Shown: positions 1-64,000 of the stretch, piece by piece
Position numbering within the stretch: position 1 is the first letter of the stretch
Layout: each line of letters starts with the position of its first letter
DNA from: a virus
Virus record (IMG/VR): IMGVR_UViG_3300008255_000115
Span: 1 to 64,000 of that record
Length of the DNA: 64,000 nucleotides
Strand: one strand, 5' to 3'
Translations under genes and position numbers: made by a program
The notes under the pieces: generated by a model
The model's database searches: none
Told to the model about the DNA's origin: nothing
The model's input: the letters and a program-made list of their open reading frames with translations, nothing else

Positions 1-1
1 A

Positions 2-277
2 GGTGGTCAGAATATTACAATGAAGAATGATAACGTAGCTTATGCCAACACATTCGGGTTTTCAATACCAACATTTGGGGGACCATTTGACTTATTGTTA
101 CAACCAGCAATTATTTCAGCAGATAGAACACAAGTTTTCCAAAATGCAGATGGAATAATAGCTTTAGTAGAAACTACACTTCCTAATACAGGAACTGTAA
201 CTGTAGAGGCATTGGCAAGTACAAGAACATGGGAAGTAACTATTAATGGTGTAACTAGAAAAATATTACTAGCATAA
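2..277 (+). CDS. 3' end of a gene entering from upstream; possible tail/fibre protein C-terminus
   Basis: Frame is open from position 2 (GGQNITMKND...), so the ATG at 20 is probably internal; beta-rich, ends TRTWEVTINGVTRKILLA. Confidence 0.55.
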   Translation, partial: GGQNITMKNDNVAYANTFGFSIPTFGGPFDLLLQPAIISADRTQVFQNADGIIALVETTLPNTGTVTVEALASTRTWEVTINGVTRKILLA

Positions 278-298
278 ATATAATTTAAAAACCAACAA

Positions 299-586
299 AT
301 GAAAACTTTAACCAACAGAAAAACAAGTATTAAAATATCTCAGGATAAAACATTAGATACTACAGATCTTATAAAGTATGCTTTAAATTTTGTACCAAAA
401 AACGGATTTACAAGAGAAGATCTAAAAATTAGAGATAGAATAGAAAACTACTTAAAAGAAGGAATTAAAAAAATAGAATTAGAAGACAGTGATGCTTTAA
501 AATTAAAGTCAATTGTTGCTGATTTAGTTTGGACTTTTAGGCATCCTGAATTATCTCAGTTCTTAGAAGATGTAGAAAACTTATAA
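299..586 (+). CDS. hypothetical protein, 95 aa
   Basis: Clean ORF with AAACCAACAA leader and normal codon usage. Confidence 0.7.
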   Translation: MKTLTNRKTSIKISQDKTLDTTDLIKYALNFVPKNGFTREDLKIRDRIENYLKEGIKKIELEDSDALKLKSIVADLVWTFRHPELSQFLEDVENL

Positions 587-595
587 ATATAAACT

Positions 596-1870
596 ATGGC
601 ACGATTAAATGAACTATTAAAAAAAAATATATATTTAGATATATTTATTGATCTGATATCTTATCTACAAAATTCAAGAATATCACCTCATGAGAAAATG
701 GCAGCTGCACATTTACTAAGACTTAGAAGTTTATATTGGGGCACTGATATTCCTGTAATATCTACAGCTAGAAGTGGGGGAAATATACCTGCCCAATGTC
801 CTGCTTGTTATGCTAAAACTATTAAAATGGGAGCAGCTTCAGATAATTCTTATGAACCCTATACTTCCTTTATAGAAAACTTCAGACATAAATTAAACTC
901 TATGGACATGAAAGTATCTAATGGTTGGGTATATTGGATGCAGATAGTAGATTCCTTTTATAGTATAATAGACTTTCTAAATTATTTTATTTATGAGTTT
1001 AAAGAAGGAATTCATGCTGATCTATATTTGAATGATGTATTGGGTATATCTTCTAGAGAAGGAAGTTATAAACATGGTTTAGCAATTGAATTGCAAGTAG
1101 AAGGTACAGTAGAAAATAAAGAATTAATAACTATAGACTTTACTAATGTTTTAACAACTGACTTAGCTGATAAATATTTTGTATTATATAAAGAGTCTAT
1201 ACCTTATATATTTTGGTTTGATAATGGGGGTGTTGCTCCTGAACTTGGATTAACTAATTCTATAACAACACCTATTCCAATTGCAGGTTTAATAACAATT
1301 ACTGAAATCAAAGATGTAACAATAAATACTATTGCAAGCATTACTACGGATCTAGGAAGTATAATATGGAATATAATACTACCGTCAGAATCTGTATCTG
1401 ATTTATTTGTAGCTTTAATGAATGATTCAGCAACAGTTAATCAACCATTAGTACCTGGTACAGCAAGTATAGGAATATCAGAAGCAGAAACAAAAATATT
1501 TGGTCATGATGGTTCTATATTATCAGATGGAAATATAACTACAGAAGATTATATTGAAACCTGGAATAATATAAAAGTACCTTTTGATAGAACTGCTGGT
1601 GTAGATACACCTTACTTAAAACGTGTAGGTGGTATAAATACTGGAGGTTGTTGTTGGACTATATGTTGGGAACCTTCTGTAGGAGGTAATGCTCAATGTT
1701 GTAGAGCCTCTGCTTGTTCATCTAGTAAATATACAGGTTTAATAATGACCACTAGTGTTACTTCAAATTTACCTGAACTTAATTTTAATACCCCAAGTAA
1801 TGTACATAATCTTTCAAGTAAACCTGGGGGGGATGGAATTTTAAAACAGTGCCCCGCATGTGCATGGTAA
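596..1870 (+). CDS. hypothetical Cys-motif protein with two GG-x4/5-QCPAC motifs
   Basis: 424-aa ORF followed by an intrinsic terminator; QCPAC near residue 68 and at the extreme C-terminus. Confidence 0.7.
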   Translation: MARLNELLKKNIYLDIFIDLISYLQNSRISPHEKMAAAHLLRLRSLYWGTDIPVISTARSGGNIPAQCPACYAKTIKMGAASDNSYEPYTSFIENFRHKLNSMDMKVSNGWVYWMQIVDSFYSIIDFLNYFIYEFKEGIHADLYLNDVLGISSREGSYKHGLAIELQVEGTVENKELITIDFTNVLTTDLADKYFVLYKESIPYIFWFDNGGVAPELGLTNSITTPIPIAGLITITEIKDVTINTIASITTDLGSIIWNIILPSESVSDLFVALMNDSATVNQPLVPGTASIGISEAETKIFGHDGSILSDGNITTEDYIETWNNIKVPFDRTAGVDTPYLKRVGGINTGGCCWTICWEPSVGGNAQCCRASACSSSKYTGLIMTTSVTSNLPELNFNTPSNVHNLSSKPGGDGILKQCPACAW

Positions 1871-1895
1871 TTATTTTATAGTAATTATTAAACTT

Positions 1896-1929
1896 AAACC
1901 CTACTTCTTAGTAGGGTTTTTTGTTTTTT
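1896..1929 (+). terminator. Rho-independent terminator
   Basis: AAACCCTACT-tctt-AGTAGGGTTT perfect stem followed by a T tract. Confidence 0.9.
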
Positions 1930-1971
1930 AAGTTTAAAACTTCAGAAGTTTAAACTTTTTTAGTATATTTG
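1930..1971 (+). promoter_or_regulatory. promoter with palindromic operator-like element and Bacteroidota -7 box
   Basis: Near-perfect palindrome AAGTTTAAAACTTC-A-GAAGTTTAAACTT (1930-1957), then TTTAGTATATTTG; TATATTTG matches TAnnTTTG. Confidence 0.65.
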
Positions 1972-1997
1972 TACATTATTTACTAAACCAATTAAAT

Positions 1998-2264
1998 ATG
2001 ACAACAGATCAACAACCAACTGAAGAAGAATTACAATCAAGAAAAAAAGAACTAATTCAGTTCTATAAAGAACAACTTCCATTATTAAAATTACAAACTG
2101 AGTATGAAGAGTATCTTACAAAGATTGATGTTGCTAAAATGACAAGGCTTGAGATAATGATGGTAAAAGCTCAAATGATGAAACCACCCACTACAAGTGG
2201 AGAAGAAGTTTCTCAACCAGATCAAGAAGAACATAATATTCCACAAAAACCTACAAAAGAATGA
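1998..2264 (+). CDS. hypothetical helical protein, 88 aa
   Basis: First ORF after the promoter; AAACCAA leader; ATGA overlap with next gene. Confidence 0.75.
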   Translation: MTTDQQPTEEELQSRKKELIQFYKEQLPLLKLQTEYEEYLTKIDVAKMTRLEIMMVKAQMMKPPTTSGEEVSQPDQEEHNIPQKPTKE

Positions 2265-2740
2265 GACTTACAGTAAAGAGATTTGCAGATAATAGTCATA
2301 CAACTTTAGGTTTACTTTTTATAAATGACATTTTTCAATGTTTTACTGTAGAGGATACAGAAAGAACTATAAAAATACAGAATAAAACAAGAATACCAAA
2401 TGGTGTTTATAAAATAGCTTTGCGTAAAGAAGGTGAATTTCATGCTAAATATTTAACAAAGTATGGAAGTATGCATAAAGGTATGCTTTGTATATTTAAT
2501 AAGGCTAACTGGAAACTTGAAAATCAAGGTATGTCCTTTCAGTATATCTTAATTCATACAGGTAATACACATGATCATACTGCTGGATGTTTACTTGTAA
2601 ATGATGCTATAAGTAATGCTACATTTACAGGAAGTTCAAGCGTAGATGCTTATAAAGAACTATATCCTATTGTTGCTGAAGCAATTGAAAGAGGGGAAGA
2701 AGTAACCATAGAATATATTGATATAGAAACAGGTAAATAA
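2261..2740 (+). CDS. DUF5675-family L,D-transpeptidase-like protein (putative endolysin)
   Basis: T-x-G-x-L...CFTVED...RIP-x-G-x-Y and ILIHTGN...TAGCLLV (YkuD-like His/Cys catalytic motif). Confidence 0.8.
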   Translation: MRLTVKRFADNSHTTLGLLFINDIFQCFTVEDTERTIKIQNKTRIPNGVYKIALRKEGEFHAKYLTKYGSMHKGMLCIFNKANWKLENQGMSFQYILIHTGNTHDHTAGCLLVNDAISNATFTGSSSVDAYKELYPIVAEAIERGEEVTIEYIDIETGK

Positions 2741-2746
2741 TATATT

Positions 2747-3163
2747 ATGGGTACTATAGTAAATCAAGTAAAAAAAATTGGACATATGAATTTATGGGAT
2801 ATAGTAAAATTCCAAGTAAATCTTCATTGTCATCTTAATAATATTACTATTTCTGACTCTGATTTAGAATGTCTTACTTTACTTGCTATTAATGGAGAAA
2901 GTGAACTTACTTCATTTTGTAATGCAGCCTGTGAAACTGATGAAAGAATTAGAGAGCATAACTTGATGTGGGAACGTGAAATATTTAAAACTCCTCAGTC
3001 TGTTAGAAATTCTATTAATAAAATAGAAAATATTGGATTAATCACTAAGAGAGGTAAGAGTAAAAAAAAAATATCTGTTAATCCTATTATGAATATCCAA
3101 TCAATAGGTAACATTTTTGTAGAAGTTAAACTATTAAGAAAAGATGAATCCGAAGAAGCCTAA
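2747..3163 (+). CDS. winged-helix DNA-binding protein
   Basis: TPQSVRNSINKIENIGLITK followed by a beta-wing (KKISVNP). Confidence 0.55.
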   Translation: MGTIVNQVKKIGHMNLWDIVKFQVNLHCHLNNITISDSDLECLTLLAINGESELTSFCNAACETDERIREHNLMWEREIFKTPQSVRNSINKIENIGLITKRGKSKKKISVNPIMNIQSIGNIFVEVKLLRKDESEEA

Positions 3164-3569
3164 AGATTTTATTAAACCAACAGCAGAAGATTTAGGTCAG
3201 TCAGAACAATTAGTTGATGATGTAGTAGGATTTTATTGGGCAGCAGTAAGGAAGGGACTCTCTGAACTTGAGAGCCCTTCTGTTGTTGTTATTAATTTAG
3301 GGACTTTTAAAATAAGACATAACAAAATTGAAAAAGCAGAAAAAAGATATAAGAACTATATAAATAAACTAGAAGTTGAAAAAATGACTTTTAATAAACA
3401 CACTCTTCTAAACATTTCTAAGTCTAAACTTGAAAAACTTGAAAATATTAAAAATGAAATGAATAGTGAATTTGAAAGAAAAAAAGAAGTACAAACCAAA
3501 AGAAAAGAATATGTCAACAATAAAACTCTGGAAAAACAAAGGAAAGATTTTAGAAGGTCTGAAGAATAA
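3144..3569 (+). CDS. HU/IHF-like DNA-binding protein
   Basis: KDFIKPTAEDLGQSEQLVDDVV...VVVINLGTFKIR fits the HU/IHF helix-helix-beta pattern; IHF-like genes occur in crAss-like structural modules. Confidence 0.7.
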   Translation: MNPKKPKDFIKPTAEDLGQSEQLVDDVVGFYWAAVRKGLSELESPSVVVINLGTFKIRHNKIEKAEKRYKNYINKLEVEKMTFNKHTLLNISKSKLEKLENIKNEMNSEFERKKEVQTKRKEYVNNKTLEKQRKDFRRSEE

Positions 3570-3816
3570 AATATTCAAGAATAAACATGTAGAAGAAATC
3601 TTTCAAGAAAGATTGACTATATGTAATAAGTGTCCTAATTTAGATTTAAAAGGAGATAAGTGTTATGTACCTGGTACACAACCTTGTTGTAGTATATGTG
3701 GATGTAGTATTGAGTTATTACTAAGATCTTTATCATCAGAATGTGAAGCTGGAAATTGGGAAGCAATATTAACTGAAGAAGAAGAAGAAAAATTAAATAA
3801 ACAATTAAAAAAATGA
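3511..3816 (+). CDS. small Zn-finger protein
   Basis: CNKC...CCSICGC...EC-x3-W; start at 3511 preferred over 3466 because AAACCAA lies at 3493-3499. Confidence 0.65.
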   Translation: MSTIKLWKNKGKILEGLKNKIFKNKHVEEIFQERLTICNKCPNLDLKGDKCYVPGTQPCCSICGCSIELLLRSLSSECEAGNWEAILTEEEEEKLNKQLKK

Positions 3817-4631
3817 GCATAGTATTTAGAGAAGAAGGTCATGCTTATGAAAGCTTAGATCCAAATGAAGCAATACAATGGACTAGTGTTACTAGTTTAG
3901 TAGGTTTATTTAAACCAAAATTTGATACATATGATGTTTCTCAAAAATGTTCTAAGAATAAAAAGTCTAAATGGTATGGTATTGAAGCACCAGTTATTAG
4001 AGATATATGGGCTTCTGAAACAGCAAGAGCTGTAAAGCTTGGAACATTTTATCATAATCAAAGAGAATCTGATTTATTATCACATGATACTCTAACTAAG
4101 GAAGGAGTAGATCTTCCTATTATACAAATAAAAATACAAGATGGTGTAAAGTATGCACCATCTCAAAAATTAATATCTGGAATATATCCAGAACATATGG
4201 TTTATTTAAAATCTGCAGAAATATGCGGTCAAGCAGATTATGTAGAAGTTCTAAATGGAACAGTAAATATAATGGATTATAAAACTAATAAAGAAATAAA
4301 ACAAACAAGTTTTGAAAATTGGGAAGGTATTAAGTCTATGATGAATCAACCATTAGGACATATAGAAGACTGTAATTTAATGCATTATACTTTACAAATG
4401 AGTATATACATGTATATAATCCTAAAACATAATCCAAGATTAAAACCAGGTAAAATGGTTTTACAACATGTTGTGTTTGAAAGAGAAGGATTAGATCAGT
4501 TTGGTTATCCAATTATTAAGTATTCTGATAATGGAGATCCTGTAATTAAAGATATAATATCTTATACTGTACCATATCTTAAGGAAGAAGTATTAACAAT
4601 GATAAACTGGTTAAAAGATAATAAACAATGA
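3813..4631 (+). CDS. PD-(D/E)XK (RecB/Cas4-like) nuclease
   Basis: GTFYH, ICGQAD, IMDYKT and YTLQMSIY motifs. Confidence 0.8.
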   Translation: MSIVFREEGHAYESLDPNEAIQWTSVTSLVGLFKPKFDTYDVSQKCSKNKKSKWYGIEAPVIRDIWASETARAVKLGTFYHNQRESDLLSHDTLTKEGVDLPIIQIKIQDGVKYAPSQKLISGIYPEHMVYLKSAEICGQADYVEVLNGTVNIMDYKTNKEIKQTSFENWEGIKSMMNQPLGHIEDCNLMHYTLQMSIYMYIILKHNPRLKPGKMVLQHVVFEREGLDQFGYPIIKYSDNGDPVIKDIISYTVPYLKEEVLTMINWLKDNKQ

Positions 4632-5149
4632 TAGCAAAACTATTTGACATACAGAATTTTAAAATTATACCTACTGTGCATTGTTATACAATATCATGGC
4701 TTAAAGATATAATGGATGAATATAAGAAGGATGATGAATATTTAAAAGTATATCAGTATTTATTTTATATGACTTATCCTAGTCCTGATGATAATCCTTA
4801 TTTTCATTTCAAACTATCAGAAAAAGAGGAACAAATATTGGATGATATAGAAGCTAACTTTTCCACAGAAGAACCATTAATTCTATTAGCATTGGATAAT
4901 CTCAAGAAGATGTATGAAACACCTACATCAAGAGCATATGATGGTATAGCAGGAATGCTAGATAAATTAGCCAAGTATATGAAGACTACTGATATTACAG
5001 ATGGTAGAGATGGCAATATAACAGGAATAGTACAAGCAGCTAAAAACTTTGAAGCAGTAAGGGCTTCTTTTAAAGGAGCTTATAAAGACCTTAAAGAAGA
5101 ACAGGAATCTAGAGTTCGTGGAGATAAGGGTTTAGCATATGATCAATAA
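4628..5149 (+). CDS. conserved hypothetical protein, candidate terminase small subunit
   Basis: Helical 173-aa protein ending 2 nt before terL; function inferred from position only. Confidence 0.45.
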   Translation: MIAKLFDIQNFKIIPTVHCYTISWLKDIMDEYKKDDEYLKVYQYLFYMTYPSPDDNPYFHFKLSEKEEQILDDIEANFSTEEPLILLALDNLKKMYETPTSRAYDGIAGMLDKLAKYMKTTDITDGRDGNITGIVQAAKNFEAVRASFKGAYKDLKEEQESRVRGDKGLAYDQ

Positions 5150-5151
5150 TT

Positions 5152-8100
5152 ATGTATAGAGAAAGAGATTACCCTATATCAATTCCAACATGGGAAGCAG
5201 GTGAATGGATTGAAGATACTATCTTTGAAACACAAGTACAATTTATAGAATATCTAAAAAACTTATTTAAAGAACCTGGAAAGTATGAATTTGATGAATC
5301 AGTAGTTCATTGGCAGGATCAATCAATGAATTATAATAAAATTGGTTATTACTGTCAACATCCTACAGGAACAAGAGACTTCATACAATATTGGAATGAT
5401 CAAAAAAATAAATCTAGAATAGGAGTTATATATAAATCTGGATCTAGGCAATGGTACTTAACAAGAGATTATTATTTTTGGTTAAACTTTCTACCTATAT
5501 TTGATAAAGAAAAAAATGAATATGATTTTCCACTTATATGGGATATTCAATATCACATGGCTCTTTATGAGTTATTAGCTGAATTAAATAATAAACATAG
5601 TGTTATACTAAAGAAGAGGCAAATTGCCAGTAGTTACTTTCATTGTGCTAAATTAACCAATTATTATTGGTTTGAAGAAGGAGCTAAACTTAAAATGGGA
5701 GCATCTCTTAAAGATTATATAAATCTTAAAGGATCTTGGAAAATGCTTAATGAATATTCTGATTTTCTTAATGAACATACAGCATGGATAAGACCTCATA
5801 ACCCAGGTAAAGTAGGAGATTGGGAACAAAAAATACAAAAAACAATAGGAGGTAGAGATATAACAGTAGGACTCAAATCAACAATGTCTTCTTATACTTT
5901 TGAAAAAGATGCTACATCAGGCGTAGGTGGGCCCTGTAGATATTTCTTTCATGAAGAAGCTGGTGTGGCACCTAAGATGGATGAGACATATGAATTTATG
6001 CGTCCTGCCTTACATTCAGGTATGATTACTACAGGAATGTTTATTGCAGCAGGTTCTGTTGGTGATTTAGATCAATGTGAACCTTTGAAAGAATTTATGC
6101 TTCATCCTGAAGAAAATGATTTTTTTGCTGTAGAATCAAACTTAATAGATGAAGAAGGTACATGGGGTAAGCATGGATTGTTCTTACCTGAACAATGGTC
6201 AATGCCACCATATATTGATGAGTTTGGAAATTCTATGGTTGAAGAAGCTTTAAAAGCAATTCATGAGCAAAGACTAAAATGGAAGAAAGATTTAGATCCT
6301 GGTAAGTATCAATTAAGAATTTCACAAAAACCCACAAATATAAGGGAAGCTTTTGCATATAGAAATGAAAGTAAATTTCCATTACACTTACTTACTAATC
6401 AACAAAGAAGAATTGAAGATAAACAATATCACGAAGAGCATATAAATTTGAAAAGAGGTACTGATGGTAAAAGTATTATAGTAACTAAGTCTAATAAAAC
6501 ACCAATTAGAGAATTTCCTATTAGGAAAAGTGAGACAGACAAAGAAGGAGTTATTGTTGTATGGGAAAGACCTGTAGTTAATCCTGAATTTGGAATGTAC
6601 TATGGATCTATAGATCCAGTAGCTGAAGGAAAAGCAGAATATATTGAAAATAATATTTATACACCAAAGGGTAAAGTAAAAATAAAAGATTTAAAAGTAG
6701 GAGATAAAGTAATAGGTTCTAATGGTAAACCTACATTAATAACTGGCATTTTTCCTCAAGGAAAAAAAGAATTATATAGAGTAACATTTAATGATGGTTT
6801 TAGTATTTTAGTATGCAAAGAACATTTATGGTCAGTAAGAGCCTCAGATAATGATAAAAAAGATAATCATGTATTATCTGTTGGGGATATGCTTGATGAA
6901 AATAAATTAATTAAAAGTCATGGTATAAATAGAAATTCTACAAAAGAATATACTACAAAAACTTTTTATAAAAAAGGTAATAATCAAAACAGATGGAAAA
7001 TACCAATTGTTAAACCTATTCATTTTAAAAAAACAAGTTTACCTATTGACTCTTATTTACTAGGATTATTATTAGGAGATGGGGGATTGTCAGGAAGATC
7101 TATAGTTTTTAGTACAGCGGATAAGGAATTATTAAGATATATAAGAAATATATTACCTGAAACTATTAATATAAAGTATATTGGTCAATATGATTATAGA
7201 TTAAGTAGTACACTATCTAGAAATACATTAACTCAAAAATTAAGAAAACTGAATTTAGTAGGTAAAAAATCAGGAACTAAATTTATTCCTGATATATATT
7301 TAAAAGGAACAATAGAAGATAGATTAAAGCTTATTCAAGGCTTGATGGATACAGATGGTTATTGTGGAAATAATGGTGCAGAATACTATAGTATATCAAA
7401 AGACTTAGCTTATGGGATGGTGGAATTATGTCATTCATTAGGAGGATTAGCAAAAATCAGAAAAAAAATTACAAACAGAAAAAAAAGAAATGGAGTAGGT
7501 TATGTTTATGTAGTAAGAGTTATTTTACCTCCACAATTTATTCCATTCAAATTAAAAAGAAAAGCTGATATTTATAAACCTACAAAAAACTTTACAAGAT
7601 ATATATCTAATATAGAATTTGAAAAAATAGATGAGGCTATTTGCATTTCTGTAGAAGCTGAAGATAATTTATATGTTACAGAAAATGCAATTGTCACACA
7701 TAATACAACCACTTCAGATTCTTTATGTTCAATTTATATTTATAAAAATACAGTAGAGATTTCTAAACCTGATGAAAATGGTAATATGAAAACCCATGTA
7801 GAAGGTGGTAAAATAGTAGCAACATGGTGTGGAAGATTTGATGATATTAATCTTACACATGAAAGACTAGAGTTACTAATAGAATGGTATAATGCATGGA
7901 CAGTAGTAGAAAATAATATTTCTTTATTTATACAACATATGATTGCTCAAAGGAAACAAAAATATTTGGTTCCAAAAGATCAGATATTATTCTTAAAAAA
8001 TGTTGGTGCTAATAAAGCAGTATATCAAGATTATGGATGGAGAAATACTGGTACTCTATTTAAGAACCACATGATATCTTATGCAATTGAATTTCTGAAA

Positions 8101-8436
8101 GAAAAAATGGACATACAATATAATGATAATGGGGAACTACTAGGTATAGTATATGGAGTAGAAAGAATACCTGATATAATGCTTCTTAAAGAAATGTCTG
8201 AATATAGAGATGGTCTAAATGTGGATAGACTGGTTGCCTTTGCAGCATTAGTTGCTTTTGTAAGAATACAGGAATCTAACAAAGGATATAAGCGTGTAGT
8301 GGAATATGAAGATACTAAAAGCTTGGAAAAGTCCAAAAAAATGTTTAAATTAAGTAAGAGTCCCTTCACTAATATTGGAACAACTAAAAAAGGTTTTGGT
8401 AAAAGAAGTAGAAGTGGTTTTAAAAATATACACTAA
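5152..8436 (+). CDS. terL: terminase large subunit (intein-containing; about 737 aa after splicing)
   Basis: Walker A-like LKKRQIASS, Walker B YFFHEEAG, RNase H nuclease YYGSIDP; directly upstream of the portal gene. Confidence 0.92.
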   Translation: MYRERDYPISIPTWEAGEWIEDTIFETQVQFIEYLKNLFKEPGKYEFDESVVHWQDQSMNYNKIGYYCQHPTGTRDFIQYWNDQKNKSRIGVIYKSGSRQWYLTRDYYFWLNFLPIFDKEKNEYDFPLIWDIQYHMALYELLAELNNKHSVILKKRQIASSYFHCAKLTNYYWFEEGAKLKMGASLKDYINLKGSWKMLNEYSDFLNEHTAWIRPHNPGKVGDWEQKIQKTIGGRDITVGLKSTMSSYTFEKDATSGVGGPCRYFFHEEAGVAPKMDETYEFMRPALHSGMITTGMFIAAGSVGDLDQCEPLKEFMLHPEENDFFAVESNLIDEEGTWGKHGLFLPEQWSMPPYIDEFGNSMVEEALKAIHEQRLKWKKDLDPGKYQLRISQKPTNIREAFAYRNESKFPLHLLTNQQRRIEDKQYHEEHINLKRGTDGKSIIVTKSNKTPIREFPIRKSETDKEGVIVVWERPVVNPEFGMYYGSIDPVAEGKAEYIENNIYTPKGKVKIKDLKVGDKVIGSNGKPTLITGIFPQGKKELYRVTFNDGFSILVCKEHLWSVRASDNDKKDNHVLSVGDMLDENKLIKSHGINRNSTKEYTTKTFYKKGNNQNRWKIPIVKPIHFKKTSLPIDSYLLGLLLGDGGLSGRSIVFSTADKELLRYIRNILPETINIKYIGQYDYRLSSTLSRNTLTQKLRKLNLVGKKSGTKFIPDIYLKGTIEDRLKLIQGLMDTDGYCGNNGAEYYSISKDLAYGMVELCHSLGGLAKIRKKITNRKKRNGVGYVYVVRVILPPQFIPFKLKRKADIYKPTKNFTRYISNIEFEKIDEAICISVEAEDNLYVTENAIVTHNTTTSDSLCSIYIYKNTVEISKPDENGNMKTHVEGGKIVATWCGRFDDINLTHERLELLIEWYNAWTVVENNISLFIQHMIAQRKQKYLVPKDQILFLKNVGANKAVYQDYGWRNTGTLFKNHMISYAIEFLKEKMDIQYNDNGELLGIVYGVERIPDIMLLKEMSEYRDGLNVDRLVAFAALVAFVRIQESNKGYKRVVEYEDTKSLEKSKKMFKLSKSPFTNIGTTKKGFGKRSRSGFKNIH
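6634..7704 (+). mobile_element. class-3 (Ala1, WCT) intein with LAGLIDADG homing endonuclease, 357 aa
   Basis: GK|AEYIENNIYTPKG...CKEHLW...LLGLLLGDG...IQGLMDTDG...AICISV...IVTHN|T. Confidence 0.9.
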
Positions 8437-8447
8437 GCTAAAGTAAT

Positions 8448-11210
8448 ATGAAAATACTGAATGCAATGGATCTTAAGAAGGGTGAGAAAGCTGAACATAA
8501 TAGAATGGGCAGTCTTACACAACCTATACAATTTCTACCAAGAGAAGAAAAAGATAATGATTGGTCTGCTTGGTGTATGGATTGGTTTGAATTTGAAGGT
8601 CTTAAACAACTTAGAAGAAACTCCAGAAGGTTACTTAAGAACTATAAGTTAGCTAATGGTATAATTGATAAAACAGATTATATAATAGAAGAAGATAATG
8701 AGTATGCAGACATAGTTGAGCAATTAACTACAGAAGATGTTTCAGCATTAGAACTAAAATTCTATCCTATTATACCAAATGTAATTAATACATTATGTAA
8801 TGAGTTTGCAAAAAGAAATACTAAACTTACATATAGATCAGTAGATGAACTATCATACAATGAGATGATGGAAGAGAAGCGTAGCATGATTGAACAAAAT
8901 CTAGTTACAGAAGCAAGTATGAAGCTTCAAATGAAACTAACAGAACAAGGTGTGGATTTATCATCTCCTGAAGAACAACAGAAGATGCAAGAACAAGTTA
9001 AGACTTTACCAGAAATTGAGCAATTCTTTAGAAAAGATTATAAGTCTATTGTAGAACAATGGGCTCAACATCAGTATGAAGCTGATATGGAAAGATTTAA
9101 TATTGATGAGCTAGAAGAAACAGCTTTCAGAGACATGCTTATAACTGACAGAGAGTTTTGGCATTTCAAGATGTATGAAGATGACTATGATATTGAACTA
9201 TGGAATCCAGTACTTACCTTCTATCATAAGTCCCCAAATACTAGGTATATCTCAGAAGGTAATTGGGTAGGTAAGGTAGATATGATGTCAGTAGCTGATG
9301 TCATAGATAAGTATGGTTGGATAATGACACAAGAACAACTTGAATCATTAGAGGCTATATATCCCGCAAGATCTGCAGCATATGCTATTAGCGGTTACCA
9401 AAATGATGGTTCTTATTATGATGCTACAAAATCACATGACTGGAATACTAAAATGCCTTCTTTGGCCTATAGACAATTTATGTCAATGCATGATGGTTTC
9501 TGGGAAAATGGAGGAGATATAGTATCCTGGATCCTTGGAGAATCAGAAGATTTTCTAGACTTTGGTAGTACTAGTCTTTTAAGAGTAGCAACTTGTTATT
9601 GGAAGTCACAAAGAAAACTTGGACATCTTACAAAAATAGATGATGCTGGAGAATTAACTATGGAAATAGTAGATGAGACTTATAAATCTAGTGACAAACC
9701 AATCTATAATACAACACTGATTAAAAATAAAGGTAAAGAAAATTTAGTATTTGGAGAACACATAGACTGGATTTGGATTAATGAAGTATGGGGTGGAGTT
9801 AAAATAGGCCCTAATCATTCAAGCTTTTGGGGAATGAATAGTGCAGACGGTATAAATCCTATGTACTTAGGTATTGATCAAAATAAAATAGGTAGATTAA
9901 AGTTTCAATTCAAAGGGGATAAATCACTGTATGGTTGTAAATTACCAGTTGAAGGCAGAATATTCACAGATAGAAACTCTAGATCAGTATCATGTGTAGA
10001 CCAAATGAAACCTTGGCAGATTGGTTATAATATAGTAAATAATCAAATAGCAGATATATTGGTAGATGAGTTAGGTACTGTTATATTATTTGATCAGAAC
10101 TCACTTCCTAGACATTCAATGGGTGAAGACTGGGGGAAAAATAATTTAGCTAAAGCATATGTAGCTATGAAGAATTTTCAAATGTTACCTTTGGATAGTA
10201 CCATTGCTAATACAGAAAATCCATTAGCTTTTCAACATTATCAGAAAATAGACATGGAGCAAACCAATAGACTACTTTCTAGAGTAAGTTTAGCTAATTA
10301 TTTTAAGTCACAAGCTTTTGATAATATAGGAGTGAATCCAGAAAGAATGGGACAACATATAGAGCAAGAAACTGCAGAAGGAGTAAGAGCAGCTTTAAAT
10401 GGTTCATATGCACAAACAGAACAATATTTCATAAACCACATAGATCATCTAATGCCTAGGGTTCATCAAATGAGAACAGATCTTTCACAGCATTATCACT
10501 CTACTAAACCTTCTATTAGACTTCAATATCTTACTTCAGCTCATGAAAAGATTAATTTTAGTATGAATGGTACTTCATTATTATTAAGGGATATAAATGT
10601 GTATGCTACTACTAAGTCTAGTCATAGGGCTGTAATGGAAAAACTTAGACAATTAGCTTTAGAAAACAATACATCTGGAGCTTCTATATATGATTTAGGT
10701 AATATTATTAAAGCAGATAGTATTCCAGAAATAACGGATGTTATGAAGGCTGCTGAAGAAAAAGTAAATATCCAAAGACAGCAAGAACAACAACATGAAC
10801 AACAACTACAAGAACAAGCTCTTGCTGCAGAAGCAAAAGAGCAAGAAGCATTGCGTAGTTATGAAGCTATGGAAGCTGAAAAAGAAAGAAGAAAAGATAT
10901 TCTTGTTGCTGAAATAAGAGCTGCAGGTTATGGAGCTATGATGGATATTGATGAAAACAAACAATCAGACTTTACAGATCAGATGAAAGAGATTAGAGCA
11001 AGTGATGAGTATAATCAAAACATGAATCTTAATAGAGAAAAACAAGCTTCTACTGAACAGCAACATAAAGATAAGATGAGTATAGAGCGTGAGAAGTTAC
11101 AAATAGCTAGAGAGAAATCTGAAAATGATCTCAAAATAGCTAGAGAAAATAAAAACAAATACGATGTAAAAGAACCTTCTAAAAACAGCAAGAAACCTAA
11201 GAAAAAATAA
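8448..11210 (+). CDS. portal protein (crAss-like)
   Basis: 920 aa after terL; FYPIIPNVINTL-x-NEF motif and coiled-coil C-terminus; terL-portal-scaffold-MCP gene order. Confidence 0.85.
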   Translation: MKILNAMDLKKGEKAEHNRMGSLTQPIQFLPREEKDNDWSAWCMDWFEFEGLKQLRRNSRRLLKNYKLANGIIDKTDYIIEEDNEYADIVEQLTTEDVSALELKFYPIIPNVINTLCNEFAKRNTKLTYRSVDELSYNEMMEEKRSMIEQNLVTEASMKLQMKLTEQGVDLSSPEEQQKMQEQVKTLPEIEQFFRKDYKSIVEQWAQHQYEADMERFNIDELEETAFRDMLITDREFWHFKMYEDDYDIELWNPVLTFYHKSPNTRYISEGNWVGKVDMMSVADVIDKYGWIMTQEQLESLEAIYPARSAAYAISGYQNDGSYYDATKSHDWNTKMPSLAYRQFMSMHDGFWENGGDIVSWILGESEDFLDFGSTSLLRVATCYWKSQRKLGHLTKIDDAGELTMEIVDETYKSSDKPIYNTTLIKNKGKENLVFGEHIDWIWINEVWGGVKIGPNHSSFWGMNSADGINPMYLGIDQNKIGRLKFQFKGDKSLYGCKLPVEGRIFTDRNSRSVSCVDQMKPWQIGYNIVNNQIADILVDELGTVILFDQNSLPRHSMGEDWGKNNLAKAYVAMKNFQMLPLDSTIANTENPLAFQHYQKIDMEQTNRLLSRVSLANYFKSQAFDNIGVNPERMGQHIEQETAEGVRAALNGSYAQTEQYFINHIDHLMPRVHQMRTDLSQHYHSTKPSIRLQYLTSAHEKINFSMNGTSLLLRDINVYATTKSSHRAVMEKLRQLALENNTSGASIYDLGNIIKADSIPEITDVMKAAEEKVNIQRQQEQQHEQQLQEQALAAEAKEQEALRSYEAMEAEKERRKDILVAEIRAAGYGAMMDIDENKQSDFTDQMKEIRASDEYNQNMNLNREKQASTEQQHKDKMSIEREKLQIAREKSENDLKIARENKNKYDVKEPSKNSKKPKKK

Positions 11211-11258
11211 TCATAACTATATGCTGAGATATTTCTCAATATAAAAACTATTTTTTTT

Positions 11259-11304
11259 AAACTTTCTTAGTTTATCATTATAAATTTTAGTATATTAAAG
11301 TATA
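11259..11304 (+). promoter_or_regulatory. phage promoter motif
   Basis: AAACTT-tct-tAGTTT, then TTTAGTATATTAAAGTATA upstream of the scaffold/MCP genes. Confidence 0.65.
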
Positions 11305-11327
11305 GACATTTTAAAACCAACAAAAGT

Positions 11328-12581
11328 ATGTCAGAAACAAAACCAATAACTGAGGTTAAACAAATCACAACAGATGAATTGGATAACCTCTTAGGAACAC
11401 CAGGAGCTGAAGCAATAATGGTCCCAGGTGAAGAAGTAAAGGCTAAAAAGCCATCGTTCTTTGATAATGGAAAAGTAAATATGGACTTCATAGATAATGA
11501 AGGATCAGATACAGATTCAGAAGATACTTCAGATAAAAAAACAGATGATAAAACTAAACCAGTTGAGTCATTTGATGATATTGTAAAAGATGCAGATAAG
11601 GAAGAGGAGGAAGAGCAAGAAAAGAAACAGGGTAGACCACCTCTTGATAAAACAGGAATGGCTCAGTTAGCTAAGTTATTAATTGATGAAAAAGTAATTC
11701 TTCCTTTTGATGAAGATAAACCTTTAGAAGATTATACTATAGAGGACTACAAAGAATTATTTGCTCTCAACATACAAGAGAGAGAAAACAAAGTAAAAGA
11801 AGAAACTCCAAAGGAATTTTTTCAAGCTTTACCTCCTGAATTACAATATGCTGCAAAATACGTTGCTGATGGTGGAACAGATTTAAAAGGCTTATTTAGA
11901 ACTTTGGCACAAGCTGAAGAAAGTAAATCAATAACTATTGATACACCAGAAGGACAAGAAAAAGCAGTAAGACAATTTCTTCAAGCTACAAATTTTGGAA
12001 CTGTAGAAGAAATTCAAGAACAAATAGACAGTTGGAAAGACTTAGAAAAATTAGAAGATAAAGCTCAACAGTTTAAACCACGTCTAGATGCAATGCAAGA
12101 ACAAATTATTAAGCGTCAACTAGCAGAGCAGACACAAAAGAAAAAACAAAGAGAAGCTGCATCTCAACAATATGCAGATAGTATTTATAATACATTAGAA
12201 AAAGGAGAACTTAATGGATTAAAAATTAATCCTAAAGTTCAAAACTTATTATATGATGGTTTAATTAATGCAAACTATCAATCAATATCAGGTCAGCCAA
12301 CAAATATGTTTGGACACTTGATTGAAAAACATCAGTATATTGAACCTAATCATGGATTAATTGCAGAAGCCTTATGGTTACTACAGGATCCAGAAGGATA
12401 TAGAGCTGAAATTGCAAAGGGTGCAAAAAATGCGACAGTTGAAGCAACAGCAAGGCAATTAAAGATGGAACAACAAAGTAAACATGAGGGAGGAGAAGAC
12501 ATCCAACCAGGAACAGACAGAAAACCAGGAAGTGGAGCAACATTAAAAAGACCACCAAAGGGATTCTTTAAAAGAGACTAA
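11328..12581 (+). CDS. acidic scaffold-like capsid assembly protein
   Basis: Very acidic, helical 417-aa protein between portal and MCP. Confidence 0.6.
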   Translation: MSETKPITEVKQITTDELDNLLGTPGAEAIMVPGEEVKAKKPSFFDNGKVNMDFIDNEGSDTDSEDTSDKKTDDKTKPVESFDDIVKDADKEEEEEQEKKQGRPPLDKTGMAQLAKLLIDEKVILPFDEDKPLEDYTIEDYKELFALNIQERENKVKEETPKEFFQALPPELQYAAKYVADGGTDLKGLFRTLAQAEESKSITIDTPEGQEKAVRQFLQATNFGTVEEIQEQIDSWKDLEKLEDKAQQFKPRLDAMQEQIIKRQLAEQTQKKKQREAASQQYADSIYNTLEKGELNGLKINPKVQNLLYDGLINANYQSISGQPTNMFGHLIEKHQYIEPNHGLIAEALWLLQDPEGYRAEIAKGAKNATVEATARQLKMEQQSKHEGGEDIQPGTDRKPGSGATLKRPPKGFFKRD

Positions 12582-12619
12582 ACAATTAAATTAAATAATA
12601 ACTAAAACAATTTCAAATT

Positions 12620-14236
12620 ATGGCAACTCCAGTATTGAATAATGGGATTTTCTTGAGAGACACGCAATATAATGCAAGTTCTCACGTTGACTCATATCAC
12701 TTGGTGAACATGTTAAAAGATGCAGATCCTATGGACTTAGGTCCAGTAGATATTTGGGCTATGGCTCAAAAAGTAGAAATGCCTCTTTATCAAATGAGTT
12801 CATTTGGTGGTAAAAATGTAATCATGGTAAACAATCACCGTGGTGAGTATAAATGGCAGACTCCAATATCACAGGATCTTCCTTATATCATTGAAGATAT
12901 AGAACCAGATAATGAGCGTAAAGGTCAGGATGGTACTACATTCAAGATCAAACTTAACAAACGTGAGTTTGGACATGGTGATATCATTACTTATGACAAA
13001 TATAATGGTTATGAGTTATACATTACTGATGAAGATATTCTTCCTATTGGAGATGGCTTTATTTATACAGTACGTCTAGTAAATAATGATAATGTTAAAT
13101 ACTTAGATAACAAGTACCTTAGAGAAGGAATGAAGTACTTCAGAAAAGGTTCTGCTAGAGGTGAATATGGAGAGAGATTCTCTGACATTATTACTGGTTC
13201 AGGATTCAGAGAATTCTACAATTATGTAGGTGGTGCAGAAGCTCATGTTCATTATTCTATCTCTTCAAGAGCAGATATGATGATTAAAGGTGGAATGAAA
13301 GCAGATGGAACAGTACCTGTTACTGAAATCTGGAGAAACTTTGATAAGAATGTTAATCCTTCAGTTGCATCTTTAGAAGGTTTAGTTTCTACAATGGGTA
13401 AATCATATGTTAAAAAAGCAATGGAAAATGGTTCTCTATCAAGAAGTTTCTTAACTTCATTAGAGGCTGCTCACTTGAGTAAAATTGCTAATGATATTGA
13501 GACTTACTTAATGTGGGGACATGGTGGTAAAATCCGTCAAGATGGTCCAGATGATTTAAGATTATCTGTAGGTCTTTGGAAACAATTAGATAACTCATTC
13601 AAAAGAGTATATAATAAAGGTAATTTTAATCTTGATTTATTCAAATCTGAACTTTATAACTTCTATCAAGGAAGAGTTGAGTTCAATGGTCCAGACCCAA
13701 AAAGACAATTGATTGTTCAAACAGGTATTGGAGGAATGAAGCTAGTAAATGAAGCTATCAAGTTAGAAGCTAATGCTGCTGGTCTTGTAATTCAAGCTGA
13801 TGATATTGGAGCTATTACAGGTAAAGGTATGGATCTTGGATTTGGATTTGCTTACACTAGCTATGTAATACCTTTCTTAGCAAATGTTAAGTTTGTACTT
13901 AATCCAGCATTTGATAATTTACATACTAATGATATTGAGAATCCTATCATTGATGGTCATCCTCTAAGTTCATATAGTTTTGTAATTTTTGATATTACTG
14001 ATACAGGTAATGATAACATATTCTTATTAAAACTTGATTGGGATAATGCTTTAAAATGGTGGTATCAAAATGGTACTATGGATTACATGGGTAGAACTCA
14101 AGGATTCCAATCTTCAGGTCAGTTTAATGGTTACAGAGTTATGATGACTCAAGTTATGCCAGCAATCTGGGTTAAAGATCCAACTAAAGTTCTTAAAATT
14201 GTAATGAGAAATCCTATTACAGGAGGTTCATTCTAA
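12620..14236 (+). CDS. major capsid protein (crAss-like)
   Basis: 538 aa; position; YLMWGHGG...GLWKQLD segment typical of HK97-fold capsids; followed by stem-loops. Confidence 0.85.
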   Translation: MATPVLNNGIFLRDTQYNASSHVDSYHLVNMLKDADPMDLGPVDIWAMAQKVEMPLYQMSSFGGKNVIMVNNHRGEYKWQTPISQDLPYIIEDIEPDNERKGQDGTTFKIKLNKREFGHGDIITYDKYNGYELYITDEDILPIGDGFIYTVRLVNNDNVKYLDNKYLREGMKYFRKGSARGEYGERFSDIITGSGFREFYNYVGGAEAHVHYSISSRADMMIKGGMKADGTVPVTEIWRNFDKNVNPSVASLEGLVSTMGKSYVKKAMENGSLSRSFLTSLEAAHLSKIANDIETYLMWGHGGKIRQDGPDDLRLSVGLWKQLDNSFKRVYNKGNFNLDLFKSELYNFYQGRVEFNGPDPKRQLIVQTGIGGMKLVNEAIKLEANAAGLVIQADDIGAITGKGMDLGFGFAYTSYVIPFLANVKFVLNPAFDNLHTNDIENPIIDGHPLSSYSFVIFDITDTGNDNIFLLKLDWDNALKWWYQNGTMDYMGRTQGFQSSGQFNGYRVMMTQVMPAIWVKDPTKVLKIVMRNPITGGSF

Positions 14237-14246
14237 TACAAATAAT

Positions 14247-14274
14247 AAGGGGAAGTTCTAATGTTCTTCCCTTT
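14247..14274 (+). terminator. weak terminator or attenuating hairpin after MCP
   Basis: AAGGGGAAG...CTTCCCTTT inverted repeat. Confidence 0.5.
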
Positions 14275-14282
14275 ATATTACA

Positions 14283-14320
14283 CACCTGTTGCAATACCAG
14301 ACTTTGCATTCTGGCAGGTG
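14283..14320 (+). other. GC-rich structured RNA element (bulged hairpin, possible pseudoknot or switch)
   Basis: CACCTG/CAGGTG and CCAGA/TCTGG stems; bulge TGCAA is complementary to loop TTGCA. Confidence 0.5.
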
Positions 14321-14362
14321 CTATAAGATGACTTAATTATAAACCAACTAAAACCAAAACAG

Positions 14363-15379
14363 ATGTCATTTACAAAAGTAGAAACACGTAGTTTAAATCA
14401 CTACAAAAAAGTATCAATAAGACCTTACTTTGACCCTAGTGTGGCCAATATGGGTCTTGAAAATTATGGGATGTCTTTACATGATGGTGTATACTGGACA
14501 GAACAACTAGCTTGTTTAGAACGTAATGGTATTAAGAGATATGTATCAGGTCTAAATGAGTTTGCTCCAGAAGTAAAATTAATAAAAGATGATAAAGAAA
14601 GAGCAGCCAAGATTAAAGAAATAAGAACTGTAGTTGCACAACTTGAAAGAGAATTTGCAGCAAACATTGTAGATATTGAAGATCCAGAATTTTGGAATAA
14701 GATAAAATTATTAAAACATGATAATGATGAATTCTGGTCAAGAATAGAACTTAAAGCAGGGAATGATATTACATTTCTAGATCCTGCTAAAGAACCTTAT
14801 GATCTAATTAAGATTTATGCAATAGATGCTGGAGGATTTAGTATTGTTGCACCAAGTTTAAAAGCAGCACAAGAAATGGCAGTTGCTCCTAAGTTTTATT
14901 TAGATAGACATGAAGAAACAGTTTCTACTAAAAATACTTTAAGGAAAGTTAGAAATAAAGCTCTTGCATTATTACAAGATATGTATGACAAAGATAGTAA
15001 TAAACTATTATATGTTGCAAAAGTAATTGATCCAGGAAGTGCTTCTCTTACAAAGAGCACATCAAATGATGATATTTATGCTAAGATGGATGAATATATT
15101 AATGGCACTAGCTTTGAGAAAAACAAAATGGTTGCATCTGAATATTTCTTAGCTACAGCTTCACAGACTGTTGGTGAACTTAAATTAAGAGCTATGGTTA
15201 AAGATGCAGCTTACTATAAAATTATTGTAACTAAAGCTGACGGACATATTTATCACCGTGATTCAAACACAATGCTTGGTAAAAATCCAACAGACATAGT
15301 AGAATACTTAAAGAATCCTCTTAATGAAGATGTCTTAGTAGGTATACAAGAACCAGTGGAATCATATTGGAATAAATAA
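14363..15379 (+). CDS. conserved capsid-module protein
   Basis: 338-aa ORF directly after MCP; two AAACCAA copies in the leader. Confidence 0.65.
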   Translation: MSFTKVETRSLNHYKKVSIRPYFDPSVANMGLENYGMSLHDGVYWTEQLACLERNGIKRYVSGLNEFAPEVKLIKDDKERAAKIKEIRTVVAQLEREFAANIVDIEDPEFWNKIKLLKHDNDEFWSRIELKAGNDITFLDPAKEPYDLIKIYAIDAGGFSIVAPSLKAAQEMAVAPKFYLDRHEETVSTKNTLRKVRNKALALLQDMYDKDSNKLLYVAKVIDPGSASLTKSTSNDDIYAKMDEYINGTSFEKNKMVASEYFLATASQTVGELKLRAMVKDAAYYKIIVTKADGHIYHRDSNTMLGKNPTDIVEYLKNPLNEDVLVGIQEPVESYWNK

Positions 15380-15397
15380 ATTTAAAAATTATATATT

Positions 15398-15565
15398 ATG
15401 ACAAAAGGACAAAGTGCAGTACCTGGAATATCAAGTGCTGAATCTACAGGAACACGTAGATCATTAGCTAATCAACCTACTACAAAGAATAATGTAAAAG
15501 GTGTAGAAGTTAATACCATTGGAAATAGACCTTCAGCAAGCAGAAATATCAAAGGAATTAAATAA
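15398..15565 (+). CDS. small basic protein, 55 aa (absent from ORF track)
   Basis: MTKGQSAVPGISSAESTGTRRSLANQPTTKNNVKGVEVNTIGNRPSASRNIKGIK fills the gap between two genes; AT-rich leader. Confidence 0.65.
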   Translation: MTKGQSAVPGISSAESTGTRRSLANQPTTKNNVKGVEVNTIGNRPSASRNIKGIK

Positions 15566-15571
15566 TAAGAG

Positions 15572-16276
15572 GTGACTAATAGTGCTATACAAATAAAGTT
15601 TAGAGAAAGGCTTAACAAAATCTCATCCAATGACTATGATAATGTAGACTGTTGGCAGATTGTTGAAGCCTTTAATAAAGCACAGATAGAGTGGGTTAGA
15701 AGACAAATACGTGGGGGTAACATCTTTCAAGATGGTGATGAACAATCACGCAGAAGAATAGATGATTTACAAACATTACTTACACCTTCAGCTTTACCTA
15801 TTATAAATAGAGGTATATTTTATGAAACTGTTTCAACATTACCTTTTGATTATTTAGAATTTAAAAGAATAGATGTTAAAGCTAAAAGTGAATGCTGTGA
15901 AGAACCAAGATCTATGAATGTTTATCTTGCAGAAGAAGACAATAGAGCTCAACTTCTTAGAGATGAAATGAAAAGACCTAGTTTTGAATGGGGAGAAACT
16001 TTTGCAACACTAATAAACAATAAAGCAAGGATCTTTACAAATGGTGAATTTGAGTTATCTGATGCTGAATTAACTTATTATAGGTTTCCAACATATATAC
16101 AAATTCAAGGATGTATAGATCCTTATACAGGAATAGGTTCTCCTGTCAATATAGAATGTGAACTTAAAGATGATATAATAGAATTAATAATTGATGAGGC
16201 TGTTGCTATAGTTGCTGGAGATATAGAATCTGGTAACCAAGGTAGAGGGTCTGAATCAGCAGAAAGATCAAATTAA
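15572..16276 (+). CDS. virion ring / head-tail adaptor-like protein (GTG start)
   Basis: N-terminal helices (FNKAQIEW), beta middle, C-terminal LTYYRFP...IIELIIDEAV; layout typical of adaptor/ring proteins. Confidence 0.55.
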   Translation: MTNSAIQIKFRERLNKISSNDYDNVDCWQIVEAFNKAQIEWVRRQIRGGNIFQDGDEQSRRRIDDLQTLLTPSALPIINRGIFYETVSTLPFDYLEFKRIDVKAKSECCEEPRSMNVYLAEEDNRAQLLRDEMKRPSFEWGETFATLINNKARIFTNGEFELSDAELTYYRFPTYIQIQGCIDPYTGIGSPVNIECELKDDIIELIIDEAVAIVAGDIESGNQGRGSESAERSN

Positions 16277-16324
16277 AAAAATAATAAAATTATTTTCAAC
16301 AAGTAGTTGCATATTTACAAGTAA

Positions 16325-16343
16325 TTGCTTATATTATAGTATA
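16325..16343 (+). promoter_or_regulatory. phage promoter motif
   Basis: TTGCTTATATTATAGTATA shares the TATATTATAGTATA core. Confidence 0.65.
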
Positions 16344-16371
16344 TTTATTTATTAACTAAAAACAAAAAATT

Positions 16372-17799
16372 ATGGCTTATTTTAATCATGCATTTTGTAA
16401 AGTGATGTGGGGAGCTTCTCCAAATCCACTTGCACCAACAGCAACAGGTTATTTGAACGCAGCAGGTACATTATCTGTGGATTTACTACCAAATAATGGT
16501 GTAGGTACTTTCACATTTGCTGACCAAGCTGCAGCAGGATGGCCCTCAGTAGCAGTAGCCCCAACAGCGGGTGAACCACTTACCTTAATTAGTACTTCAT
16601 TGTATCAAAATGATAAGGTTGGACCTTTTCATGGAGGATATCAAGAGACTAACAAGTCTAAAATGATTAATCCTAAATTTATTAATGAGTTCTATGTTGT
16701 AGAGTCAGCTTTACCATTAACCAATATTATTGGTGTTGGGGCTACACCAAATCTTGATTTATCAGGTGGAGATGCAGCATGTTGTCCAACATTCTATTGT
16801 AATGAAACTTACAATATTAGATTTGACCTTAAAGGCTCTCCTACATTAAGAATGTTAAACCATAATGCTTATGAGATAGCAGCAGCTTATACAGGATGTT
16901 GTGATGGACCAACTCCAAGTCTAGTTGATCCAGCTGATGTTATGGCAGCATGGATGAATTATATTGTTAATGATCCTATCTTCTTTGGAGTATATGGACA
17001 AACTCAAAACAGACTAGTTAATGTTGGTATTACAGTTACATGTGATAATGGTGTTACATGGGGTTTATATTTACCTAACAACCCTACAGTAGGTGTAGCA
17101 GGTGTGTATTTTGAAGCAGATGGTATAACACCAACTGCAGAAGCTATAGCTTTCCATGCAGAATTAGTTTTAATTACAGGTGCTATAATTAGTGCACCTC
17201 AACCTTATAGTGCTTATGTATCAATATTTACTCCAGCAACACCAAACTGTTGTGCTGGTTTAGTAGTACAAGCAGCATTTGTAGAAACTAAATTTGGTGA
17301 TTGTACATTCCAACCTACAGATTTCTTTGAACTTGAACCTTTATCAATACAAGCTTCAATGTTAGATGAAACAGGAGATCCTTGTATATTTGAACAACTA
17401 TGTATCTCTGATGGTATTACCCCATCTGGTTCAGGTTCTCAAACTATTTATCCAGCTATCCAAATTGGAACACAAGCTATGGGAACAGGAGAAAGAATCT
17501 TAAGAGATTTAATCTTGTCAGAAGGATATCAACAAAATCATTTTGCAACTAATGGTGACTTAAGAGTTAGAGAAATCACTCAAGGGTATGATGTTAGTTC
17601 TGCAGTTGGTAGAAATTCATTATATACTTGTTACTATATTAAACATACTGTACCAAGATATAATAATCCATCTGGAACATTTGATAATGATCAATACTTA
17701 CTTAAAATTCCAGTAGATGCTAGAGATCCAAACTTTGAAGCTTTCGTGGGTACATGGTTACTAGGGGCAAATAATCCAGTAACTTTAACAGTTTACTAA
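16372..17799 (+). CDS. structural protein, candidate auxiliary capsid/decoration protein
   Basis: 475 aa, beta-rich, several CC pairs; flanked by its own promoter motif and terminator, which suggests high expression. Confidence 0.55.
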   Translation: MAYFNHAFCKVMWGASPNPLAPTATGYLNAAGTLSVDLLPNNGVGTFTFADQAAAGWPSVAVAPTAGEPLTLISTSLYQNDKVGPFHGGYQETNKSKMINPKFINEFYVVESALPLTNIIGVGATPNLDLSGGDAACCPTFYCNETYNIRFDLKGSPTLRMLNHNAYEIAAAYTGCCDGPTPSLVDPADVMAAWMNYIVNDPIFFGVYGQTQNRLVNVGITVTCDNGVTWGLYLPNNPTVGVAGVYFEADGITPTAEAIAFHAELVLITGAIISAPQPYSAYVSIFTPATPNCCAGLVVQAAFVETKFGDCTFQPTDFFELEPLSIQASMLDETGDPCIFEQLCISDGITPSGSGSQTIYPAIQIGTQAMGTGERILRDLILSEGYQQNHFATNGDLRVREITQGYDVSSAVGRNSLYTCYYIKHTVPRYNNPSGTFDNDQYLLKIPVDARDPNFEAFVGTWLLGANNPVTLTVY

Positions 17800-17819
17800 T
17801 AACTATTTTATATTTATAG

Positions 17820-17862
17820 AAAAGGGAGAGCGAGAGTCAAAATTTCTCCTCTCCCTTTTTTT
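17820..17862 (+). terminator. Rho-independent terminator
   Basis: AAAAGGGAGAG-c-GAGA...TCTC-CTCTCCCTTTT followed by a T tract. Confidence 0.85.
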
Positions 17863-17885
17863 ATTTAATCATTAAACTGGTAAAG

Positions 17886-18434
17886 ATGGCAAAACATACA
17901 TTAAGCCTAGATGTTCAAGATACACTTAATGAGTGTGTTATTTGTGTTTCAGACACTAGTATATATGCAGATAAACCACCCGTTGAGTGTCCTTATTTAG
18001 ACATTCTTGCTCCCGGATTTTCATGTGCTGTAAGATTGGATGTAACTCCAGGGTTCTGTAGCTTATGCCTAACAGCTTGTGATTTAACTTTACAAACTAC
18101 AAATTGTGGTGTTACTTATGATATATTACCAGATGGTGTTTATGTCATAAAATATAGTATTGCACCAAATGAATATATATTTGCAGAATATAATCACTTA
18201 CGTATTACTAACATTATGATCAAATATAATGAAGTATTATGTGCACTTGATGTTGCAGCTTGTGATCCTATTCCTACAACAAAAGAAAAACTTAAAGAAT
18301 TAAGACTCATAGAGATGCTAATTAAAGCTGCTAAAGCAAAGGTTGAATACTGTCATACACCAGGTGCTGGCATGGATCTTTATGAGTATGCTAAAAAAAG
18401 ACTGGACAAATTAGCTTGTACAGTTTGTTTATAA
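17886..18434 (+). CDS. Cys-rich structural protein
   Basis: 182 aa with many Cys; LPDGVYVIKYSI Ig-like strand; helical C-terminus. Confidence 0.6.
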   Translation: MAKHTLSLDVQDTLNECVICVSDTSIYADKPPVECPYLDILAPGFSCAVRLDVTPGFCSLCLTACDLTLQTTNCGVTYDILPDGVYVIKYSIAPNEYIFAEYNHLRITNIMIKYNEVLCALDVAACDPIPTTKEKLKELRLIEMLIKAAKAKVEYCHTPGAGMDLYEYAKKRLDKLACTVCL

Positions 18435-18453
18435 TCTTTTAAAACCAATAAAA

Positions 18454-18648
18454 ATGGCAAGATGTGGAAATTGTGGAGCTAAATTAAGTTGCTCCTGTAA
18501 AATGAGAAAAGCATCAGATGGCAAATCATGCTGTGTAAACTGCATCTCAAATTATGAAAAAATAATAAAAAAATCAAAAGTTTTAAAAACTTTAATTCCT
18601 GATACTATACCAGGAATTATATTAAATACTACCGCAGTACAGACATAA
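18454..18648 (+). CDS. small metallothionein-like Cys-rich protein
   Basis: 7 Cys in the first 30 aa (CGNC...CSC...CCVNC); AAACCAA leader. Confidence 0.65.
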   Translation: MARCGNCGAKLSCSCKMRKASDGKSCCVNCISNYEKIIKKSKVLKTLIPDTIPGIILNTTAVQT

Positions 18649-18659
18649 ACTAATAGTAA

Positions 18660-21236
18660 ATGATACCATATTTTTCATTTCTAAATTATAAAGATAGTGA
18701 TTATCAACTAGATAATGGATTTATAAGTAATATCCAAGTTTTAGGTGATAACTTACCTTTAACAGTTACAGTATCAGGACCTAATGGTTATACTGCAGGT
18801 CCTTTTGTATCACCAAGTGTGATACCAGCTTTAACAAGTTTAGAACCTGGACTATATATTTTAACTGTAATTAATATTACAGGTGAAACTTCTAACATAG
18901 AAATTACTATAGCTGAACTTTTAGAAACAGTACTTACAGCTACACTTGATAATCCATGTAATTGTACTGCGTGTAATTGTACACTATCGGTAATTAATTA
19001 TACACATAATTCAGAATGCTTCACATATAATTTATATAAAGATGGCTCTTTAGTAGATACATATAGTGGTTGTACTGATGGTGAACAACATGAATTTATA
19101 AATCTTTGTAGTGGACAATATACTATAACAGCTATTCCTGATGATGTTTCTATATATATATATAATGATCCAGATGGTATAGACCCTGTAATTACTCAAA
19201 ATATTGAGAATTCTCCAGGAGGTAGTACTCAAGTAGTTTTTGAAGGATGTCCTTGTTATATAGCAACAGATTGTGAAGATTCTAGTAATCAAATATTAAT
19301 AAGAGTTCAAGATGAATCTCTAGAACCTGAACTTGTATATCAATTTGAAGAGTATCCAGGTAAATGTTGGACTATAGAAATAGGAGAAAATTGTGATCAA
19401 CAGACTATCATTCTAAATACGGGTCTAATTGATTCAGAAGATGGTCCAATAGGAGCATATAATACTGAAGATTTTAAATGGAAAGTTGTTGGAATTGCAC
19501 CACTGGGTGCTGTAGTAACACCTTTTCCTGCTAGGATTGCAAATCAATCTTGGTATTCAGGATATGGTATTATTCCAGGAGCTGCATGGATCACTAAAGG
19601 TGGTACACCTAATGGTTCAGGAAACTTACCTCATGACACAACAACTGGGTTAACTATCTATAGTTTAGATTTTAATGTTCCTTTAGGATTTATACCATTA
19701 TTAAATTTACAAATATTAACTGATAATACAGCTATAATATTCCTTAATGGTATTCAGGTATTTGATAATTCAAGTGCATCTACTCCATGGGTTACACCAT
19801 CTCTATTGACATTAATATCTGGATTTAATGTTGGAACTAATACCCTTACAGTTCAAGTAAATAATGTAGGAACTGGATCTAATGGTTTTGCATTATCTGG
19901 TTCTATAACTACAGCAAATCCGCCTTCAGAACTTGTGATTGTATCAGAAATATTTGATAATTGTGAGCTTTGTGTAAATCCTGTTATTCCTAATATATGT
20001 TATGATTTAGAAGTAGTATGTGGTGGTGCATGTCCTAATTTATATGGAGTTAACAGTTTTGATTTTTCTCCTTATATAGGTCAGAATATAAGTATACAAC
20101 CACCCATCTCAACAGATCCTGAATGTTGGTATACACCTTATGCTATTAGACAAGCTGTTTTTGCTAATTTAGGAACACAGTTATTATCTTGGCCTTTTGG
20201 TTCATTTCAAGGAGGAACAAATGACATTACTTTTGGTTGTACCTCTTTAGTATTAAATACAACAGAATATATAACAGGTACACCACCTTCAGTTATAATG
20301 ACTCCTGCCACATATAATCCTGTAGAATGTACTGGATTAACTTGTACTGCTGTATCACCAAATACAACAGAAAATTCTTTTACAAATATACCTGATTTTA
20401 TAAATGCTATATTAGCTACTGCAGGTATATTAACTGTTCAAGCATTCTCAAATGATCCAGATAACTGTCCTATATGTGAACCACCAGTTGTAACAGATTC
20501 AGGATTAAATTTTGCTGGATCTGCTGATAAAAGATGTCAAGAAACATTTAGAATTCAGTATAGAGATGGTGATACTTTTCAAATAGTACTTACAGTTACT
20601 AATAATACTGGTACACGTATTATAACATTAACAGTAGCAAACAATAATATTACTACTCAAACATCTTCATTAGTGGGTACTCAAATGGTAACAAGTTACC
20701 AACCATGTAATGATAATATATACTGTGCTTTAGAAGATGAAAAATATGATATAACAGGAGTAACTGTAGAAGACCCTTGTCCTCCTCCACCTTTAGGTGA
20801 AGCTTGTGAAATACATCCAAGATTAGGAGAACCTGGTTTTTCAGTTAAGAATTGTGATCCAAAGAAAGTAATAGATATAAAAACCAAGTTTGCTGATTCA
20901 GTATTTGCTTGGTTTAAAAGAGACAGATATGGTATAAATACATGCTGTGAATTTGATTTAGATAAAATAGATATTAAAAACCAACTAATAGATCTTGGAG
21001 CTATTTATGATCCAGACATGTGTGTAGATGGATCACCAATACCTGGAGGATGTTGTCCACAACCATGTAATGCTGTAGCTGTGTTGTTAGTACCACAATC
21101 TATAACATGTCCTCCACCAACAAATGTTGATGTATTATTAGAAGTAGATGAAATACCAACAATACTTTGTGAACCACCAACAACTAAGGGACCAATAGGT
21201 ATATTAACAGGAATAATAACTATTGGTATTGAATAA
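18660..21236 (+). CDS. Cys-rich fibre/adhesin with SprB/PKD-like repeats and a jelly-roll lectin-like domain
   Basis: SGPNGY...LTSLEPGLYILTV; FINLCSGQYTIT; AAWIT...TDNTAIIFLNG...GTNTLTVQV. Confidence 0.55.
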   Translation: MIPYFSFLNYKDSDYQLDNGFISNIQVLGDNLPLTVTVSGPNGYTAGPFVSPSVIPALTSLEPGLYILTVINITGETSNIEITIAELLETVLTATLDNPCNCTACNCTLSVINYTHNSECFTYNLYKDGSLVDTYSGCTDGEQHEFINLCSGQYTITAIPDDVSIYIYNDPDGIDPVITQNIENSPGGSTQVVFEGCPCYIATDCEDSSNQILIRVQDESLEPELVYQFEEYPGKCWTIEIGENCDQQTIILNTGLIDSEDGPIGAYNTEDFKWKVVGIAPLGAVVTPFPARIANQSWYSGYGIIPGAAWITKGGTPNGSGNLPHDTTTGLTIYSLDFNVPLGFIPLLNLQILTDNTAIIFLNGIQVFDNSSASTPWVTPSLLTLISGFNVGTNTLTVQVNNVGTGSNGFALSGSITTANPPSELVIVSEIFDNCELCVNPVIPNICYDLEVVCGGACPNLYGVNSFDFSPYIGQNISIQPPISTDPECWYTPYAIRQAVFANLGTQLLSWPFGSFQGGTNDITFGCTSLVLNTTEYITGTPPSVIMTPATYNPVECTGLTCTAVSPNTTENSFTNIPDFINAILATAGILTVQAFSNDPDNCPICEPPVVTDSGLNFAGSADKRCQETFRIQYRDGDTFQIVLTVTNNTGTRIITLTVANNNITTQTSSLVGTQMVTSYQPCNDNIYCALEDEKYDITGVTVEDPCPPPPLGEACEIHPRLGEPGFSVKNCDPKKVIDIKTKFADSVFAWFKRDRYGINTCCEFDLDKIDIKNQLIDLGAIYDPDMCVDGSPIPGGCCPQPCNAVAVLLVPQSITCPPPTNVDVLLEVDEIPTILCEPPTTKGPIGILTGIITIGIE

Positions 21237-21247
21237 TTAAGAAAAAA

Positions 21248-21263
21248 TGCTTATATTATAATA
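21248..21263 (+). promoter_or_regulatory. degenerate phage promoter motif
   Basis: TGCTTATATTATAATA resembles the site at 16325. Confidence 0.45.
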
Positions 21264-21291
21264 AGAGTTATGCTCTATAAAACAAAACTTT

Positions 21292-22848
21292 ATGTTACCA
21301 ACTAATTCAGGACAAGCAAAAGACAAAGGATGTGCACCAGTTTCATCAAACTGTGTAGTATGGCAGGGACCATACTTAGATTGTATTGGTGTTTGCAAAG
21401 GTGATACTATCAGTGATGTTACTAATAAAATAGCAACTGAGTTATGTACACTAATGGAAATGTTTGATTTATCAGAATATGACCTAGCTTGTTTATCAAT
21501 ACCAACATCACAAACTCCTGCAGATTTTCATGCATTAACTCAGATTTTAATAAATAAAATTTGCGCACTAGAAGGAATAGATCCTGTTAATTCAGGAACA
21601 GATATAGGAGAATGTCCTGATAATTGTATTGTAGCTATTGCTTCATGTTTTTATTATATTAATCCTCAAGGAGATACAGTAACTACAATGACATTAACTG
21701 AATATGTTAATGCAATTGGTAATAAAATTTGTGATATTATTGATAATATTACAATACTTCAAAATGAAGTTGATACATTACAAGAACAAATTAATGGTAC
21801 ATCAGGTGGGGTATATACACCTACACCTCAAGGTATAGCAGGAGATATTGAAAACTTACAAGAAGATAAGGCAGATAAAAATTCTTTAGATTATCAAATA
21901 AATATTAGAACTAACCCTAGTGCCGGAGTACAATATGTAACAGATGCTATAAGATTTATAGAAAATTCATTACTTGGTACTCAAGATGCTTTGGGTTCTC
22001 AGACTTTAATCTATCAAAATATACTTAAAGCTGGTTTAATTGATGATGAAAATCGAGCTAATGGTACAGGTTTAATGAGTGGAATTACAGGATGGAAAGT
22101 TGATGCACAAACAGCAGCTGATTCATTAGGTAATTTATGGTTAACAGTCAGAGATCTAAGAGATGCTGTAATATATATGAAAGAAAATTGTTGTTCAACA
22201 GGTTGCTCAGATATATATTTAAACTTCAGAGCCCAGTTAACAGCTTCAATACTTACAATATTTACAGATGGATCTACAGGTTTTACTGATGATTGGAAAG
22301 AATGTACTGGTACAACCAAAGTAACTGTGAAAGATACTTTAGGGAATAGTGCTACATTTACTACAAGTATACTAGCTTTCAAGGATAATCCTAGTGGATA
22401 TTCAATTGATTTAGCTCCTACTGCAATAGATATAAGTACTGACTTAATTATAACTGCAGATACTTGTTTTATAAATACAGTAACTAATACATCATGTAAT
22501 ACAGATTATGTATACAATATCTCAAATAGTGCATCATGCCCGTCAGTAGTATTAACAGTTTATACAACAGCTGTAAACTATCAATTCAGTTCAACAAGTG
22601 GTTTTAGTTATATAATTAACGTATATTATAACGGAGGTACAATACCAGTTGCAAGTCAAATAATTGCTACTCCTGGGGTACTAATACTTAATAGTATTAT
22701 AGGTTTATTAAGTGAAACAAATTATGAATTAGAAATTGTAGTAGTAAACACATCAGGAGAAGAAACAGCTTGTCCAAAACAAGCTTTTGCAACATTGGCA
22801 GAATCTTGTCAACCTCCTATTAATGCAATTGCAATATTAACAACATAA
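21292..22848 (+). CDS. Cys-rich tail fibre/hub protein with coiled coil and C-terminal FN3-like domain
   Basis: Heptad segment IDNITILQNEVDTLQEQI; GLLSETNYELEI FN3-type strand. Confidence 0.6.
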   Translation: MLPTNSGQAKDKGCAPVSSNCVVWQGPYLDCIGVCKGDTISDVTNKIATELCTLMEMFDLSEYDLACLSIPTSQTPADFHALTQILINKICALEGIDPVNSGTDIGECPDNCIVAIASCFYYINPQGDTVTTMTLTEYVNAIGNKICDIIDNITILQNEVDTLQEQINGTSGGVYTPTPQGIAGDIENLQEDKADKNSLDYQINIRTNPSAGVQYVTDAIRFIENSLLGTQDALGSQTLIYQNILKAGLIDDENRANGTGLMSGITGWKVDAQTAADSLGNLWLTVRDLRDAVIYMKENCCSTGCSDIYLNFRAQLTASILTIFTDGSTGFTDDWKECTGTTKVTVKDTLGNSATFTTSILAFKDNPSGYSIDLAPTAIDISTDLIITADTCFINTVTNTSCNTDYVYNISNSASCPSVVLTVYTTAVNYQFSSTSGFSYIINVYYNGGTIPVASQIIATPGVLILNSIIGLLSETNYELEIVVVNTSGEETACPKQAFATLAESCQPPINAIAILTT

Positions 22849-22852
22849 AATT

Positions 22853-23398
22853 ATGGCTTGTACTAAATGTAATAATAACAGATGTGGTTGCAAAGATTCT
22901 GCACAGTCTATGGTAACTAGTTTTAGCAATTGTCCTAATCCATGTGAATCTAAAGAAACATGTGTTGAGGTTTTTGATATGCATTGTATTTGCTATCAAG
23001 GAGAAGACATTGTTGAATATGATATTAAAAAAGGAGACAGATTAGATGAAATTATGCAAAAATTAATACTTGCATTAACTAATGTAGGATGTGCATCATT
23101 CGGAGATCCATTATCTTGTCAAAGTCCTATTAACTTAACTGTATCAAATATTACATCTCAGTCATTTGAATTAGCATGGGATTCAACACCTTTAGCTACA
23201 TCGTATATAGTGGAATATAAAGATAGTACATCATTAACATGGTTACTAAATCCAACTGTTGTAGCCCCAACAACTAATGATACTATTATTGGTTTACTAC
23301 CAGAAAGAGTATATGATATTAGAGTAAATGCAATTTGTCCATTGGGCACTTGTTATTCATTAAATATAAGAATTGCAACATTAGCTGCAACAACTTAA
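22853..23398 (+). CDS. Cys-rich fibronectin type III domain protein
   Basis: P-x-NLTVSNIT-x-QSFELAW...YIVEYK...GLLPERVYDIRVNAIC is a canonical FN3 pattern. Confidence 0.8.
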   Translation: MACTKCNNNRCGCKDSAQSMVTSFSNCPNPCESKETCVEVFDMHCICYQGEDIVEYDIKKGDRLDEIMQKLILALTNVGCASFGDPLSCQSPINLTVSNITSQSFELAWDSTPLATSYIVEYKDSTSLTWLLNPTVVAPTTNDTIIGLLPERVYDIRVNAICPLGTCYSLNIRIATLAATT

Positions 23399-23418
23399 AC
23401 CAAATAAAAAATTAAATT

Positions 23419-24630
23419 ATGGCAACAGTAACAGCAACAATTACAATAGACTTTACAGCTAACTATGCTGGAGCACACAGAGTATGTTTTAGAATCCAAG
23501 GATCTGGAGATCCTTATGATTGTACTACATCAGTAGCATGCATAGGAGGTGGTACAACATGTCAAGCAATTATTACAACAAATGTTAACACAACAAGTTG
23601 TGATGGACCTATAACCTTTGAAGGTTATATCCAAGCAGCATGTGAAGATGTGTTATCTACAGGAGGTAGACTAGCATGGACAGCATTATTTACACCTAAT
23701 GTGATTTGTCAAAGAACAGAAGTATTATGTGCAAGAGGTCCGATTCAAGTTGTAACACCTAATCCAGGTGGACAGGAATATACTCTATCTGATACTGTTA
23801 CAGTAGTCAGAAATGGAGCAGATACTGAAGTGGATAATGCTATTATATCAATAGGTACAGTTGGAGATGGTATTATTAATTCTATTTCTAGTTTATTATC
23901 TCCTGGTACAGGATATACTGCATTAGATGTACTAACAATTGTTGATGCTACTGCTTCAGGTATTGGAGGTACAATTAGAGTAGATACAATAGGTGGTAGT
24001 GGTGAAATATTAACTTATACACTAACTGCAGGAGGTTCACAATATATTGGTGGATTTACTTTTACAGGAGGAACAGGTGTTGGAGCTAACTTTGATATAC
24101 AATCAAATGGCGTTGACTATAATAAATATGGAGCAATCACAGGAATTACAATAACAAATGGTGGTTCTTATTCAATAACTCCTACAATTACAATAACAAC
24201 AGCTACAGGCAGTGAAGCAGTTTTAGATGTAACTCTAGCTCATTGTGGCATTTATAATGATGTAGGTCTAGACTGTATAGGTGGAGATCCAGTAAATATA
24301 GCTGATGGAGATTTAAACGTAGGTGATACATTTGTAACTTGTATAAATGGTGGTCTAGTTGCTGCAACCCCAACTGAATATGATGTTACAGAAACAGGAT
24401 GTTGTATTCCAGAAGACACAGATATATCACCATGTACTGACTACCACTTAGATAATGGTTCAGGAGTACCTGTTAATGTTCATATTACTAATTGTGAAGG
24501 AAATGATGAAATATTAGTAGTTCCCGCATTAACAAGCATAAATAGATGTCTAGTTACTGGTGGATTTATTGATCCACAAGTAGCAGGGTTCGTAGTTCTA
24601 GATACAGGTGGGCCATGTGTAGTATCCTAA
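23419..24630 (+). CDS. Gly/Thr/Cys-rich virion structural (fibre/spike-like) protein
   Basis: Repeated NPGGQEY / SPGTGY / AGGSQY / NGGSY units. Confidence 0.6.
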   Translation: MATVTATITIDFTANYAGAHRVCFRIQGSGDPYDCTTSVACIGGGTTCQAIITTNVNTTSCDGPITFEGYIQAACEDVLSTGGRLAWTALFTPNVICQRTEVLCARGPIQVVTPNPGGQEYTLSDTVTVVRNGADTEVDNAIISIGTVGDGIINSISSLLSPGTGYTALDVLTIVDATASGIGGTIRVDTIGGSGEILTYTLTAGGSQYIGGFTFTGGTGVGANFDIQSNGVDYNKYGAITGITITNGGSYSITPTITITTATGSEAVLDVTLAHCGIYNDVGLDCIGGDPVNIADGDLNVGDTFVTCINGGLVAATPTEYDVTETGCCIPEDTDISPCTDYHLDNGSGVPVNVHITNCEGNDEILVVPALTSINRCLVTGGFIDPQVAGFVVLDTGGPCVVS

Positions 24631-24638
24631 AAGAAAAA

Positions 24639-24715
24639 GTTAGATGTGAGGTTTGTTGGTTTAACCACTACTAACATAAGCCCTGGAGATCAATGATCTC
24701 TGGGGCTTGCTTTTT
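24639..24715 (+). ncRNA. candidate small RNA or 3'-UTR element with anti-leader loop UGUUGGUUU
   Basis: Stem GTTAG..GT..GGTT / AACC-AC..CTAAC closes loop TGTTGGTTT; terminator follows immediately. Confidence 0.4.
24678..24715 (+). terminator. Rho-independent terminator
   Basis: 14-bp stem AAGCCCTGGAGATC-aat-GATCTCTGGGGCTT (two G-U pairs), then GCTTTTT. Confidence 0.85.
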
Positions 24716-24760
24716 ACAATAATTAAACTTATCTTTACACTATAAAAAATACTATGTACT

Positions 24761-25546
24761 ATGTGTATAAAAAGAAAAAGACTTTTCTATGACATTGAAA
24801 CAAGTTTTTGTCAGGGACACTTCTGGAAACCAGGATACAATCAAAACATCCTTCCTCATCAAATAATAAAACATGCTCAAATCATATGTATCTCTTGGAA
24901 ATGGGAAGGAGAAGATGAGATTCATAATGTTGATTGGGGTTTAAAAAAACAAGATGACAAAGAATTATTAAAGAAATTCATTATTGAACTGGATAAAGCA
25001 GATGAAATAGTAGCTCATAATGGTGATAGCTTTGACATAAAATGGATTAGAACCAGAGCAGTATTTCATAACCTTAAAATGAAACCTAAGTATAATATGA
25101 TTGACACCTATAAGTTAGTCAAATCATACTTAAGATTACCTTCAGCATCTTTAGCAGCAGCTTGTAGCTATTATCAATTAGAAGCTAAGAAAGATCCAGG
25201 TGGAATAGGAACATGGATAGACATTGTTTTTGGTAAGTCTCAAGAAGCTTTAGATAGAATGATTGATTATTGTAATGGAGATATTATAAGCTTGGAAGCT
25301 TTATTTCAAAAAATAAAACCATACATACTTCATAATTTACATTATTCAGTCCTAAGAGGAGATGAGAAATTTCATTGTCCTGAATGTGGACTTCTTGGTA
25401 AATGGAATCAAACTTATACTACCAAAGCAGGTACAACAACACATTGGTTAAAATGTAAAGATTCAAGTTGTAGAAAATATTGGAAAGTAAATAACAAGAT
25501 ATATCAAGACTTCAATAAGTATAAATGGAAGAATGGTATTAAGTAA
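24761..25546 (+). CDS. DEDDy 3'-5' exonuclease (RNase_H_2/YprB-like) with C-terminal Zn ribbon
   Basis: ExoI YDIET, ExoII HNGDSFD, ExoIII YCNGD; CPECG...CKDSSC. Confidence 0.85.
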   Translation: MCIKRKRLFYDIETSFCQGHFWKPGYNQNILPHQIIKHAQIICISWKWEGEDEIHNVDWGLKKQDDKELLKKFIIELDKADEIVAHNGDSFDIKWIRTRAVFHNLKMKPKYNMIDTYKLVKSYLRLPSASLAAACSYYQLEAKKDPGGIGTWIDIVFGKSQEALDRMIDYCNGDIISLEALFQKIKPYILHNLHYSVLRGDEKFHCPECGLLGKWNQTYTTKAGTTTHWLKCKDSSCRKYWKVNNKIYQDFNKYKWKNGIK

Positions 25547-25600
25547 ACCTTATAAGTTTAAACTTGTAAACCTCATAAATTTTTAGTATATTATAGTATA
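25545..25600 (+). promoter_or_regulatory. phage promoter motif with palindrome
   Basis: AAACCT-tat-AAGTTTAAACTT, then TTTAGTATATTATAGTATA. Confidence 0.7.
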
Positions 25601-25607
25601 AATAACT

Positions 25608-26123
25608 ATGTCAACATTTAAGAAACCTGACTTATCAGCTCCTAGGTTTAGACCAAAGAGTAAAAATATTTTAAATAAAGCTTTATATATTGCTTTTATT
25701 GAAAAATATCCTAATTATAAAGGATTAAGTCCTAAAGTATTTAAAGACATAATATTAAAATATAATGGATCAATAAGAAAGGCTGTAATTAGCAATAGAG
25801 ATGGTGTTAAACTTCCAGAAAGTTTAGGTTATATACTTATTGCAAAATGTGATAAACCTAAAGGTGATAATACAGATTTTGTAGCATCAGCAAAGTATGG
25901 TAAAAAAGTAAATCATGCTAACTGGGATTCAGATAATTATTTAGCTAAAATATGTTATACAAACTATTCAGTTAAGTATAGATTTAGTGATAGAGAACTT
26001 TGGTCATTTAAAGCTGTTAAACAGTTTAGAACAAGTGTAGCAGAAAGTTTTCCTGAACTATATAATAAATATATTCACTTAACAGAACATACTAAATTAC
26101 ACGGGCTCTTTAAAAATACATAA
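25608..26123 (+). CDS. divergent HU/IHF-like protein
   Basis: Basic; FKDIILKYN...IRKAVI...GVKLPESLGYILI...WSFKAVK; same position as IHF-like genes before crAss-like tail genes. Confidence 0.55.
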   Translation: MSTFKKPDLSAPRFRPKSKNILNKALYIAFIEKYPNYKGLSPKVFKDIILKYNGSIRKAVISNRDGVKLPESLGYILIAKCDKPKGDNTDFVASAKYGKKVNHANWDSDNYLAKICYTNYSVKYRFSDRELWSFKAVKQFRTSVAESFPELYNKYIHLTEHTKLHGLFKNT

Positions 26124-26124
26124 A

Positions 26125-26805
26125 ATGGCAACAACAATTGGATATACAGTATCAAGAGTAAGAAATAGTATGAAGGCTGTAAAAGAAGATGCCTTTGTAA
26201 CAGATAGATATTTATGGAGTGTTATTACAAAATATGCTAAATTATTTATAAAGCGTCAGGATAATCAAGATAAACTTTTAAGATTTAAAAGCTTTTGGAA
26301 AACTCTTCCTTGTGTTGAATTAACTGAAGTAGACAAAATAGAAGCTTGTTGTGGTATTACATCAGGATGTACTATTATGCGTACAAAGGATAAACTACCT
26401 ACACCTTTTGAGGGACCTTTTGGTCCCATGTTTAGAACAGTATCATCAGTAGATGTGTCTCAAGAAATATATCCAACTGAACCTGGAACATATAGTTCTA
26501 TGAGTAAAACAACTACTTTCAAGTATAACAAAAGTAAATACTACTGGTGGTTAAATGGTTATATGTATTTTCCAAATATTCCTTGGGATGCTATTAGAAT
26601 TGAAGGAGTATTTGAAGATGATATTAATCAATTTGCATGTGATGGAAAAGATGCTGCAGGTGAATGTACACTTAAGCAAGATCAAGAAACTAATATTCCT
26701 GATGATCTATTTGCAGAAATAGAAAAACAAGTATTAGCAGAAATATTACCACAAACTCAATTACCTCCAGATAATACAGATAATAAACAAAATCAATTTA
26801 GATAA
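26125..26805 (+). CDS. tail ring/tubular structural protein
   Basis: Ring-protein layout (N-terminal helices, YYWWLNGYMY, IEGVFED, C-terminal helix); position. Confidence 0.55.
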   Translation: MATTIGYTVSRVRNSMKAVKEDAFVTDRYLWSVITKYAKLFIKRQDNQDKLLRFKSFWKTLPCVELTEVDKIEACCGITSGCTIMRTKDKLPTPFEGPFGPMFRTVSSVDVSQEIYPTEPGTYSSMSKTTTFKYNKSKYYWWLNGYMYFPNIPWDAIRIEGVFEDDINQFACDGKDAAGECTLKQDQETNIPDDLFAEIEKQVLAEILPQTQLPPDNTDNKQNQFR

Positions 26806-26807
26806 AA

Positions 26808-27749
26808 ATGGCACATAATAACTACTCTCTACGCTATAAGACCTTTGATCAATTATTTGAAGAGGTTACTGTAGACTTTAAAAACTATGCTTTAGAAGGT
26901 GCAATTAATCCTCATACCTTACTTAAGGTAGCTAGGAAATGCAACTATGACTTAGGTTTTAGAATATATAGAACTAGACAAGCTGTACTAGAAGTTGAGC
27001 ATGGTAAAATAAGAATGCCGGATGATTTTCATATATTAAACTTTGCTGTAGTATGTGGAGAATATACAATAACAGAAGCTCTTCCACAAGGAACTCATAT
27101 TGAAGAAAGACTAGTGGCCCCAAATTATGTATGTGAACCAGGTCAGCCAAGCAACTGCTCAACACCCGCACCTGACCCTTGTAATGATCCAGTAGATCCT
27201 TGTAATAATTTAGATCCGTGTACAGGAACATGTATTACAAAATGTGGGGATGAATATCAAATAATACAAAAAATACATACTAGAACATGTACATATAAAC
27301 AAATGTATCCATTATATATTACAGATAATGAAAAGGTACAATGTGAGTGTCCTAACACAATGTGGAAAGGTGCTTTCAATGAAGCACGTATAGAAAATGG
27401 ATGGCTTATAACAAACTTTGAAACAGGAAAAGTTTATATAAACTACATGGGAGACATGATAGATGATGATGGTAATATTATGGTACCAGATCATGAAATG
27501 ATAAATGAGTACTATGAGTATGCTTTAAAAGAAAGAATACTAGAAAACTTAGTCATGAATGGAGAAAATGTAGGAGACAGATATACATTAATTGCTCAGA
27601 AATTAAGAGCTGCTAGAAATAATGCTCTTACAATTGTAAATACTCCTAACTTTAGTGAACTCAAGAAATTATGGGAAGTAAATAGAAAAGCACAGTACCA
27701 TAATTATTATAACATGTTTAAGTCATATTGGCCTTTAAGCTATAAATAA
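26808..27749 (+). CDS. tail tubular (ring) protein with Cys/Pro-rich insertion
   Basis: Directly upstream of the muzzle gene; TNFETGKVYINY...DDDGNIMVPD; insert DPCNDPVDPCNNLDPC. Confidence 0.6.
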   Translation: MAHNNYSLRYKTFDQLFEEVTVDFKNYALEGAINPHTLLKVARKCNYDLGFRIYRTRQAVLEVEHGKIRMPDDFHILNFAVVCGEYTITEALPQGTHIEERLVAPNYVCEPGQPSNCSTPAPDPCNDPVDPCNNLDPCTGTCITKCGDEYQIIQKIHTRTCTYKQMYPLYITDNEKVQCECPNTMWKGAFNEARIENGWLITNFETGKVYINYMGDMIDDDGNIMVPDHEMINEYYEYALKERILENLVMNGENVGDRYTLIAQKLRAARNNALTIVNTPNFSELKKLWEVNRKAQYHNYYNMFKSYWPLSYK

Positions 27750-27760
27750 GAATACATAAA

Positions 27761-30700
27761 ATGGCTAAGAAAAGAAAAGTACCAAGTCCAACAAACATTG
27801 AAACTAGATCATTTCAAAAAGGAATGGTTAAAAATCTCAATGATTCTATCATTCCAGATGGGGCATATTTACATGCAAGAAATGCTATAAATAATTCACA
27901 GATTGGTGACCTAGGAGTTATTGGTAATGAGCCTTCTAATAAGTTTTGTGCTAATGCTCCCTATACAATTATCGGTACTATTCATATGTATGGAGATATA
28001 TGGGCAATTATGTCAACAGATAATACTAATTCAGAAATTGGTTCCTTTGATGAGAGCTCATGTACATATACTACAATAGTTAATGATCCATGTTTAGGTT
28101 TTAAAAAAACCAATCCAATACTTGGAGGAGAAGCTAAAGAAAATTCTGATTGTACATGGCAAGTATACTTTGCAGATAATCTTAATCCAGATAGAAGTAT
28201 CAACATGAATAAGCCACCATGGATACAAAATTGTATTAATATAGATGGATGTATAGAATGTACAGATACTAAAAGTTTAGATTGTGAAAGATTACGTATG
28301 GCAAGACTAACAAGTATGCCATGCTTAAGAATAGAACAAGCATCAAATGGTGGAGAACTATTAAATGGAACTTACCAAGCAGTTATTGCATATACAGAAA
28401 ATGAACAGAGGATAACAGATTATTCAATACCTTCTAATATAGTTTCTTTGTTTGATCATAATAATGTAAATGGTTCTTTAGATATTATTATTGAATCCAT
28501 AGATCAAACATATGATGAATTTGAGTTAGTAGTTATAGGATTTGTAAATCAACAACTTGTAGCACGTAGAATAGGAATTTATTCTACACATCAAGGAAGA
28601 ATAAGCTTAGATAAAATAGATCCTAAATTACCAGCAGTTCCATTACAGTTTATTCCTATTGATAGACCTTCCTATGAGAGATCAGAAGGTATATATAGAA
28701 ATGGTGAGTATTTAATAAGAGTTGCTCCAACAAGTAGATTTAGTTTTAATTATCAACCTATAGCTAATAATATAATTACAAAATGGGTTTCTGTAGAATA
28801 CCCAGAAGATTACTATCGTAAAGCAGGAAGTGATATTGGTTATATGAGAGATGAAGTGTATCCTTTTTTTATTAGATGGATATATAATACTAATGATAAA
28901 TCTGAATCATATCATATACCTGGAAGACCTCCTATGATTCATCAAGTTTCTCAAATTTTTGAAACATCAGGATCATCTTCTCCAGCTTATGGTTCAGGAT
29001 TGTACTTTGAAGAATTCAATACAGCTACACAAACATCAGGAGTAGGTGGAACAACATCTAATGGTGGACAGATTATTGGTAAAGGATTGATGAGTTATTG
29101 GGAATCATCAGAATTATATCCTGATAATAAACCTGATGTATGGGGTAATCTATGTGGTCAGCCTATCAGACATCATAAAATGCCTGATGCTAGTTCAGTA
29201 CCAGGAGCAGGTCAACACTTTTCTTCCAATGGTACTATAAAAGTATTAGGAGTAGAGTTTAGTAATATTGCGCCACCTGTTGATAACAATAATATACCAA
29301 TACCTGGAATCATAGGTTATGAAATATTAAGAGGATCTAGAGAGGGAAATAAAACAGTAATAGCTAAAGGCTTACTTAATAATATGGGAGCATATGATAG
29401 AGCAGATAATAATGGAATAGCTTATTACCAGAATTATCCTTATAATGATTTAAGGACAGATCCTTTTTTAAATGCTACTGATTTTATTACAGGGGATAAT
29501 GATAATCAACCAGGTAAACCACATCTAGGAGGGCTTTTAATGCAACGTGATAAGTTTACTTTCCATTCACCTGATACACAATTTAAACATCCTTTCTTAT
29601 CTGCTAAGGAAGTTAAAATATATGAAACACAAGCTGGTCCTGTAGAAGGAGTATTTGTTGAACCTTATAAACATCCTGAACATAAACTTGTTACTGATAT
29701 GGCTTTTATATTAGCTGGATTAGTTGGTTTTGGTATTGCACTTAAATCTATTCAAGGTGTACCAAGAAGTACAAGAAAAACAGCTAGTGTTGATGAATCA
29801 ATTTTTGTAGGACCTGCGGGAACCAATGGTGCTGGTGTAGCTATTGGTATTGCTGCAGCCATACCCCATCAAGCAGCATTAGCTATTGAAAATGCTGCTA
29901 CAATTAGTGGATCTAATGCTTTACTTGCATTAACAACAGGAACAACTGGTGAAATGACACCAGGTAATATTGCAAGTTATGTTACCCAATTATTTACAGC
30001 AAATGTGCAAGGAGTAAGTCAAACAGGTTCTACTGAATTTAGTACAACAGGTGAAACAGGTATGCCCTTTCCATTAGCAATGGCTCAAGCCATACCAACC
30101 TTCTTAGCTTACTGGTCAGAAGGAACACAAGCTTTTATAGATATTATACAAGCTATGAGTAGAAAACATCAGTATGCATTAGCATATCAATCTCATGCTT
30201 TTCATAGAAATACTATTACAAATAATAGTGGATTCAGAGCTGGTATAAATAATTCAAGTTACATTAGTGACAAACTTCAAGAATTTGGAGGTATAACAGT
30301 TAATAATTTATATAGGGGTGCTTGTGTAGCTTTAACTACAAATAGTAATGTCCCAGACCCAGCTGTCCAAGATACATCAAGACAGACTTTTAAACAAGCT
30401 TTTGGTAATACTGTATTATCAAGTAACATAGATAAAAAACGTATTATAGGAAATGCAAGTTCTCATTATGTTGGATTAAAACAAAGAATAAGAAATCAAT
30501 ATGGTCAAATAGATGGGATAAAACAAGTACCAACAGGATCTTGTATGCAAAATCTTACAGTAGATCCATCTGATCCAAACAAATATATTTCAGATGTTAT
30601 ATTTGGAGGAGATATTTATATAGGTAGATATACTGAAAAGAATACTTTCTTTTATTTTTTTGATTGGCTTCTTGATCTTCCAGATGAATTTGAGTATGAC

Positions 30701-32602
30701 TACCGTCTTAGAAAAATGATGCCTTATCCTACTTATTGGATGGATACACATGACTTTCAAGTAAGTGATTTCTTAACAGGTATATTTGATACACTATTTA
30801 ATGTCGGAGGTGCTGGTATATTACCTACATCTTGGCATAATTTTGATACAACAGGTAACTTTGGATTTTCTACTTTATTACCTAGTAATCCTACAAATCC
30901 TGTAGCAGCACTTCAACTAATGAAATTTATAGTTAAAGAGGCATACATGTATTTATTTAACTCAGGAGTTAGAGATTTTTATGTAGAGTCAGAAGTTAAT
31001 ATAGCATATAGAGATTGGGGAGAAGAACCTACTCAAAAACATTATGATCCTTTTTCAAATACTTCTTTAGAAGACTTGTTTAGAGCTGATAGAGTTAGAT
31101 CTAATAATTTTTTCAAGTATGATTACTCATTGTCTACATCTAGATATTATCAAGGATACCCTAGTTGGGGTTCTATGCAATATAGAAACTATGATCCCTT
31201 AATTGCAGAGACTTGTTATACACATTATCCAAATAGAGTTATTTATTCTTTACCTCAAAATAAAGAGTTAAGATATGATAACTGGTTAGCTTATTTAATT
31301 AATAATTACAAAGATTTTACAAGTAGAGTTACAACTATAAAACCTATTGGTAAAAATGGAGCTATGATATTATTTCAAACAGAAGCTCCATCCCTCATAC
31401 CTGGAGTAGATGTTTTAGAAACAGAAAGTGGAACTAAAATAACAATAGGTGATGGTGGTTTATTTAGTCAACCATTACAAAACTTGGTTAATACTGATGA
31501 TTCATATGAATATGGATCTTGTCAAGACAGACTTAGTGTAATTAATACACCTGCTGGATTATTTTGGATTTCACAAAATCAAGGTAAGATATTTAATTAT
31601 ACAGGAACTTTAGAAGACATATCTCAACAAAATATGAAATGGTGGTTTGATGAATTCTTACCATATAAAATTTTAGAAGACTTTCCTAATTTCCAATTAA
31701 CAGATAATACTATAATAGGTGTAGGTTGTCAGTCTATTTATGATAATAGTTATGGATTAATTTATTTTACTAAGCGTGACTTTAAATTAAGATATGAGTA
31801 CATAGGGCAAGTTAGTTATCTAGGAGATGATAATTTCTTAATAGGAAGAGCTGGTATAGCTAAACTAGGAGATCCTAGATATTTTGATGATGCTTCTTGG
31901 ACAATATCATATGATCCTAAATCTAAATCATGGGTATCATTTCATGATTGGCATCCAAATTTTATGATGCCTTCTAAGAATAATTTCTTAACAATTGCGA
32001 ATAGAGGAATTTGGAAACACAATGATAGATCAGATAGTTTCTGTAATTATTATGGTCAAAACTATCCTTTTGAAGTAGAACTAGTTACACCTACTGGCCA
32101 AACTGTTAATACACTTAAATCAATTGAATATCAGATGGAAGTATTTCAGTGGGGTCTAAATGGTATAGATAGAAATCATGTATTAGATTTTAATTTTGAT
32201 AGGGTGGTAGTTTATAATACTGAACAAATATCAGGAGAACTGAGATTAAACATATCTCCTAAAAATAATGCTCCAGATATGTTAAACTACCCAAGAGTTA
32301 ACCCTAGTAGTATAGACATATTATATTCTAAAGAAGAACAGAAATATAGATTTAACCAGTTCTGGGATATAACAGATGATAGAGGAGAATTTACAAATGC
32401 TAGAAGAATGATGTGGGAAACAGAACCTAATGGTTATGTAAAAAGTATTAATCCTTTATATGTAAACTACAATAAACCATTACATCAAAGAAAAAAATTC
32501 AGACACTATCAGTCTAATTTATTATTGAGAAGACAAGTATCAGGTCCTCATAATATGATGTTAAAATTAGTAAACAGTAAAAATCAGTATTCAGCAAGAT
32601 AA
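27761..32602 (+). CDS. tail stabilization / muzzle (nozzle) protein
   Basis: 1613 aa; F-x-KGM-x-x-N...ARNAI N-terminus, GYMRDEVY, FGGDIYI, WTISY...W-x-SFHDW beta-propeller motifs. Confidence 0.75.
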   Translation: MAKKRKVPSPTNIETRSFQKGMVKNLNDSIIPDGAYLHARNAINNSQIGDLGVIGNEPSNKFCANAPYTIIGTIHMYGDIWAIMSTDNTNSEIGSFDESSCTYTTIVNDPCLGFKKTNPILGGEAKENSDCTWQVYFADNLNPDRSINMNKPPWIQNCINIDGCIECTDTKSLDCERLRMARLTSMPCLRIEQASNGGELLNGTYQAVIAYTENEQRITDYSIPSNIVSLFDHNNVNGSLDIIIESIDQTYDEFELVVIGFVNQQLVARRIGIYSTHQGRISLDKIDPKLPAVPLQFIPIDRPSYERSEGIYRNGEYLIRVAPTSRFSFNYQPIANNIITKWVSVEYPEDYYRKAGSDIGYMRDEVYPFFIRWIYNTNDKSESYHIPGRPPMIHQVSQIFETSGSSSPAYGSGLYFEEFNTATQTSGVGGTTSNGGQIIGKGLMSYWESSELYPDNKPDVWGNLCGQPIRHHKMPDASSVPGAGQHFSSNGTIKVLGVEFSNIAPPVDNNNIPIPGIIGYEILRGSREGNKTVIAKGLLNNMGAYDRADNNGIAYYQNYPYNDLRTDPFLNATDFITGDNDNQPGKPHLGGLLMQRDKFTFHSPDTQFKHPFLSAKEVKIYETQAGPVEGVFVEPYKHPEHKLVTDMAFILAGLVGFGIALKSIQGVPRSTRKTASVDESIFVGPAGTNGAGVAIGIAAAIPHQAALAIENAATISGSNALLALTTGTTGEMTPGNIASYVTQLFTANVQGVSQTGSTEFSTTGETGMPFPLAMAQAIPTFLAYWSEGTQAFIDIIQAMSRKHQYALAYQSHAFHRNTITNNSGFRAGINNSSYISDKLQEFGGITVNNLYRGACVALTTNSNVPDPAVQDTSRQTFKQAFGNTVLSSNIDKKRIIGNASSHYVGLKQRIRNQYGQIDGIKQVPTGSCMQNLTVDPSDPNKYISDVIFGGDIYIGRYTEKNTFFYFFDWLLDLPDEFEYDYRLRKMMPYPTYWMDTHDFQVSDFLTGIFDTLFNVGGAGILPTSWHNFDTTGNFGFSTLLPSNPTNPVAALQLMKFIVKEAYMYLFNSGVRDFYVESEVNIAYRDWGEEPTQKHYDPFSNTSLEDLFRADRVRSNNFFKYDYSLSTSRYYQGYPSWGSMQYRNYDPLIAETCYTHYPNRVIYSLPQNKELRYDNWLAYLINNYKDFTSRVTTIKPIGKNGAMILFQTEAPSLIPGVDVLETESGTKITIGDGGLFSQPLQNLVNTDDSYEYGSCQDRLSVINTPAGLFWISQNQGKIFNYTGTLEDISQQNMKWWFDEFLPYKILEDFPNFQLTDNTIIGVGCQSIYDNSYGLIYFTKRDFKLRYEYIGQVSYLGDDNFLIGRAGIAKLGDPRYFDDASWTISYDPKSKSWVSFHDWHPNFMMPSKNNFLTIANRGIWKHNDRSDSFCNYYGQNYPFEVELVTPTGQTVNTLKSIEYQMEVFQWGLNGIDRNHVLDFNFDRVVVYNTEQISGELRLNISPKNNAPDMLNYPRVNPSSIDILYSKEEQKYRFNQFWDITDDRGEFTNARRMMWETEPNGYVKSINPLYVNYNKPLHQRKKFRHYQSNLLLRRQVSGPHNMMLKLVNSKNQYSAR

Positions 32603-32603
32603 T

Positions 32604-33461
32604 ATGGCACTAAATAAATTTATATCAACACAAGGATATAAGTCAGATAGTCCTGATAAAAACAATCCTTATAATATTATTCCTTCTGGTAGAATAACTA
32701 TGAAGGATGTACCTCATCCTGTATATGGTGTAGACAATTTAGGGAATGAACAGATTATGTATCCTGGACAAGAATATATTTTTCCAGGAAATCAAGTAAC
32801 TGAAATTCCAATAGGTTATCATAGAATGCCAGATGGTTCTATAATGTCAGATGAAGAGCATCAAGAAATGCAAGAAGGAGGGCAAGCTTACAATGATAGC
32901 TTATCTATACATAAATGGGGAGAATCAAACTATAAAAGATTTCAAGAAAAACCTATGATGGAAAATTGGACATCAGGAGGTTTTGGAATGCCTTATAATA
33001 TATTTGAAGCATTTAACAGATTAGAAGAACTTAATAATTCTCAATATGATCCTTCAGAAACAATCCATGGTAAACTTAATTTTAAAGATGGTAGTTCTGG
33101 TGAAGCAGGTGTAAATAGATATCCTAAACCTATGGGTAATAAAAGACCATATCAAAAACCAATGACTCATATTCCTTCTAAAGAAATAACTAATGAATAT
33201 CAATCTCTTAATATTAATACTACAAAAAGAGAAGGTATACCAACTCCTCCCTTACGTAGTATAATTGGATATACTCAAAAATGGGATTCAGAACAAAAGA
33301 AGTGGATTCAAGAACCTATTACTCAAATTATTCCTAAGCCTTCAGTGAATTATACATCTGGTGGAAATATTCCACCACAAAAAGACTATGAAGAGGTTGA
33401 GTTAACTGATGAGCAAATAGCAGATTTACGTGTAAAAGGGTATAGAGTAGACATATTATAA
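32604..33461 (+). CDS. putative internal cargo protein
   Basis: IPSGRITMK...MYPGQEYIFPG module, xxxGG motifs, C-terminal ELTDEQI-x6-GY module; no Cys. Confidence 0.55.
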   Translation: MALNKFISTQGYKSDSPDKNNPYNIIPSGRITMKDVPHPVYGVDNLGNEQIMYPGQEYIFPGNQVTEIPIGYHRMPDGSIMSDEEHQEMQEGGQAYNDSLSIHKWGESNYKRFQEKPMMENWTSGGFGMPYNIFEAFNRLEELNNSQYDPSETIHGKLNFKDGSSGEAGVNRYPKPMGNKRPYQKPMTHIPSKEITNEYQSLNINTTKREGIPTPPLRSIIGYTQKWDSEQKKWIQEPITQIIPKPSVNYTSGGNIPPQKDYEEVELTDEQIADLRVKGYRVDIL

Positions 33462-33510
33462 ACTTCTAAAGTTTATAAAGTTAAATAAAAATTTAGTATA
33501 TTATAGTATA
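33460..33510 (+). promoter_or_regulatory. phage promoter motif with palindrome
   Basis: AAACTT-cta-AAGTTT, then TTTAGTATATTATAGTATA (19/19 identical to 25582-25600). Confidence 0.75.
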
Positions 33511-33521
33511 AGATATTAGCT

Positions 33522-35093
33522 ATGAAAAAAAAATGTAGATTATATAAACCAAGTTCAATGCAATATGGTGGTCAGTCTAATGATAAATTTACCATGACAC
33601 AAGACTCACAAACGGACCCAATACCACAAGAAAGAGCTAATGAGTTTCTGCTATGGTTAAGGAAGACTACACAAGAGAAGAAGTTGACTGAAGAGTTAGA
33701 AGCAATGGATGCTTTAAACAATAATTTTGCTAAGAGAAGTAATACTATACAACAAAATGCAATTGAGGATTTTCAGATTGGTGGTTCAATCCCTGCTTTA
33801 GGAGCACAAACTAATAATTTCAATACTCATTTAGCTTATGGAGGTAATCTCACTGAAGACACTAACAAAGAAAACATAAAACCTTATGATGATCCTAGTT
33901 TTTGGCAAGGCATAAATACCTATGATGATATGATAGCAAAGTTTGATGGATGGGCTAAATTAGGAATAGTAAAAGATAAAGAATTATATGATGCAGCAAC
34001 TAAATATACAGGTTTAGTATGGGAACAAAATCCAACATCAACAACAGGTACTGATTGGATCCCTGTTCAATCAACAAATAATATTAAACCTCAAAAACCT
34101 AAATTTGAAAATGAAAATCCACAATTTAGAGAAAATCCTGAAACTGGTAAATTAGAACAAAGGAGAGTTAGACCTAGTACAGGTGAGGAATATTGGGTAG
34201 CAAGTAATCCAACTATGGCTGGTCAATATTATAAAAATGCAATAAATCAAGGTAATCCTAATATAAAATTATCAGGTAGAGAAGGAGTAATGAGAGATAT
34301 GCAACTTAATCCTGAAAATATTACTACAGATTATAATAAACCTATTCCTCAAATAACAGAAGCACCAGCTTCAGAAGAAGGAATTATTTCTAATTTAGCA
34401 TATGGAGGTAATCTAGATTATATGCAGAAGAGAGACTCAAATCTACAATTTTTTCAGGATGCTTATAATCAAAGTAATCCAAATATTATGAAAAACTTAC
34501 AATCATTTACAGGTACTATGCCTAAAGCACAAAAAGGACTTAGTTATCCAGGTAATATGCAGTTATTACCTGAAATAGATGAACTAACTAGGGAGGATGT
34601 GTTAAGAATGATGGAAGAAAATGATCCTAAAGTTATGGATCCTACGCAATATCAGAATGAATCTATTCAAGAATTTGAACCAGGAAGTACTGAAGATCCT
34701 TTCAATAAAAATAAGAGAACTAATGATAGAGGAAATTATGGCAGCACAGGAATGGATCCAAGAAATACTAACATGGCTCAAGGTATGATTGCTGGAATGA
34801 GAGTAGGAGAAGGTATTTTTAATTACAAAAATAGAGCTGAAGAAGAACAGGAACTAAGAAAAAGATTTTCCAATGTATTTGAAACCCATGGAATAGCAGG
34901 ACAAGATAGAGGTGATTATATGGTTAATGTTCCAGGAATAGGAGATCCATTAAAACCTGATCAACATACAAGAATGGGATACAATACAAAAATAGCTCAA
35001 GATGGTTTAGAAGTTGATCAAGAACTTGAATTAACAGATGAACAAATTAATGAGTTAATAACACAAGGTTATAATATAGAATATTTAGACTAA
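33522..35093 (+). CDS. putative internal cargo protein (largely disordered)
   Basis: MQYGG, FQIGG, LAYGG x2, AQKGL, AQDGL; C-terminal ELTDEQI-x6-GY module. Confidence 0.6.
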   Translation: MKKKCRLYKPSSMQYGGQSNDKFTMTQDSQTDPIPQERANEFLLWLRKTTQEKKLTEELEAMDALNNNFAKRSNTIQQNAIEDFQIGGSIPALGAQTNNFNTHLAYGGNLTEDTNKENIKPYDDPSFWQGINTYDDMIAKFDGWAKLGIVKDKELYDAATKYTGLVWEQNPTSTTGTDWIPVQSTNNIKPQKPKFENENPQFRENPETGKLEQRRVRPSTGEEYWVASNPTMAGQYYKNAINQGNPNIKLSGREGVMRDMQLNPENITTDYNKPIPQITEAPASEEGIISNLAYGGNLDYMQKRDSNLQFFQDAYNQSNPNIMKNLQSFTGTMPKAQKGLSYPGNMQLLPEIDELTREDVLRMMEENDPKVMDPTQYQNESIQEFEPGSTEDPFNKNKRTNDRGNYGSTGMDPRNTNMAQGMIAGMRVGEGIFNYKNRAEEEQELRKRFSNVFETHGIAGQDRGDYMVNVPGIGDPLKPDQHTRMGYNTKIAQDGLEVDQELELTDEQINELITQGYNIEYLD

Positions 35094-35103
35094 AATTATT
35101 ATT

Positions 35104-37905
35104 ATGAGAAAAGTCAGAATAAAAGGTTTACCAAAAGCTGGTCATGGTGGTTCTTCATCAGGTAGTTCTAATGGCTTAAGTAAATTTACAAATAGTAAAT
35201 CAGGAACAAATCCATTTTCTGAACCAAACTTTGAAGTTAATAAAACTATCAAAGCAGTAGATCCTTCTCAAGCAAATATTGAAGCAGAAGGTGGGGAACA
35301 AGCTGTTGTTCCTGGTCAAGGTGGTATCCCAGAATCTTATAAAATATCTGGACCAAGACATAGTGGTGGTGGAGTACCTTTAAACTTAGCTCCAGATTCT
35401 TTTATTTTTAGTGATCATAAGAAAGAAATGAAAATAAAAGACAAAGATATCTTAGCTGAATTTGGTATGAGTGTTCCAAAAAAAGGGAAAGTAAAAGGAT
35501 ATACTCCTGCTGAGATTGCTAAGAAGTATGATATTAATGAATACAAGAAAATATTACTTGATCCTAACTCAGACAAAATTGCCCGTGAGACAGCTGAGAA
35601 AATGATACAGAACTACAATATGAAACTAGGAAAACTAGCTTTAGTTCAAGAATCAATGAAAGGATTTCCACAAGATATTCCAGCAATTGCTATGCCTTAT
35701 TTAGAAAGCATCAATGCAGACCCTAATCAATTTGTGCCACAAGAAGTACAACAACCTCAACAAGCTAATTTTGGAGCAGAGATTAAAAGTCAAAACAACA
35801 TTATGGCTAAAAGATTTCCAGGATTAGATGTAAAGCAAAGAGGTGGTCAATTTAATGGAGCATTCTGGGATAGTATATTACAAGATGGTGGTCCAGTTGA
35901 TGAAACACAATATCAAACTGCAGATGACTATGCTGCTTCTCAAATACAAATTTCTAACTATGATAATGAGCCTGCTCCAAAAGTTTTAACTCAAGATCAG
36001 ATTACTCTTATATATGGAACTAAAGAAGAGAAAATAGCATTACTTGATAAATTAAAATATGATGCAGAAGCTGCAGGTTTAGATGAGAATGCTTACATCA
36101 CTGAGACTGTAAAAAACATGACATGGGAAGAGATAGAACGTGCAGAAAAACATATGCAAGGATTTCCTATAAAAAGTCTTAAAAAAGAACTAGAGTGGGA
36201 AGCTAATCAATTAAAAAAACAAGCTGGTATTGAAACTAAACCTGAGCAAACAATAGGGGACAAAGTAAAAACTGTAGAAAAGCCTACATATAAAACTCCT
36301 AAAGATGCAATTATTCATGAAGAGAATGATGAATATGATGAAGCCAAAGTAAAAAAAGGAGAATATGTCAGAAGAAAAGATGGCAAATTATATCAAGCTA
36401 CAGGTAAAGTTTTCTCTGATTTTGAATATAAACAACTAGATAACATTCCTGAGAAGCATAGAGATGCTTATTCAAGAAGTTATGCATTACTAGAAAAAAC
36501 ATTAACAGATCCTGAAAACAAAGAACTTACTGATAAGCTTTATGAAAATTATAAAGATAGAATATCTAAGGGTAAAATAGATAAAAATAGAAAAGAGAAA
36601 TTAATGAATCTTCCTAAAGAAGAAGTAATTAAAAATCTTATGAAAGCTCAAGAACAGATCTATGCAATTAACACACATGCTGCAGAAGATCCTGAGTTAT
36701 TAAAAAGACTTGAATCCGGAGCTATGGATTCTAAATATAAAAAAGATCCTGTAACAGGAAAGACATATGGTAAAAATGAAGCATATAGAGATATTGCTAA
36801 AAGTCTTGGTTACAGTGATGAAGATCTTTTATCAGATGATGAAATTACTATATTTCAAGGAGCTTATCAAGGATTATTAGATTTGTCAAAAGACCCTAAA
36901 TACAAAGATAAAGTAGAAAACTTTAATTTAAAACCTGTTGGTATAGATGATCAAGATTGGGAAGGAGGTAAATCTATTTCACATGTAGATGGTTGGTTTG
37001 GTAATACAACAATTGGCCAAGCAGTTACTGCCAAGGAAGATAAAATGGCTTTTAAAGAAGCTGAAATAGAAGCTAAGAAAGATGCAGCAAGACAAGGTGT
37101 AAATCCTCAGTATATAGAACAAACAATGGATGCTCCATGGTGGGCTCAAGATGTAGGTAACATGGCTTTATCTGTAGCTGAAAGAGCTCAGTTAAAAAAA
37201 TATTTACCTCATTCTCAACCTATTGATCTTGCAAAACCTGATGTGTTATATTTTGATCCATCAAGAGCTTTAGCAGCCAATGCAGAACAAGCTAATATAG
37301 CTGCTCAAACTATTGGTTCATTTGCTGGACCACAAGGAACATCTAGATTAACAGGAATACAAGGGCAAGCTTTTGCACAAGCTGCAAATACACTTGCTGA
37401 TTATGAGAATAAAAATGTTGGTGTAGGAAATCAGTACTTACATAATGTACAACAAACCCTTAATCAAGAGTCCTTAGCAAATAATGAACGTATGCAGAGA
37501 TTATATGATCAGACTACAATTGCTAATCAACAATTTGATAACTCTAAAACTGCATCCAACAGAAATATATTTGATGCTTGGAGTAATGGTATAACTAATG
37601 CAGCAGAAACACAATCTCTTAACATGCTATATCCCCAAGTCAATGTAGATCCTTCTACTGGAGGTAGAACAGGATTTACCAACGGAAGACCATTAACAGG
37701 ACAAAGATCATCAGGTACTAGTGATGAAGAATATTTTGCTGAAATTTCTAGACTCAAGAAAAAATATGAAGATTTAGATGAAAAAACTATAATAGCAAGA
37801 GTTGCTCCTAAATATGGAAAAGGTGGAGGAACCTTTAATAAAAACAATAGAGAAAATCTAAAACGCTTTGTTGAAGACCAAAGAGGTTTAAAACAAAGAA
37901 AGTAA
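35104..37905 (+). CDS. putative internal cargo/ejection protein
   Basis: NIEAEGGE...GPRHSGGGV...FIFSD module; Q/A/N-rich helical C-terminus; no Cys seen. Confidence 0.6.
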   Translation: MRKVRIKGLPKAGHGGSSSGSSNGLSKFTNSKSGTNPFSEPNFEVNKTIKAVDPSQANIEAEGGEQAVVPGQGGIPESYKISGPRHSGGGVPLNLAPDSFIFSDHKKEMKIKDKDILAEFGMSVPKKGKVKGYTPAEIAKKYDINEYKKILLDPNSDKIARETAEKMIQNYNMKLGKLALVQESMKGFPQDIPAIAMPYLESINADPNQFVPQEVQQPQQANFGAEIKSQNNIMAKRFPGLDVKQRGGQFNGAFWDSILQDGGPVDETQYQTADDYAASQIQISNYDNEPAPKVLTQDQITLIYGTKEEKIALLDKLKYDAEAAGLDENAYITETVKNMTWEEIERAEKHMQGFPIKSLKKELEWEANQLKKQAGIETKPEQTIGDKVKTVEKPTYKTPKDAIIHEENDEYDEAKVKKGEYVRRKDGKLYQATGKVFSDFEYKQLDNIPEKHRDAYSRSYALLEKTLTDPENKELTDKLYENYKDRISKGKIDKNRKEKLMNLPKEEVIKNLMKAQEQIYAINTHAAEDPELLKRLESGAMDSKYKKDPVTGKTYGKNEAYRDIAKSLGYSDEDLLSDDEITIFQGAYQGLLDLSKDPKYKDKVENFNLKPVGIDDQDWEGGKSISHVDGWFGNTTIGQAVTAKEDKMAFKEAEIEAKKDAARQGVNPQYIEQTMDAPWWAQDVGNMALSVAERAQLKKYLPHSQPIDLAKPDVLYFDPSRALAANAEQANIAAQTIGSFAGPQGTSRLTGIQGQAFAQAANTLADYENKNVGVGNQYLHNVQQTLNQESLANNERMQRLYDQTTIANQQFDNSKTASNRNIFDAWSNGITNAAETQSLNMLYPQVNVDPSTGGRTGFTNGRPLTGQRSSGTSDEEYFAEISRLKKKYEDLDEKTIIARVAPKYGKGGGTFNKNNRENLKRFVEDQRGLKQRK

Positions 37906-37911
37906 ATCTCT

Positions 37912-37957
37912 AAACTTTAGAAGTGTAAAAAAATAAATATATTTTATGTAACTTAGC
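37912..37957 (+). promoter_or_regulatory. palindrome plus possible -7 box
   Basis: AAACTT-tag-AAGTgT, then TAACTTAG (TAnnTTTG-like). Confidence 0.4.
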
Positions 37958-37963
37958 AAAATT

Positions 37964-40900
37964 ATGGCAACCTATTTACAAGGAATCACAGACTACATAC
38001 CTCAAGTTCAACCTTTTAAACCTAACTATAACTTCTATCAGAATGTTTTAGAAAGGAAACAATCTCAATATGATAGAGGTTGGGAACAAACCAATAACAT
38101 ATATAGTAGCATATTAAATGCTCCTATGATGAGAGGTCAGAATGTTGAACGCAGAGATGGGTTCTTTAAAAATATTGAGAATCAAATTCAACAACTTTCA
38201 GGAGTAGATCTATCACTACAACAAAATGTAGATGCAGCAACTCAAATATTTAAACCTTTCTATGAAGATGATAATATTGTTCATGATATGTCTTTTACTA
38301 AAAAGTATCAGACTCAAATGCAACATGCTGAATATTTAAGAAACTGTACAGACAAAGATAAGTGTGGAGACAAATATTGGGAAGGTGGAGTAAGATTAAT
38401 GAATCATATTGCACAAGATTTTGTTAATGCATCAGATGAAGAAGCATTAAAAATAAGTGCTCCTAATTATGTTAACCATGCAAATTTCATGGAGAAAGCC
38501 TCAGCAGCTGTAAAAGAAGCTGGGTTTAAAATGGAATATGAATCTAAGGAAGGAAGATATATGGTTAAGCGTATTAATGGTCCTCAAGCAGTACAACCAT
38601 TAATGGATTTCATGATGGCTAGATTTGGGGATGATCCAGAACTTACTTCTTTCTATAAAGCTAAAGCTGCTTTAATGAGTTATGAAAATCCAGAAGCTGC
38701 TATCAACACATATGAAGCTTCAATGCTAAGAAGTAAAGCTCAGAGTCAAGAAGAATATGATCAACTTATAAAAGATAAAAGTGCTGAAATAAACTTCAAT
38801 AAAGCAAAAGGTATTATTAACCACACTAAAGAAAATGTAAAAGCCAGCACTGATAGGTTATTTTTACAAAAAAGTGGATTAGAAAAACTTATTGAAAATG
38901 AAGGTATAATAGAAGGATCTCCTGAAGATAAAGCATATAGAGCTATATTAGAAAGAGAAGGATCAGCAGTTGCTGCTTTAGAGAGTGTAGATAAACTTTC
39001 TAATCAAGTAAACAATATGCAATACACTGATTCAGAAGGTAATGTTATTTCTAAAGGTGCAATAGATGGAGTTGTAGCAAATGCTATGATGATGAGGGAC
39101 ATGAGTTTATCTGCTCAAACAATTGCATATAAAGATTATAGTGTTACAAAAAAAGCTGATCAGTATGCTTTGGCGGATTATAGAAATCAGCTTGCCTTAA
39201 AAACTGCAGCAATAAAACATAATTATGCTTTAGAGACAACTAATGTAAAAAGTATACTTAAAGAAGGACAAGATTATAGAAAATTCTTAATTGATAGAGG
39301 CTATATAAATCCTTTTACAGGAGAACCTAAATATATAGATCCAGTAACACAAACAATGCCTATTCTACCTGGTGGAGGTATGGCTACTGGAGATCCTGCA
39401 GATATTGCTGCTGCATTAAAACAAAGAATAGCCAGTGGTGCTTCATTGGCACCAAGTTCTGCAGATAATGCTTATTTGTATTCTAATGCTGGATTTACAT
39501 ACAAACCTTCTAAAAATAATCCTAAAAAAGCAAGATTAGTTGAAGCAATGAATGGAGCAGATGTATATTTAGATACTGGTTTACAAACAGCTATAAAAAA
39601 CTTTCCTGAAGCTTTAAAACCAGGAATACCTAAACCTTCTTTTACAGGTAAACTTGAAGATGGTGTATTAAAATTGGATCATGAAAATGTAACACCAGAT
39701 ACTAGAATACAAGAAATTATATCTAAAGGAGAAAATGGAGATGTTGATGGAGCTTTATTAAATTTTAAATTTAGTGAATTTATACAACCTGCTAAAAATA
39801 TAGTTTCAACATGGACTGAACAAGCTGCTAGTAATCAAGGATTTATAGTAGGAAGTCAACTTAATAGTTTGCTTAATATAGCATCATCACAAAATGATCA
39901 ATATAATGCTTTTGCATTGGATGGTATGATTGGTATAGGGAATATGATTAAAGAAAATATAAATAATCCAGCCATTAAAGAAGCTCTTATAAAGAGTGGA
40001 AGTTATGATCTTCTAAAAGATTTTCCTAATAGTACTAATACTAAAAATTTAGATCCAGATTTTTTTAGAAAAATAGCTGATAAAAGTTTATCAGAAGATA
40101 TAATGTTAGCTGCAGGTAAGAGAGATTTGTTTAAAAAATTTACAAATGATCAAGGTCAACATTTTGTAAAACAATATAATAGTGAAGATTTAGTTGACAT
40201 TAATAAATTAGGTCTTGTTTCAAAAGAAGAAGCTGATATATTAAATTTTAGAAACAGTCATGCACCTATGAAGCCTTTAAGTGAAGAAGAAAGAAAAGCA
40301 TTAAAAGACTATGATTACTATACATCACAACCAAAAATTGATAATGATTTTAGAAGTATTGGATTAAATACACCAATACCTGCTTTAAGAGACTTTAGTA
40401 ATAAACACCTTACACAAATGGCTTTAACAGAAAATATGTATAAAGCTGCAACAAATAGTAAAAGAAATTATAATAACCAAATGATTGATGCTTCTCAAAC
40501 CATGGCTAAAAGTTTTGAGAATGAAAATACAGATTTTGCTAGTAAAATGTTAGCAGAAAGCATGGTTAAAATTGGTAAGGATGGATGGGCTGAATTAACA
40601 CCTTTAGGAGTTGTATATAGTAAAGCTGCAGAAAAAGCACCATTACCAGGAGGAAATAGTTTATGGCAATTAACAAAAGATATAGGAATATTTAATCCAT
40701 TTGATGGTATTTATACATCAACAGTTCCTGAACTTGAAAAAGAATATATGGGTGGTGTACCAGGTTTTACAAATGAAGCTATTAAAAATATGTTATGGTC
40801 TTCTGAATTACCAATTGATAAAGCACCTCCTAGAAATCTAAATAGAGAAGCTCTATGGAATAATGTAGACTTAAGTAAACTGAAAGGAGAAGTAGGTGGT

Positions 40901-42007
40901 CTTTTAAAAGATTTTGGAGTAGATAAAAGGTCACTTATGGAAAGTGATTTTGCTACATTTACTGCATTATTAAAACATCCTACAACACAGGTAATTAGAA
41001 ATAAAGATAACACCATTAACATTAAAAGTCCTTATATATCTGGAGATATTAATCAGACTTATTCACTTGATGAAATAGAAATGCATAAAGGATTTGAAAA
41101 CATGTTTGATAGAATAGAAGAAAAGAGTGGGAAGATGAGAGCTGAATTTTTAAATATGGCACAAAATACTAAAGGAAAAAAAATGAGTGAAACTCTTATG
41201 TTTCCACAAATATCAGGAAAATCTTCAGGAAACTTCAATTATAGTGTGCCTGTTATGAAAGACATTAATGTACAAGCAGGAAATCGTACACAAGAACATG
41301 CATTAGTATCTGAAACTTTAAATGAAATATCTACAATATATAATCAAGATTTAAGTCAATATGGTGTTAAACAAGGGGATAAGAATACTTTAGATTTGAT
41401 TTTAAGTGAATTAAATGATGATACAAAAAAATACTCAACTGATAATCTTATGTTAAATATTGATGTAGAACCTGTTATGGGAAATATGGAATTATCTAAA
41501 GTTACAGTTAAAATGCATCCTAGCACTAAACATAAATATTTAAAGCAAAAAGGATTATTAGTTTATGATTCTAAAGCTAAAGAATTAGATGAAAGATGGG
41601 TCTCTCTTATTGAAGACAATGCTACTTATTATATATCTAATGGTAAAGCTAAACTTATTAAAAATACACAACCAGATCCTTATCATACATTAGTTGGTCT
41701 AGCAGATGGAGAAGGTTATACAGATGATATATTTTGGGATGAGTTTGGAGGCAAAGTTGAATATAAAAGAGTAGGTGATAAGGTACAAATTATTCCTATA
41801 TATAAAGTTAAAGATCCAGTAACTGGGAAATTAAGAGAACTTAGAATAATGGGACCAAGTGGTCCTATGGAACAACCACTTGCAGGGGTTAATTGGAAAC
41901 AAATATTTGAAATGCAATATCAGAATATTTATGAATTACCCTTTAGAAATTTAGAATCTGATGTTAATCTTAACAGGATTACAAACTTAGAACATTATAA
42001 AAAATAA
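37964..42007 (+). CDS. large internal cargo/ejection protein, 1347 aa
   Basis: Helical; position before the RNAP cluster; only one Cys pair seen (CTDKDKC). Confidence 0.6.
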   Translation: MATYLQGITDYIPQVQPFKPNYNFYQNVLERKQSQYDRGWEQTNNIYSSILNAPMMRGQNVERRDGFFKNIENQIQQLSGVDLSLQQNVDAATQIFKPFYEDDNIVHDMSFTKKYQTQMQHAEYLRNCTDKDKCGDKYWEGGVRLMNHIAQDFVNASDEEALKISAPNYVNHANFMEKASAAVKEAGFKMEYESKEGRYMVKRINGPQAVQPLMDFMMARFGDDPELTSFYKAKAALMSYENPEAAINTYEASMLRSKAQSQEEYDQLIKDKSAEINFNKAKGIINHTKENVKASTDRLFLQKSGLEKLIENEGIIEGSPEDKAYRAILEREGSAVAALESVDKLSNQVNNMQYTDSEGNVISKGAIDGVVANAMMMRDMSLSAQTIAYKDYSVTKKADQYALADYRNQLALKTAAIKHNYALETTNVKSILKEGQDYRKFLIDRGYINPFTGEPKYIDPVTQTMPILPGGGMATGDPADIAAALKQRIASGASLAPSSADNAYLYSNAGFTYKPSKNNPKKARLVEAMNGADVYLDTGLQTAIKNFPEALKPGIPKPSFTGKLEDGVLKLDHENVTPDTRIQEIISKGENGDVDGALLNFKFSEFIQPAKNIVSTWTEQAASNQGFIVGSQLNSLLNIASSQNDQYNAFALDGMIGIGNMIKENINNPAIKEALIKSGSYDLLKDFPNSTNTKNLDPDFFRKIADKSLSEDIMLAAGKRDLFKKFTNDQGQHFVKQYNSEDLVDINKLGLVSKEEADILNFRNSHAPMKPLSEEERKALKDYDYYTSQPKIDNDFRSIGLNTPIPALRDFSNKHLTQMALTENMYKAATNSKRNYNNQMIDASQTMAKSFENENTDFASKMLAESMVKIGKDGWAELTPLGVVYSKAAEKAPLPGGNSLWQLTKDIGIFNPFDGIYTSTVPELEKEYMGGVPGFTNEAIKNMLWSSELPIDKAPPRNLNREALWNNVDLSKLKGEVGGLLKDFGVDKRSLMESDFATFTALLKHPTTQVIRNKDNTINIKSPYISGDINQTYSLDEIEMHKGFENMFDRIEEKSGKMRAEFLNMAQNTKGKKMSETLMFPQISGKSSGNFNYSVPVMKDINVQAGNRTQEHALVSETLNEISTIYNQDLSQYGVKQGDKNTLDLILSELNDDTKKYSTDNLMLNIDVEPVMGNMELSKVTVKMHPSTKHKYLKQKGLLVYDSKAKELDERWVSLIEDNATYYISNGKAKLIKNTQPDPYHTLVGLADGEGYTDDIFWDEFGGKVEYKRVGDKVQIIPIYKVKDPVTGKLRELRIMGPSGPMEQPLAGVNWKQIFEMQYQNIYELPFRNLESDVNLNRITNLEHYKK

Positions 42008-42010
42008 GTT

Positions 42011-45000
42011 ATGCCAGAGAATATTATGCCTGAAACACCACAATTACCTGACACTACAGTAGATCCTGTAGTATCTAGTACACCTAATATTAGTGATATT
42101 AAGAATGAACTGTATAGTAATTTACAGACAGACATGGCTAAAGCTAGAGATCCTTATATGGCTGCTAAAGGAGAAGGTCATAACTTAGCTCCTACAAAAG
42201 ATAATGGTTTAAATTTTCAAAGATACTATGGTAAAAAAGAATATACTAAGTTAGGATTTAATCCATATATAGATAATGAAAATTACTATCAACAAAACAC
42301 TTCTGCTTGGGATGATACAATTAACTCTTGGACACAAGCTGGTAATCTATTTAATTTAGGATTCAGTACAATATGGGGTGGTAAATCAGACAGAGAAGAA
42401 GCAAGAGATTATGAGAGATATGCTAATATAGGCACTAGCCAAAGAGGTGGTGTATCTGGATTTATGAACAATGCTATGTTAAATTCTGGATATACAATAG
42501 GTCTATTATCAGAGATAGCAGCTGAAGAATTAGCATTAGGAGCAGTGGAATTTTTTTCAGGAGGTGGTACTACACCACTAGTAGCAGCAAGAACTGCTGC
42601 TAATGTTAGCAGACTAGGTAAACTAGGACAAATAGGTAGTAAGATAACATCTACTGTTGATAGAATAAAAGATCTAAAAAATATAGGTAAAGCTAAAACT
42701 TTCTTTGAGGGAGCTAAATCAGTAGGACAAGCAATAAATCCATTAAGAGGGACCACAGAATATTTATCAACGGTTGGTAGACAATATACTAGATCTAAGG
42801 ATACTGGAAAAATTGTTGCTTTATCTGATATGGCTAAATGGCAAAAAGGTTTTGGTACTTTTTACAGAGACTTACGTGAGATAAATTTAGCTATGGATGA
42901 AGCTCATCTAGAATCAGGTTTTGTTAGTAATGGAATTAAAGATGAATTAATCAATAAAGTTATTCAGGATACAGGTGAACATCCAACTGCTGAAGCAATG
43001 GATGAGATTAATAAAGAAGCAAAATTAGCTTCTGATAATACCTTTGCAACCAACTCTTTACTAATATATAGTACTAACAGGTTATCATTTGGAAATGTAT
43101 TTAATAAGTACATGCCAAGAGCTTTACAAAAAGCTTCAAGTAATATGGCTGGTGGTAGAGTAATTAAAAATAGAGCTACTAAGAAATTAGATTTTGTTGA
43201 ACATGGTGGGCTACTAGGTTATAAAACATTTCTTAATGAAGCTAAATATGCTGCTTCTAATCTTAAGACTATGCCATTACAAACAGCTAAGTTTTTAGGA
43301 AAGTATACAAGAGCAAACTTTGGTGAGGGTGCTCAAGAATATTTTCAAGAAGTTATTCAGGATGCAGAAACTAATATGGCACATGATAGATATACTGGAG
43401 CACTTTCAGGAGGAGCTTGGTATAATGCTTTATCTAGTGACCAATATATGAAAGCATATAAGGAAAGCATGGACCATTTTATAAGTTCTGAAGGTGCTGA
43501 AATATTTGCATCTGGATTTGTAATGGGAGGATTTGCTGGACCAATAGCATATGCTCAACAAAATGCTGTTAAACACTTAACAAAATCCGGACAATATGTA
43601 GTGGACAAAGATGGTTATCAAGCTGATAAGTCTGAAGAAGAGCAAGCTAAGACTGATCTTGAAAAAAATATTACTAAGTTCAATGATATGACAGATGCAA
43701 GAAAGAATTTCTTGTATGATTATATTGAACAATTAAGAACACAAGGTTCTCTTAAAAAAGAGATGGATCTAAAAGAAGATAATCAGAAAGATATAATAGA
43801 TCTTAAAGATATAGCTTTAGTTCAACAGCTTATGTTTGCTGATAATATGGGAGCTTATGATTTAATTCTTGACAAAATTAAAGACATGAGTAATTTATCA
43901 GAAGATGAATTAAGAGAAGCTTTTGGAGAACAAATAGATGAAGACAGTAATTTCATAAGTAACTTTAAAGACAGTTATGAAAAGATAATTAAAAGAGCAG
44001 AAAAAGTAAAAGAGATGATGGATAACTATGATAAGTTATTTCCTGAACCTCCTTTATATGGTGCTGAAAATAGTGATTTTGAAGATCTTATTGAAGAACA
44101 AGATATAAGAAAAGCTAGATATTATACTAAATTATTAGCAATAACTAATCAACAAAGTTTGGTTAGAACTATGGAAAGAATGAGTTCTATCATGAATGGT
44201 GTTTATGAAAAAGCTCCTTTTTGGAATAAAGATAAAACTCCACCTGCTGGAGAAATAACTAAAATATTTAACTATACAGAACTATCACAAGAAGTAAGAC
44301 TTCTAAAGGATGAAATCAAAAGCTTAAAAGGATTTACAAGTTTAAGCCCTGATCAAAGGAAAGATCTTGCATATAAAGAAAAAATTTATGCAACACTTGA
44401 AAAGTTTACAGGTAAAGATGGTGTTCTTAAAGGATTTGTAAATGGTTTAAAAAATCAACAACTTGTAAATATATTAAGAAAACAAGCTGAAAAACTAAGA
44501 ACTCTTGAAACAGGTAAATCTGTAACTTATAAAAGAGGAGGTAAATCATGGGAAGGAATTATTGAAGGTGAGACAATAGACAAAAAAGGAAGACCTCAGT
44601 GGATGATTGTTAAATCTGATGGATCTAAAGTTAGAATTTTAAAAGATTCTGATGTACTGCAAGATCCTGGTATAGATGTGCCTGATATTGAAGATACTTA
44701 TACTGAACCTTTAAAGCAATTATTTAGAGAATACTTGACAATAATAGGTAATAGATACAATAATAAAATAGATGAAACTAATTTTGATTCTGCATTCCAA
44801 GATTTTAAAGATTTTTATACTTTAAATGAAGATGAAAAAAATTTAAGTGAAACTGTTTCATTTTTAATGAATCCGGAAGCTCACTATATGTTTGTTGAAA
44901 GATATAACCAGATGGTTAAGAGTAAACGCACCAACATGGCTAGTGAAGTAGAAGCTCAACTAAAAATGTATCAAGACTCTAAAGAAGAGAATGATCTTAT

Positions 45001-46675
45001 CCAAATGCTTGCTAAAGAATATAATATTTATATTGAAGCAGATGATTTAGAAGCTCTATTTAAAGACAATATTATACCAGACATTTTTCATAATATTGAC
45101 ACAGATGTTAAAATTAGACCAACTAGTGATACTTATAAAGAAATTAATACTGCTATAAAAAATTGGTTAGCAGAAACAAAAAGAGTTGAGCCTGAAATAA
45201 TAACTGAGGAAGTAGTTAAGAAAACAACTGAAGAAGTAAGTGAGTTTAAAGAAATAACAATGGATACACCTATTGATGAATATCCTGCTGAATTATCTTT
45301 ATTAATGGAAGAAGCTATGAGTGCTTATAACAATGCTATAGATGAAAGAGAAAACTTATCTGATATGGCTAAAGAAAATGCTAAAGCAAAAACATTAGAA
45401 GAGTTTATTAACAATCCTGGTGCTAAACCAAGAATAAGAAAAGTACTTGAAAAATGGAATGGTGAATCCCTAGTTAAACCAGTACAATCAAATGAAAAAG
45501 AAGTAATTAATAAAACAATTATAACACCAGACGTAAAAGAAAATGCAGAAGAAAAAATTCAAGAAGTAATAATACCAGAAGGAGAAGTTCTTGATACAAA
45601 TCTTGTTGACCCTAATGCTATTGATGAAAGAGAAATAGCACCAACTGTTGATATATTATTTCCAGATGAAATAAAACAATTACTTCTTAATAAAGAAATT
45701 AGATTTTTAATGCTTGGTGAAACAGATGGACAAACCCAACAGATTGTAAAAGCTTTACAAAAAAGTAAAAAACTTAGATCTAATCAAGGTATTAAAGATA
45801 TAAAAATGAATACCCAAATTGCTATACCTATTACTGTCAAGGGAAAGATTACAGAACTTGTATTTTCATATTCAGGTTTTGTAGACATTCATGAAGCTGG
45901 TGGACAACACCAAATGATTATAGATATGAAGTTACAACCTAAGAAAACAAATGCTTTTCCACATGCTGTTAAAATAGGAAAAGATACATATTATGCATCA
46001 AGTATAAATCATAAAGCATGGATAGAAGGTTCAGGTAAACTTCATAAATTTTCACTTAGACTTATTCAAGGCTCTGAACAAGTTGTAAATCAAGAAGATA
46101 TAGATACAAAATGGACAAGTAGTATTCAAAAAAGATTTAGTGAATCAACAAACTTAGAAGATACCTTAATTGAATTACAGTCAGAAAATACTAAAAGAGA
46201 GATTGAAGGTAAAGCTTTTCTAGATACTGAAGATTTACATTTAATTTATGAAGATTTTGTTAAAAAGTTTCAAGGAGAACTAACTCCATCAAAACTAAAC
46301 TTACAAGATGAGTATAATGTTAAGGGAAAATTACGTAAATTTGGCACTGCAAAAGTAAGTAAGAAGTATCCTAATGGTGTGGACTTTATATCTACAGGTA
46401 AGAAAACATTAGGTCAAGTTCAATTTATTAAAACTTCTGAAATACCAAGTGTTATACAAAATAAATTAACAACAGATATGGATGAAAAAATATCAGAACA
46501 AGGTTTAGAAGAAGTAACTGAAACAGATAAGGAACTATTAAAGGACAGTACAGAGAATAGAGAAGCTCTTAGTAAAGATAAAATGGATGAGTTAGCAGAT
46601 AAATCAGTTTCAATGACAGCTTCAGAAAGAATTCAATACTTAAAAGACAATAGAAAAAAACGCTGTAACCAATGA
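42011..46675 (+). CDS. large ejection protein, 1554 aa, with Gly/Ala-rich membrane-like segments
   Basis: ALGAVEFFSGGGTTPLVAA, EGAQEYFQ, IFASGFVMGGFAGP; first of the three giant genes around the virion RNAP. Confidence 0.65.
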   Translation: MPENIMPETPQLPDTTVDPVVSSTPNISDIKNELYSNLQTDMAKARDPYMAAKGEGHNLAPTKDNGLNFQRYYGKKEYTKLGFNPYIDNENYYQQNTSAWDDTINSWTQAGNLFNLGFSTIWGGKSDREEARDYERYANIGTSQRGGVSGFMNNAMLNSGYTIGLLSEIAAEELALGAVEFFSGGGTTPLVAARTAANVSRLGKLGQIGSKITSTVDRIKDLKNIGKAKTFFEGAKSVGQAINPLRGTTEYLSTVGRQYTRSKDTGKIVALSDMAKWQKGFGTFYRDLREINLAMDEAHLESGFVSNGIKDELINKVIQDTGEHPTAEAMDEINKEAKLASDNTFATNSLLIYSTNRLSFGNVFNKYMPRALQKASSNMAGGRVIKNRATKKLDFVEHGGLLGYKTFLNEAKYAASNLKTMPLQTAKFLGKYTRANFGEGAQEYFQEVIQDAETNMAHDRYTGALSGGAWYNALSSDQYMKAYKESMDHFISSEGAEIFASGFVMGGFAGPIAYAQQNAVKHLTKSGQYVVDKDGYQADKSEEEQAKTDLEKNITKFNDMTDARKNFLYDYIEQLRTQGSLKKEMDLKEDNQKDIIDLKDIALVQQLMFADNMGAYDLILDKIKDMSNLSEDELREAFGEQIDEDSNFISNFKDSYEKIIKRAEKVKEMMDNYDKLFPEPPLYGAENSDFEDLIEEQDIRKARYYTKLLAITNQQSLVRTMERMSSIMNGVYEKAPFWNKDKTPPAGEITKIFNYTELSQEVRLLKDEIKSLKGFTSLSPDQRKDLAYKEKIYATLEKFTGKDGVLKGFVNGLKNQQLVNILRKQAEKLRTLETGKSVTYKRGGKSWEGIIEGETIDKKGRPQWMIVKSDGSKVRILKDSDVLQDPGIDVPDIEDTYTEPLKQLFREYLTIIGNRYNNKIDETNFDSAFQDFKDFYTLNEDEKNLSETVSFLMNPEAHYMFVERYNQMVKSKRTNMASEVEAQLKMYQDSKEENDLIQMLAKEYNIYIEADDLEALFKDNIIPDIFHNIDTDVKIRPTSDTYKEINTAIKNWLAETKRVEPEIITEEVVKKTTEEVSEFKEITMDTPIDEYPAELSLLMEEAMSAYNNAIDERENLSDMAKENAKAKTLEEFINNPGAKPRIRKVLEKWNGESLVKPVQSNEKEVINKTIITPDVKENAEEKIQEVIIPEGEVLDTNLVDPNAIDEREIAPTVDILFPDEIKQLLLNKEIRFLMLGETDGQTQQIVKALQKSKKLRSNQGIKDIKMNTQIAIPITVKGKITELVFSYSGFVDIHEAGGQHQMIIDMKLQPKKTNAFPHAVKIGKDTYYASSINHKAWIEGSGKLHKFSLRLIQGSEQVVNQEDIDTKWTSSIQKRFSESTNLEDTLIELQSENTKREIEGKAFLDTEDLHLIYEDFVKKFQGELTPSKLNLQDEYNVKGKLRKFGTAKVSKKYPNGVDFISTGKKTLGQVQFIKTSEIPSVIQNKLTTDMDEKISEQGLEEVTETDKELLKDSTENREALSKDKMDELADKSVSMTASERIQYLKDNRKKRCNQ

Positions 46676-49600
46676 ATTGTATATTAGATGGTTCTGATTA
46701 TGAAGAGTTATTCATAATTGCTCATGGAGCATTAACAGATAGTAAAAATAATAATAAACCTTTTGATCTTAATCAAGAGATAAAAGATTTATATGAAGCT
46801 TTTAAAGATGACCAAGCTTATGCTATTGGATTAGTTCAAGCATATCCTTCTCAACTTGTTATGGCATTAACTCATACAAGAGAACTATCTAAATATCATA
46901 GGTCTAAGGGGTTAACATTAGATTTACTAGAAGATCTTACAGATACTTTTGAAGATATAAATGCTGTATCTAAATACTTAAGTCCTGATCAAGCAGATAA
47001 AGAATCTATAGATGCCATTGATGACAGTATTAAAGACCAAGCTGAAAAACCAACTATATTACCTAAATTAACTCCTGATCAAATTGACAAGCAAACAGCT
47101 ATACTAACAAATCTAGTTAAAGAATTTATCTTTAAAGGAGTATCTGGTATGGCTACTACAGGTCAACAAGCATTATTAGATCCTTCTGGTAAATGGACAC
47201 AAGAGAAAAATCCTGAATTAGATTTCTATTATAAGTTTTTTAAAGTATTTAATGAAGAATTTTTAGGTGTGCAAGATCCTGAGAAAGTAACTATCAATGG
47301 ACACACTGGCTTCAAATTGAAAATATTAAGTAAAACACAAATAGATATTGAGGTTGCTAAACCCTACGATCAGAGGCTTGTAAAAGGAGAAGAAGCATAT
47401 CCTGCTGTAAGAGGTCAGGCTATTTATCATGGTGGAATAGCAGTTGCTGTAACAGACAATAATGGTGATGTATTATATTTTGATGAACATTATAATGTAG
47501 TAGGTAAAAATAAAGGTGGTAAACCTATATATTATAATGTGAGGTTTATTAAAAAAGAAGGAGACACTTATACAACAGATAGTGATATACAATCAGTTCA
47601 AGAAATGGCTAATAACTTAGGAATATCTCCTGAAGTTGCTCACTCATTACGTCAAGCTGAATTCAAAGCTTTATATGACTTAAGAAATTACATCAATGAA
47701 AAGAGAAAAGAAAATAGTGTATTACTAAATATAACAGGTGTTAGTCAAGGTGTTCTTAATATAAGAAAAAATTTACCAACAGATATTGATACTTCAATCA
47801 ATTCAATTAATTGGGATAAATCTGATATTGATCTCAATATTAAAATTGCAAAAAGAGATGCCCCTGAAGCAGGTGAAAGAAAAGGTGGTTTATATATAAG
47901 TATTCCTGGTCATAGATCTATACCAATACAAGCAAACAATTTGTCTCAAGAAGATATAGACAAGGTTCTTGATTTAATTTTGGATCCTAGTATTACTGAT
48001 GAAAATGGACTACCTATTACAGCAGATGTTAAAGTAAAACTTATTGAGTATATTATACTTACTGAAGATGGTTCTTTACAAGTAATGGATAGAAAAGGTA
48101 AATTCATTGCTTTATTTCAGGGTAAACAAATTACTCCAGAAATGAGACAAGAAATTAAAGACTTTCTAAATATAAAATATATTAATCCCAATACAGGACA
48201 ACCAACTCAATATAATCATACAAGAGGTCAATATACATTTAAAGAGCCTACTGCAGGTAATATATTTGAAGAATTTACTATAAATGATGGTAAACTCATT
48301 AGAACGCCTATTGATTTAGAACAACATGTTGCTAATCATAGTAGTATGAAAATAATACCTAATACATTAGGTAAAGATAAAGTAATTACTTTTCTAAATG
48401 GTTACTTTACTTTTAATATAGATTCTCAAGATTCTAATAAAATAGAAAAACTCACCACTTCAAAAAAAGATACAAAAGAATCTACTACTGTAAAACTATA
48501 TAGAGAAATTCCTGTATTAGATGTTAATGATATTATTACTCAAGAAGGAACAAAAGGAGCAGCCGTTTATAATAAAAAAGATAAAATAATTAAAGTTAAT
48601 AGAAAACTACTTAAGGAAAAATATGCTCAGAAAGCATGGACTAATCCTAGAGAACTTACTGAAACATTAGATGGAAGAAATGTAAAATCTTTTGCTCAAC
48701 CTTTACATGAAGATCAATTTCCAACATATGAACAGTTTGAACAATTTGTTATAGAGCATGAATATCAACATAGTCAATTAAGTAGAGCTCAGTTTCAAAA
48801 ATCCAATCCTAATTCTACAAAAGGACAATATGAAACAGAAATAAATGATAGAGCATTATTTACTTTATCATTACATGATAATATTCCATTATTTTTTTCA
48901 GGTAAAAATGATCTAGGGAACATTAATTCTAGTGAAGAAAACAATGAACCTCAAGAGAAAGTAAAAATATTTAAAAAGAATAATGTAGAAATTAAAGATG
49001 ATGATGGTCTAACTATGAACCGTATCATTCCGATGAAATCTCAACCAGAGCAAATAGCAGCAGCAAAAGAATGGTTTGATGCTTCTCCTCTTTCAAAACA
49101 TATTAAATATAAAGAATTATTTAATGTTGTTAACTCTAATGCCTGGGCAGAGTTTATTAATGGAGGTATTAAATTATATGCTGGATCAGATTATACAGTA
49201 TTGTATCATGAAGCTTTCCATGCCTTTACACAACACTTCCTGTCTAAAGAACAAAAAGTAAAATTATATAAAGAAACAGCTATATTAGCTCAGGGTAAAA
49301 AAGCAATTAAAGATTATGCTAAATCTAAGAATGTATCAATAGATAAACTATCAGATTATCAAAAGTATTTAGCTATTGAAGAACTCTTAGCTGAAGGTTT
49401 TAGAGAATATGTTTTATCTGATGGTAAAGTATTAGGACAAAATCCTGTAAGTAATAGTATCTTTAGAAATATATTAGATTTCTTAAAAGAACTTTTTGGA
49501 ATTAAATTATCTCAATCACAAATAATTACAGATAAGGTTCTTCTTAATATAGAAGATTTATATGCACAGTTACATATAGGTAATATTAATAATTATAGAC

Positions 49601-52600
49601 CATCTGTTAAAAATGCATATTTTGGACAAGGTTTATATTCAACACCATCTGCAGTAGCAGGAGAAACTACAAATATAAATGATCAAGATGCTTTATTATT
49701 ATTACAAAGTATTGATGGAATTATATCTGAATATCAAGATGAAAGAAATTTACAACTTCAAATTAATTCACCAGGAGATACAAGATATACTAGTGCTATT
49801 TTTACTAATCCAGAAAAATATTTAAAAGAAGTATATAATATTGCACGTAACAAGTTCATAGATAAGTATGAAGAATTTAATATAAAAATAGAAAAAGCAA
49901 ATGAAGAAGAGAAACCTATTCTTATTGAAAGAAGAAACCTTTTAGAAGATGCTCTTACAAACTTTGGAGACCCAAATAACCCAATCAAAGGAGGAGGTCT
50001 TCTTGCATTTCATATAAAGAAAAGTCCTTATATGAGTACATATACAAAGGATTTAGATAGAGAAGCTTTTGAAAAAACTGAAGAAGATATTACAGCAACT
50101 AGATATGATATCAAAGGTAATGAATTATCTAAAATAGATCTGGCTTCTAATAGGGTATCTTACTTAATTAAAAGTATAAAAAAATATGATACAGATGGCA
50201 ATCAAGTTAAAAATGAATTAGATTTTCCAGTATTAATGGAATTGAATGAAACATTTGGAAAGATAGCAAGTATCATTGGAGATAATAATAATAGTCCTGC
50301 AGAAATAAGAACAGTTTTATTAAAAGCAGTTTCTGAAAATCCTTGGGTTGATGCATTAGTAAGAAAGTTAGGTCCAACATTAAGTCCTCATCATTCAGTA
50401 AATGATTTATGGACAGGATTCTGGGCAGCTTTCTATATGTCAAATCAGAAACTCCACCAAACAATGATTAACGAGATATCAGATCCTAAAACAAGATCAA
50501 AGTCTTATGAAGTTTTAACAGGATATGCTTCTGCAGTATTTAGACAAGCAGAGAGAGATTTTAGAAGTCACTTTAAAATTAGTGATCACCCAAATCCTTT
50601 TATTATTGATAATGGTGTATTTGGTAATAAACTTGATAGTAAATCCATACTTGATAAGTATAAAGGTAAACTATATAAAAGAGAATTTGAATTTTTAAAA
50701 GATATAGGTATTCCTTTAACAGATACAAAAGACACTAGAGAAGGTCTTAAAAATATTAACTTAGAATATTTGTTAGATAAAATTGAAATGTTACATATAA
50801 AAAATGTACCAATAACAGATATTATTCAATCTTTAAGAGATCCTTATATATTTAAAACAGCTACTGGAGAAATACATATAAAAAGTGAATCTAGTAATAT
50901 TAATAAAATCTTAGGTTTAGAAGTTAAACATTCAGGAAACTATTCTAATGCATCTGTACTTACAGCAATTGGAAATGTGGCATATGAAACAAGTATGATG
51001 TCAACTATTGCTGTTCAAATAAAAGCAATAAATGAATCAGAAACTTTTCAAGATCTAATAAATATTCCATATATGTCTTACTTAGATTATAAAAATAATC
51101 CATCTGTAAGAGCTTCAGTAAGACTTAGATCATTATATGAGTTTGACCCAAATACTCAAACTTTTGGTAAAAGGAGAAAAGATGTAATATTTACTTTAGA
51201 TAATTTAGATGGTACACAAAATATAATAGATAACTCATATACTGATAAAGATTATAGTAGTACAACTTCTAAATCTGACAAGTATACAAGGTTAATGCAA
51301 GATATTTATTCATTGTTTCTAGAAGGTAAACCTTCAGGTATTACTCCAGGAGACAAAAGTACTATTTTAAGTGCTAATATTAATACAATATATACTGAAG
51401 GTAATGATAAACATTTATATGTAGACCTTGGTGACTTTGGTAAAAAAGGAGGACAAGTTAATCTAGGTATTGAAAGAGCTTATAATATCTTATTACCATA
51501 TTTAGAAGGTGAACTTCAAAGAATTATTGATGTACAAAAACATCAAGAAGAAAGTTTCCTACCTAATATAGAAGGATATACTAGTCCTGATAAAAATAAA
51601 AATATTTCAGGATTAGACTTCTCAGCTTTTAAAGGAGTATTTAAAAAAGAAACTAAAGATAAATTATTAGAATTATATAAGGCAACAACAAACTTAAAAA
51701 ATATACCTTCAACATTACGTACAGAAATGCTTAAGGATATGCAAGAATATTTCAATTTTACTACTGCACAAACCAAAACTACATTAGATAGAATGTTATT
51801 TATTGATAAAAACTTAGCAGGACTAGTAGAGAAAGGGCTTGGTGAAGTTGTAAATTCTATTGAAGTAAGTAATATAATACTTAAGGCTTATACTGTTAAC
51901 AAATTCATACATAATCTAGATGATGTTACATTATTTTATGGAGATCTTGCACAATATAAAGATCTTGATAAAAGAGGTTCAGCTTTAAATTCTACAGGTA
52001 GAATGTTTAGAACAGATGATGATGCGTTATCTTATGTTAATGATGTATTAAAAAGACCTTATGCTACAAAGAATAAAGTAAATAAGTATAAAAAATTTGA
52101 TGGAACTCTTGAAACAGCAATATTAGCTGAGGATATAGAAAGATCAGTATTCTATGAAGAATATGAAGAAACTTTAAAAGATGCTAATGTATCAGATGAA
52201 GAGATAAAACGTATTCTAAAACCATATGAAAAAATGGAAACAGGAGATGCTCAAGGTTATATTACTTTTGATTCATACAGAATTCTTTCTAAACTAAGTA
52301 ATAGATGGAGTGATCAGCAAGAAGCTTTATATCAACAAGAAATTAATGACCCAAATTCTGTTAGTAAAAAAAATATGTTGGAATATTTTCCTGTTAGAAA
52401 ATATCAATACTTTGGACCACTTGCAGTTCAAGGCATACACACTACAGCTTTTCATAAATTCTCTTTACTTCCACTTATACCTAGTGTTATAAAAGGTAGA
52501 AAGTTAGAAGAACTTCATAATAATATGATGAATAATGGAATTGATTATGCAACTTTTAAAACAGGTTCTAAAGTAGGAACTGTTGTTGCACCAGGAACAA

Positions 52601-55600
52601 TAGGAGGAGATAAGTTATATAATACAGATAAAACTATTGCACCAACGAAATATACAAAAAATACAATATATTTAAACTATCTTAAAGATCAACTAGATAT
52701 TAATTCAGAATATAAAGAAAAAGTAATTTTCTCTACTCAGTTAAGAGCTTTAATTGAGGAAGGTTTAATTGAAGGTGGAGTACCTGTTGATTTTAAACCA
52801 GAACTATCTCTAGATGAAAGAGTTGAGCTTTGGGAAAAATCACCAGAAGAAACAGATTTATATAAAGTATATAAAAAGCATGAAGATAATATTAATAAAC
52901 TTATTAAATTTAGAAAAGCAGAATTAAGAAAGGAGTTAGGTTCAACAGAAGAAGAACTAACTAGTGGAAAAGGAAATATGGCTAAATTAGTAAGATTTAT
53001 ACAAAAGGAATTAGATCGTCAAGATCTTGCAGATCATGAAATAGATTTTATTAAAGAAAAAGATGGCAAATTAGTAAGGGATTTATCAATCTCTCCAATT
53101 GCTTCTAAAATTGAAAAAGCTCTCAATGCTATAGTTAACAATAGATTAGTAAGACAAAAAGTTAATGGTGAATCTTTAGTTCAAGTAACTAACTCAATGT
53201 GGGAACCAACTAGTAGTTCAGCTGAAGAAAAATTAAGCTGGGGAACTAAGGATCTCAAGACTTATAGAAGAGATAAATCTAAACAAACTCTTAATTCTTC
53301 TCAAATATACTCTCAACTAGGAACTAAAACTCAATTTGAGAATGTAGTTATTGATGAAGTAAATGGTAGAAAACCTGCTATTAAGGGTAATTTAACATTA
53401 ACTAAAAAGAATTTATTTACTGTAAAACCAGTTCAATCAGCTGATAAAAAAGCTATTATAAAAGCAAGTGTTGCTACACAATATATAGGATTTGGAAAAG
53501 GTATTGATAATAGTTCTACAGAATTATATAGACAACAAGCGGAGCAATATGCTAATACAGGAAATTACTCATCTAATGATGTGATATTTGTATCTATTGG
53601 TGGTAAAAGAGGAGATGAACAAGTTAGAAAAAAACAACAAGATAAGACCATTAAGGAAGCATTAAAAGCTATTGAAGCAGGAGCTACTTTAATTACAGAT
53701 AATAAAAATTATGTAGAGTCTTCTAATTATAATGAAGGAGAAAAGAGACTTGCAAAAAATCTTGAGTCTAAAGGTTATAATTATTCAGAAAAAACTATTA
53801 ATAATCAGATATTAGGTGTTTGGAGTAAAAACCAATCTTCCAAACCAATAGTAGCATACAGAACAAGAGGTAATAACTTCTTAGAAGCACTTGAAAAAGA
53901 TAATGCTATTGGTAATCCTTGGAGTCATGCAGGGTATAGTTTATATAAAACTAATACAGTAAAAGAAGCAGTAGAAGAATTTATAGCTTGGATGACAGGT
54001 GAAAAACATACTGATAAATTACAAGACTATAGGCAAGCTATTATTGATAAAATACCTGAAATGAAAGATAAACCTATTCTTTATTATAAAGATTTAAGAG
54101 AACCTTCTCATGCTACTGCTTTAGATTATTTGATTAATAAATATGATTGGAATATTCAACCATCTACTAGTAAAACATTAGGTATGGATGTTAAAGTTGC
54201 ACTGCAAGGTAACTTTAAAAACCTTATTCATCTTGTTCATAAAGATGGTAAAAAAGTAGCTATATACAACAAAAGAAAAAAAGAAGATGCTCAAGGTAAT
54301 ATTATATTTACTAGGGAATTAGATTCAGATGCCACTTTAGAAAGACTTAATGAAACAATTAAAGATCCTGAATGGAGATCTAATCAAGATAATCTAGACA
54401 TGATTACTATGGTAGGTGTTAGAATACCAGTACAAGCTCATAACTCAATGGAGTTTATGACAGTATATGAATTCTTACCAGAAAGAGCAGGTAATATAAT
54501 AGTTCCTCCTGCTGAAATTGTAGCTAAATCTGGATCTGATTTTGATATTGATAAGCTAACTATAATGATGCCTAGTATTAGCATAATTGGAGGCATTCCT
54601 GAAATTATAAAAGAACAGACTGGGGATCCAGTAAATAAACTTAAAAGAACAGATCAAATAACTGAAGAACTTAAAGAATTAAGAATTAAAAAGTCTTCAA
54701 TACAAGAAGAAGTTACAGCTAAATTTAAGGAGGTATCTCCTAAAGATTTAACTGAAGATGATAAAGCAGAAATAAGAATTGCTCATAAATATTTTGATGA
54801 AGAAATTGGAGAACTAAAAAAAGAACTTAAAACTTATGAAAATAATGTAACATTATTAACTAACATGACTAACCTAAATGAGGAACAACAAGAACTATTA
54901 GGTAGATCATGGGTAGGTATTGATGAAGTAAATAAGTATATTGATATCATGGAAACTGAGCGTAGAAACACAGTAAATGATATTAGACAAGAAATGCGTC
55001 AAGAGAAAATTGATACCATAGATACTAGTAAACTTAAAGCTATATCTTCAGCAATAAATAAACTTGAGAAAGAAAAGAATTCCTTAAGTGGAAAAGCTCT
55101 TGAGAATAATTTAATGTTTACTATAAGAGATATATTACAGTTACCAATTAACTATATTAATTTATTCACTCCTAATGATACATCACTTGTAAGACCTTTA
55201 GCAGAACAATTATCTAAAAACAGAGATTATAATGAACTAGATGGAGTCTTTGGTAAAACAAAAACTAGAGATGCAACTAAATATTTAGAACCAGCATATA
55301 ACATTTCTGTACATGATAGAAATGCTGTAGGTAAAGATACATTAGGTTTAGGAGCAGTTGATAATAAATATAATCCTATATTCAATCGTATAGGTATGTA
55401 CATGAATCCATATTACTTAAAAGGTATTAAGAAAAGACTAAGAAGAGCTATTATATTAATGGAACATAATACTAGACAAACAGAAGATGGACAAAGAGGT
55501 ATATCATTATCACACTTATATGATTTTAATAATGAAAATAGGATAGCTAATGTCATTAGTCAATTGATGAATGGTTGGGTTGATGTAGCAAAAGATGCTT

Positions 55601-57999
55601 GGATATTTGACATTCAAGGTAATAAACAAGTATCTCCAATATTATTATTTTTAATTCAAGCTGGAGTGCCTTTCCGTACAGCTGTTTATTTTGTTTCTAA
55701 TCCTCTTATTAAAGAATATGTTAAAGAGCAAATTATAGCTACAAGTCCGTTTGCAAAACCTAATAGAGAAAATCCTAAATCAATATCTTTTTATAGAAAT
55801 AAAGCTAAAATAAAAATATTTGATAGTATTAGGCTAGGTGGAGTAACCAGATTAAATGAACAAAACATAAGAATTATTGATGATAATAAACTTTATAAAA
55901 CAACTCTTAATTTTACTAAGAATATAGAGTTTACTAAAGATAGTAATTATAATATTTCACAAGTAAGTTTATATGAGGCACAACATTCAAAACAAGCTAT
56001 AGCTGGATTTTTACATTATTTAGAATTAGAAGACCTTTCAAAAGGTGTAAGTAAATTAAAACTGACTCTTAACTATGACACAAGTAAATCTAATAGTTTA
56101 TTTGATGCTCAAATGATAGAGGCTAATTTAATAGAATTACAAACTCAAACAATGTTTCATCCTAAATTTATTAAAGCTATATTAGATGAATCACCTATAG
56201 GTAGTTTTAGAATTGCTCCTTTTCAATTAGAATTATTTGGACCTTTATTTGAAATAAGAAACAACACAACACTTAATAACTTTTTAATTAATAAGTTATC
56301 AGAAATGAAGAATATTAAAAAGATGGAAAATGTTTTTGGTACTACAGAAAGATATATTGAGGAATATCAAAATGATGTTGTTGTAAAGATCTTTACAGAT
56401 AATCTTAAAAAATATAGAATTAGTGACACAACATATAAAGGTCATGAAGTTATAGGAACTAAAGATGAAAAACAGATATTTCCAAGAGGTGCTTTTTATT
56501 CAATTGAAAATAATAAAATATATATAGATAAGCAAACTCTTGATATGCAATATGAGCATGATTTGTATTCTAACAATTATAAGACTGGTACTACTATTCT
56601 TAATATTGCTTTACGTGATATAACATATGGTAAACTTGATTTGGCTAAAGTACCTATTGAAGCATTTAAAACAAGTGAAAATTCTAGAGAAGAATACTAT
56701 CATTTTGTTATTGAAAGAGAATACCAAAGAGCTCTTAATCCATTTGCTGAATTAAGTAAAACTCATTATTTTAAGTATAAATTTAATAAAAATATAGAAA
56801 AATATAAAGGACTAATTAATTTAACAGGAGAAGAATTAACAAATGAATTACTTAAAAGAACCTACGAAGAGATCCTAAGAGACACTGCATTAGATAATAT
56901 TATGAACTTCTGGAAGATATTTAAAAGTAAAAATACTTTTGCAGATCAACTTTATGAGTTAAAAGAAATGCATCCTAATCTTATGAAATATAATATTGTA
57001 AAAGATTTGGTTATATCTGAAGCTACTAATAAAACAAAAACTTTAGAGGGAGAAGAAAAAGAATATATTATTTTTAAAAATATTGTATTAAGAGATAATA
57101 GAGTAACTGAAGATTTGTTTAACATTTACTATAATAATATGCTTAAGCTCTCTGATGCAAGTACTATTAGTATTTCCATTAGTAAAGATAATACTGAACA
57201 AGATTACATAGAAAATAAACGTGTATCTAAATTTTTCTCTAAATTACCTTTAGTGGCTTTCTTACAATCTGGATTAAATACTAAAGATAGTCTCTCCATT
57301 ATGAGAGCTATGCCTACTGATGACATTGTTGCTATAGTTCAAGAAGAAGCTAAGTCATTTAAAATAACTGAAGATTTTTTAACTAATTTCATGTATAAAT
57401 TTAATTTCCAAAATAGAATTCAAAATATATCTGTAAGAAGAAGATTAAAAGATTATGTAACACAAGACTCAAATAATATTCCTAATAGACAATTAGCTGA
57501 AGAACATGAAGAAAAAGACTTAATTATAGATCCACTAGATAGAAAAAGCTTAGAAACATTTATTAGTAACAATCCAAATGTTATCTTTGTACTTGAAAGT
57601 TCTAATATTAATCCAGAGTTTGGTACAGGATCATTTAAAAATGATAACATTGTAACACTAGAACTTAAATCGGGAAAAGAAGCTATAGATATGTCATTAG
57701 ATAATATAGAAAAACTATCTAAAGCAGGTACACCAATAGCTTTTTTAAATAGAAGTATTGGATATGGTAGAATCCTTACTAAAAAGAATAAAAAAACAGG
57801 TCAAATGATTGACCAACAAATGTATGAGTATTTAACTACAGAATTATTTTCAAGATTTGGATATGAAAATTCATATAGTAGATCAGTTAATGAAATAAAA
57901 GAACTTATTCAAAAATCACAAGAAGTTAGTGACTTTGATTTGAACATATCCTTTGATGATCTTGCTGAAGCAAGAGAAAGATTAAATTGTAAATTATAA
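46672..57999 (+). CDS. virion-packaged two-barrel RNA polymerase polyprotein with zincin and other inserted domains
   Basis: RIPVQAHNSM...SGSDFDIDKL (DFDID at 54538-54552, the catalytic motif of phi14:2 gp66-type RNAPs); DAQGYI; HEYQH and HEAFH zincin motifs. Confidence 0.9.
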   Translation: MNCILDGSDYEELFIIAHGALTDSKNNNKPFDLNQEIKDLYEAFKDDQAYAIGLVQAYPSQLVMALTHTRELSKYHRSKGLTLDLLEDLTDTFEDINAVSKYLSPDQADKESIDAIDDSIKDQAEKPTILPKLTPDQIDKQTAILTNLVKEFIFKGVSGMATTGQQALLDPSGKWTQEKNPELDFYYKFFKVFNEEFLGVQDPEKVTINGHTGFKLKILSKTQIDIEVAKPYDQRLVKGEEAYPAVRGQAIYHGGIAVAVTDNNGDVLYFDEHYNVVGKNKGGKPIYYNVRFIKKEGDTYTTDSDIQSVQEMANNLGISPEVAHSLRQAEFKALYDLRNYINEKRKENSVLLNITGVSQGVLNIRKNLPTDIDTSINSINWDKSDIDLNIKIAKRDAPEAGERKGGLYISIPGHRSIPIQANNLSQEDIDKVLDLILDPSITDENGLPITADVKVKLIEYIILTEDGSLQVMDRKGKFIALFQGKQITPEMRQEIKDFLNIKYINPNTGQPTQYNHTRGQYTFKEPTAGNIFEEFTINDGKLIRTPIDLEQHVANHSSMKIIPNTLGKDKVITFLNGYFTFNIDSQDSNKIEKLTTSKKDTKESTTVKLYREIPVLDVNDIITQEGTKGAAVYNKKDKIIKVNRKLLKEKYAQKAWTNPRELTETLDGRNVKSFAQPLHEDQFPTYEQFEQFVIEHEYQHSQLSRAQFQKSNPNSTKGQYETEINDRALFTLSLHDNIPLFFSGKNDLGNINSSEENNEPQEKVKIFKKNNVEIKDDDGLTMNRIIPMKSQPEQIAAAKEWFDASPLSKHIKYKELFNVVNSNAWAEFINGGIKLYAGSDYTVLYHEAFHAFTQHFLSKEQKVKLYKETAILAQGKKAIKDYAKSKNVSIDKLSDYQKYLAIEELLAEGFREYVLSDGKVLGQNPVSNSIFRNILDFLKELFGIKLSQSQIITDKVLLNIEDLYAQLHIGNINNYRPSVKNAYFGQGLYSTPSAVAGETTNINDQDALLLLQSIDGIISEYQDERNLQLQINSPGDTRYTSAIFTNPEKYLKEVYNIARNKFIDKYEEFNIKIEKANEEEKPILIERRNLLEDALTNFGDPNNPIKGGGLLAFHIKKSPYMSTYTKDLDREAFEKTEEDITATRYDIKGNELSKIDLASNRVSYLIKSIKKYDTDGNQVKNELDFPVLMELNETFGKIASIIGDNNNSPAEIRTVLLKAVSENPWVDALVRKLGPTLSPHHSVNDLWTGFWAAFYMSNQKLHQTMINEISDPKTRSKSYEVLTGYASAVFRQAERDFRSHFKISDHPNPFIIDNGVFGNKLDSKSILDKYKGKLYKREFEFLKDIGIPLTDTKDTREGLKNINLEYLLDKIEMLHIKNVPITDIIQSLRDPYIFKTATGEIHIKSESSNINKILGLEVKHSGNYSNASVLTAIGNVAYETSMMSTIAVQIKAINESETFQDLINIPYMSYLDYKNNPSVRASVRLRSLYEFDPNTQTFGKRRKDVIFTLDNLDGTQNIIDNSYTDKDYSSTTSKSDKYTRLMQDIYSLFLEGKPSGITPGDKSTILSANINTIYTEGNDKHLYVDLGDFGKKGGQVNLGIERAYNILLPYLEGELQRIIDVQKHQEESFLPNIEGYTSPDKNKNISGLDFSAFKGVFKKETKDKLLELYKATTNLKNIPSTLRTEMLKDMQEYFNFTTAQTKTTLDRMLFIDKNLAGLVEKGLGEVVNSIEVSNIILKAYTVNKFIHNLDDVTLFYGDLAQYKDLDKRGSALNSTGRMFRTDDDALSYVNDVLKRPYATKNKVNKYKKFDGTLETAILAEDIERSVFYEEYEETLKDANVSDEEIKRILKPYEKMETGDAQGYITFDSYRILSKLSNRWSDQQEALYQQEINDPNSVSKKNMLEYFPVRKYQYFGPLAVQGIHTTAFHKFSLLPLIPSVIKGRKLEELHNNMMNNGIDYATFKTGSKVGTVVAPGTIGGDKLYNTDKTIAPTKYTKNTIYLNYLKDQLDINSEYKEKVIFSTQLRALIEEGLIEGGVPVDFKPELSLDERVELWEKSPEETDLYKVYKKHEDNINKLIKFRKAELRKELGSTEEELTSGKGNMAKLVRFIQKELDRQDLADHEIDFIKEKDGKLVRDLSISPIASKIEKALNAIVNNRLVRQKVNGESLVQVTNSMWEPTSSSAEEKLSWGTKDLKTYRRDKSKQTLNSSQIYSQLGTKTQFENVVIDEVNGRKPAIKGNLTLTKKNLFTVKPVQSADKKAIIKASVATQYIGFGKGIDNSSTELYRQQAEQYANTGNYSSNDVIFVSIGGKRGDEQVRKKQQDKTIKEALKAIEAGATLITDNKNYVESSNYNEGEKRLAKNLESKGYNYSEKTINNQILGVWSKNQSSKPIVAYRTRGNNFLEALEKDNAIGNPWSHAGYSLYKTNTVKEAVEEFIAWMTGEKHTDKLQDYRQAIIDKIPEMKDKPILYYKDLREPSHATALDYLINKYDWNIQPSTSKTLGMDVKVALQGNFKNLIHLVHKDGKKVAIYNKRKKEDAQGNIIFTRELDSDATLERLNETIKDPEWRSNQDNLDMITMVGVRIPVQAHNSMEFMTVYEFLPERAGNIIVPPAEIVAKSGSDFDIDKLTIMMPSISIIGGIPEIIKEQTGDPVNKLKRTDQITEELKELRIKKSSIQEEVTAKFKEVSPKDLTEDDKAEIRIAHKYFDEEIGELKKELKTYENNVTLLTNMTNLNEEQQELLGRSWVGIDEVNKYIDIMETERRNTVNDIRQEMRQEKIDTIDTSKLKAISSAINKLEKEKNSLSGKALENNLMFTIRDILQLPINYINLFTPNDTSLVRPLAEQLSKNRDYNELDGVFGKTKTRDATKYLEPAYNISVHDRNAVGKDTLGLGAVDNKYNPIFNRIGMYMNPYYLKGIKKRLRRAIILMEHNTRQTEDGQRGISLSHLYDFNNENRIANVISQLMNGWVDVAKDAWIFDIQGNKQVSPILLFLIQAGVPFRTAVYFVSNPLIKEYVKEQIIATSPFAKPNRENPKSISFYRNKAKIKIFDSIRLGGVTRLNEQNIRIIDDNKLYKTTLNFTKNIEFTKDSNYNISQVSLYEAQHSKQAIAGFLHYLELEDLSKGVSKLKLTLNYDTSKSNSLFDAQMIEANLIELQTQTMFHPKFIKAILDESPIGSFRIAPFQLELFGPLFEIRNNTTLNNFLINKLSEMKNIKKMENVFGTTERYIEEYQNDVVVKIFTDNLKKYRISDTTYKGHEVIGTKDEKQIFPRGAFYSIENNKIYIDKQTLDMQYEHDLYSNNYKTGTTILNIALRDITYGKLDLAKVPIEAFKTSENSREEYYHFVIEREYQRALNPFAELSKTHYFKYKFNKNIEKYKGLINLTGEELTNELLKRTYEEILRDTALDNIMNFWKIFKSKNTFADQLYELKEMHPNLMKYNIVKDLVISEATNKTKTLEGEEKEYIIFKNIVLRDNRVTEDLFNIYYNNMLKLSDASTISISISKDNTEQDYIENKRVSKFFSKLPLVAFLQSGLNTKDSLSIMRAMPTDDIVAIVQEEAKSFKITEDFLTNFMYKFNFQNRIQNISVRRRLKDYVTQDSNNIPNRQLAEEHEEKDLIIDPLDRKSLETFISNNPNVIFVLESSNINPEFGTGSFKNDNIVTLELKSGKEAIDMSLDNIEKLSKAGTPIAFLNRSIGYGRILTKKNKKTGQMIDQQMYEYLTTELFSRFGYENSYSRSVNEIKELIQKSQEVSDFDLNISFDDLAEARERLNCKL

Positions 58000-58001
58000 T
58001 T

Positions 58002-61000
58002 ATGAGCTGTCAATTAAGAAACAATGAAGATGGTACTTATACTGTTAGTGCACCTAATGGTGAAGAATCTATTTTATTTAACCAAATAACTAATCTTCCT
58101 GAGATTGAGAATGAACATCAAGCTGTACAAGCTTGGATTAAAGTTTATACAAAAAGTTTTAAAGACTGGTATGGTTTAGATTGGGAAATTATTTCAAAGA
58201 CAGAAAAAGATAAGTTGATAAAGGCAGGATTCTTAGATCAAAATGGAGAACCTGTTATATTCTATAGAGGTGATTACACAGGTTTGGAATCATTTAATTA
58301 TTCAGATAATGTAGGTAAATTTGGACAAGGCATTTATCTAGCTCAAAATAAAGCTCAAGCAGAAGCATTTGCTAGTCAAACAAATAGAAAAGTATATCCT
58401 GTCTTTTTAAAACCGGGTAAGTTTAAAGTATTTAAAAACATAACAGAATTTAAAAGACAAGCTGCTGAATTTAATAAAACTAAATATGTACCAACTATTC
58501 AACAAATAAAAAATTATGTAGATACTTTACATAGTGATGACATTACAATAGTAGGTACTGGATTATTAGGAAAAGAATTCAACACAGCAAAAAAAGAGAA
58601 TGTTAAATCTATTTTCTCAGAAGGTTTTATGTTAACTCTTAAGTATTTTGATCCATTATTACCAACACAAACTTTCAATGAAGATTTTCAAAAAACACAA
58701 AAAAGTGAAAGCTTTATCAGTGAGATGATCTTAAGATTACAAAATAATTTAGGATTAAGTTCTGAAGATATTCAGCTCATTACTAAAGAGGATGCTTTAC
58801 TAATAACAAATAAAGCAAAGAATCCTTATAAAGATCAAGCAGGATTTTTTTATGAGGGTAAAGTTTATCTTGTAAAAGGTAAAATTACACCTGAAACAGT
58901 ATTTCATGAATTTGCACATCCTCTTATAAAAGCTATATCTAAAGATAACAATAAACTTTTCAACAGAATATACCAGGACATTATTCAAGATTCACAAGGA
59001 CAACAGTTTCTAGCAGAAGCTATATCAGAAAATCCTGAGTTAGATCCTACAAATGAGCAAATTAAAGAAGAGGTTATAGTTAAAGCTATGACATATGCTG
59101 CAAAAAATTCAGATATGGTAGATCCTGTAGTACAACCCTCTAAAGGATTAATTGCTGCACTTAAGAAATTATTTTATGCTATTAAACAGATATTACGTAA
59201 TATATCTAAAGGACCCACAAAAGTAGAAAACTTATCTTCTACTACTACTGTTGAAGAATTGGCAAATATGCTAATGAATAAACAATGGAACATAAACATG
59301 AACATTGTAAAAGATTCAGATATTGTAGCATATATAAACGAACATAAAGAAAGGATAGAAGAATTAAATCAAAGAGCAAATAGTAAAGAAAGTATGGCAG
59401 CATATTATACTCTTCTTAAAGAAGCTGGTTCTATATATAGAAATCAACTTCAAGCTATGTTAGAATCAGAACACTATGATGAATTAGCAATAGTACTATC
59501 TGATGAGACTGGACAATTAGATGTAGAAGCTATTAAAAGAAATATAGGAGATCTTGTAAACGATACATCTATTATAAAAAAACAAGTAACAAGACATACA
59601 AGATTAGTTAATAGTAAAACTGACCAAGAAAAAATAGCAACTAAAGCTCAAAATGAACATGAAGAAACTCTTGAATTTGAAAGAAGAGTAACTGCATTAT
59701 CTCTTAATATAATTACTATAGATGATCAAGTAAAAAGAATTAAAAAACATATTGTTTCATTAGCACAAGAACCAGATCAAAAAACTGCATTTAAACAGTT
59801 AGCATTCTATGTAAAACAATTAAAAGCTTGGAATGAACATTTAGAGAACTTTGATAAAGAGGCTAATAAAGCAAACCTAGAAACTGATAATCCTGTAAGA
59901 CAAGACATTAATAGTATTCTTAAAAATATTAAAGACACTGAAAATAATATAGAAAAAATATATGAAAATACCTTATCAGAAACATTTTCTGAAATATTTG
60001 ATAACTTAACCATAAATGTAACTAAAAAACAAGAAGCTCTTATAAAAGAATATAAAGAAAAAATACAAAAAGGAGGAGATAAGAAATATCTTGAAAAATT
60101 AATTAAAGAAGCTGAAGAAGAAATAGAAAGAGTACAAGTACCAAAAGAAAAAATGCTTAAATATCTTACTGGACAAATGGGTGATATAGGGTTTTTACAT
60201 AGTCAATTTGAAAACTTTATATCTAGTCAAGATCCTTCAATATCGAGTTTTGCTGCATATATAAAAGATAATCATACTAAAGTTAATGGTAAACTTCATA
60301 ACAAGCTTAATAGCTTTTTAACAGAACTTGGACCTTTACTTAAAGAATTTGGTATAACTCCTCAACAACTTAGTAAATTCCGTAAAGAGTTTGCTTTTAT
60401 AGATAAGAGTACAAGAAGAAATGACAAAGGTGAATTAGAGGATTATCAGATCTATACATTCTTTAATGAGTATCAGAACTATAAACATACTCTTGCTATT
60501 TTAAATGATAAGATACAAGAAGCTAAAGACAATTGGATAGATGACCCATCTACAGAAAAATTACTTAAACTTAATGAATTAAATTCAATTAAAGATGAGC
60601 ATATAAAATATTATTTTCGTAAACAATATATAGATGAATACTATCATGCTGATGATATGTTGGAATCAACTGAGTTAGGTAGAGAAGCAAAAGGAGAAAT
60701 AGATGATATATTAAGTGAAATAAGAGATTGGCAGAATGTACATCCTGATGCCACAGAGATCTATGAAGACTTTGAAACAGTTGAAGTACTATGGAAAGAC
60801 TATAAAAAGAAATTTTCATTATATGATGATTTTGGTCTTAAAAAAACTGGTGATGAACTTAAAAAAGCTGAATTACTTAAAGAAAATAGAGATGCTAAAA
60901 GAAAATTTCATAAATATACTATAATACCTGGAGCTTTTGAAGGAGCTTTAAAAGCATTTGAAGTTAAGCTTGTTGCAAGTCTACAGCATGAAGGACTACA

Positions 61001-64000
61001 AGAAGAAGATCCAAGGTTCACTGAGGAATATAATAGAAGAAGAACCTTATGGATAGACAGGAATACTCATACTAAAATATCAGATGAATTTTATCAGGTT
61101 AGAGAAAAAATTTATAAAAAAATAGCAAACATAATGTCTCATGTAGATAAAGGCGTTGATACTAGTTTAGAATTAGAAGCTATACTTAATTCTTTACAAG
61201 GAAGAAGAGATGAAGATGGCCAACCTATTGGTACAGAAATGACTGATGAGATGCTTAAAAATATAAAAGATCTTGAGCAAAAAATTGAGAACAGTAAGCA
61301 AAATGTTATAGGATCTAGTGGATTAACAAAAATAGAAGGAGCAGAACTAGCTTCTTACTATAATATAATGGCTGAAGGAAAATTATCAAAAGGCCAACTA
61401 ATTAGGTTTAAACAACTTAAGGATAAAAAAACTAAGTTAGGATTATCTAAAGCACAAAGATCAGAATTATTTTCACTCTTTGGATTTTTAACTACATTAC
61501 AATATAGTGTACCAACAGATTATTATATAGATGTACTAAACAATTTTTATAGAAATATAAAAGAAGCTTCTGGTCAAGAAAATCCTGAAGAAATAACACA
61601 TGATAATATTGATAGATTTTTACAACCTTCAGTGTTAGTTCCATTATTTAGTCAAAGTCCTAAATTTGAAAAATGGTTTAAGGACAATCATATTCTTAAA
61701 AATGTATTTGATTATGATATAAATGATGTGGTAGAAGTATATCAAAGAACTAAAGCATGGTCAGTTATAAAACCAGGTAATTCTAAATACATAGAAAAAA
61801 CAGAGATATATGATAAAGATGGAACTTTGATTGAAACAATAAATGGTGTACCTAATATGAAGTTTCAAAGACGTGAAGTATTAGATAAATATCATACTGG
61901 ATATGATCCTAAAACAGGAGAAATAAATAAACTTGCTCATTATAATATTCAAGGTTATCAACTTCCTAAGACTTTAGAAGAGATGGAAATGATAAAAAAT
62001 AAATATGGTGCTGAGTTAACAGCACACAATGAAAAATTAGCAACAGTATTAGGACAAGGTATACCTTATGATTATTATATTAACAGAGAATACCTTAATA
62101 TGAAAAAAGAAAATTCTACTAGGTTTCAAATATTAGAAAAACTTAGAAGATTTCATTATGAGTCACAAGAAGGTCTTGATAGAGGGGCCGTATTAGGAGA
62201 TGAAATGCCTAGACAAAGAAAAGACAAGTATGAATACCTTACATCAGGAACAGCAAAAGAAGATGCTGTAAGCAAAGGTGAACAAATTATGAAAGGTATT
62301 ACTCAATTTTTAGGTAAAAAAAGAGATGACTTTGAAGAAGGTTTAAATGCTGAAGAATCAGAATTATTAATTGGTACAGATGCTTATAATGAAATTAAGG
62401 GTAGTAAAATACCAATTAGAGGAAGATATAATTTAGATCTAGGTCAGGTTTCTGAAGATATTACATCTGCTATTTTTACATATTATCAATCAGCAGAACA
62501 AAATAAACTTCTTAAAGAAATGCAACCTATGGCTGAAGCTATGAAACAACTAGCTAACAATCAACCATTAGAAATGAATAATATTAATCATGGTATATTA
62601 TCTGCAGCTCAACATGCTATCAACAATATTACTGGAAGAAAGAGTCAGAATAATAGACGTAAAGAAGTTATAGATGGTATGGTTGAAATTATTTTTGAAG
62701 GTAAAAAACTCAAAACAGGACATAATAATCCTACATTAGTTAAAATGACTAATAATGCATTAGCTTTATCTTCTCATTCTTTCTTTGCTTTTGATATTAC
62801 TTCTGCTATGAAAAACTTTTTAGGTGCTCAGTTTCAAATTGCCTTAGAAGGAGCTGGCAAAAAATACTATTCTTATAGTAATTGGCATAGAGGTAGACCA
62901 TGGGCATTTAAAGCAATGGCCCAAATTTCACAACAGGTATATGCTCAAGAAGCTAAAAGTTTAGATATTCAAATTATTGACATATTTGATGCAATACAAG
63001 GTAGGTTTGAAGAAAAATTTGGAGAATCTGTTTCAAGATCTATCACTAGAGATACTGCTAATTTACAGTGGAGTACATCTCATAGAAAATGGTTAGAATC
63101 AGAAGCAACACTTCAACTATTTTCTGCTATAATGCATGACAGAACTGTAGAACAAATTCAACCTGATGGAACTACTAAGAAGTTAAGATATATTAATGCT
63201 TGGGAGTTAGATCCTAAAACTAGATCTATAAAACTCAAAGAAGGTATAGATTCTAAATGGGATATAGGAGGAAAGGAGTTTAATAAAGTATATAAAGAAA
63301 ATCATGAAGTATCTAATTTACTTCAAGGAGCTTATGCTGGATTTGATCAACCACTTGTTACAAGACATATTATGTTCAGAATGGTAGGATCCATGAGAAA
63401 ATATTTTACTAAAATGTTACTTCATAGATATGGTGCAAGAGGTATAGGTCTATGGCCTACTCAATGGTTTCATGCTAAAGCTAGGTATAATCTAGCTACT
63501 AGTGATATGCATCTTGGATTTTATTGGCAAAATATGATTACTTTAAGAAAAATAGTAGAAAGTGGTTTTAAGCATATTATGTATATGTCTCCAGAAGAAA
63601 CTAGAGCTCTTAAGATGGGAGCTTTAGAATTACTTAAATTACAATTATTTACATTAGCTTATTTTTGGATCTTTGGATTTGATCCAGGAGATGATGAAAA
63701 GTGGAAAAAACTTAAAGACAAGTCAGGAGCCTTACCTACAATGATAACTGATGACCAATGGTCAGAAAATTTTAAACTTGGAGGATGGTTAGAAAATCAT
63801 ATATTACTTCTTATGATGCATGTAGAAGCAGAGAATGAACATTTTGTTCCTATGCCTGGATATGGACTATCAGATATGTATCAAGTAATTGGAGGTGAAG
63901 CTTCAATTGCAGCTGGAGGTTCATATAAACCAATCCTAGATCTTCTTTCTACTTTATTTTTTGTAATGACCGGTAATGAAAAAATATATTATAAAAAAGA
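58002..64000 (+). CDS. giant ejection protein (>1999 aa, runs off the window) with N-terminal ART-PolyVal-like ADP-ribosyltransferase and zincin domain
   Basis: Translated by hand, open to the window end: FKDWYG...LDQNGEPVIFYRG...GQGIYLA...VYPVFL...KEF; HEFAH at 58905; hydrophobic LQLFTLAYFWIFG near the end. Confidence 0.85.
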   Translation, partial: MSCQLRNNEDGTYTVSAPNGEESILFNQITNLPEIENEHQAVQAWIKVYTKSFKDWYGLDWEIISKTEKDKLIKAGFLDQNGEPVIFYRGDYTGLESFNYSDNVGKFGQGIYLAQNKAQAEAFASQTNRKVYPVFLKPGKFKVFKNITEFKRQAAEFNKTKYVPTIQQIKNYVDTLHSDDITIVGTGLLGKEFNTAKKENVKSIFSEGFMLTLKYFDPLLPTQTFNEDFQKTQKSESFISEMILRLQNNLGLSSEDIQLITKEDALLITNKAKNPYKDQAGFFYEGKVYLVKGKITPETVFHEFAHPLIKAISKDNNKLFNRIYQDIIQDSQGQQFLAEAISENPELDPTNEQIKEEVIVKAMTYAAKNSDMVDPVVQPSKGLIAALKKLFYAIKQILRNISKGPTKVENLSSTTTVEELANMLMNKQWNINMNIVKDSDIVAYINEHKERIEELNQRANSKESMAAYYTLLKEAGSIYRNQLQAMLESEHYDELAIVLSDETGQLDVEAIKRNIGDLVNDTSIIKKQVTRHTRLVNSKTDQEKIATKAQNEHEETLEFERRVTALSLNIITIDDQVKRIKKHIVSLAQEPDQKTAFKQLAFYVKQLKAWNEHLENFDKEANKANLETDNPVRQDINSILKNIKDTENNIEKIYENTLSETFSEIFDNLTINVTKKQEALIKEYKEKIQKGGDKKYLEKLIKEAEEEIERVQVPKEKMLKYLTGQMGDIGFLHSQFENFISSQDPSISSFAAYIKDNHTKVNGKLHNKLNSFLTELGPLLKEFGITPQQLSKFRKEFAFIDKSTRRNDKGELEDYQIYTFFNEYQNYKHTLAILNDKIQEAKDNWIDDPSTEKLLKLNELNSIKDEHIKYYFRKQYIDEYYHADDMLESTELGREAKGEIDDILSEIRDWQNVHPDATEIYEDFETVEVLWKDYKKKFSLYDDFGLKKTGDELKKAELLKENRDAKRKFHKYTIIPGAFEGALKAFEVKLVASLQHEGLQEEDPRFTEEYNRRRTLWIDRNTHTKISDEFYQVREKIYKKIANIMSHVDKGVDTSLELEAILNSLQGRRDEDGQPIGTEMTDEMLKNIKDLEQKIENSKQNVIGSSGLTKIEGAELASYYNIMAEGKLSKGQLIRFKQLKDKKTKLGLSKAQRSELFSLFGFLTTLQYSVPTDYYIDVLNNFYRNIKEASGQENPEEITHDNIDRFLQPSVLVPLFSQSPKFEKWFKDNHILKNVFDYDINDVVEVYQRTKAWSVIKPGNSKYIEKTEIYDKDGTLIETINGVPNMKFQRREVLDKYHTGYDPKTGEINKLAHYNIQGYQLPKTLEEMEMIKNKYGAELTAHNEKLATVLGQGIPYDYYINREYLNMKKENSTRFQILEKLRRFHYESQEGLDRGAVLGDEMPRQRKDKYEYLTSGTAKEDAVSKGEQIMKGITQFLGKKRDDFEEGLNAEESELLIGTDAYNEIKGSKIPIRGRYNLDLGQVSEDITSAIFTYYQSAEQNKLLKEMQPMAEAMKQLANNQPLEMNNINHGILSAAQHAINNITGRKSQNNRRKEVIDGMVEIIFEGKKLKTGHNNPTLVKMTNNALALSSHSFFAFDITSAMKNFLGAQFQIALEGAGKKYYSYSNWHRGRPWAFKAMAQISQQVYAQEAKSLDIQIIDIFDAIQGRFEEKFGESVSRSITRDTANLQWSTSHRKWLESEATLQLFSAIMHDRTVEQIQPDGTTKKLRYINAWELDPKTRSIKLKEGIDSKWDIGGKEFNKVYKENHEVSNLLQGAYAGFDQPLVTRHIMFRMVGSMRKYFTKMLLHRYGARGIGLWPTQWFHAKARYNLATSDMHLGFYWQNMITLRKIVESGFKHIMYMSPEETRALKMGALELLKLQLFTLAYFWIFGFDPGDDEKWKKLKDKSGALPTMITDDQWSENFKLGGWLENHILLLMMHVEAENEHFVPMPGYGLSDMYQVIGGEASIAAGGSYKPILDLLSTLFFVMTGNEKIYYKK

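Follow-up and report, generated by a model that had tools for sequence, protein, structure and literature searches.

In phages P1 and P7 the small antisense RNA c4 (Rfam C4) uses exposed loops to block the ribosome-binding region of phage messages; it lies upstream of its one target in the same immunity operon, from which it is cut out by RNase P. RNAIII and the Rsa sRNAs of Staphylococcus aureus direct C-rich hairpin-loop seeds at the Shine-Dalgarno sequence of many mRNAs, whilst RegA and gene 32 of phage T4 are protein repressors acting on translational operators. OppZ and CarZ of Vibrio cholerae, both derived from a 3' UTR, can repress translation (PMC7398697), and the Bacteroides thetaiotaomicron sRNA GibS base-pairs with Bacteroidota mRNAs where translation starts without a Shine-Dalgarno sequence, and thereby represses them (PMC7366714). 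The means by which Bacteroidota phages direct translation where Shine-Dalgarno pairing is lacking are very poorly known, and no regulatory RNA is described for crAss-like phages in the literature and the Rfam release that we searched, literature searches on the motif string analysed here, on crAss-like phage sRNAs and on promoters returning nothing relevant.

Here we analysed the first 64 kb (the window) of a 99,192-bp contig from a crAss-like phage, in which a first-pass annotation had pointed to a candidate sRNA whose loop is antisense to a leader motif of late genes. The element is a hairpin in a 3' UTR, and the sequence comparisons below indicate that its loop probably pairs with a start-region tag of a few assembly genes. 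By analogy it resembles a 3'-UTR-derived, terminator-ended base-pairing sRNA and appears to fall outside every catalogued family, no Rfam family reaching its gathering score in the window. With OppZ and CarZ it shares a position in which the final gene of an operon ends upstream of it and the operon's intrinsic terminator follows, together with a short start-region seed; a feedback role is plausible. Unlike in OppZ and CarZ, the hairpin shows its seed in a loop and not in a single-stranded 5' stretch, the putative targets are located 1 to 24 kb upstream and belong to other transcription units, with a weaker AAACCAA in the leader of the element's own gene, and the element is encoded by a phage, the sole known host of the wider phage group being a Bacteroidota species. 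In such a host Hfq would not be expected.

The annealing around start codons without a Shine-Dalgarno sequence that we propose is like that of GibS, which differs in standing alone between host genes and in having a long 5' seed free of structure; the Rfam GibS model (RF04182; gathering score 115) matched on the minus strand with 18.2 bits. As with c4, a phage-encoded RNA would present a seed in a loop to a ribosome-loading region, but the two have no sequence or structure similarity (Rfam C4 gave no match in 24560-24780 even at E up to 10) and the putative targets are here a set of assembly genes instead of one. A conserved hairpin-loop motif facing a shared ribosome-binding motif recalls RNAIII and the Rsa sRNAs, from which the element differs in its U/G-rich loop and phage-specific A/C-rich tag, the RNAs being unrelated. 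Post-transcriptional control of a phage gene set through a shared start-region element, as proposed here, also has a counterpart in the operators of RegA and gene 32, although the conserved complementary partner is in our case an RNA.

The phage and its possible hosts

The whole 99-kb genome of the phage (G000) was compared with two related genomes, G005 and G006. Its major capsid protein, of the Crassvirus type, is encoded at 12620-14236 (Pfam Crass_capsid match), and giant ORFs lie downstream of the capsid gene in the window; genes up to about 64 kb are all on the plus strand, whilst the replication genes are on the minus strand. The DNA comes from aquifer and groundwater metagenomes, all 24 of the 24 runs with the sequence being DNA runs, and the window sequence was identical in the four DNA runs compared, with zero variants. 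A nucleotide search of a phage collection for a cultured close relative returned no match; by capsid protein the closest cultured phages are 26-29% identical, amongst them Cellulophaga phage phi4:1 (26%) and cyanophage Lbo-JY46 (29%). The ribosomal protein bS21, an alternative route by which phage messages might be favoured, was looked for and is absent. The first-pass annotation had also supposed a host group that does not use Shine-Dalgarno pairing, which the Bacteroidota host of phi4:1 would suggest by analogy.

A promoter-like box recurs at about 1959-1971, 11286-11306, 25582-25600 and 33492-33510 of the window, 20-35 nt 5' of several operon-initial genes, and consists of TTTAGTATATT, then TGTACA, AAAGTATA or ATAGTATA. 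The copy 5' of ORF 1998 matches the Bacteroidota -7 consensus TAnnTTTG. Similar TATNTTTG boxes also lie 5' of genes in cyanophage Lbo-JY46 (L389), so the box is not safe as evidence of the host. A 1094-aa ORF at 5152-8436 (+), just 5' of a portal-sized gene and hence in the position of the terminase in phi4:1, matches LAGLIDADG_3 (E 1.7e-12) and, weakly, Hint, a combination suggestive of an intein within the large terminase.

A hairpin between a stop codon and a terminator

ORF 23419-24630 (+) encodes a 403-aa protein, occupies the tail-fibre position and has no sequence match in Pfam, PHROG or PDB. Its stop codon (24628-24630) is separated by a gap of 46 nt from an intrinsic terminator at 24677-24715 (+), and its 3' UTR is made up of an anti-leader hairpin (24639-24675, +) followed by this terminator, which has a 15-bp stem (24677-24709, with 7 G-C pairs), a 3-nt loop and then CTTTTT (T-run 24711-24715), as is characteristic of Rho-independent termination. 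The hairpin combines an outer stem, GTTAG (24639-24643) with CTAAC (24671-24675), and, in the fold of the region, an inner stem, GGTT (24650-24653) with AACC (24663-24666) on the plus strand. The loop motif, TTTGTTGGTTT, was found at 24652-24662 (+), between the stop codon and the strong terminator as the first-pass annotation had described, with an invariant core, TTTGTTGGT, at 24652-24660.

The loop-presenting hairpin of the window is weak (-6.4 kcal/mol, z-score -0.01 against shuffles), and since its fold energy is no better than that of shuffled sequences it is covariation in relatives that carries the structural case. With the covariance model R1 the hairpin scores 44.6 bits, and the 99-kb genome has no other strong copy. 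The stretch just 5' of the hairpin showed no conserved promoter box, which makes an origin from the 3' UTR likelier than a stand-alone gene.

Downstream of the terminator, a DnaQ-like exonuclease gene (PHROG 403) and a 171-aa ORF occupy 24761-26123 (+), in front of a conserved 226-aa virion gene at 26125-26805. This gap 3' of the hairpin holds zero genes in phi4:1 and a single other ORF in L127-L129, and appears to be an insertion hotspot.

Conservation and covariation of the hairpin

Two sets of relatives were retrieved without reference to the loop, one via the upstream protein and one by capsid similarity. All seven of the loci found via the upstream protein carry one copy of the hairpin, directly 3' of the homologous stop codon; the homologues of ORF 23419-24630 in L125-L131 are 31-75% identical, and the hairpin that follows each has the same loop and a different stem. 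The long contigs picked by capsid similarity alone have exactly one R1 match each (5/5), a pattern scan of IMG/VR gave at least about 25 further instances, and hairpin and tag are kept across well over a hundred environmental phage contigs. The layout of stop codon, hairpin and terminator is identical in all relatives, with an intrinsic terminator 2-6 nt 3' of the hairpin in every one.

In 24 distinct sequences both sides have changed in six of the seven stem pairs, and the covariation score was reached by none of 500 shuffles, whilst controls slid along the alignment collapse. The loop core TTTGTTGGT is invariant in the 24 aligned instances and in the loop-independent sets, variation of the loop being confined to its last two bases, in L128 and L255. 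Because the stems use G-U pairs, the structure exists only on the plus (transcribed) strand. Judged from this comparison, the hairpin is a selected RNA structure, conserved far beyond chance; the first-pass annotation had proposed looking in related phages for a conserved loop on a covarying stem, and the relatives have borne it out.

Synteny via the downstream exonuclease gene gave 41 loci in which the upstream regions are unrelated and hold no hairpins, and motif discovery in these distant loci was uninformative because they hold no late genes. An exact 17-mer match in L003 was rejected as chance, since it falls within the coding region of an unrelated contig, and the contigs behind L004, L005, L016 and L031, which are fragments or other phages, have no convincing hairpin. 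An upstream helper hairpin (L122, L127, L129) was also discarded, as it is not kept in the main clade.

A leader motif complementary to the loop

The exact reverse complement of the loop motif, AAACCAACAAA, occurs at 289-299 and 11314-11324, and the loop core (in RNA form UUUGUUGGU) is the exact complement of a leader core, ACCAACAAA, both being invariant over 9 nt. Allowing one mismatch or none, the 11-mer has 10 matches where 3.5 are expected, a number reached by one of 100 shuffles. Over the complete 99-kb genome, with its 91 ORFs, 10 copies of AAACCAA were counted in the -30 to -1 leaders against 0.66 expected, and none of 5000 within-leader shuffles reached 10, an excess on which the first-pass annotation had staked its reading beforehand. 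The copies that it had listed, two 11/11 complements at the starts of ORFs 299 and 11328, one with a single G-U pair before 18454, and AAACCAA 5' of ORFs 1998, 3511, 14363 (twice) and 23419, were all recovered in place.

The sites in the window are on the plus strand. The exact 11/11 complement at 289-299 ends on the A of ATG 299 (95-aa ORF), and the orthologue in G005 also has AAAACCAAAATATG. AAACCAA at 1985-1991 lies 6 nt 5' of ATG 1998 (88-aa ORF), of which the G005 orthologue has AACCAA in its leader, whilst the copy at 3493-3499, 11 nt 5' of ATG 3511 (a 101-aa ORF inside a longer GTG frame), is the weakest member of the set. The other exact 11/11 complement, at 11314-11324, lies 3 nt 5' of ATG 11328; the 417-aa product of this gene is acidic and coiled-coil-like and the gene sits between the portal and capsid genes, which together make it scaffold-like. 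The sequence has a second AAACCAA inside ORF 11328 (11340-11346), and orthologues in G005, G006 and the capsid loci keep the motif both 5' of and just after the ATG. This second copy in relatives lies in the first codons, ATG GAA GAA ACC AAC AAA (E-T-N-K), for example in G006 at 81311 (minus strand) and in L086, so that the scaffold-like start codon is flanked by two potential pairing sites.

Two copies (AAACCAACTAA and AAACCAA, 14341-14357) end 5 nt 5' of ATG 14363, the start of the gene directly 3' of the capsid gene, which encodes a 338-aa protein; the duplicated motif is also kept in relatives, and this site gives the best predicted duplex with the loop, at -15.7 kcal/mol. A structure search with the predicted 338-aa protein (mean pLDDT 72) gave no match at E 0.001 or better, and sequence searches of PDB with the target proteins were likewise without result. 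AAACCAATAAA, which has one G-U pair with the loop, lies at 18442-18452, 1 nt 5' of ATG 18454. ORF 18454-18648 (+) encodes a 64-aa Cys-rich protein with CxxC...CxC...CCxxC spacing and no Pfam match; it may be a zinc-ribbon-like, nucleic-acid-binding partner in the system. In relatives the motif is always there, as AAAACCAACAAAT 5' of the ATG in 28 distinct orthologous leaders of this gene, and a conserved TTGTTAA 5' of it is the end of the preceding ORF. Finally, AAACCAA at 23397-23403 lies 15 nt 5' of ATG 23419, the gene with the hairpin in its own 3' UTR, and AACCAAA is kept in the homologous leaders of L125, L126, L127 and L129, not in that of L128.

Orthologues in G000, G005 and G006 share the motif at the gene 5' of the capsid gene, in the portal-capsid gap (417-429 aa), the gene 3' of it (338 aa) and the Cys-rich gene (63-71 aa), whilst a 95-aa ORF and an 85-88-aa ORF have it in G000 and G005 only. 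The first-pass annotation had envisaged the tuning of a set of late genes; the part of this that stands is a narrow set comprising the capsid-flanking genes, the Cys-rich gene and a few small ORFs, and not late genes generally, the capsid gene itself being without the motif. Most leaders in G005 read AACCAAACAA, so that pairing with the loop would need a bulge. In a duplex screen 12 start regions reached -10 kcal/mol or better, whilst 200 shuffled loops averaged 3.4 such regions and had 12 at most; U/G-rich loops find partners in many A-rich leaders, which limits the energy screen to a moderate specificity. A leader hairpin with the motif in its loop and the AUG in its stem was considered and rejected, its folds being weak (0 to -3.3 kcal/mol) and inconsistent.

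Across 80 capsid loci (1.2 Mb) ACCAACAA occurs 253 times in sense and 48 times in antisense orientation. One hundred of the sense copies end 1-4 nt 5' of the ATG of an ORF, a second peak 14-20 nt upstream is made up of duplicated copies and a third falls inside the first codons; the motif is also found 5' of internal operon genes. From its distribution, the leader motif behaves as an RNA-level signal linked to the start codon. A double-stranded DNA site, with TTTGTTGGTTT/AAACCAACAAA bound by a regulator near late-gene starts and, inverted, at the operon end, would account for the presence of the same 11 bp in both orientations; it is nevertheless very improbable given the strand bias of 253 to 48, a spacing that follows the ATG and not the promoter-like boxes, the copies before internal operon genes and inside first codons, and the location of the inverted copy in a loop whose stem covaries and contains G-U pairs.

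Since the motif sits where a ribosome-binding site would, we also considered whether it is a ribosome-recruiting tag that pairs with host rRNA as a substitute Shine-Dalgarno sequence, the hairpin loop being an rRNA-mimic decoy. We credit this hardly at all: in ten 16S-23S operons, from eight Bacteroidota (Roseithermus counted in) and two cyanobacteria, any of which may differ from the host, no stretch of at least 7 nt of UUUGUUGGUUU is conserved at a fixed place, Shine-Dalgarno-like mRNA-rRNA pairing with the motif was not found, and the 16S 3' end is of the usual CCUCC type.

Concerted change of loop and leader in phage phi4:1

Phage phi4:1 has, directly 3' of its tail-fibre gene gp046, a 9-bp hairpin with the loop UUUUUUGGUUUUUA followed by a terminator, the loop motif being UUUUUUGGUUUUU. 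The next gene, gp045, is homologous to ORF 26125-26805 (29% identity, E 7e-24), so the position of the hairpin is equivalent in the two phages, with two extra genes inserted in the window phage. The phi4:1 gene in the position of ORF 23419-24630 is annotated as a tail fibre and has no sequence similarity to that ORF.

Amongst 26 annotated late start regions, the top predicted partners of the phi4:1 loop are those of gp063 and gp065, the genes that flank the capsid gene gp064, with duplexes of -10.0 and -9.6 kcal/mol, the next best being -7.4; were all 26 start regions equally likely, the chance of exactly this pair would be ~0.003. The two leaders read AAAACCAAAAAC and AAAAACCAUAAAAAAA, and a G-to-U change in the loop is matched by a C-to-A change in both, a co-variation that counts as one independent event. 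The antisense relation between loop and leader, put forward from the window alone, is thereby strengthened by a distant cultured phage in which the two change together. As in a seed of the OppZ/CarZ type, there are 9-nt invariant cores on both sides, conserved targets and, in phi4:1, a compensating change. Neither gp063 nor gp065 is marked as virion-found in the record, whilst annotated neighbouring virion genes are, which fits a role as assembly factors. Cyanophage Lbo-JY46 has neither hairpin nor motif in its head module.

A conserved tail and an alternative helix

In every instance of the large clade the 3' arm of the hairpin is directly followed by CTRACAA or, in one subgroup, overlapped by TAACAA. 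Its counterpart in the window, ACTAACA at 24670-24676 (+), can pair with 24654-24660 to form a second helix (helix B), and this loop-tail helix is the choice of both the minimum-energy fold (111-nt context) and the RNAalifold consensus. By explicit energies helix B is at -5.3 kcal/mol in the window and the hairpin at -6.4, and in relatives the two are within 0-5 kcal/mol of each other. The cells of helix B are paired in 92-98% of cases in the 24 sequences, compared with 26-70% in slid controls; the sole changes are A to G opposite loop U residues, and there are no both-side changes. Loop and tail are invariant, so covariation cannot prove helix B. The 3' arm and tail read GGCUAACAAG in most relatives (ACUAACA here), which differs from the leader motif AACCAACAAA by transitions after which the loop can still pair through G-U wobbles; this wobble copy means that the loop may be self-masked, and helix B is plausibly a self-masking device.

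The tail is also needed for the outer stem in the window, L125 and L126, so that hairpin and helix B are mutually exclusive there. In the main clade the geometry, with a 7-bp stem, a second helix of 5-7 bp and connecting loops of 0-1 and 4-8 nt, would be compatible with an H-type pseudoknot in which stem 1 covaries and the loop-tail helix is paired at the frequency given above without both-side changes. Such a compatible geometry, the high pairing of the loop-tail helix and the constant position 2-6 nt 5' of an intrinsic terminator would suit a purely structural 3'-end element, hairpin plus loop-tail helix, that stabilises the late mRNA or tunes the terminator and for which the leader match is functionless. 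Covariation would be expected in a structural helix, yet neither loop nor tail varies, and phi4:1 keeps the hairpin without any tail; moreover, an 11-nt exact match to a separately conserved motif, at the same targets and with the compensation in phi4:1, is very unlikely to be incidental. We regard this explanation as quite improbable.

A shared RNA-binding protein, of phage or host, that reads a single-stranded YAACAA-type sequence in both the leaders and the hairpin tail would cast the hairpin as an operator or decoy whose loop hides or exposes the tail. Here the tail CTRACAA is as conserved as the loop and, with the 3' arm, wobble-equivalent to the leader motif, the two folds differ little in energy, as they should in a switch, and a conserved motif-bearing gene encodes the small Cys-rich, zinc-ribbon-like protein. 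Against these points, the loop matches the leaders by perfect Watson-Crick complementarity but the tail only through wobble pairing, loop and leaders of phi4:1 remain complementary with a base changed although that phage has no tail copy of the motif, and no RNA-binding domain was found in the candidate proteins. On balance we think a protein reader unlikely.

A model for pairing between the 3' UTR and leader tags

We favour instead pairing between the loop and the leaders. The module would consist of the hairpin with its antisense seed loop, the conserved tail and the intrinsic terminator of the operon, located in the 3' UTR of the last tail-fibre-like gene in the block of virion genes, and it may act within the mRNA itself or as a stable 3' fragment that outlasts decay of the message; we infer such an RNA species and its pairing in vivo. 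The loop would pair with the A/C-rich tag ACCAACAAA, 1-4 nt 5' of the AUG and sometimes again in the first codons, at the two genes next to the capsid gene (the scaffold-like one 5' of it and the one 3' of it), the small Cys-rich gene and two small ORFs. By analogy with GibS and OppZ/CarZ, a duplex that stops 1-4 nt short of the AUG should block loading of the 30S subunit, which is the most likely effect of pairing so near the start codon. Transcription of the tail genes would then feed back negatively on head-assembly proteins; this direction is a guess, and the reason for a phage to repress its own assembly genes is not obvious. The 3' arm and tail may mask the loop until a perfect target displaces the wobble copy. 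The interpretation as an antisense RNA that the first-pass annotation had offered has passed the computational checks proposed with it (conservation, covariation and enrichment), whilst its breadth of targets has narrowed and the loop may be masked by the tail.

A more elaborate version, which we hold to be unlikely though a little less so than a protein reader, is a translation code private to the phage, in which ACCAACAAA would mark a few assembly genes as a phage-specific tag for ribosome loading and the 3'-UTR RNA would be a self-masked riboregulator carrying an anti-tag and a weakened wobble tag, opened by strand displacement only by perfect targets above a threshold concentration. This toehold-like switch would couple tail-gene transcription to head-assembly output in hosts without Shine-Dalgarno pairing.

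Pairing of the loop with the leader tags would make a compact system of one hairpin, one 9-nt tag and about five target genes, and its recognisable variant in the cultured pair of phi4:1 and Cellulophaga baltica makes it directly testable. If true, it would be the first example of RNA-based feedback between phage tail and head modules and a natural handle for translation control in Bacteroidota.

Two further observations concern the tail and the motif. The tail UAACAAG (L122, L127, L169 and others) and the start of the main-clade stem, GUCG, together spell GUCGUAACAAGG, a universally conserved segment of 16S rRNA (16S 3' ends in L279 and L301); with a match of 4+7 nt, the likeness between hairpin and 16S segment is no more than coincidence would give, though of interest should the RNA contact the ribosome. 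AAACCAACAAA has a fourth exact 11/11 copy at 65513-65523 of G000 on the minus strand, ~1.5 kb past the end of the window, between two minus-strand genes and directly 5' of a small hairpin and T-run, with no adjoining start codon; it could be a further pairing site, for example in a 3' UTR, or a chance occurrence.

Follow-up and report, generated by a model that had tools for sequence, protein, structure and literature searches.

A candidate head-to-tail docking pair at consecutive cargo gene junctions in crAss-like phages

PKS/NRPS docking domains of the beta-hairpin type are short, matched C- and N-terminal elements that go with the order of the genes, rely on an electrostatic code and give way to a plain linker when the proteins are fused. 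In phage crAss001 the cargo protein C1 (gp45) has a portal-bound domain at residues 425–552 and a tail-resident N-terminal part (PMC10172136; PDB 7qog chain M), and it is still unsettled how the cargo of crassviruses, about 5 MDa of protein, is packed and then leaves in an ordered way (PMC10172136). The pre-ejectosome of cyanopodophage A4 has the C-terminal helix of gp27 in a cleft of gp26, secured by a Cys1715-Cys5 disulfide, and a chain reaction on ejection was proposed by the authors (PMC12002296). Here we describe an acidic C-terminal module and a basic N-terminal strand that are found on either side of two cargo gene junctions, a pair of which no description was found in the literature on Crassvirales cargo-protein docking.

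Gene block and the two junctions

The window, that is the whole stretch of 64,000 nucleotides that was analysed, comes, as its genes show, from an uncultured crAss-like phage. The gene of the muzzle protein (27761–32602, 1613 aa, Pfam PF25731 crAss_MUZ, E 3e-26) starts the cargo gene block and lies downstream of the genes for the crassvirus capsid protein and the two rings, which gives the order capsid, ring 1, ring 2, muzzle and cargo found for Crassvirales virion genes, and the matches to PF23898, PF25702, PF24228 and PF25731 each exceed the Pfam gathering score. All features given here are on the plus strand. Cargo protein A (32604–33461, 285 aa) has a conserved N-terminal domain (residues 7–70), a variable middle and the C-terminal module; the N-terminal domain shows 65–70% identity across 11 viral contigs and is also present in gp040 of Cellulophaga phage phi4:1, an MS-verified virion protein. 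Cargo protein B (33522–35093, 523 aa) carries the N-strand as well as the C-module, its conservation in relatives is limited to the last ~110 aa, and a scan of viral contigs gave no relatives of it. Cargo protein C (35104–37905, 933 aa) is C1/gp45-like with a globular domain at about residues 37–205, and its residues 1–220 have about 50% identity in nearly all loci. Neither the region nor protein C gave a match to cultured phages by megablast or tblastn. The cargo proteins D to G contain neither module nor strand.

ORF 32604–33461 ends with ...EEVELTDEQIADLRVKGYRVDIL and ORF 33522–35093 with ...QELELTDEQINELITQGYNIEYLD. An earlier note on this DNA, made from the letters alone, had seen the same module on these otherwise dissimilar proteins and a similar basic strand at the start of the gene after each; the four sequences it quoted are found at the places it gave, and both observations are borne out by profiles built on 59 junctions in loci other than the window and run on its 686 six-frame segments. 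The first copy of the C-module, DYEEVELTDEQIADLRVKGYRVDIL-COOH at 33384–33458, has a predicted strand-helix-strand structure and a profile E-value of 9.2e-6, the second copy, DQELELTDEQINELITQGYNIEYLD-COOH at 35016–35090, has an E-value of 4.6e-9, and the next-best score in the window is E 0.62. By BLASTP the likeness between A and B is confined to the C-terminal 23 residues (12/23 identical, pairwise E 1e-4), and the two proteins are dissimilar outside this part. A six-frame motif scan of the window finds the module at the C-termini of A and B only, and there are exactly two copies in the whole 99-kb viral record. ORF 33522 starts with MKKKCRLYKPSSMQYGG and ORF 35104 with MRKVRIKGLPKAGHGG; the N-strand of protein B is MKKKCRLYK followed by an MQYGG motif (33522–33572, E 0.012), that of protein C is MRKVRIKGLPKA followed by GHGG (35104–35151, E 2.9e-6), and the next-best score of the strand profile is E 3.1. 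The module and strand matches in the window are well beyond chance.

The module has a size of about 25–28 aa and is acidic with a mean charge of -5.9. It shows the pattern of a strand E-x-E-L, an N-capped helix T/S-D-E-E-I-x-x-L, a Gly turn and a strand x-I-E-Y-L-D-COOH, where in the alignment the Gly is invariant and the Ile nearly so. No Pfam family was found at threshold with 66 module sequences (the nearest were SutA-RBD, E 0.008, and DUF7210, E 0.03, neither reaching the cut-off), and the module profile gave EF-hand helices at chance level and nothing else against PDB sequences. The N-strand is amphipathic, about 10 residues long (M-K/R-K/R-V-K/R-I-K-x-L-P-K-A) and has a mean charge of +4.1; the alignment consensus is M.RKV.IK.LPKA..G, and the conservation covers the hydrophobic V-x-I and the L-P-K-A tail as well as the basic residues. 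AAA and AGA dominate among the strand codons. At the conserved positions of module and strand several synonymous codons are in use, and selection is therefore at the protein level. Motifs of the type [YMF][QKA]xGG are 2.7-fold enriched in the cargo proteins and flank both module and strand.

The start codon of protein C is located 10 nt past the stop codon of B. A and B are separated by a spacer of 60 nt (33459–33521) with the palindrome TAAACTTCTAAAGTTTA overlapping the stop codon, followed by AAATTTAGTATATT; this palindrome region, which relatives have conserved, probably serves as a transcription signal.

Distribution of the pair among relatives

In a comparison set of 91 related loci there are 71 proteins with a terminal module, and the next gene has a basic N-strand in 71 of 71 cases, 66 by profile and five by eye, the latter being junctions where only the module passed the threshold and where the basic strand is visible in 5/5. 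The strand alone was called at seven junctions, at five junctions it has no terminal module upstream, and 637 control junctions carry neither motif. Since most of the junctions are orthologous, there are fewer independent events than the association statistics suggest, and clustering of the junction sequences gives one dominant cluster per side. Module and strand counts are equal (0/0, 1/1 or 2/2) in 41 of 45 distinct architectures. The earlier note asked whether the module is always followed by the basic motif, and took an independent distribution of the two across genomes as a finding that would refute its reading; in the relatives every terminal module is so followed, and with 66 adjacent junctions and matched copy numbers the distribution is clearly not independent.

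The gaps at these junctions are -1 to +10 nt where the genes are translationally coupled, or 57–61 nt over a promoter-like spacer. The pair is kept despite a swapped gene order in loci L053 and L082, and extra pairs are present in L070 and L085. It is also carried by a cultured cyanophage, the 31%-related Leptolyngbya phage Lbo-JY46 (PP438436), where a 674-aa protein ends with ...LSPEEVAKLIELGYDFEVV and a 484-aa protein starts with MKIRIIGLPKAQ; being in culture, this phage makes the pair open to bench work, and no literature was found on it. Cellulophaga phage phi4:1, Flavobacterium phage FpV4 and crAss001 do not have the pair, and gut phage csAssE-Sib has a strand-like N-terminus alone. There are also 17 strong copies of the module inside unbroken proteins, followed by SVPxLTKAQKG with the basic strand absent, and several genomes have one internal module in excess of the strand count. 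A second conserved junction type, unrelated to the first, has GGWLDNL-COOH followed by MTKEEILNG.

Fused and split forms of the cargo proteins are common, with giant ORFs of more than 2000 aa in L001-3, L020 and L034. The natural fusion in L023 and L054 is missing exactly the module, the stop codon, the Met and the strand when set against L028 and L022, relatives in which the proteins are split, with the LPxA part retained. Other fusions have lost one half, the module in the L037 type and the basic strand where a module is internal. The charges of the two elements co-vary: the Spearman coefficient is -0.35 (n=72) for the whole module against the strand and -0.42 (n=72) for the last strand of the module against the N-strand, and the three least acidic modules precede the three least basic strands.

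Predicted structure and readings of the pair

AlphaFold models were made of natural read-throughs of the junctions, where stop codons were read as Gly, giving artificial linkers. In the A-B tether of the window the module (pLDDT 93–94) has a strand at 27–32, a helix at 34–42 and a further strand from 46, the N-strand has pLDDT 89 compared to 65–76 for the linker, and the DSSP string implies an antiparallel pairing of RVDIL with KCRLY. In the B-C tether of L057 the N-strand has pLDDT 86, a segment below 50 lies between the strand and the C domain, and this domain (pLDDT 95–98) is located behind a disordered linker of ~35 residues. Q-x-G-G is found in the N-terminal fragments as well as in the C-terminal half of the junction tethers. 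The module is thus predicted to be a beta-alpha-beta fold with the strand in a confident sheet element beside it, in models whose linker, if short or prone to form a strand, promotes a hairpin in any case. Foldseek with both tether models gave no match in the PDB at E 0.001 or better.

The earlier note read the module and the strand as docking-domain-like, and this we retain in part: adjacency, matched copy numbers, the joint loss in the fusion, the charge co-variation and the tether models agree with it, and the internal modules without a strand and the gp45 strand without a module do not. Our favoured reading, held with moderate confidence, is that module and strand are a non-covalent head-to-tail docking pair between consecutive cargo (ejection) proteins that ties A and B to the start of a cargo protein which is C1/gp45-like and probably bound to the portal. 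Since relatives gain and lose the two elements together, their probable role is to link injected proteins, made one by one, into a single chain. The acidic mini-fold at the end of protein n (its last ~28 residues) would take the basic N-strand of protein n+1, which we infer adds to the small sheet of the module, with a disordered Gly-rich linker next. The first clip would connect A (285 aa) with B (523 aa) and the second B with C (933 aa), where C would be the counterpart of C1 (gp45), its portal-binding-like domain coming right after the strand. In place of the tail-resident N-terminal part of gp45 there would be A and B, separate polypeptides kept in gene order, and the chain would allow 1:1 co-packaging and an ordered exit via the tail. 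What the analysis shows are the motifs, their adjacency throughout the family, their joint gain and loss, the co-varying charges and the folds as predicted, from which we infer that they bind, how the sheet is arranged and where in the virion this takes place. A conserved clip would give a testable rule, with one portal-bound anchor and the other proteins riding along in gene order, and would account for the frequent fusion and fission of cargo genes, and the elements, should they bind, have a size suited to synthetic connectors.

It is unlikely that module and strand instead are independent signals which each bind a third virion component (portal, tail-barrel rings, scaffold or DNA) and are adjacent only as marks of the ends of cargo modules. 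Such signals would fit with the internal modules, with the strand-like basic N-terminus of crAss001 gp45 that has no module upstream, and with the short segments of gp45 that bind ring and portal proteins (PMC10172136), but they leave unexplained why the fusion deleted exactly both pieces, why copy numbers match and why the charges co-vary, and the cargo proteins D to G have neither motif. The earlier note gave a shared capsid-targeting signal as its alternative, which fits poorly because the module is absent from other cargo proteins and confined to those directly upstream of a strand-bearing protein, and as a main reading a general signal of this kind was rejected.

We consider it quite improbable that the elements are scars of gene fission with no binding role, the module being a mini-domain that closes a structural unit after which genes break, and the Lys/Arg start a translation-initiation preference in an AT-rich genome. 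The many fused and split forms with their giant ORFs, the existence of the second junction type and the prevalence of AAA and AGA speak for this, but V-x-I and L-P-K-A are conserved besides the basic residues, the strand is lost along with the module in the fusion while LPxA is kept, the charges co-vary, and the A-B pair is kept across a 60-nt spacer with its own promoter-like element. Processing or expression signals, either maturation-protease cleavage sites at the flanking x-G-G or an RNA-level termination-reinitiation element, are very improbable: the enriched [YMF][QKA]xGG motifs and the many gaps of merely -1 to +10 nt speak for them, but no protease was found when looked for in the structural block, synonymous codons vary, and gap lengths and frames vary among relatives, which rules out read-through or recoding across the junctions as well as a fixed RNA element.

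Comparison with known systems

The docking pair proposed here resembles PKS/NRPS docking domains in that matched terminal elements are gone from the fusions, and differs in fold arrangement and in joining phage virion cargo rather than biosynthetic enzymes; the comparison is one of functional analogy, with no homology. With phage A4, which offers a precedent, it would share a contact from the C-terminus of one ejection protein to the N-terminal part of the protein encoded next to it, whereas A4 uses a helix in a cleft and a disulfide, and strand addition with charge complementarity is predicted here. There is no cysteine pair at the two junctions of the window, where the C-termini of A and B and the N-terminus of C have no cysteine and only B has a Cys5, and there is no sequence similarity to A4.

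Protein C seems to correspond to crAss001 C1 (gp45), which likewise is encoded in the cargo block, directly after the muzzle, and whose N-terminus is basic with GG behind it (MAKKKIKRRGKMPPNIFDTGG). BLAST gave no match between protein C and gp45. With hhalign the C domain matches gp45 479–510 at a probability of 20% and a pairwise E of 1e-3, and VIA-align against 7qog_M gave Z 5.1 and rmsd 4.5 over 98/126 residues, where unrelated top rows reach Z 5.4; both similarities are weak and in the noise range of their methods, and the two give the same register. As the basic N-terminus of gp45 has no module protein before it, the strand may have another or older role. crAss001 differs in lacking the C-module and proteins of the A and B types, its N-terminal 424 residues being within gp45 itself. 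In the environmental crAss-like phages the tail-resident N-terminal part of C1 could, as we tentatively suggest, be present as separate proteins in a non-covalent 'polyprotein thread', where a portable acidic module of ~28 residues captures the basic N-strand of ~10 residues of the next protein. If so, the order of the genes would be the order of packing and ejection, cargo modules could be freely added, removed and fused, and the pair would constitute a protein-protein connector that is new, very small and genetically encodable.

The cargo gene block and its matched termini

All genes of the window (G+C about 30%), whose source record is a 99-kb viral contig with completeness rated 83%, are on one strand, and by Pfam they include those for a crassvirus major capsid protein (12620-14236), the tail ring proteins 2 and 1 (26125-26805 and 26808-27749) and a muzzle protein (27761-32602). 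These are followed by the consecutive cargo proteins A (32604-33461, 285 aa), B (33522-35093, 523 aa), C (35104-37905, 933 aa) and D (1347 aa), and after D by three giant proteins. The virion cargo of Bacteroides phage crAss001 includes C1 (gp45), C2 (gp46) and polymerase-associated giants (PMC10172136), and A to D with the giants occupy the same place as these genes, 3' of the muzzle. A 1094-aa ORF at 5152-8436, probably the large terminase as judged by position, has LAGLIDADG and Hint matches, indicating an intein.

All four termini quoted in the earlier note are found in the window exactly as given. The note had described the same acidic module on otherwise dissimilar proteins, and the similarity of A and B is indeed confined to their last 23 residues, 12 of them identical, while the next proteins, B and C, start with a basic strand. 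In a six-frame scan of the window the module motif occurs only at the two C-termini, and these are its sole two copies in the entire genome. Profiles built from 59 junctions of other loci, with the window excluded, were run on 686 six-frame window segments; the C-module profile found the two C-termini with E-values of 5e-9 and 9e-6 (next best 0.6), and the N-strand profile the two N-termini with 3e-6 and 0.012 (next best 3). The matched module and strand are confirmed and constitute a family-wide feature. The module has no meaningful match among Pfam families and PDB sequences.

The small cargo proteins (window 32604-37905; A/B/C-type proteins in L012-L091 of the numbered related loci) also carry a short motif, [YMF]-[QKA]-x-G-G, flanking the module (YQEGG ahead) and the strand (LPKAQxGG behind) in predicted disordered segments. 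GG occurs 9.9 times per 1000 residues in these proteins, 3.7 in the upstream structural proteins and 4.6 in D.

Adjacency of module and strand in related phages

With the muzzle C-terminus as bait 80 viral contigs were found, with muzzles 51-70% identical, and the N-terminal domain of A gave 11 more. Nearly all share one layout, namely muzzle, one or more variable proteins, a protein with the C-terminal module (consensus YQEGGEYELTDEEIQQLLAQGYEIEYLD-COOH), a gap of -1 to +10 nt or a spacer of 57-61 nt, a protein opening with the strand MKRKVRIKSLPKAQ.GG, and a conserved MATYLQGVTDY protein, the counterpart of D. The earlier note asked whether the module is always followed by a gene with the basic N-motif, and at all 71 junctions with a terminal module it is. 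Counted as distinct adjacent ORF pairs over all loci, 66 junctions have both elements by profile, five have only the module by threshold with a plain basic strand visible by eye in all five, seven have only the strand (with a weak module in two and internal modules in the upstream protein in five), and 637 have neither. The association has a Fisher p of 1e-78, which is no count of independent events since most junctions are orthologous.

The adjacency is kept where two strand types swap order (L053, L082) and with a third pair (L070, L085), and spans translationally coupled gaps and promoter-containing spacers alike. The cultured Leptolyngbya phage Lbo-JY46, with a muzzle only 31% identical, also has an adjacent pair; crAss001, Cellulophaga phage phi4:1 and Flavobacterium phage FpV4 were checked and are without the module. 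In L035 (11233-18009) and L036 (11236-11997) it is the upstream protein that carries the basic strand, as its C-terminal end (...GGSVRKVKIKSLPRNTQ-COOH), so the gene break can fall 3' of the strand too. A second conserved junction type, with none in the window, is present in L022, L028, L031, L032, L038, L040, L064, L076 and L081; here the first of the two proteins terminates in ...GG(x)GWLDNL[ED] or ...GWLNKY, and its downstream neighbour opens with MTKEEILNGMSEEEFY..YPT or MTAAQMLKAAG, which suggests that more than one sort of matched end-piece exists.

Within the clade's cargo block, all spacers of 48-84 nt (window 33459-33521; L011-L090) open with an AT-rich palindrome, TAAACTT-TAT-AAGTTTA, which has a 6-7 bp stem and a 3-4 nt loop and overlaps the stop codon, with a less regular copy at 37903-37963. 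AAATTTAnTATATT follows about 15-20 nt on and the ATG about 20 nt beyond (about 60 distinct examples); together these elements probably make up a conserved phage promoter or operator.

Joint loss and predicted pairing

Terminal modules equal N-terminal strands in number (0/0, 1/1 or 2/2) in 41 of 45 distinct architectures. The mean charge is -5.9 for the module and +4.1 for the strand, with Spearman correlations to strand charge of -0.35 (module) and -0.42 (its last strand; n=72, phylogeny ignored), and the three modules with the weakest acidic charge (L046, L088, L048) stand before the three strands with the weakest basic charge. Beside these matched numbers and charges, two independent signals, each for a third partner, appear unlikely.

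The most telling case of joint loss is a natural fusion. In the split form, L028, one protein ends ...SFQMGG-FYEEGEEYDLTPEEIEELRAQGYELEQLD-stop and the next gene starts MARVKIKRI-PQALSGLEVKM..., and its relative L023 has ...YRTKFGGA-LPQALSGLEVKM... within one 1296-aa protein; L054 is fused likewise, and absent from the fusion are exactly the module, stop, Met and basic strand. Other fusions retain one half: in the L037 type a B-like segment runs directly into an internal MKRKVKITSLPQAGYGG with the module absent, and in A-type proteins internal modules are followed by SVPxLTKAQKG or PKAQ.G, the N-motif tail without the basic strand. Such a pattern would be expected if the pair is no longer needed once a peptide bond joins the two proteins; that both pieces are fission scars with no binding role is a still more doubtful reading of it. 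Processing or expression signals are highly improbable, the conserved positions using several synonymous codons (Gly GGT/GGA/GGG/GGC; Ile ATT/ATA/ATC; Val GTA/GTT/GTC), which indicates selection for protein sequence rather than for an RNA element.

Small inserted genes (165-258 aa) lie between cargo genes in L015, L016, L023, L026, L038, L054 and L055, some starting MK.L.LTKG.VALVDDEDFYWLSQWNW and others resembling ..IYKITSPSGK.YIGQT; homing endonucleases are their apparent products. One such gene directly follows the muzzle in both phages with the fused B-C protein.

Module and strand were modelled on one chain (tether) by folding natural DNA through stop codons, with stops as Gly. The models are artificial and imply no read-through, which is excluded across the junctions because gap lengths and reading frames vary. 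In the window A-B tether (131 aa, alignment A4) the module folds as a strand (27-32), a helix (34-42) and a second strand beginning at residue 46; pLDDT is 93-94 for the module, 89 for the B N-strand and 65-76 for the linker, which is the translated conserved DNA spacer and itself part of the predicted hairpin. DSSP assigns residues 46-61 and 64-79 to strands joined by a two-residue turn, implying RVDIL antiparallel to KCRLY. The L057 B-C tether (277 aa, alignment A5) has a seven-residue linker, and from it we infer module-strand pairing, with pLDDT 86-89 for the module and 86 for the N-strand. Residues 73-86 are below 50 and precede the globular domain of C (95-98), placing the strand outside that domain; in this model it behaves as a separate element, of confidence equal to the module's. 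Module-strand docking, a predicted binding, is the best-supported explanation and moderately probable.

Proteins A and C and comparison with known systems

The N-terminal domain of C is about 50% identical across loci. By hhalign its segment SFIFSD...M.I.D...TPA matches gp45 residues 479-510 with a probability of 20%, and VIA-align of the C model to 7qog chain M, the portal-bound gp45 fragment 433-552, gives Z 5.1 and rmsd 4.5 over 98/126 residues, a score that unrelated helical matches equal or exceed. Chain M is the sole match spanning the whole domain, in a register consistent with hhalign, and C is tentatively the C1 counterpart, its portal-binding domain relocated beside the N-terminus. 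In crAss001 the 424 residues of gp45 ahead of the portal-bound domain extend into the tail barrel (PMC10172136), a role that A and B clipped onto C would fill.

The N-terminal domain of A (window 32622-32813, A residues 7-70; pattern GYK.NSKDKNNPYNIIPSGNITM...PG..Y.FPG) is shared with phi4:1 gp040, whose N-terminus it forms and which was detected in virions by mass spectrometry. It is also a stand-alone 80-aa protein in L004-L010, phages of a different type with GroEL-/GroES-like genes.

In a literature search on docking of Crassvirales cargo proteins the module-strand pair was not described. The docking domains of PKS/NRPS are a functional analogy only, and a structural precedent is given by cyanopodophage A4, where neighbouring ejection proteins make a C-terminus-to-N-terminus contact (PMC12002296).

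Follow-up and report, generated by a model that had tools for sequence, protein, structure and literature searches.

The window, a 64,000-nucleotide stretch (positions 1 to 64,000 of the 99,192-bp IMG/VR record IMGVR_UViG_3300008255_000115), is from an environmental crAss-like phage (Crassvirales), and its last three late-strand genes are an RNA-polymerase cargo module. They encode proteins of 1554, 3775, and 2045 aa; the length of the last was taken from the full record, in which the ORF starting at 58002 ends at 64139, beyond the window, with its single cysteine unchanged. The features of the cargo block are listed below (negative residue numbers count back from the C-terminus).

32604..42007, + strand: four Cys-poor presumed cargo proteins of 285 aa (0 Cys), 523 aa (1 Cys), 933 aa (0 Cys), and 1347 aa (2 Cys, C128 and C134)
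42011..46675, + strand: 1554-aa cargo protein, first member of the putative chain; sole Cys at residue 1552 (-3), ending ...KKRCNQ; no N-terminal Cys
46664..46666, + strand: TGT codon for Cys1552 of the 1554-aa protein
46672..57999, + strand: 3775-aa virion RNA polymerase (RNAP) protein of the crAss type, second putative chain member; Cys only at residues 3 (MNC...) and 3773 (...NCKL)
46678..46680, + strand: TGT codon for Cys3 of the RNAP protein
49207..49221, + strand: HEAFH, residues 846-850 of the RNAP protein, a zincin-like motif in its N-terminal part; H846, E847, and H850 invariant
54538..54552, + strand: DFDID, residues 2623-2627, catalytic motif of the two-barrel RNAP; D2623, D2625, and D2627 invariant
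57988..57990, + strand: TGT codon for Cys3773 (-3) of the RNAP protein, in a 4-residue tail past the last predicted helix
58002..64000 within the window (ends at 64139), + strand: 2045-aa protein, third and last putative chain member; sole Cys at residue 3 (MSC...)
58008..58010, + strand: TGT codon for Cys3 of the 2045-aa protein

The RNAP protein matched phi14:2 gp66 (BLASTP E 6e-15), the RNAP of the p-crAssphage relative LMMB (E 1e-13), and crAss001 gp50 (E 2e-11), and it is also homologous to the crAss002 RNAP. Its residues 824-990 resemble the C-terminal zincin-like region of crAss001 gp47 (E 3.5e-6), so the protein break is placed elsewhere in crAss001. The 1554-aa protein is positioned like phi14:2 gp67 and like the N-terminal portion of crAss001 gp47, and its ∼800 N-terminal residues are homologous to the N-terminal part of fused proteins of 4,400-4,900 aa. 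The 2045-aa protein carries an ART-PolyVal domain (residues 79-158) and an HEFAH motif at residue 302. These giant co-oriented neighbors flank the RNAP at the end of the late block, and the coding strand switches after 64139. The phi14:2 and crAss001 homologues are virion proteins by published proteomics (bioRxiv 10.1101/2020.03.07.982082; PMC10172136), and the three window proteins are most likely packed in the virion and injected into the host. For the last 250 aa of the RNAP protein, AlphaFold2 gave a mean pLDDT of 74.7, with a helix at 229-246 and a tail at 247-250 in model numbering. A DUF4326-like insert that the initial annotation had placed in the RNAP found no Pfam support: the DUF4326 (PF14216) profile matched neither the insert (window 53179-54261) nor any site in a six-frame search of the whole genome at E ≤ 10.

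Cysteine content of the cargo proteins

The three giant ORFs contain only four cysteines in 7,374 aa, all at the junction ends. Across the two junctions the layout is -3/+3 and again -3/+3, and the outer ends (the N-terminus of the 1554-aa protein and the C-terminus of the 2045-aa protein) are Cys-free. The positions reported in the initial annotation (46664, 46678, 57988, and 58008, each a sole or terminal cysteine) were all recovered from the ORFs and codons. If four cysteines were placed uniformly, the chance that all would lie within the 12 junction-end positions (≤3 residues from the four ends) is (12/7374)^4, or ∼7e-12. The three genes have 1, 2, and 1 in-frame TGY codons, whereas their two other reading frames contain 14-157, so the depletion operates at the protein level; about 150 would be expected from base composition. 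Nor is the phage Cys-poor as a whole, since the ORFs outside the cargo block (32604-64139; 7 Cys in 10,462 aa) contain 321 Cys in 19,847 aa, with 3-7% Cys in its tail-fibre-like ORFs. The four proteins upstream, at 32604..42007, are not part of the putative Cys-linked chain; in related loci, the "MATY..." protein homologous to this upstream cargo has either no Cys or the C128/C134 pair.

Conservation and pairing of the terminal cysteines

Among 120 RNAP homologues (28-53% identity), nearly all have exactly two cysteines, at positions 3-6 and -1 to -8, and C3 and C3773 were invariant in an alignment of 22 sequences (29-51% identity). In 67 related loci, the last 10 residues of the upstream partner include a Cys, which is at -1 to -5 in 64 of them. 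The downstream partners in about 124 loci have a Cys among their first 8 residues, and with one exception it is at 3-6. Overall, the terminal positions vary among loci from -1 to -10 and from 3 to 8, leaving 0-9 residues past the C-terminal Cys and 2-7 before the N-terminal one. In 299 chain proteins with a length of 1000 aa or more (830,217 residues), we counted 43 internal compared with 359 terminal cysteines. The purge has exceptions, as several internal cysteines are tolerated in the gut crassviruses LMMB, IAS, and crAss002.

The check proposed in the initial annotation was whether the C-terminal Cys of protein n is conserved together with the N-terminal Cys of protein n+1, and we scored this at 491 junctions between consecutive same-strand ORFs from 142 non-redundant loci. 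Both cysteines were present at 203 junctions, neither at 279, and only 9 were mismatched, giving 482 of 491 concordant (uncorrected for shared ancestry; a rough tree has only about 2 state changes at the first junction and no more than 8 in the count of downstream links). Most of the mismatches can be traced to ORF frameshifts, to an inserted ORF, or to unrelated downstream genes that encode signal peptides. The number of cysteines is always twice that of the junctions, with 2 in fused forms and 6-8 where extra proteins are present.

These statistics bear on whether the cysteines are linked to each other at all. They might instead anchor each protein to the portal, the capsid, DNA, or a cofactor, or mark it for packaging or processing, and the zincin-like protease motifs in the module might process termini. 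Such a role need not make the cysteines of n and n+1 appear and vanish together, it leaves their absence at the outer ends of the chain unexplained, and no domain was found at the termini by Pfam or PHROGs, where the stubs past the Cys are so short. We regard it as very unlikely.

Cysteine pairs and protein breaks

The Cys pair follows protein breaks rather than domains or DNA, as judged by sequence comparison among loci. Fusions of the upstream protein with the RNAP (33 proteins in about 60 loci, 4,400-6,250 aa) nearly all have a single Cys, which is C-terminal, and the protein that follows has its Cys at position 3-4. In LMMB, the RNAP is fused with the downstream unit instead, and the terminal pair is found only at the other junction (-2/3). 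Conversely, extra proteins inserted in the chain have Cys at both termini. One such protein of ∼250 aa (loci L055 and L065) corresponds to the C-terminal RNAP domain of L044, L058, and L073, and a Cys pair is present at the extra break. The pair also moves with a shifted break: crAss001, LMMB, and crAss002 have the break downstream of the zincin-like domain, whereas in the window it precedes this domain by about 845 aa. In cr108_1, a group I intron (80 bits, E 1e-20) interrupts the RNAP gene; the resulting split is not a protein end, and no Cys pair is found there.

The fusions and fissions are also what favors pairing between neighbors over other disulfide topologies, as the cysteine counts alone are insufficient for this choice. 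The middle proteins might self-close from N- to C-terminus with pairing of the first and last proteins, or like ends of identical copies might pair. The counts of N- and C-terminal cysteines balance in these schemes too, and multiple copies of each cargo protein are packed per crAss001 virion (PMC10172136), which would allow like-with-like contacts. However, fusion of neighbors removes exactly the facing cysteines and leaves the pair at the other junction intact, in two reciprocal cases, whereas if the proteins were closed into rings, a fusion would disrupt two separate bonds. Pairing of like ends does not account for the strict co-occurrence across junctions and leaves the absence of an N-terminal Cys in the first protein and of a C-terminal Cys in the last unexplained. 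The bond in cyanophage A4, described below, joins neighbors. We consider these topologies quite improbable.

A cause at the level of DNA or translational coupling is excluded. Each of the four window codons is TGT and is no more than 10 nt from a start or stop codon, as might be seen if the cysteines were due to chance or were a by-product of junction nucleotide signals such as translational coupling or promoter motifs. Against this, the gaps between chain genes range from -17 to +34 nt, the Cys positions vary as given above, and the pattern persists in crAss001, in which gp47 (Cys -3) is encoded on the strand opposite to gp50 (Cys 5 and -9) and gp49 (Cys 5). With TGY abundant in the other reading frames, the ∼7e-12 calculated for the window alone, and a pattern kept down to 28% identity, this explanation is refuted by the comparative data and has next to no probability left. 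Split inteins or protein trans-splicing were also rejected as candidates; the residues flanking the cysteines (0-9 and 2-7) are too few, and a Pfam scan yielded no Hint or intein family.

The Cys rule is kept in the cultured phages phi14:2, crAss001, crAss002, and LMMB. The modules of phi14:2 (gp67-gp66-gp65; -1/3 and -2/3) and crAss001 (gp47-gp50-gp49; -3/5 and -9/5) resemble the window in this rule, in the homologous RNAP core with its DFDxD motif, and in the giant neighbors. They differ in RNAP size (2180-2412 aa compared with 3775 aa in the window), in the zincin-like domain, which is within the RNAP protein of the window but at the end of gp47 in crAss001, and in the ART-PolyVal domain carried by the downstream protein of the window. 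The structural papers on phi14:2 (bioRxiv 10.1101/2020.03.07.982082) and crAss001 (PMC10172136) make no mention of cargo cysteines or of a link between the proteins; the former describes the fused forms as "likely cleaved". Disulfides are present in crAss001 virions, in gp57 at the portal vertex and in the hub and ring proteins of the tail, but they join portal-vertex and tail proteins rather than the cargo, which is not resolved in that structure (PMC10172136).

Comparison with other ejection systems

A structural precedent is provided by the cyanophage A4 (Anabaena phage A-4L), for which cryo-EM shows a disulfide between gp27 Cys1715 and gp26 Cys5 in the pre-ejectosome inside the capsid (PNAS 2025, PMC12002296). 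In the A-4L sequences, Cys1715 (-3) is the sole Cys of gp27 (1717 aa) and Cys5 that of gp26 (1114 aa). As in the window, these are adjacent co-oriented genes for large ejected proteins with the sole Cys near the facing ends. The A4 system differs in having no RNA polymerase, in forming a pentameric ring around the portal axis, and in belonging to another phage family and host; it has one link, whereas the crAss chain would have two to four. BLASTP of A4 gp26-gp29 gave no match at E ≤ 0.01 to the window proteins, the cultured crassvirus proteins, or any ORF of at least 500 aa in the 142 loci, so that the likeness is in how the system works and not in family membership. The A4 paper treats the bond as a stabilizing detail and not as a general rule (PMC12002296).

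The A4 structure also bears on the nature of the bridge. Paired terminal cysteines might join neighbors through a shared metal ion (e.g., Zn, Fe, or Cu); the four cysteines of the window could in principle form one Cys4 site, HExxH metal-site motifs are found elsewhere in both the RNAP and the downstream protein, and the 203/279/9 statistics are just as compatible with any other bridge through Cys. However, the loci with 2 or 6-8 cysteines do not fit a single Cys4 site, and Cys-aligned residue frequencies gave no conserved His, Asp, or second Cys beside the terminal Cys, where two thiolates alone would be a poor site for common structural metals. The matching signature in A4 is a disulfide. 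We consider a metal bridge improbable.

Other ejected proteins share only part of the pattern. N4 gp50, gp51, and gp52 (3500, 644, and 150 aa) and T7 gp15 and gp16 (747 and 1318 aa) have no cysteines and are, like the window proteins, large proteins lacking internal Cys that leave the capsid via a narrow channel. They differ in having no paired terminal Cys, and thus give no sign of covalent chaining; the only Cys is that at residue 2 of T7 gp14. The N4 RNAP belongs to the T7-like single-subunit enzymes and has no relationship to the two-barrel RNAP of crAss phages.

Discussion

We propose that the cargo proteins form a head-to-tail chain joined by reducible disulfides, a reading to which we give a probability of roughly 0.7. 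The pairing at junctions, the fusions, fissions, and shifted breaks, and the identity of the signature with that of the cryo-EM disulfide in A4 lend support to the chain suggested in the initial annotation. Its statement that no such chain had been described holds for Crassvirales in the literature that we searched, but not for phages in general, as one such link is published for A4 (PMC12002296). We infer the disulfide in crassviruses, its timing, the order of ejection, and the reductive release.

The crass cargo is thought to be extruded through the tail partly unfolded, and a stray disulfide formed outside the cell would create loops or branches that are impossible to thread. All three proteins are purged of cysteine, probably under the same constraint as N4 gp50-52 and T7 gp15 and gp16, with one Cys retained within a few residues of each terminus that abuts the next member of the module. 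In the oxidized assembled virion, the C-terminal Cys of protein n would bond to the N-terminal Cys of protein n+1, linking the 1554-aa protein, the RNAP, and the 2045-aa ART/zincin protein into one linear, ∼7,400-residue chain, a "pseudo-polyprotein" with S-S joints in place of peptide bonds. As the joints are at the extreme ends, the chain would remain thread-like and could traverse the tail channel in fixed order at 1:1:1 stoichiometry, after which thiol reductants of the host cytoplasm would cut it into its parts. Counting against such a chain, the cytoplasm of the host is a reducing environment, and the 83%-complete genome yielded no thioredoxin, glutaredoxin, or Erv1-type oxidase.

The proposed arrangement resembles viral polyproteins, which carry several functional units in one covalent chain until these are parted at the site of action, and in some crass lineages the same units are truly one polypeptide. 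Unlike in proteolytic polyproteins, the joints would be post-translational disulfides between separate gene products, released by reduction and not by a protease. We would give even odds to a broader view, in which the RNAP cargo across Crassvirales is a modular, redox-cleavable pseudo-polyprotein whose terminal disulfides are evolutionarily swappable with peptide bonds, fusion deleting a pair and fission creating one. The cargo would be ejected as one thread with fixed order and stoichiometry and its units uncoupled by host cytoplasmic thiol systems; the start of infection would hence depend on host redox state, and the cyanophage link would have arisen independently.

Crassviruses are the most abundant phages of the human gut, and at stake is how they export a megadalton cargo, including a giant RNAP, in working order. 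If present, a reducible end-to-end chain would explain the order and stoichiometry of delivery, the cysteine purge, and the occurrence of the same units as one gene in some phages and up to five in others. The pattern also offers two rules for annotation. Cys-free giant ORFs with a terminal Cys mark members of an ejected chain, and the conserved N-terminal Met-x-Cys helps to place start codons, as for crAss002 gp33, whose true start is probably 32 codons downstream of the annotated one.

Cysteine placement and identity of the three giant proteins

The initial annotation had placed the cysteine residues of three consecutive giant proteins only at the two junctions between them. The ORFs and the cysteine positions at both junctions were reproduced exactly, and the third protein, which was completed to 2045 aa by use of the full 99,192-bp IMG/VR record that contains the window, keeps its single cysteine. 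The features concerned are listed below; negative cysteine positions, where used in the text, count from the C-terminus.

42011-46675, 1554-aa upstream protein; sole Cys at residue 1552 (...KKRCNQ)
46672-57999, 3775-aa RNA polymerase (RNAP) protein; Cys solely at residues 3 (MNC...) and 3773 (...NCKL)
58002-64139, extending past the window end, 2045-aa downstream protein, the final late-strand gene; sole Cys at residue 3 (MSC...)
58236-58475, ART-PolyVal (ADP-ribosyltransferase) domain (Pfam PF18760; 33.2 bits against a cut-off of 31.2), residues 79-158 of the 2045-aa downstream protein

These 7,374 aa thus contain four cysteines, none of them farther than 3 residues from one of the two internal junctions, a placement with a chance probability of ∼7e-12 by our own arithmetic. 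In the cargo block (32604-64139), 7 of 10,462 residues are Cys, whereas the other ORFs hold 321 among 19,847 residues and Cys makes up 3-7% of the tail-fibre-like ORFs of the phage, so the general cysteine content is not low. In-frame TGT/TGC codons number 1, 2, and 1 in the three genes, compared with 14-157 in each other frame and ∼150 expected from base composition, which indicates that the cysteine purge operates on the protein. From the RNAP insert that had been likened to DUF4326, no DUF4326 was recovered.

On the basis of homology, the three-gene set is the Crassvirales RNA-polymerase cargo module, the members of which are virion proteins in the Cellulophaga phage phi14:2 and in crAss001 (for crAss001, PMC10172136). 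Homologues of the 3775-aa protein include phi14:2 gp66, which is the catalytic virion RNA polymerase of that phage, as well as the crAss001 and crAss002 RNAPs and that of a p-crAssphage relative. The 3775-aa protein possesses an invariant DFDID motif (residues 2623-2627) and an invariant HExxH (residue 846), and the region that holds the latter is similar in sequence to the C-terminal portion of crAss001 gp47. The 1554-aa protein matched no family in PHROGs or Pfam but is homologous to the N-terminal part of the fused giant proteins of a sister clade. The downstream protein also bears an HEFAH motif, and its ART-PolyVal domain, an insert between the N-terminal Cys motif and this zincin motif that is absent from most relatives, is probably an injected effector. 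PHROGs returned nothing for the three giant proteins and, among the four smaller cargo ORFs, matched only the 285-aa ORF (phrog_36695, virion structural protein). A PDB sequence search gave no genuine match, and no close relatives emerged when the junction region was compared with phage records by megablast.

A conserved alpha/beta domain directly precedes the C-terminal Cys of the RNAP protein (57247-57996, last 250 aa; G-x-x-[IL]-x-F ... GYGQ ... TF-YLS-x-x-L-[YF]-x-x-FGY-x-NP), and the same domain closes an extra chain protein (1325 aa) in one of the compared loci, L002. No Pfam or PDB fold matched this domain, and Foldseek of its model gave none at E≤0.001. In the model of these 250 aa, Cys3773 is located in a 4-residue tail beyond the final helix and is therefore predicted to be exposed.

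Co-conservation of the terminal cysteines

Of 120 RNAP-protein homologues (28-53% identity; 3,000-5,400 aa), nearly all contain exactly two cysteines, at positions 3-6 and -1 to -8. When 22 sequences were aligned (mean column identity 25%), the columns of C3 and C3773 proved invariant. For the neighboring genes we sampled 78 loci around RNAP-protein homologues and 70 around fused forms, which yielded 142 non-redundant loci; searches from each N-terminus as a single protein had returned nothing, but alignment-based scans succeeded. Junctions were defined as consecutive same-strand ORFs, each of at least 200 aa. When the C-terminal Cys of each protein was compared with the N-terminal Cys of the next, as the initial annotation had proposed, 203 of 491 junctions had both, 279 had neither, and only 9 were mismatched (Fisher p ∼4e-127, ancestry ignored). 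Most of the 9 trace to frameshifted ORFs, to unrelated genes downstream whose signal peptides contain Cys, or to a 324-aa ORF inserted between the partners. The 299 chain members that reach 1000 aa or more (830,217 residues in all) contained 43 internal and 359 terminal cysteines, and 270 of the proteins had no internal Cys. At ∼95% of junctions, the C-terminal Cys is no more than 5 residues from the protein end. Both the intergenic gaps (-17 to +34 nt) and the terminal Cys positions vary, which excludes a DNA-level cause; chance is also excluded, and a nucleotide-level artefact was rejected. Split inteins were also rejected, as was a lipobox, given that the Cys is at residue 3-6 with no signal peptide.

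Cys-containing ORFs separate a protein with a C-terminal Cys from its partner with an N-terminal Cys in two of the loci (324 aa in L140, 13747-20884; 609 aa in L107, 9767-32742), and these may be mobile-element insertions between chain genes. The last RNAP Cys of L107 is at -62; the stop codon or C-terminus of this RNAP may have been altered.

The best-supported reading of these sequences is a head-to-tail chain, in which the C-terminal Cys of each protein would be bonded to the N-terminal Cys of the next. A metal bridge shared by the paired residues would agree equally with the pairing at junctions, but it conflicts with the count of two cysteines per junction, and no further ligands accompany them. 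Attachment of the terminal cysteines to a third partner would leave their co-occurrence across junctions unexplained. Conserved short motifs adjacent to the cysteines, for instance M-x-C-[AS]-L-x-x-x-Q where the RNAP begins and M-A-x-C-P-N-K at the start of many downstream proteins, suggest docking elements that would bring the thiols together.

Cysteine pairs at fusions, fissions, and shifted breaks

Comparison of differently divided modules indicates, at the level of sequence, that the Cys pair tracks protein breaks. In the sister clade, one polypeptide of 4,400-6,250 aa combines the upstream protein with the RNAP; nearly all of these fusions have a single Cys, which is C-terminal, and the protein that follows the fusion has one Cys at position 3-4. 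HMMs of the last or first 120 aa at the upstream/RNAP junction detected no remnant terminal motifs within the fused proteins. In LMMB, a p-crAssphage relative, the RNAP is fused instead to the downstream unit, and the terminal pair is present solely at the other junction. Where one or two extra chain proteins occur, every extra has both terminal cysteines and the last protein has the N-terminal Cys alone. The ∼250-aa extra protein of loci L055 and L065 aligns end to end with the RNAP C-terminal domain of L044, L058, and L073, and the additional break carries a Cys pair. In crAss001, LMMB, and crAss002 the break follows the zincin-like HExxH by ∼185-215 aa, and in the window it precedes this motif by ∼845 aa; the Cys pair is located at the break in all four. 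Ring closure, or pairing of like with like, would satisfy the cysteine counts but conflicts with these reciprocal fusions and with the Cys-free outer ends of the chain. A rough tree of our own sample (FastTree on a 150-aa block) suggested ∼2 state changes at the upstream/RNAP junction and that the number of downstream links changed at most 8 times; the cultured and gut phage cases come on top of these.

A group I intron (Rfam RF00028, 80 bits, E 1e-20) at 17805-18123 of cr108_1 (NC_055878) splits the RNAP gene within the catalytic motif (...AKAGSD / [x]DIDK...), and this gene break, which is not a protein end, has no Cys pair. The record annotates the two RNAP exons as separate hypothetical proteins.

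Cysteine positions in cultured phages and a p-crAssphage relative
phi14:2: gp67, -1; gp66, 3 and -2; gp65, 3
crAss001: gp47, -3; gp50, 5, one internal, and -9; gp49, 5
LMMB: -2, then 3
crAss002: gp32, -2; then gp33 with internal Met-Ser-Cys

These phages obey the cysteine rule seen in the window. The crAss001 gene for gp47 lies on the other strand from those for gp50 and gp49, yet gp47 retains its C-terminal Cys. The annotated gp33 of crAss002 (MN917146, 10642-10760) starts with MVLDYSIN... and has the Cys at residue 35, while an in-frame Met at residue 33 yields MSCTPSNPK..., which matches the family N-terminal motif; from this match, the true start is probably 32 codons downstream of the annotated one. 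Internal cysteines were more common in gut than in marine phages among the few genomes compared, a difference that, in this small sample, would fit oxidative mis-linking as the selective force.

Ejected proteins of unrelated phages and the possible role of the proposed chain

The N4 proteins gp50 (vRNAP, 3500 aa), gp51, and gp52 are all Cys-free, as are T7 gp15 and gp16, and T7 gp14 has one Cys, at residue 2. From these sequences, cysteine avoidance looks like a general property of proteins threaded out of capsids; our literature search found no paper that states it as a general rule. In the Anabaena cyanopodophage A-4L, the sole Cys of gp27 (1717 aa) is residue 1715 and that of its neighbor gp26 (1114 aa) is residue 5, and cryo-EM of the A4 pre-ejectosome revealed a disulfide joining exactly these two residues (PMC12002296). 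BLASTP detected no similarity between the A4 and crAss proteins. In crAss001 virions, disulfides were also described for gp57, the portal-vertex protein, and for the proteins of the tail hub and ring (PMC10172136), showing for those proteins, not for the cargo, that oxidation of crassvirus particles occurs.

Since the joints are within 10 residues of the ends, the product of such linkage would be a linear thread, still able to traverse a narrow channel, whereas an internal cross-link would create a loop or branch; this distinction would provide a single explanation for both the cysteine purge and the terminal placement. We infer that the chain could set the order of ejection and allow reductive release of the cargo, with cytoplasmic reduction freeing the RNAP and the ART/zincin protein. 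No thioredoxin, glutaredoxin, or Erv1/Alr family member was found in the 83%-complete phage genome.

The initial annotation had regarded such linkage as undescribed. This holds for the Crassvirales literature that was searched, as no mention of cargo cysteines or of an inter-protein link turned up in the phi14:2 RNAP paper, in the crAss001 atlas, or in a wider search, but one terminal disulfide joining two ejection proteins is already published, that of A4. New here are the order-wide cysteine rule, the proposed multi-link chain with an RNA polymerase at its center, and the exchange between Cys pair and peptide bond.

Upstream cargo proteins

A different repeated signature is present at two upstream cargo junctions (33390-35151), formed by the ends of ORFs 32604-33461 and 33522-35093 and the starts of the ORFs at 33522 and 35104. 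The C-termini follow ...Y/G-x-[IV]-[DE]-[IY]-L(D) (YRVDIL and NIEYLD in the window; GADIEIL, YKIDYLD, and YGIEYLD in relatives), and the proteins after them open with a basic strand (MKKKCR and MRKVRI in the window; MAKIKIN and MRKVKIT in relatives). The signature recurs in loci L017, L083, L086, and L146 and may serve the earlier cargo proteins as a pair of non-covalent docking elements. The 1347-aa protein (37964-42007, starting MATYLQG) has only C128 and C134, whose positions are shared by many relatives (L002, L004, L008, L014, L017, L018, L023, L025, and L036), others being Cys-free; they look like an optional internal CxxxxxC pair within an otherwise Cys-free cargo protein.
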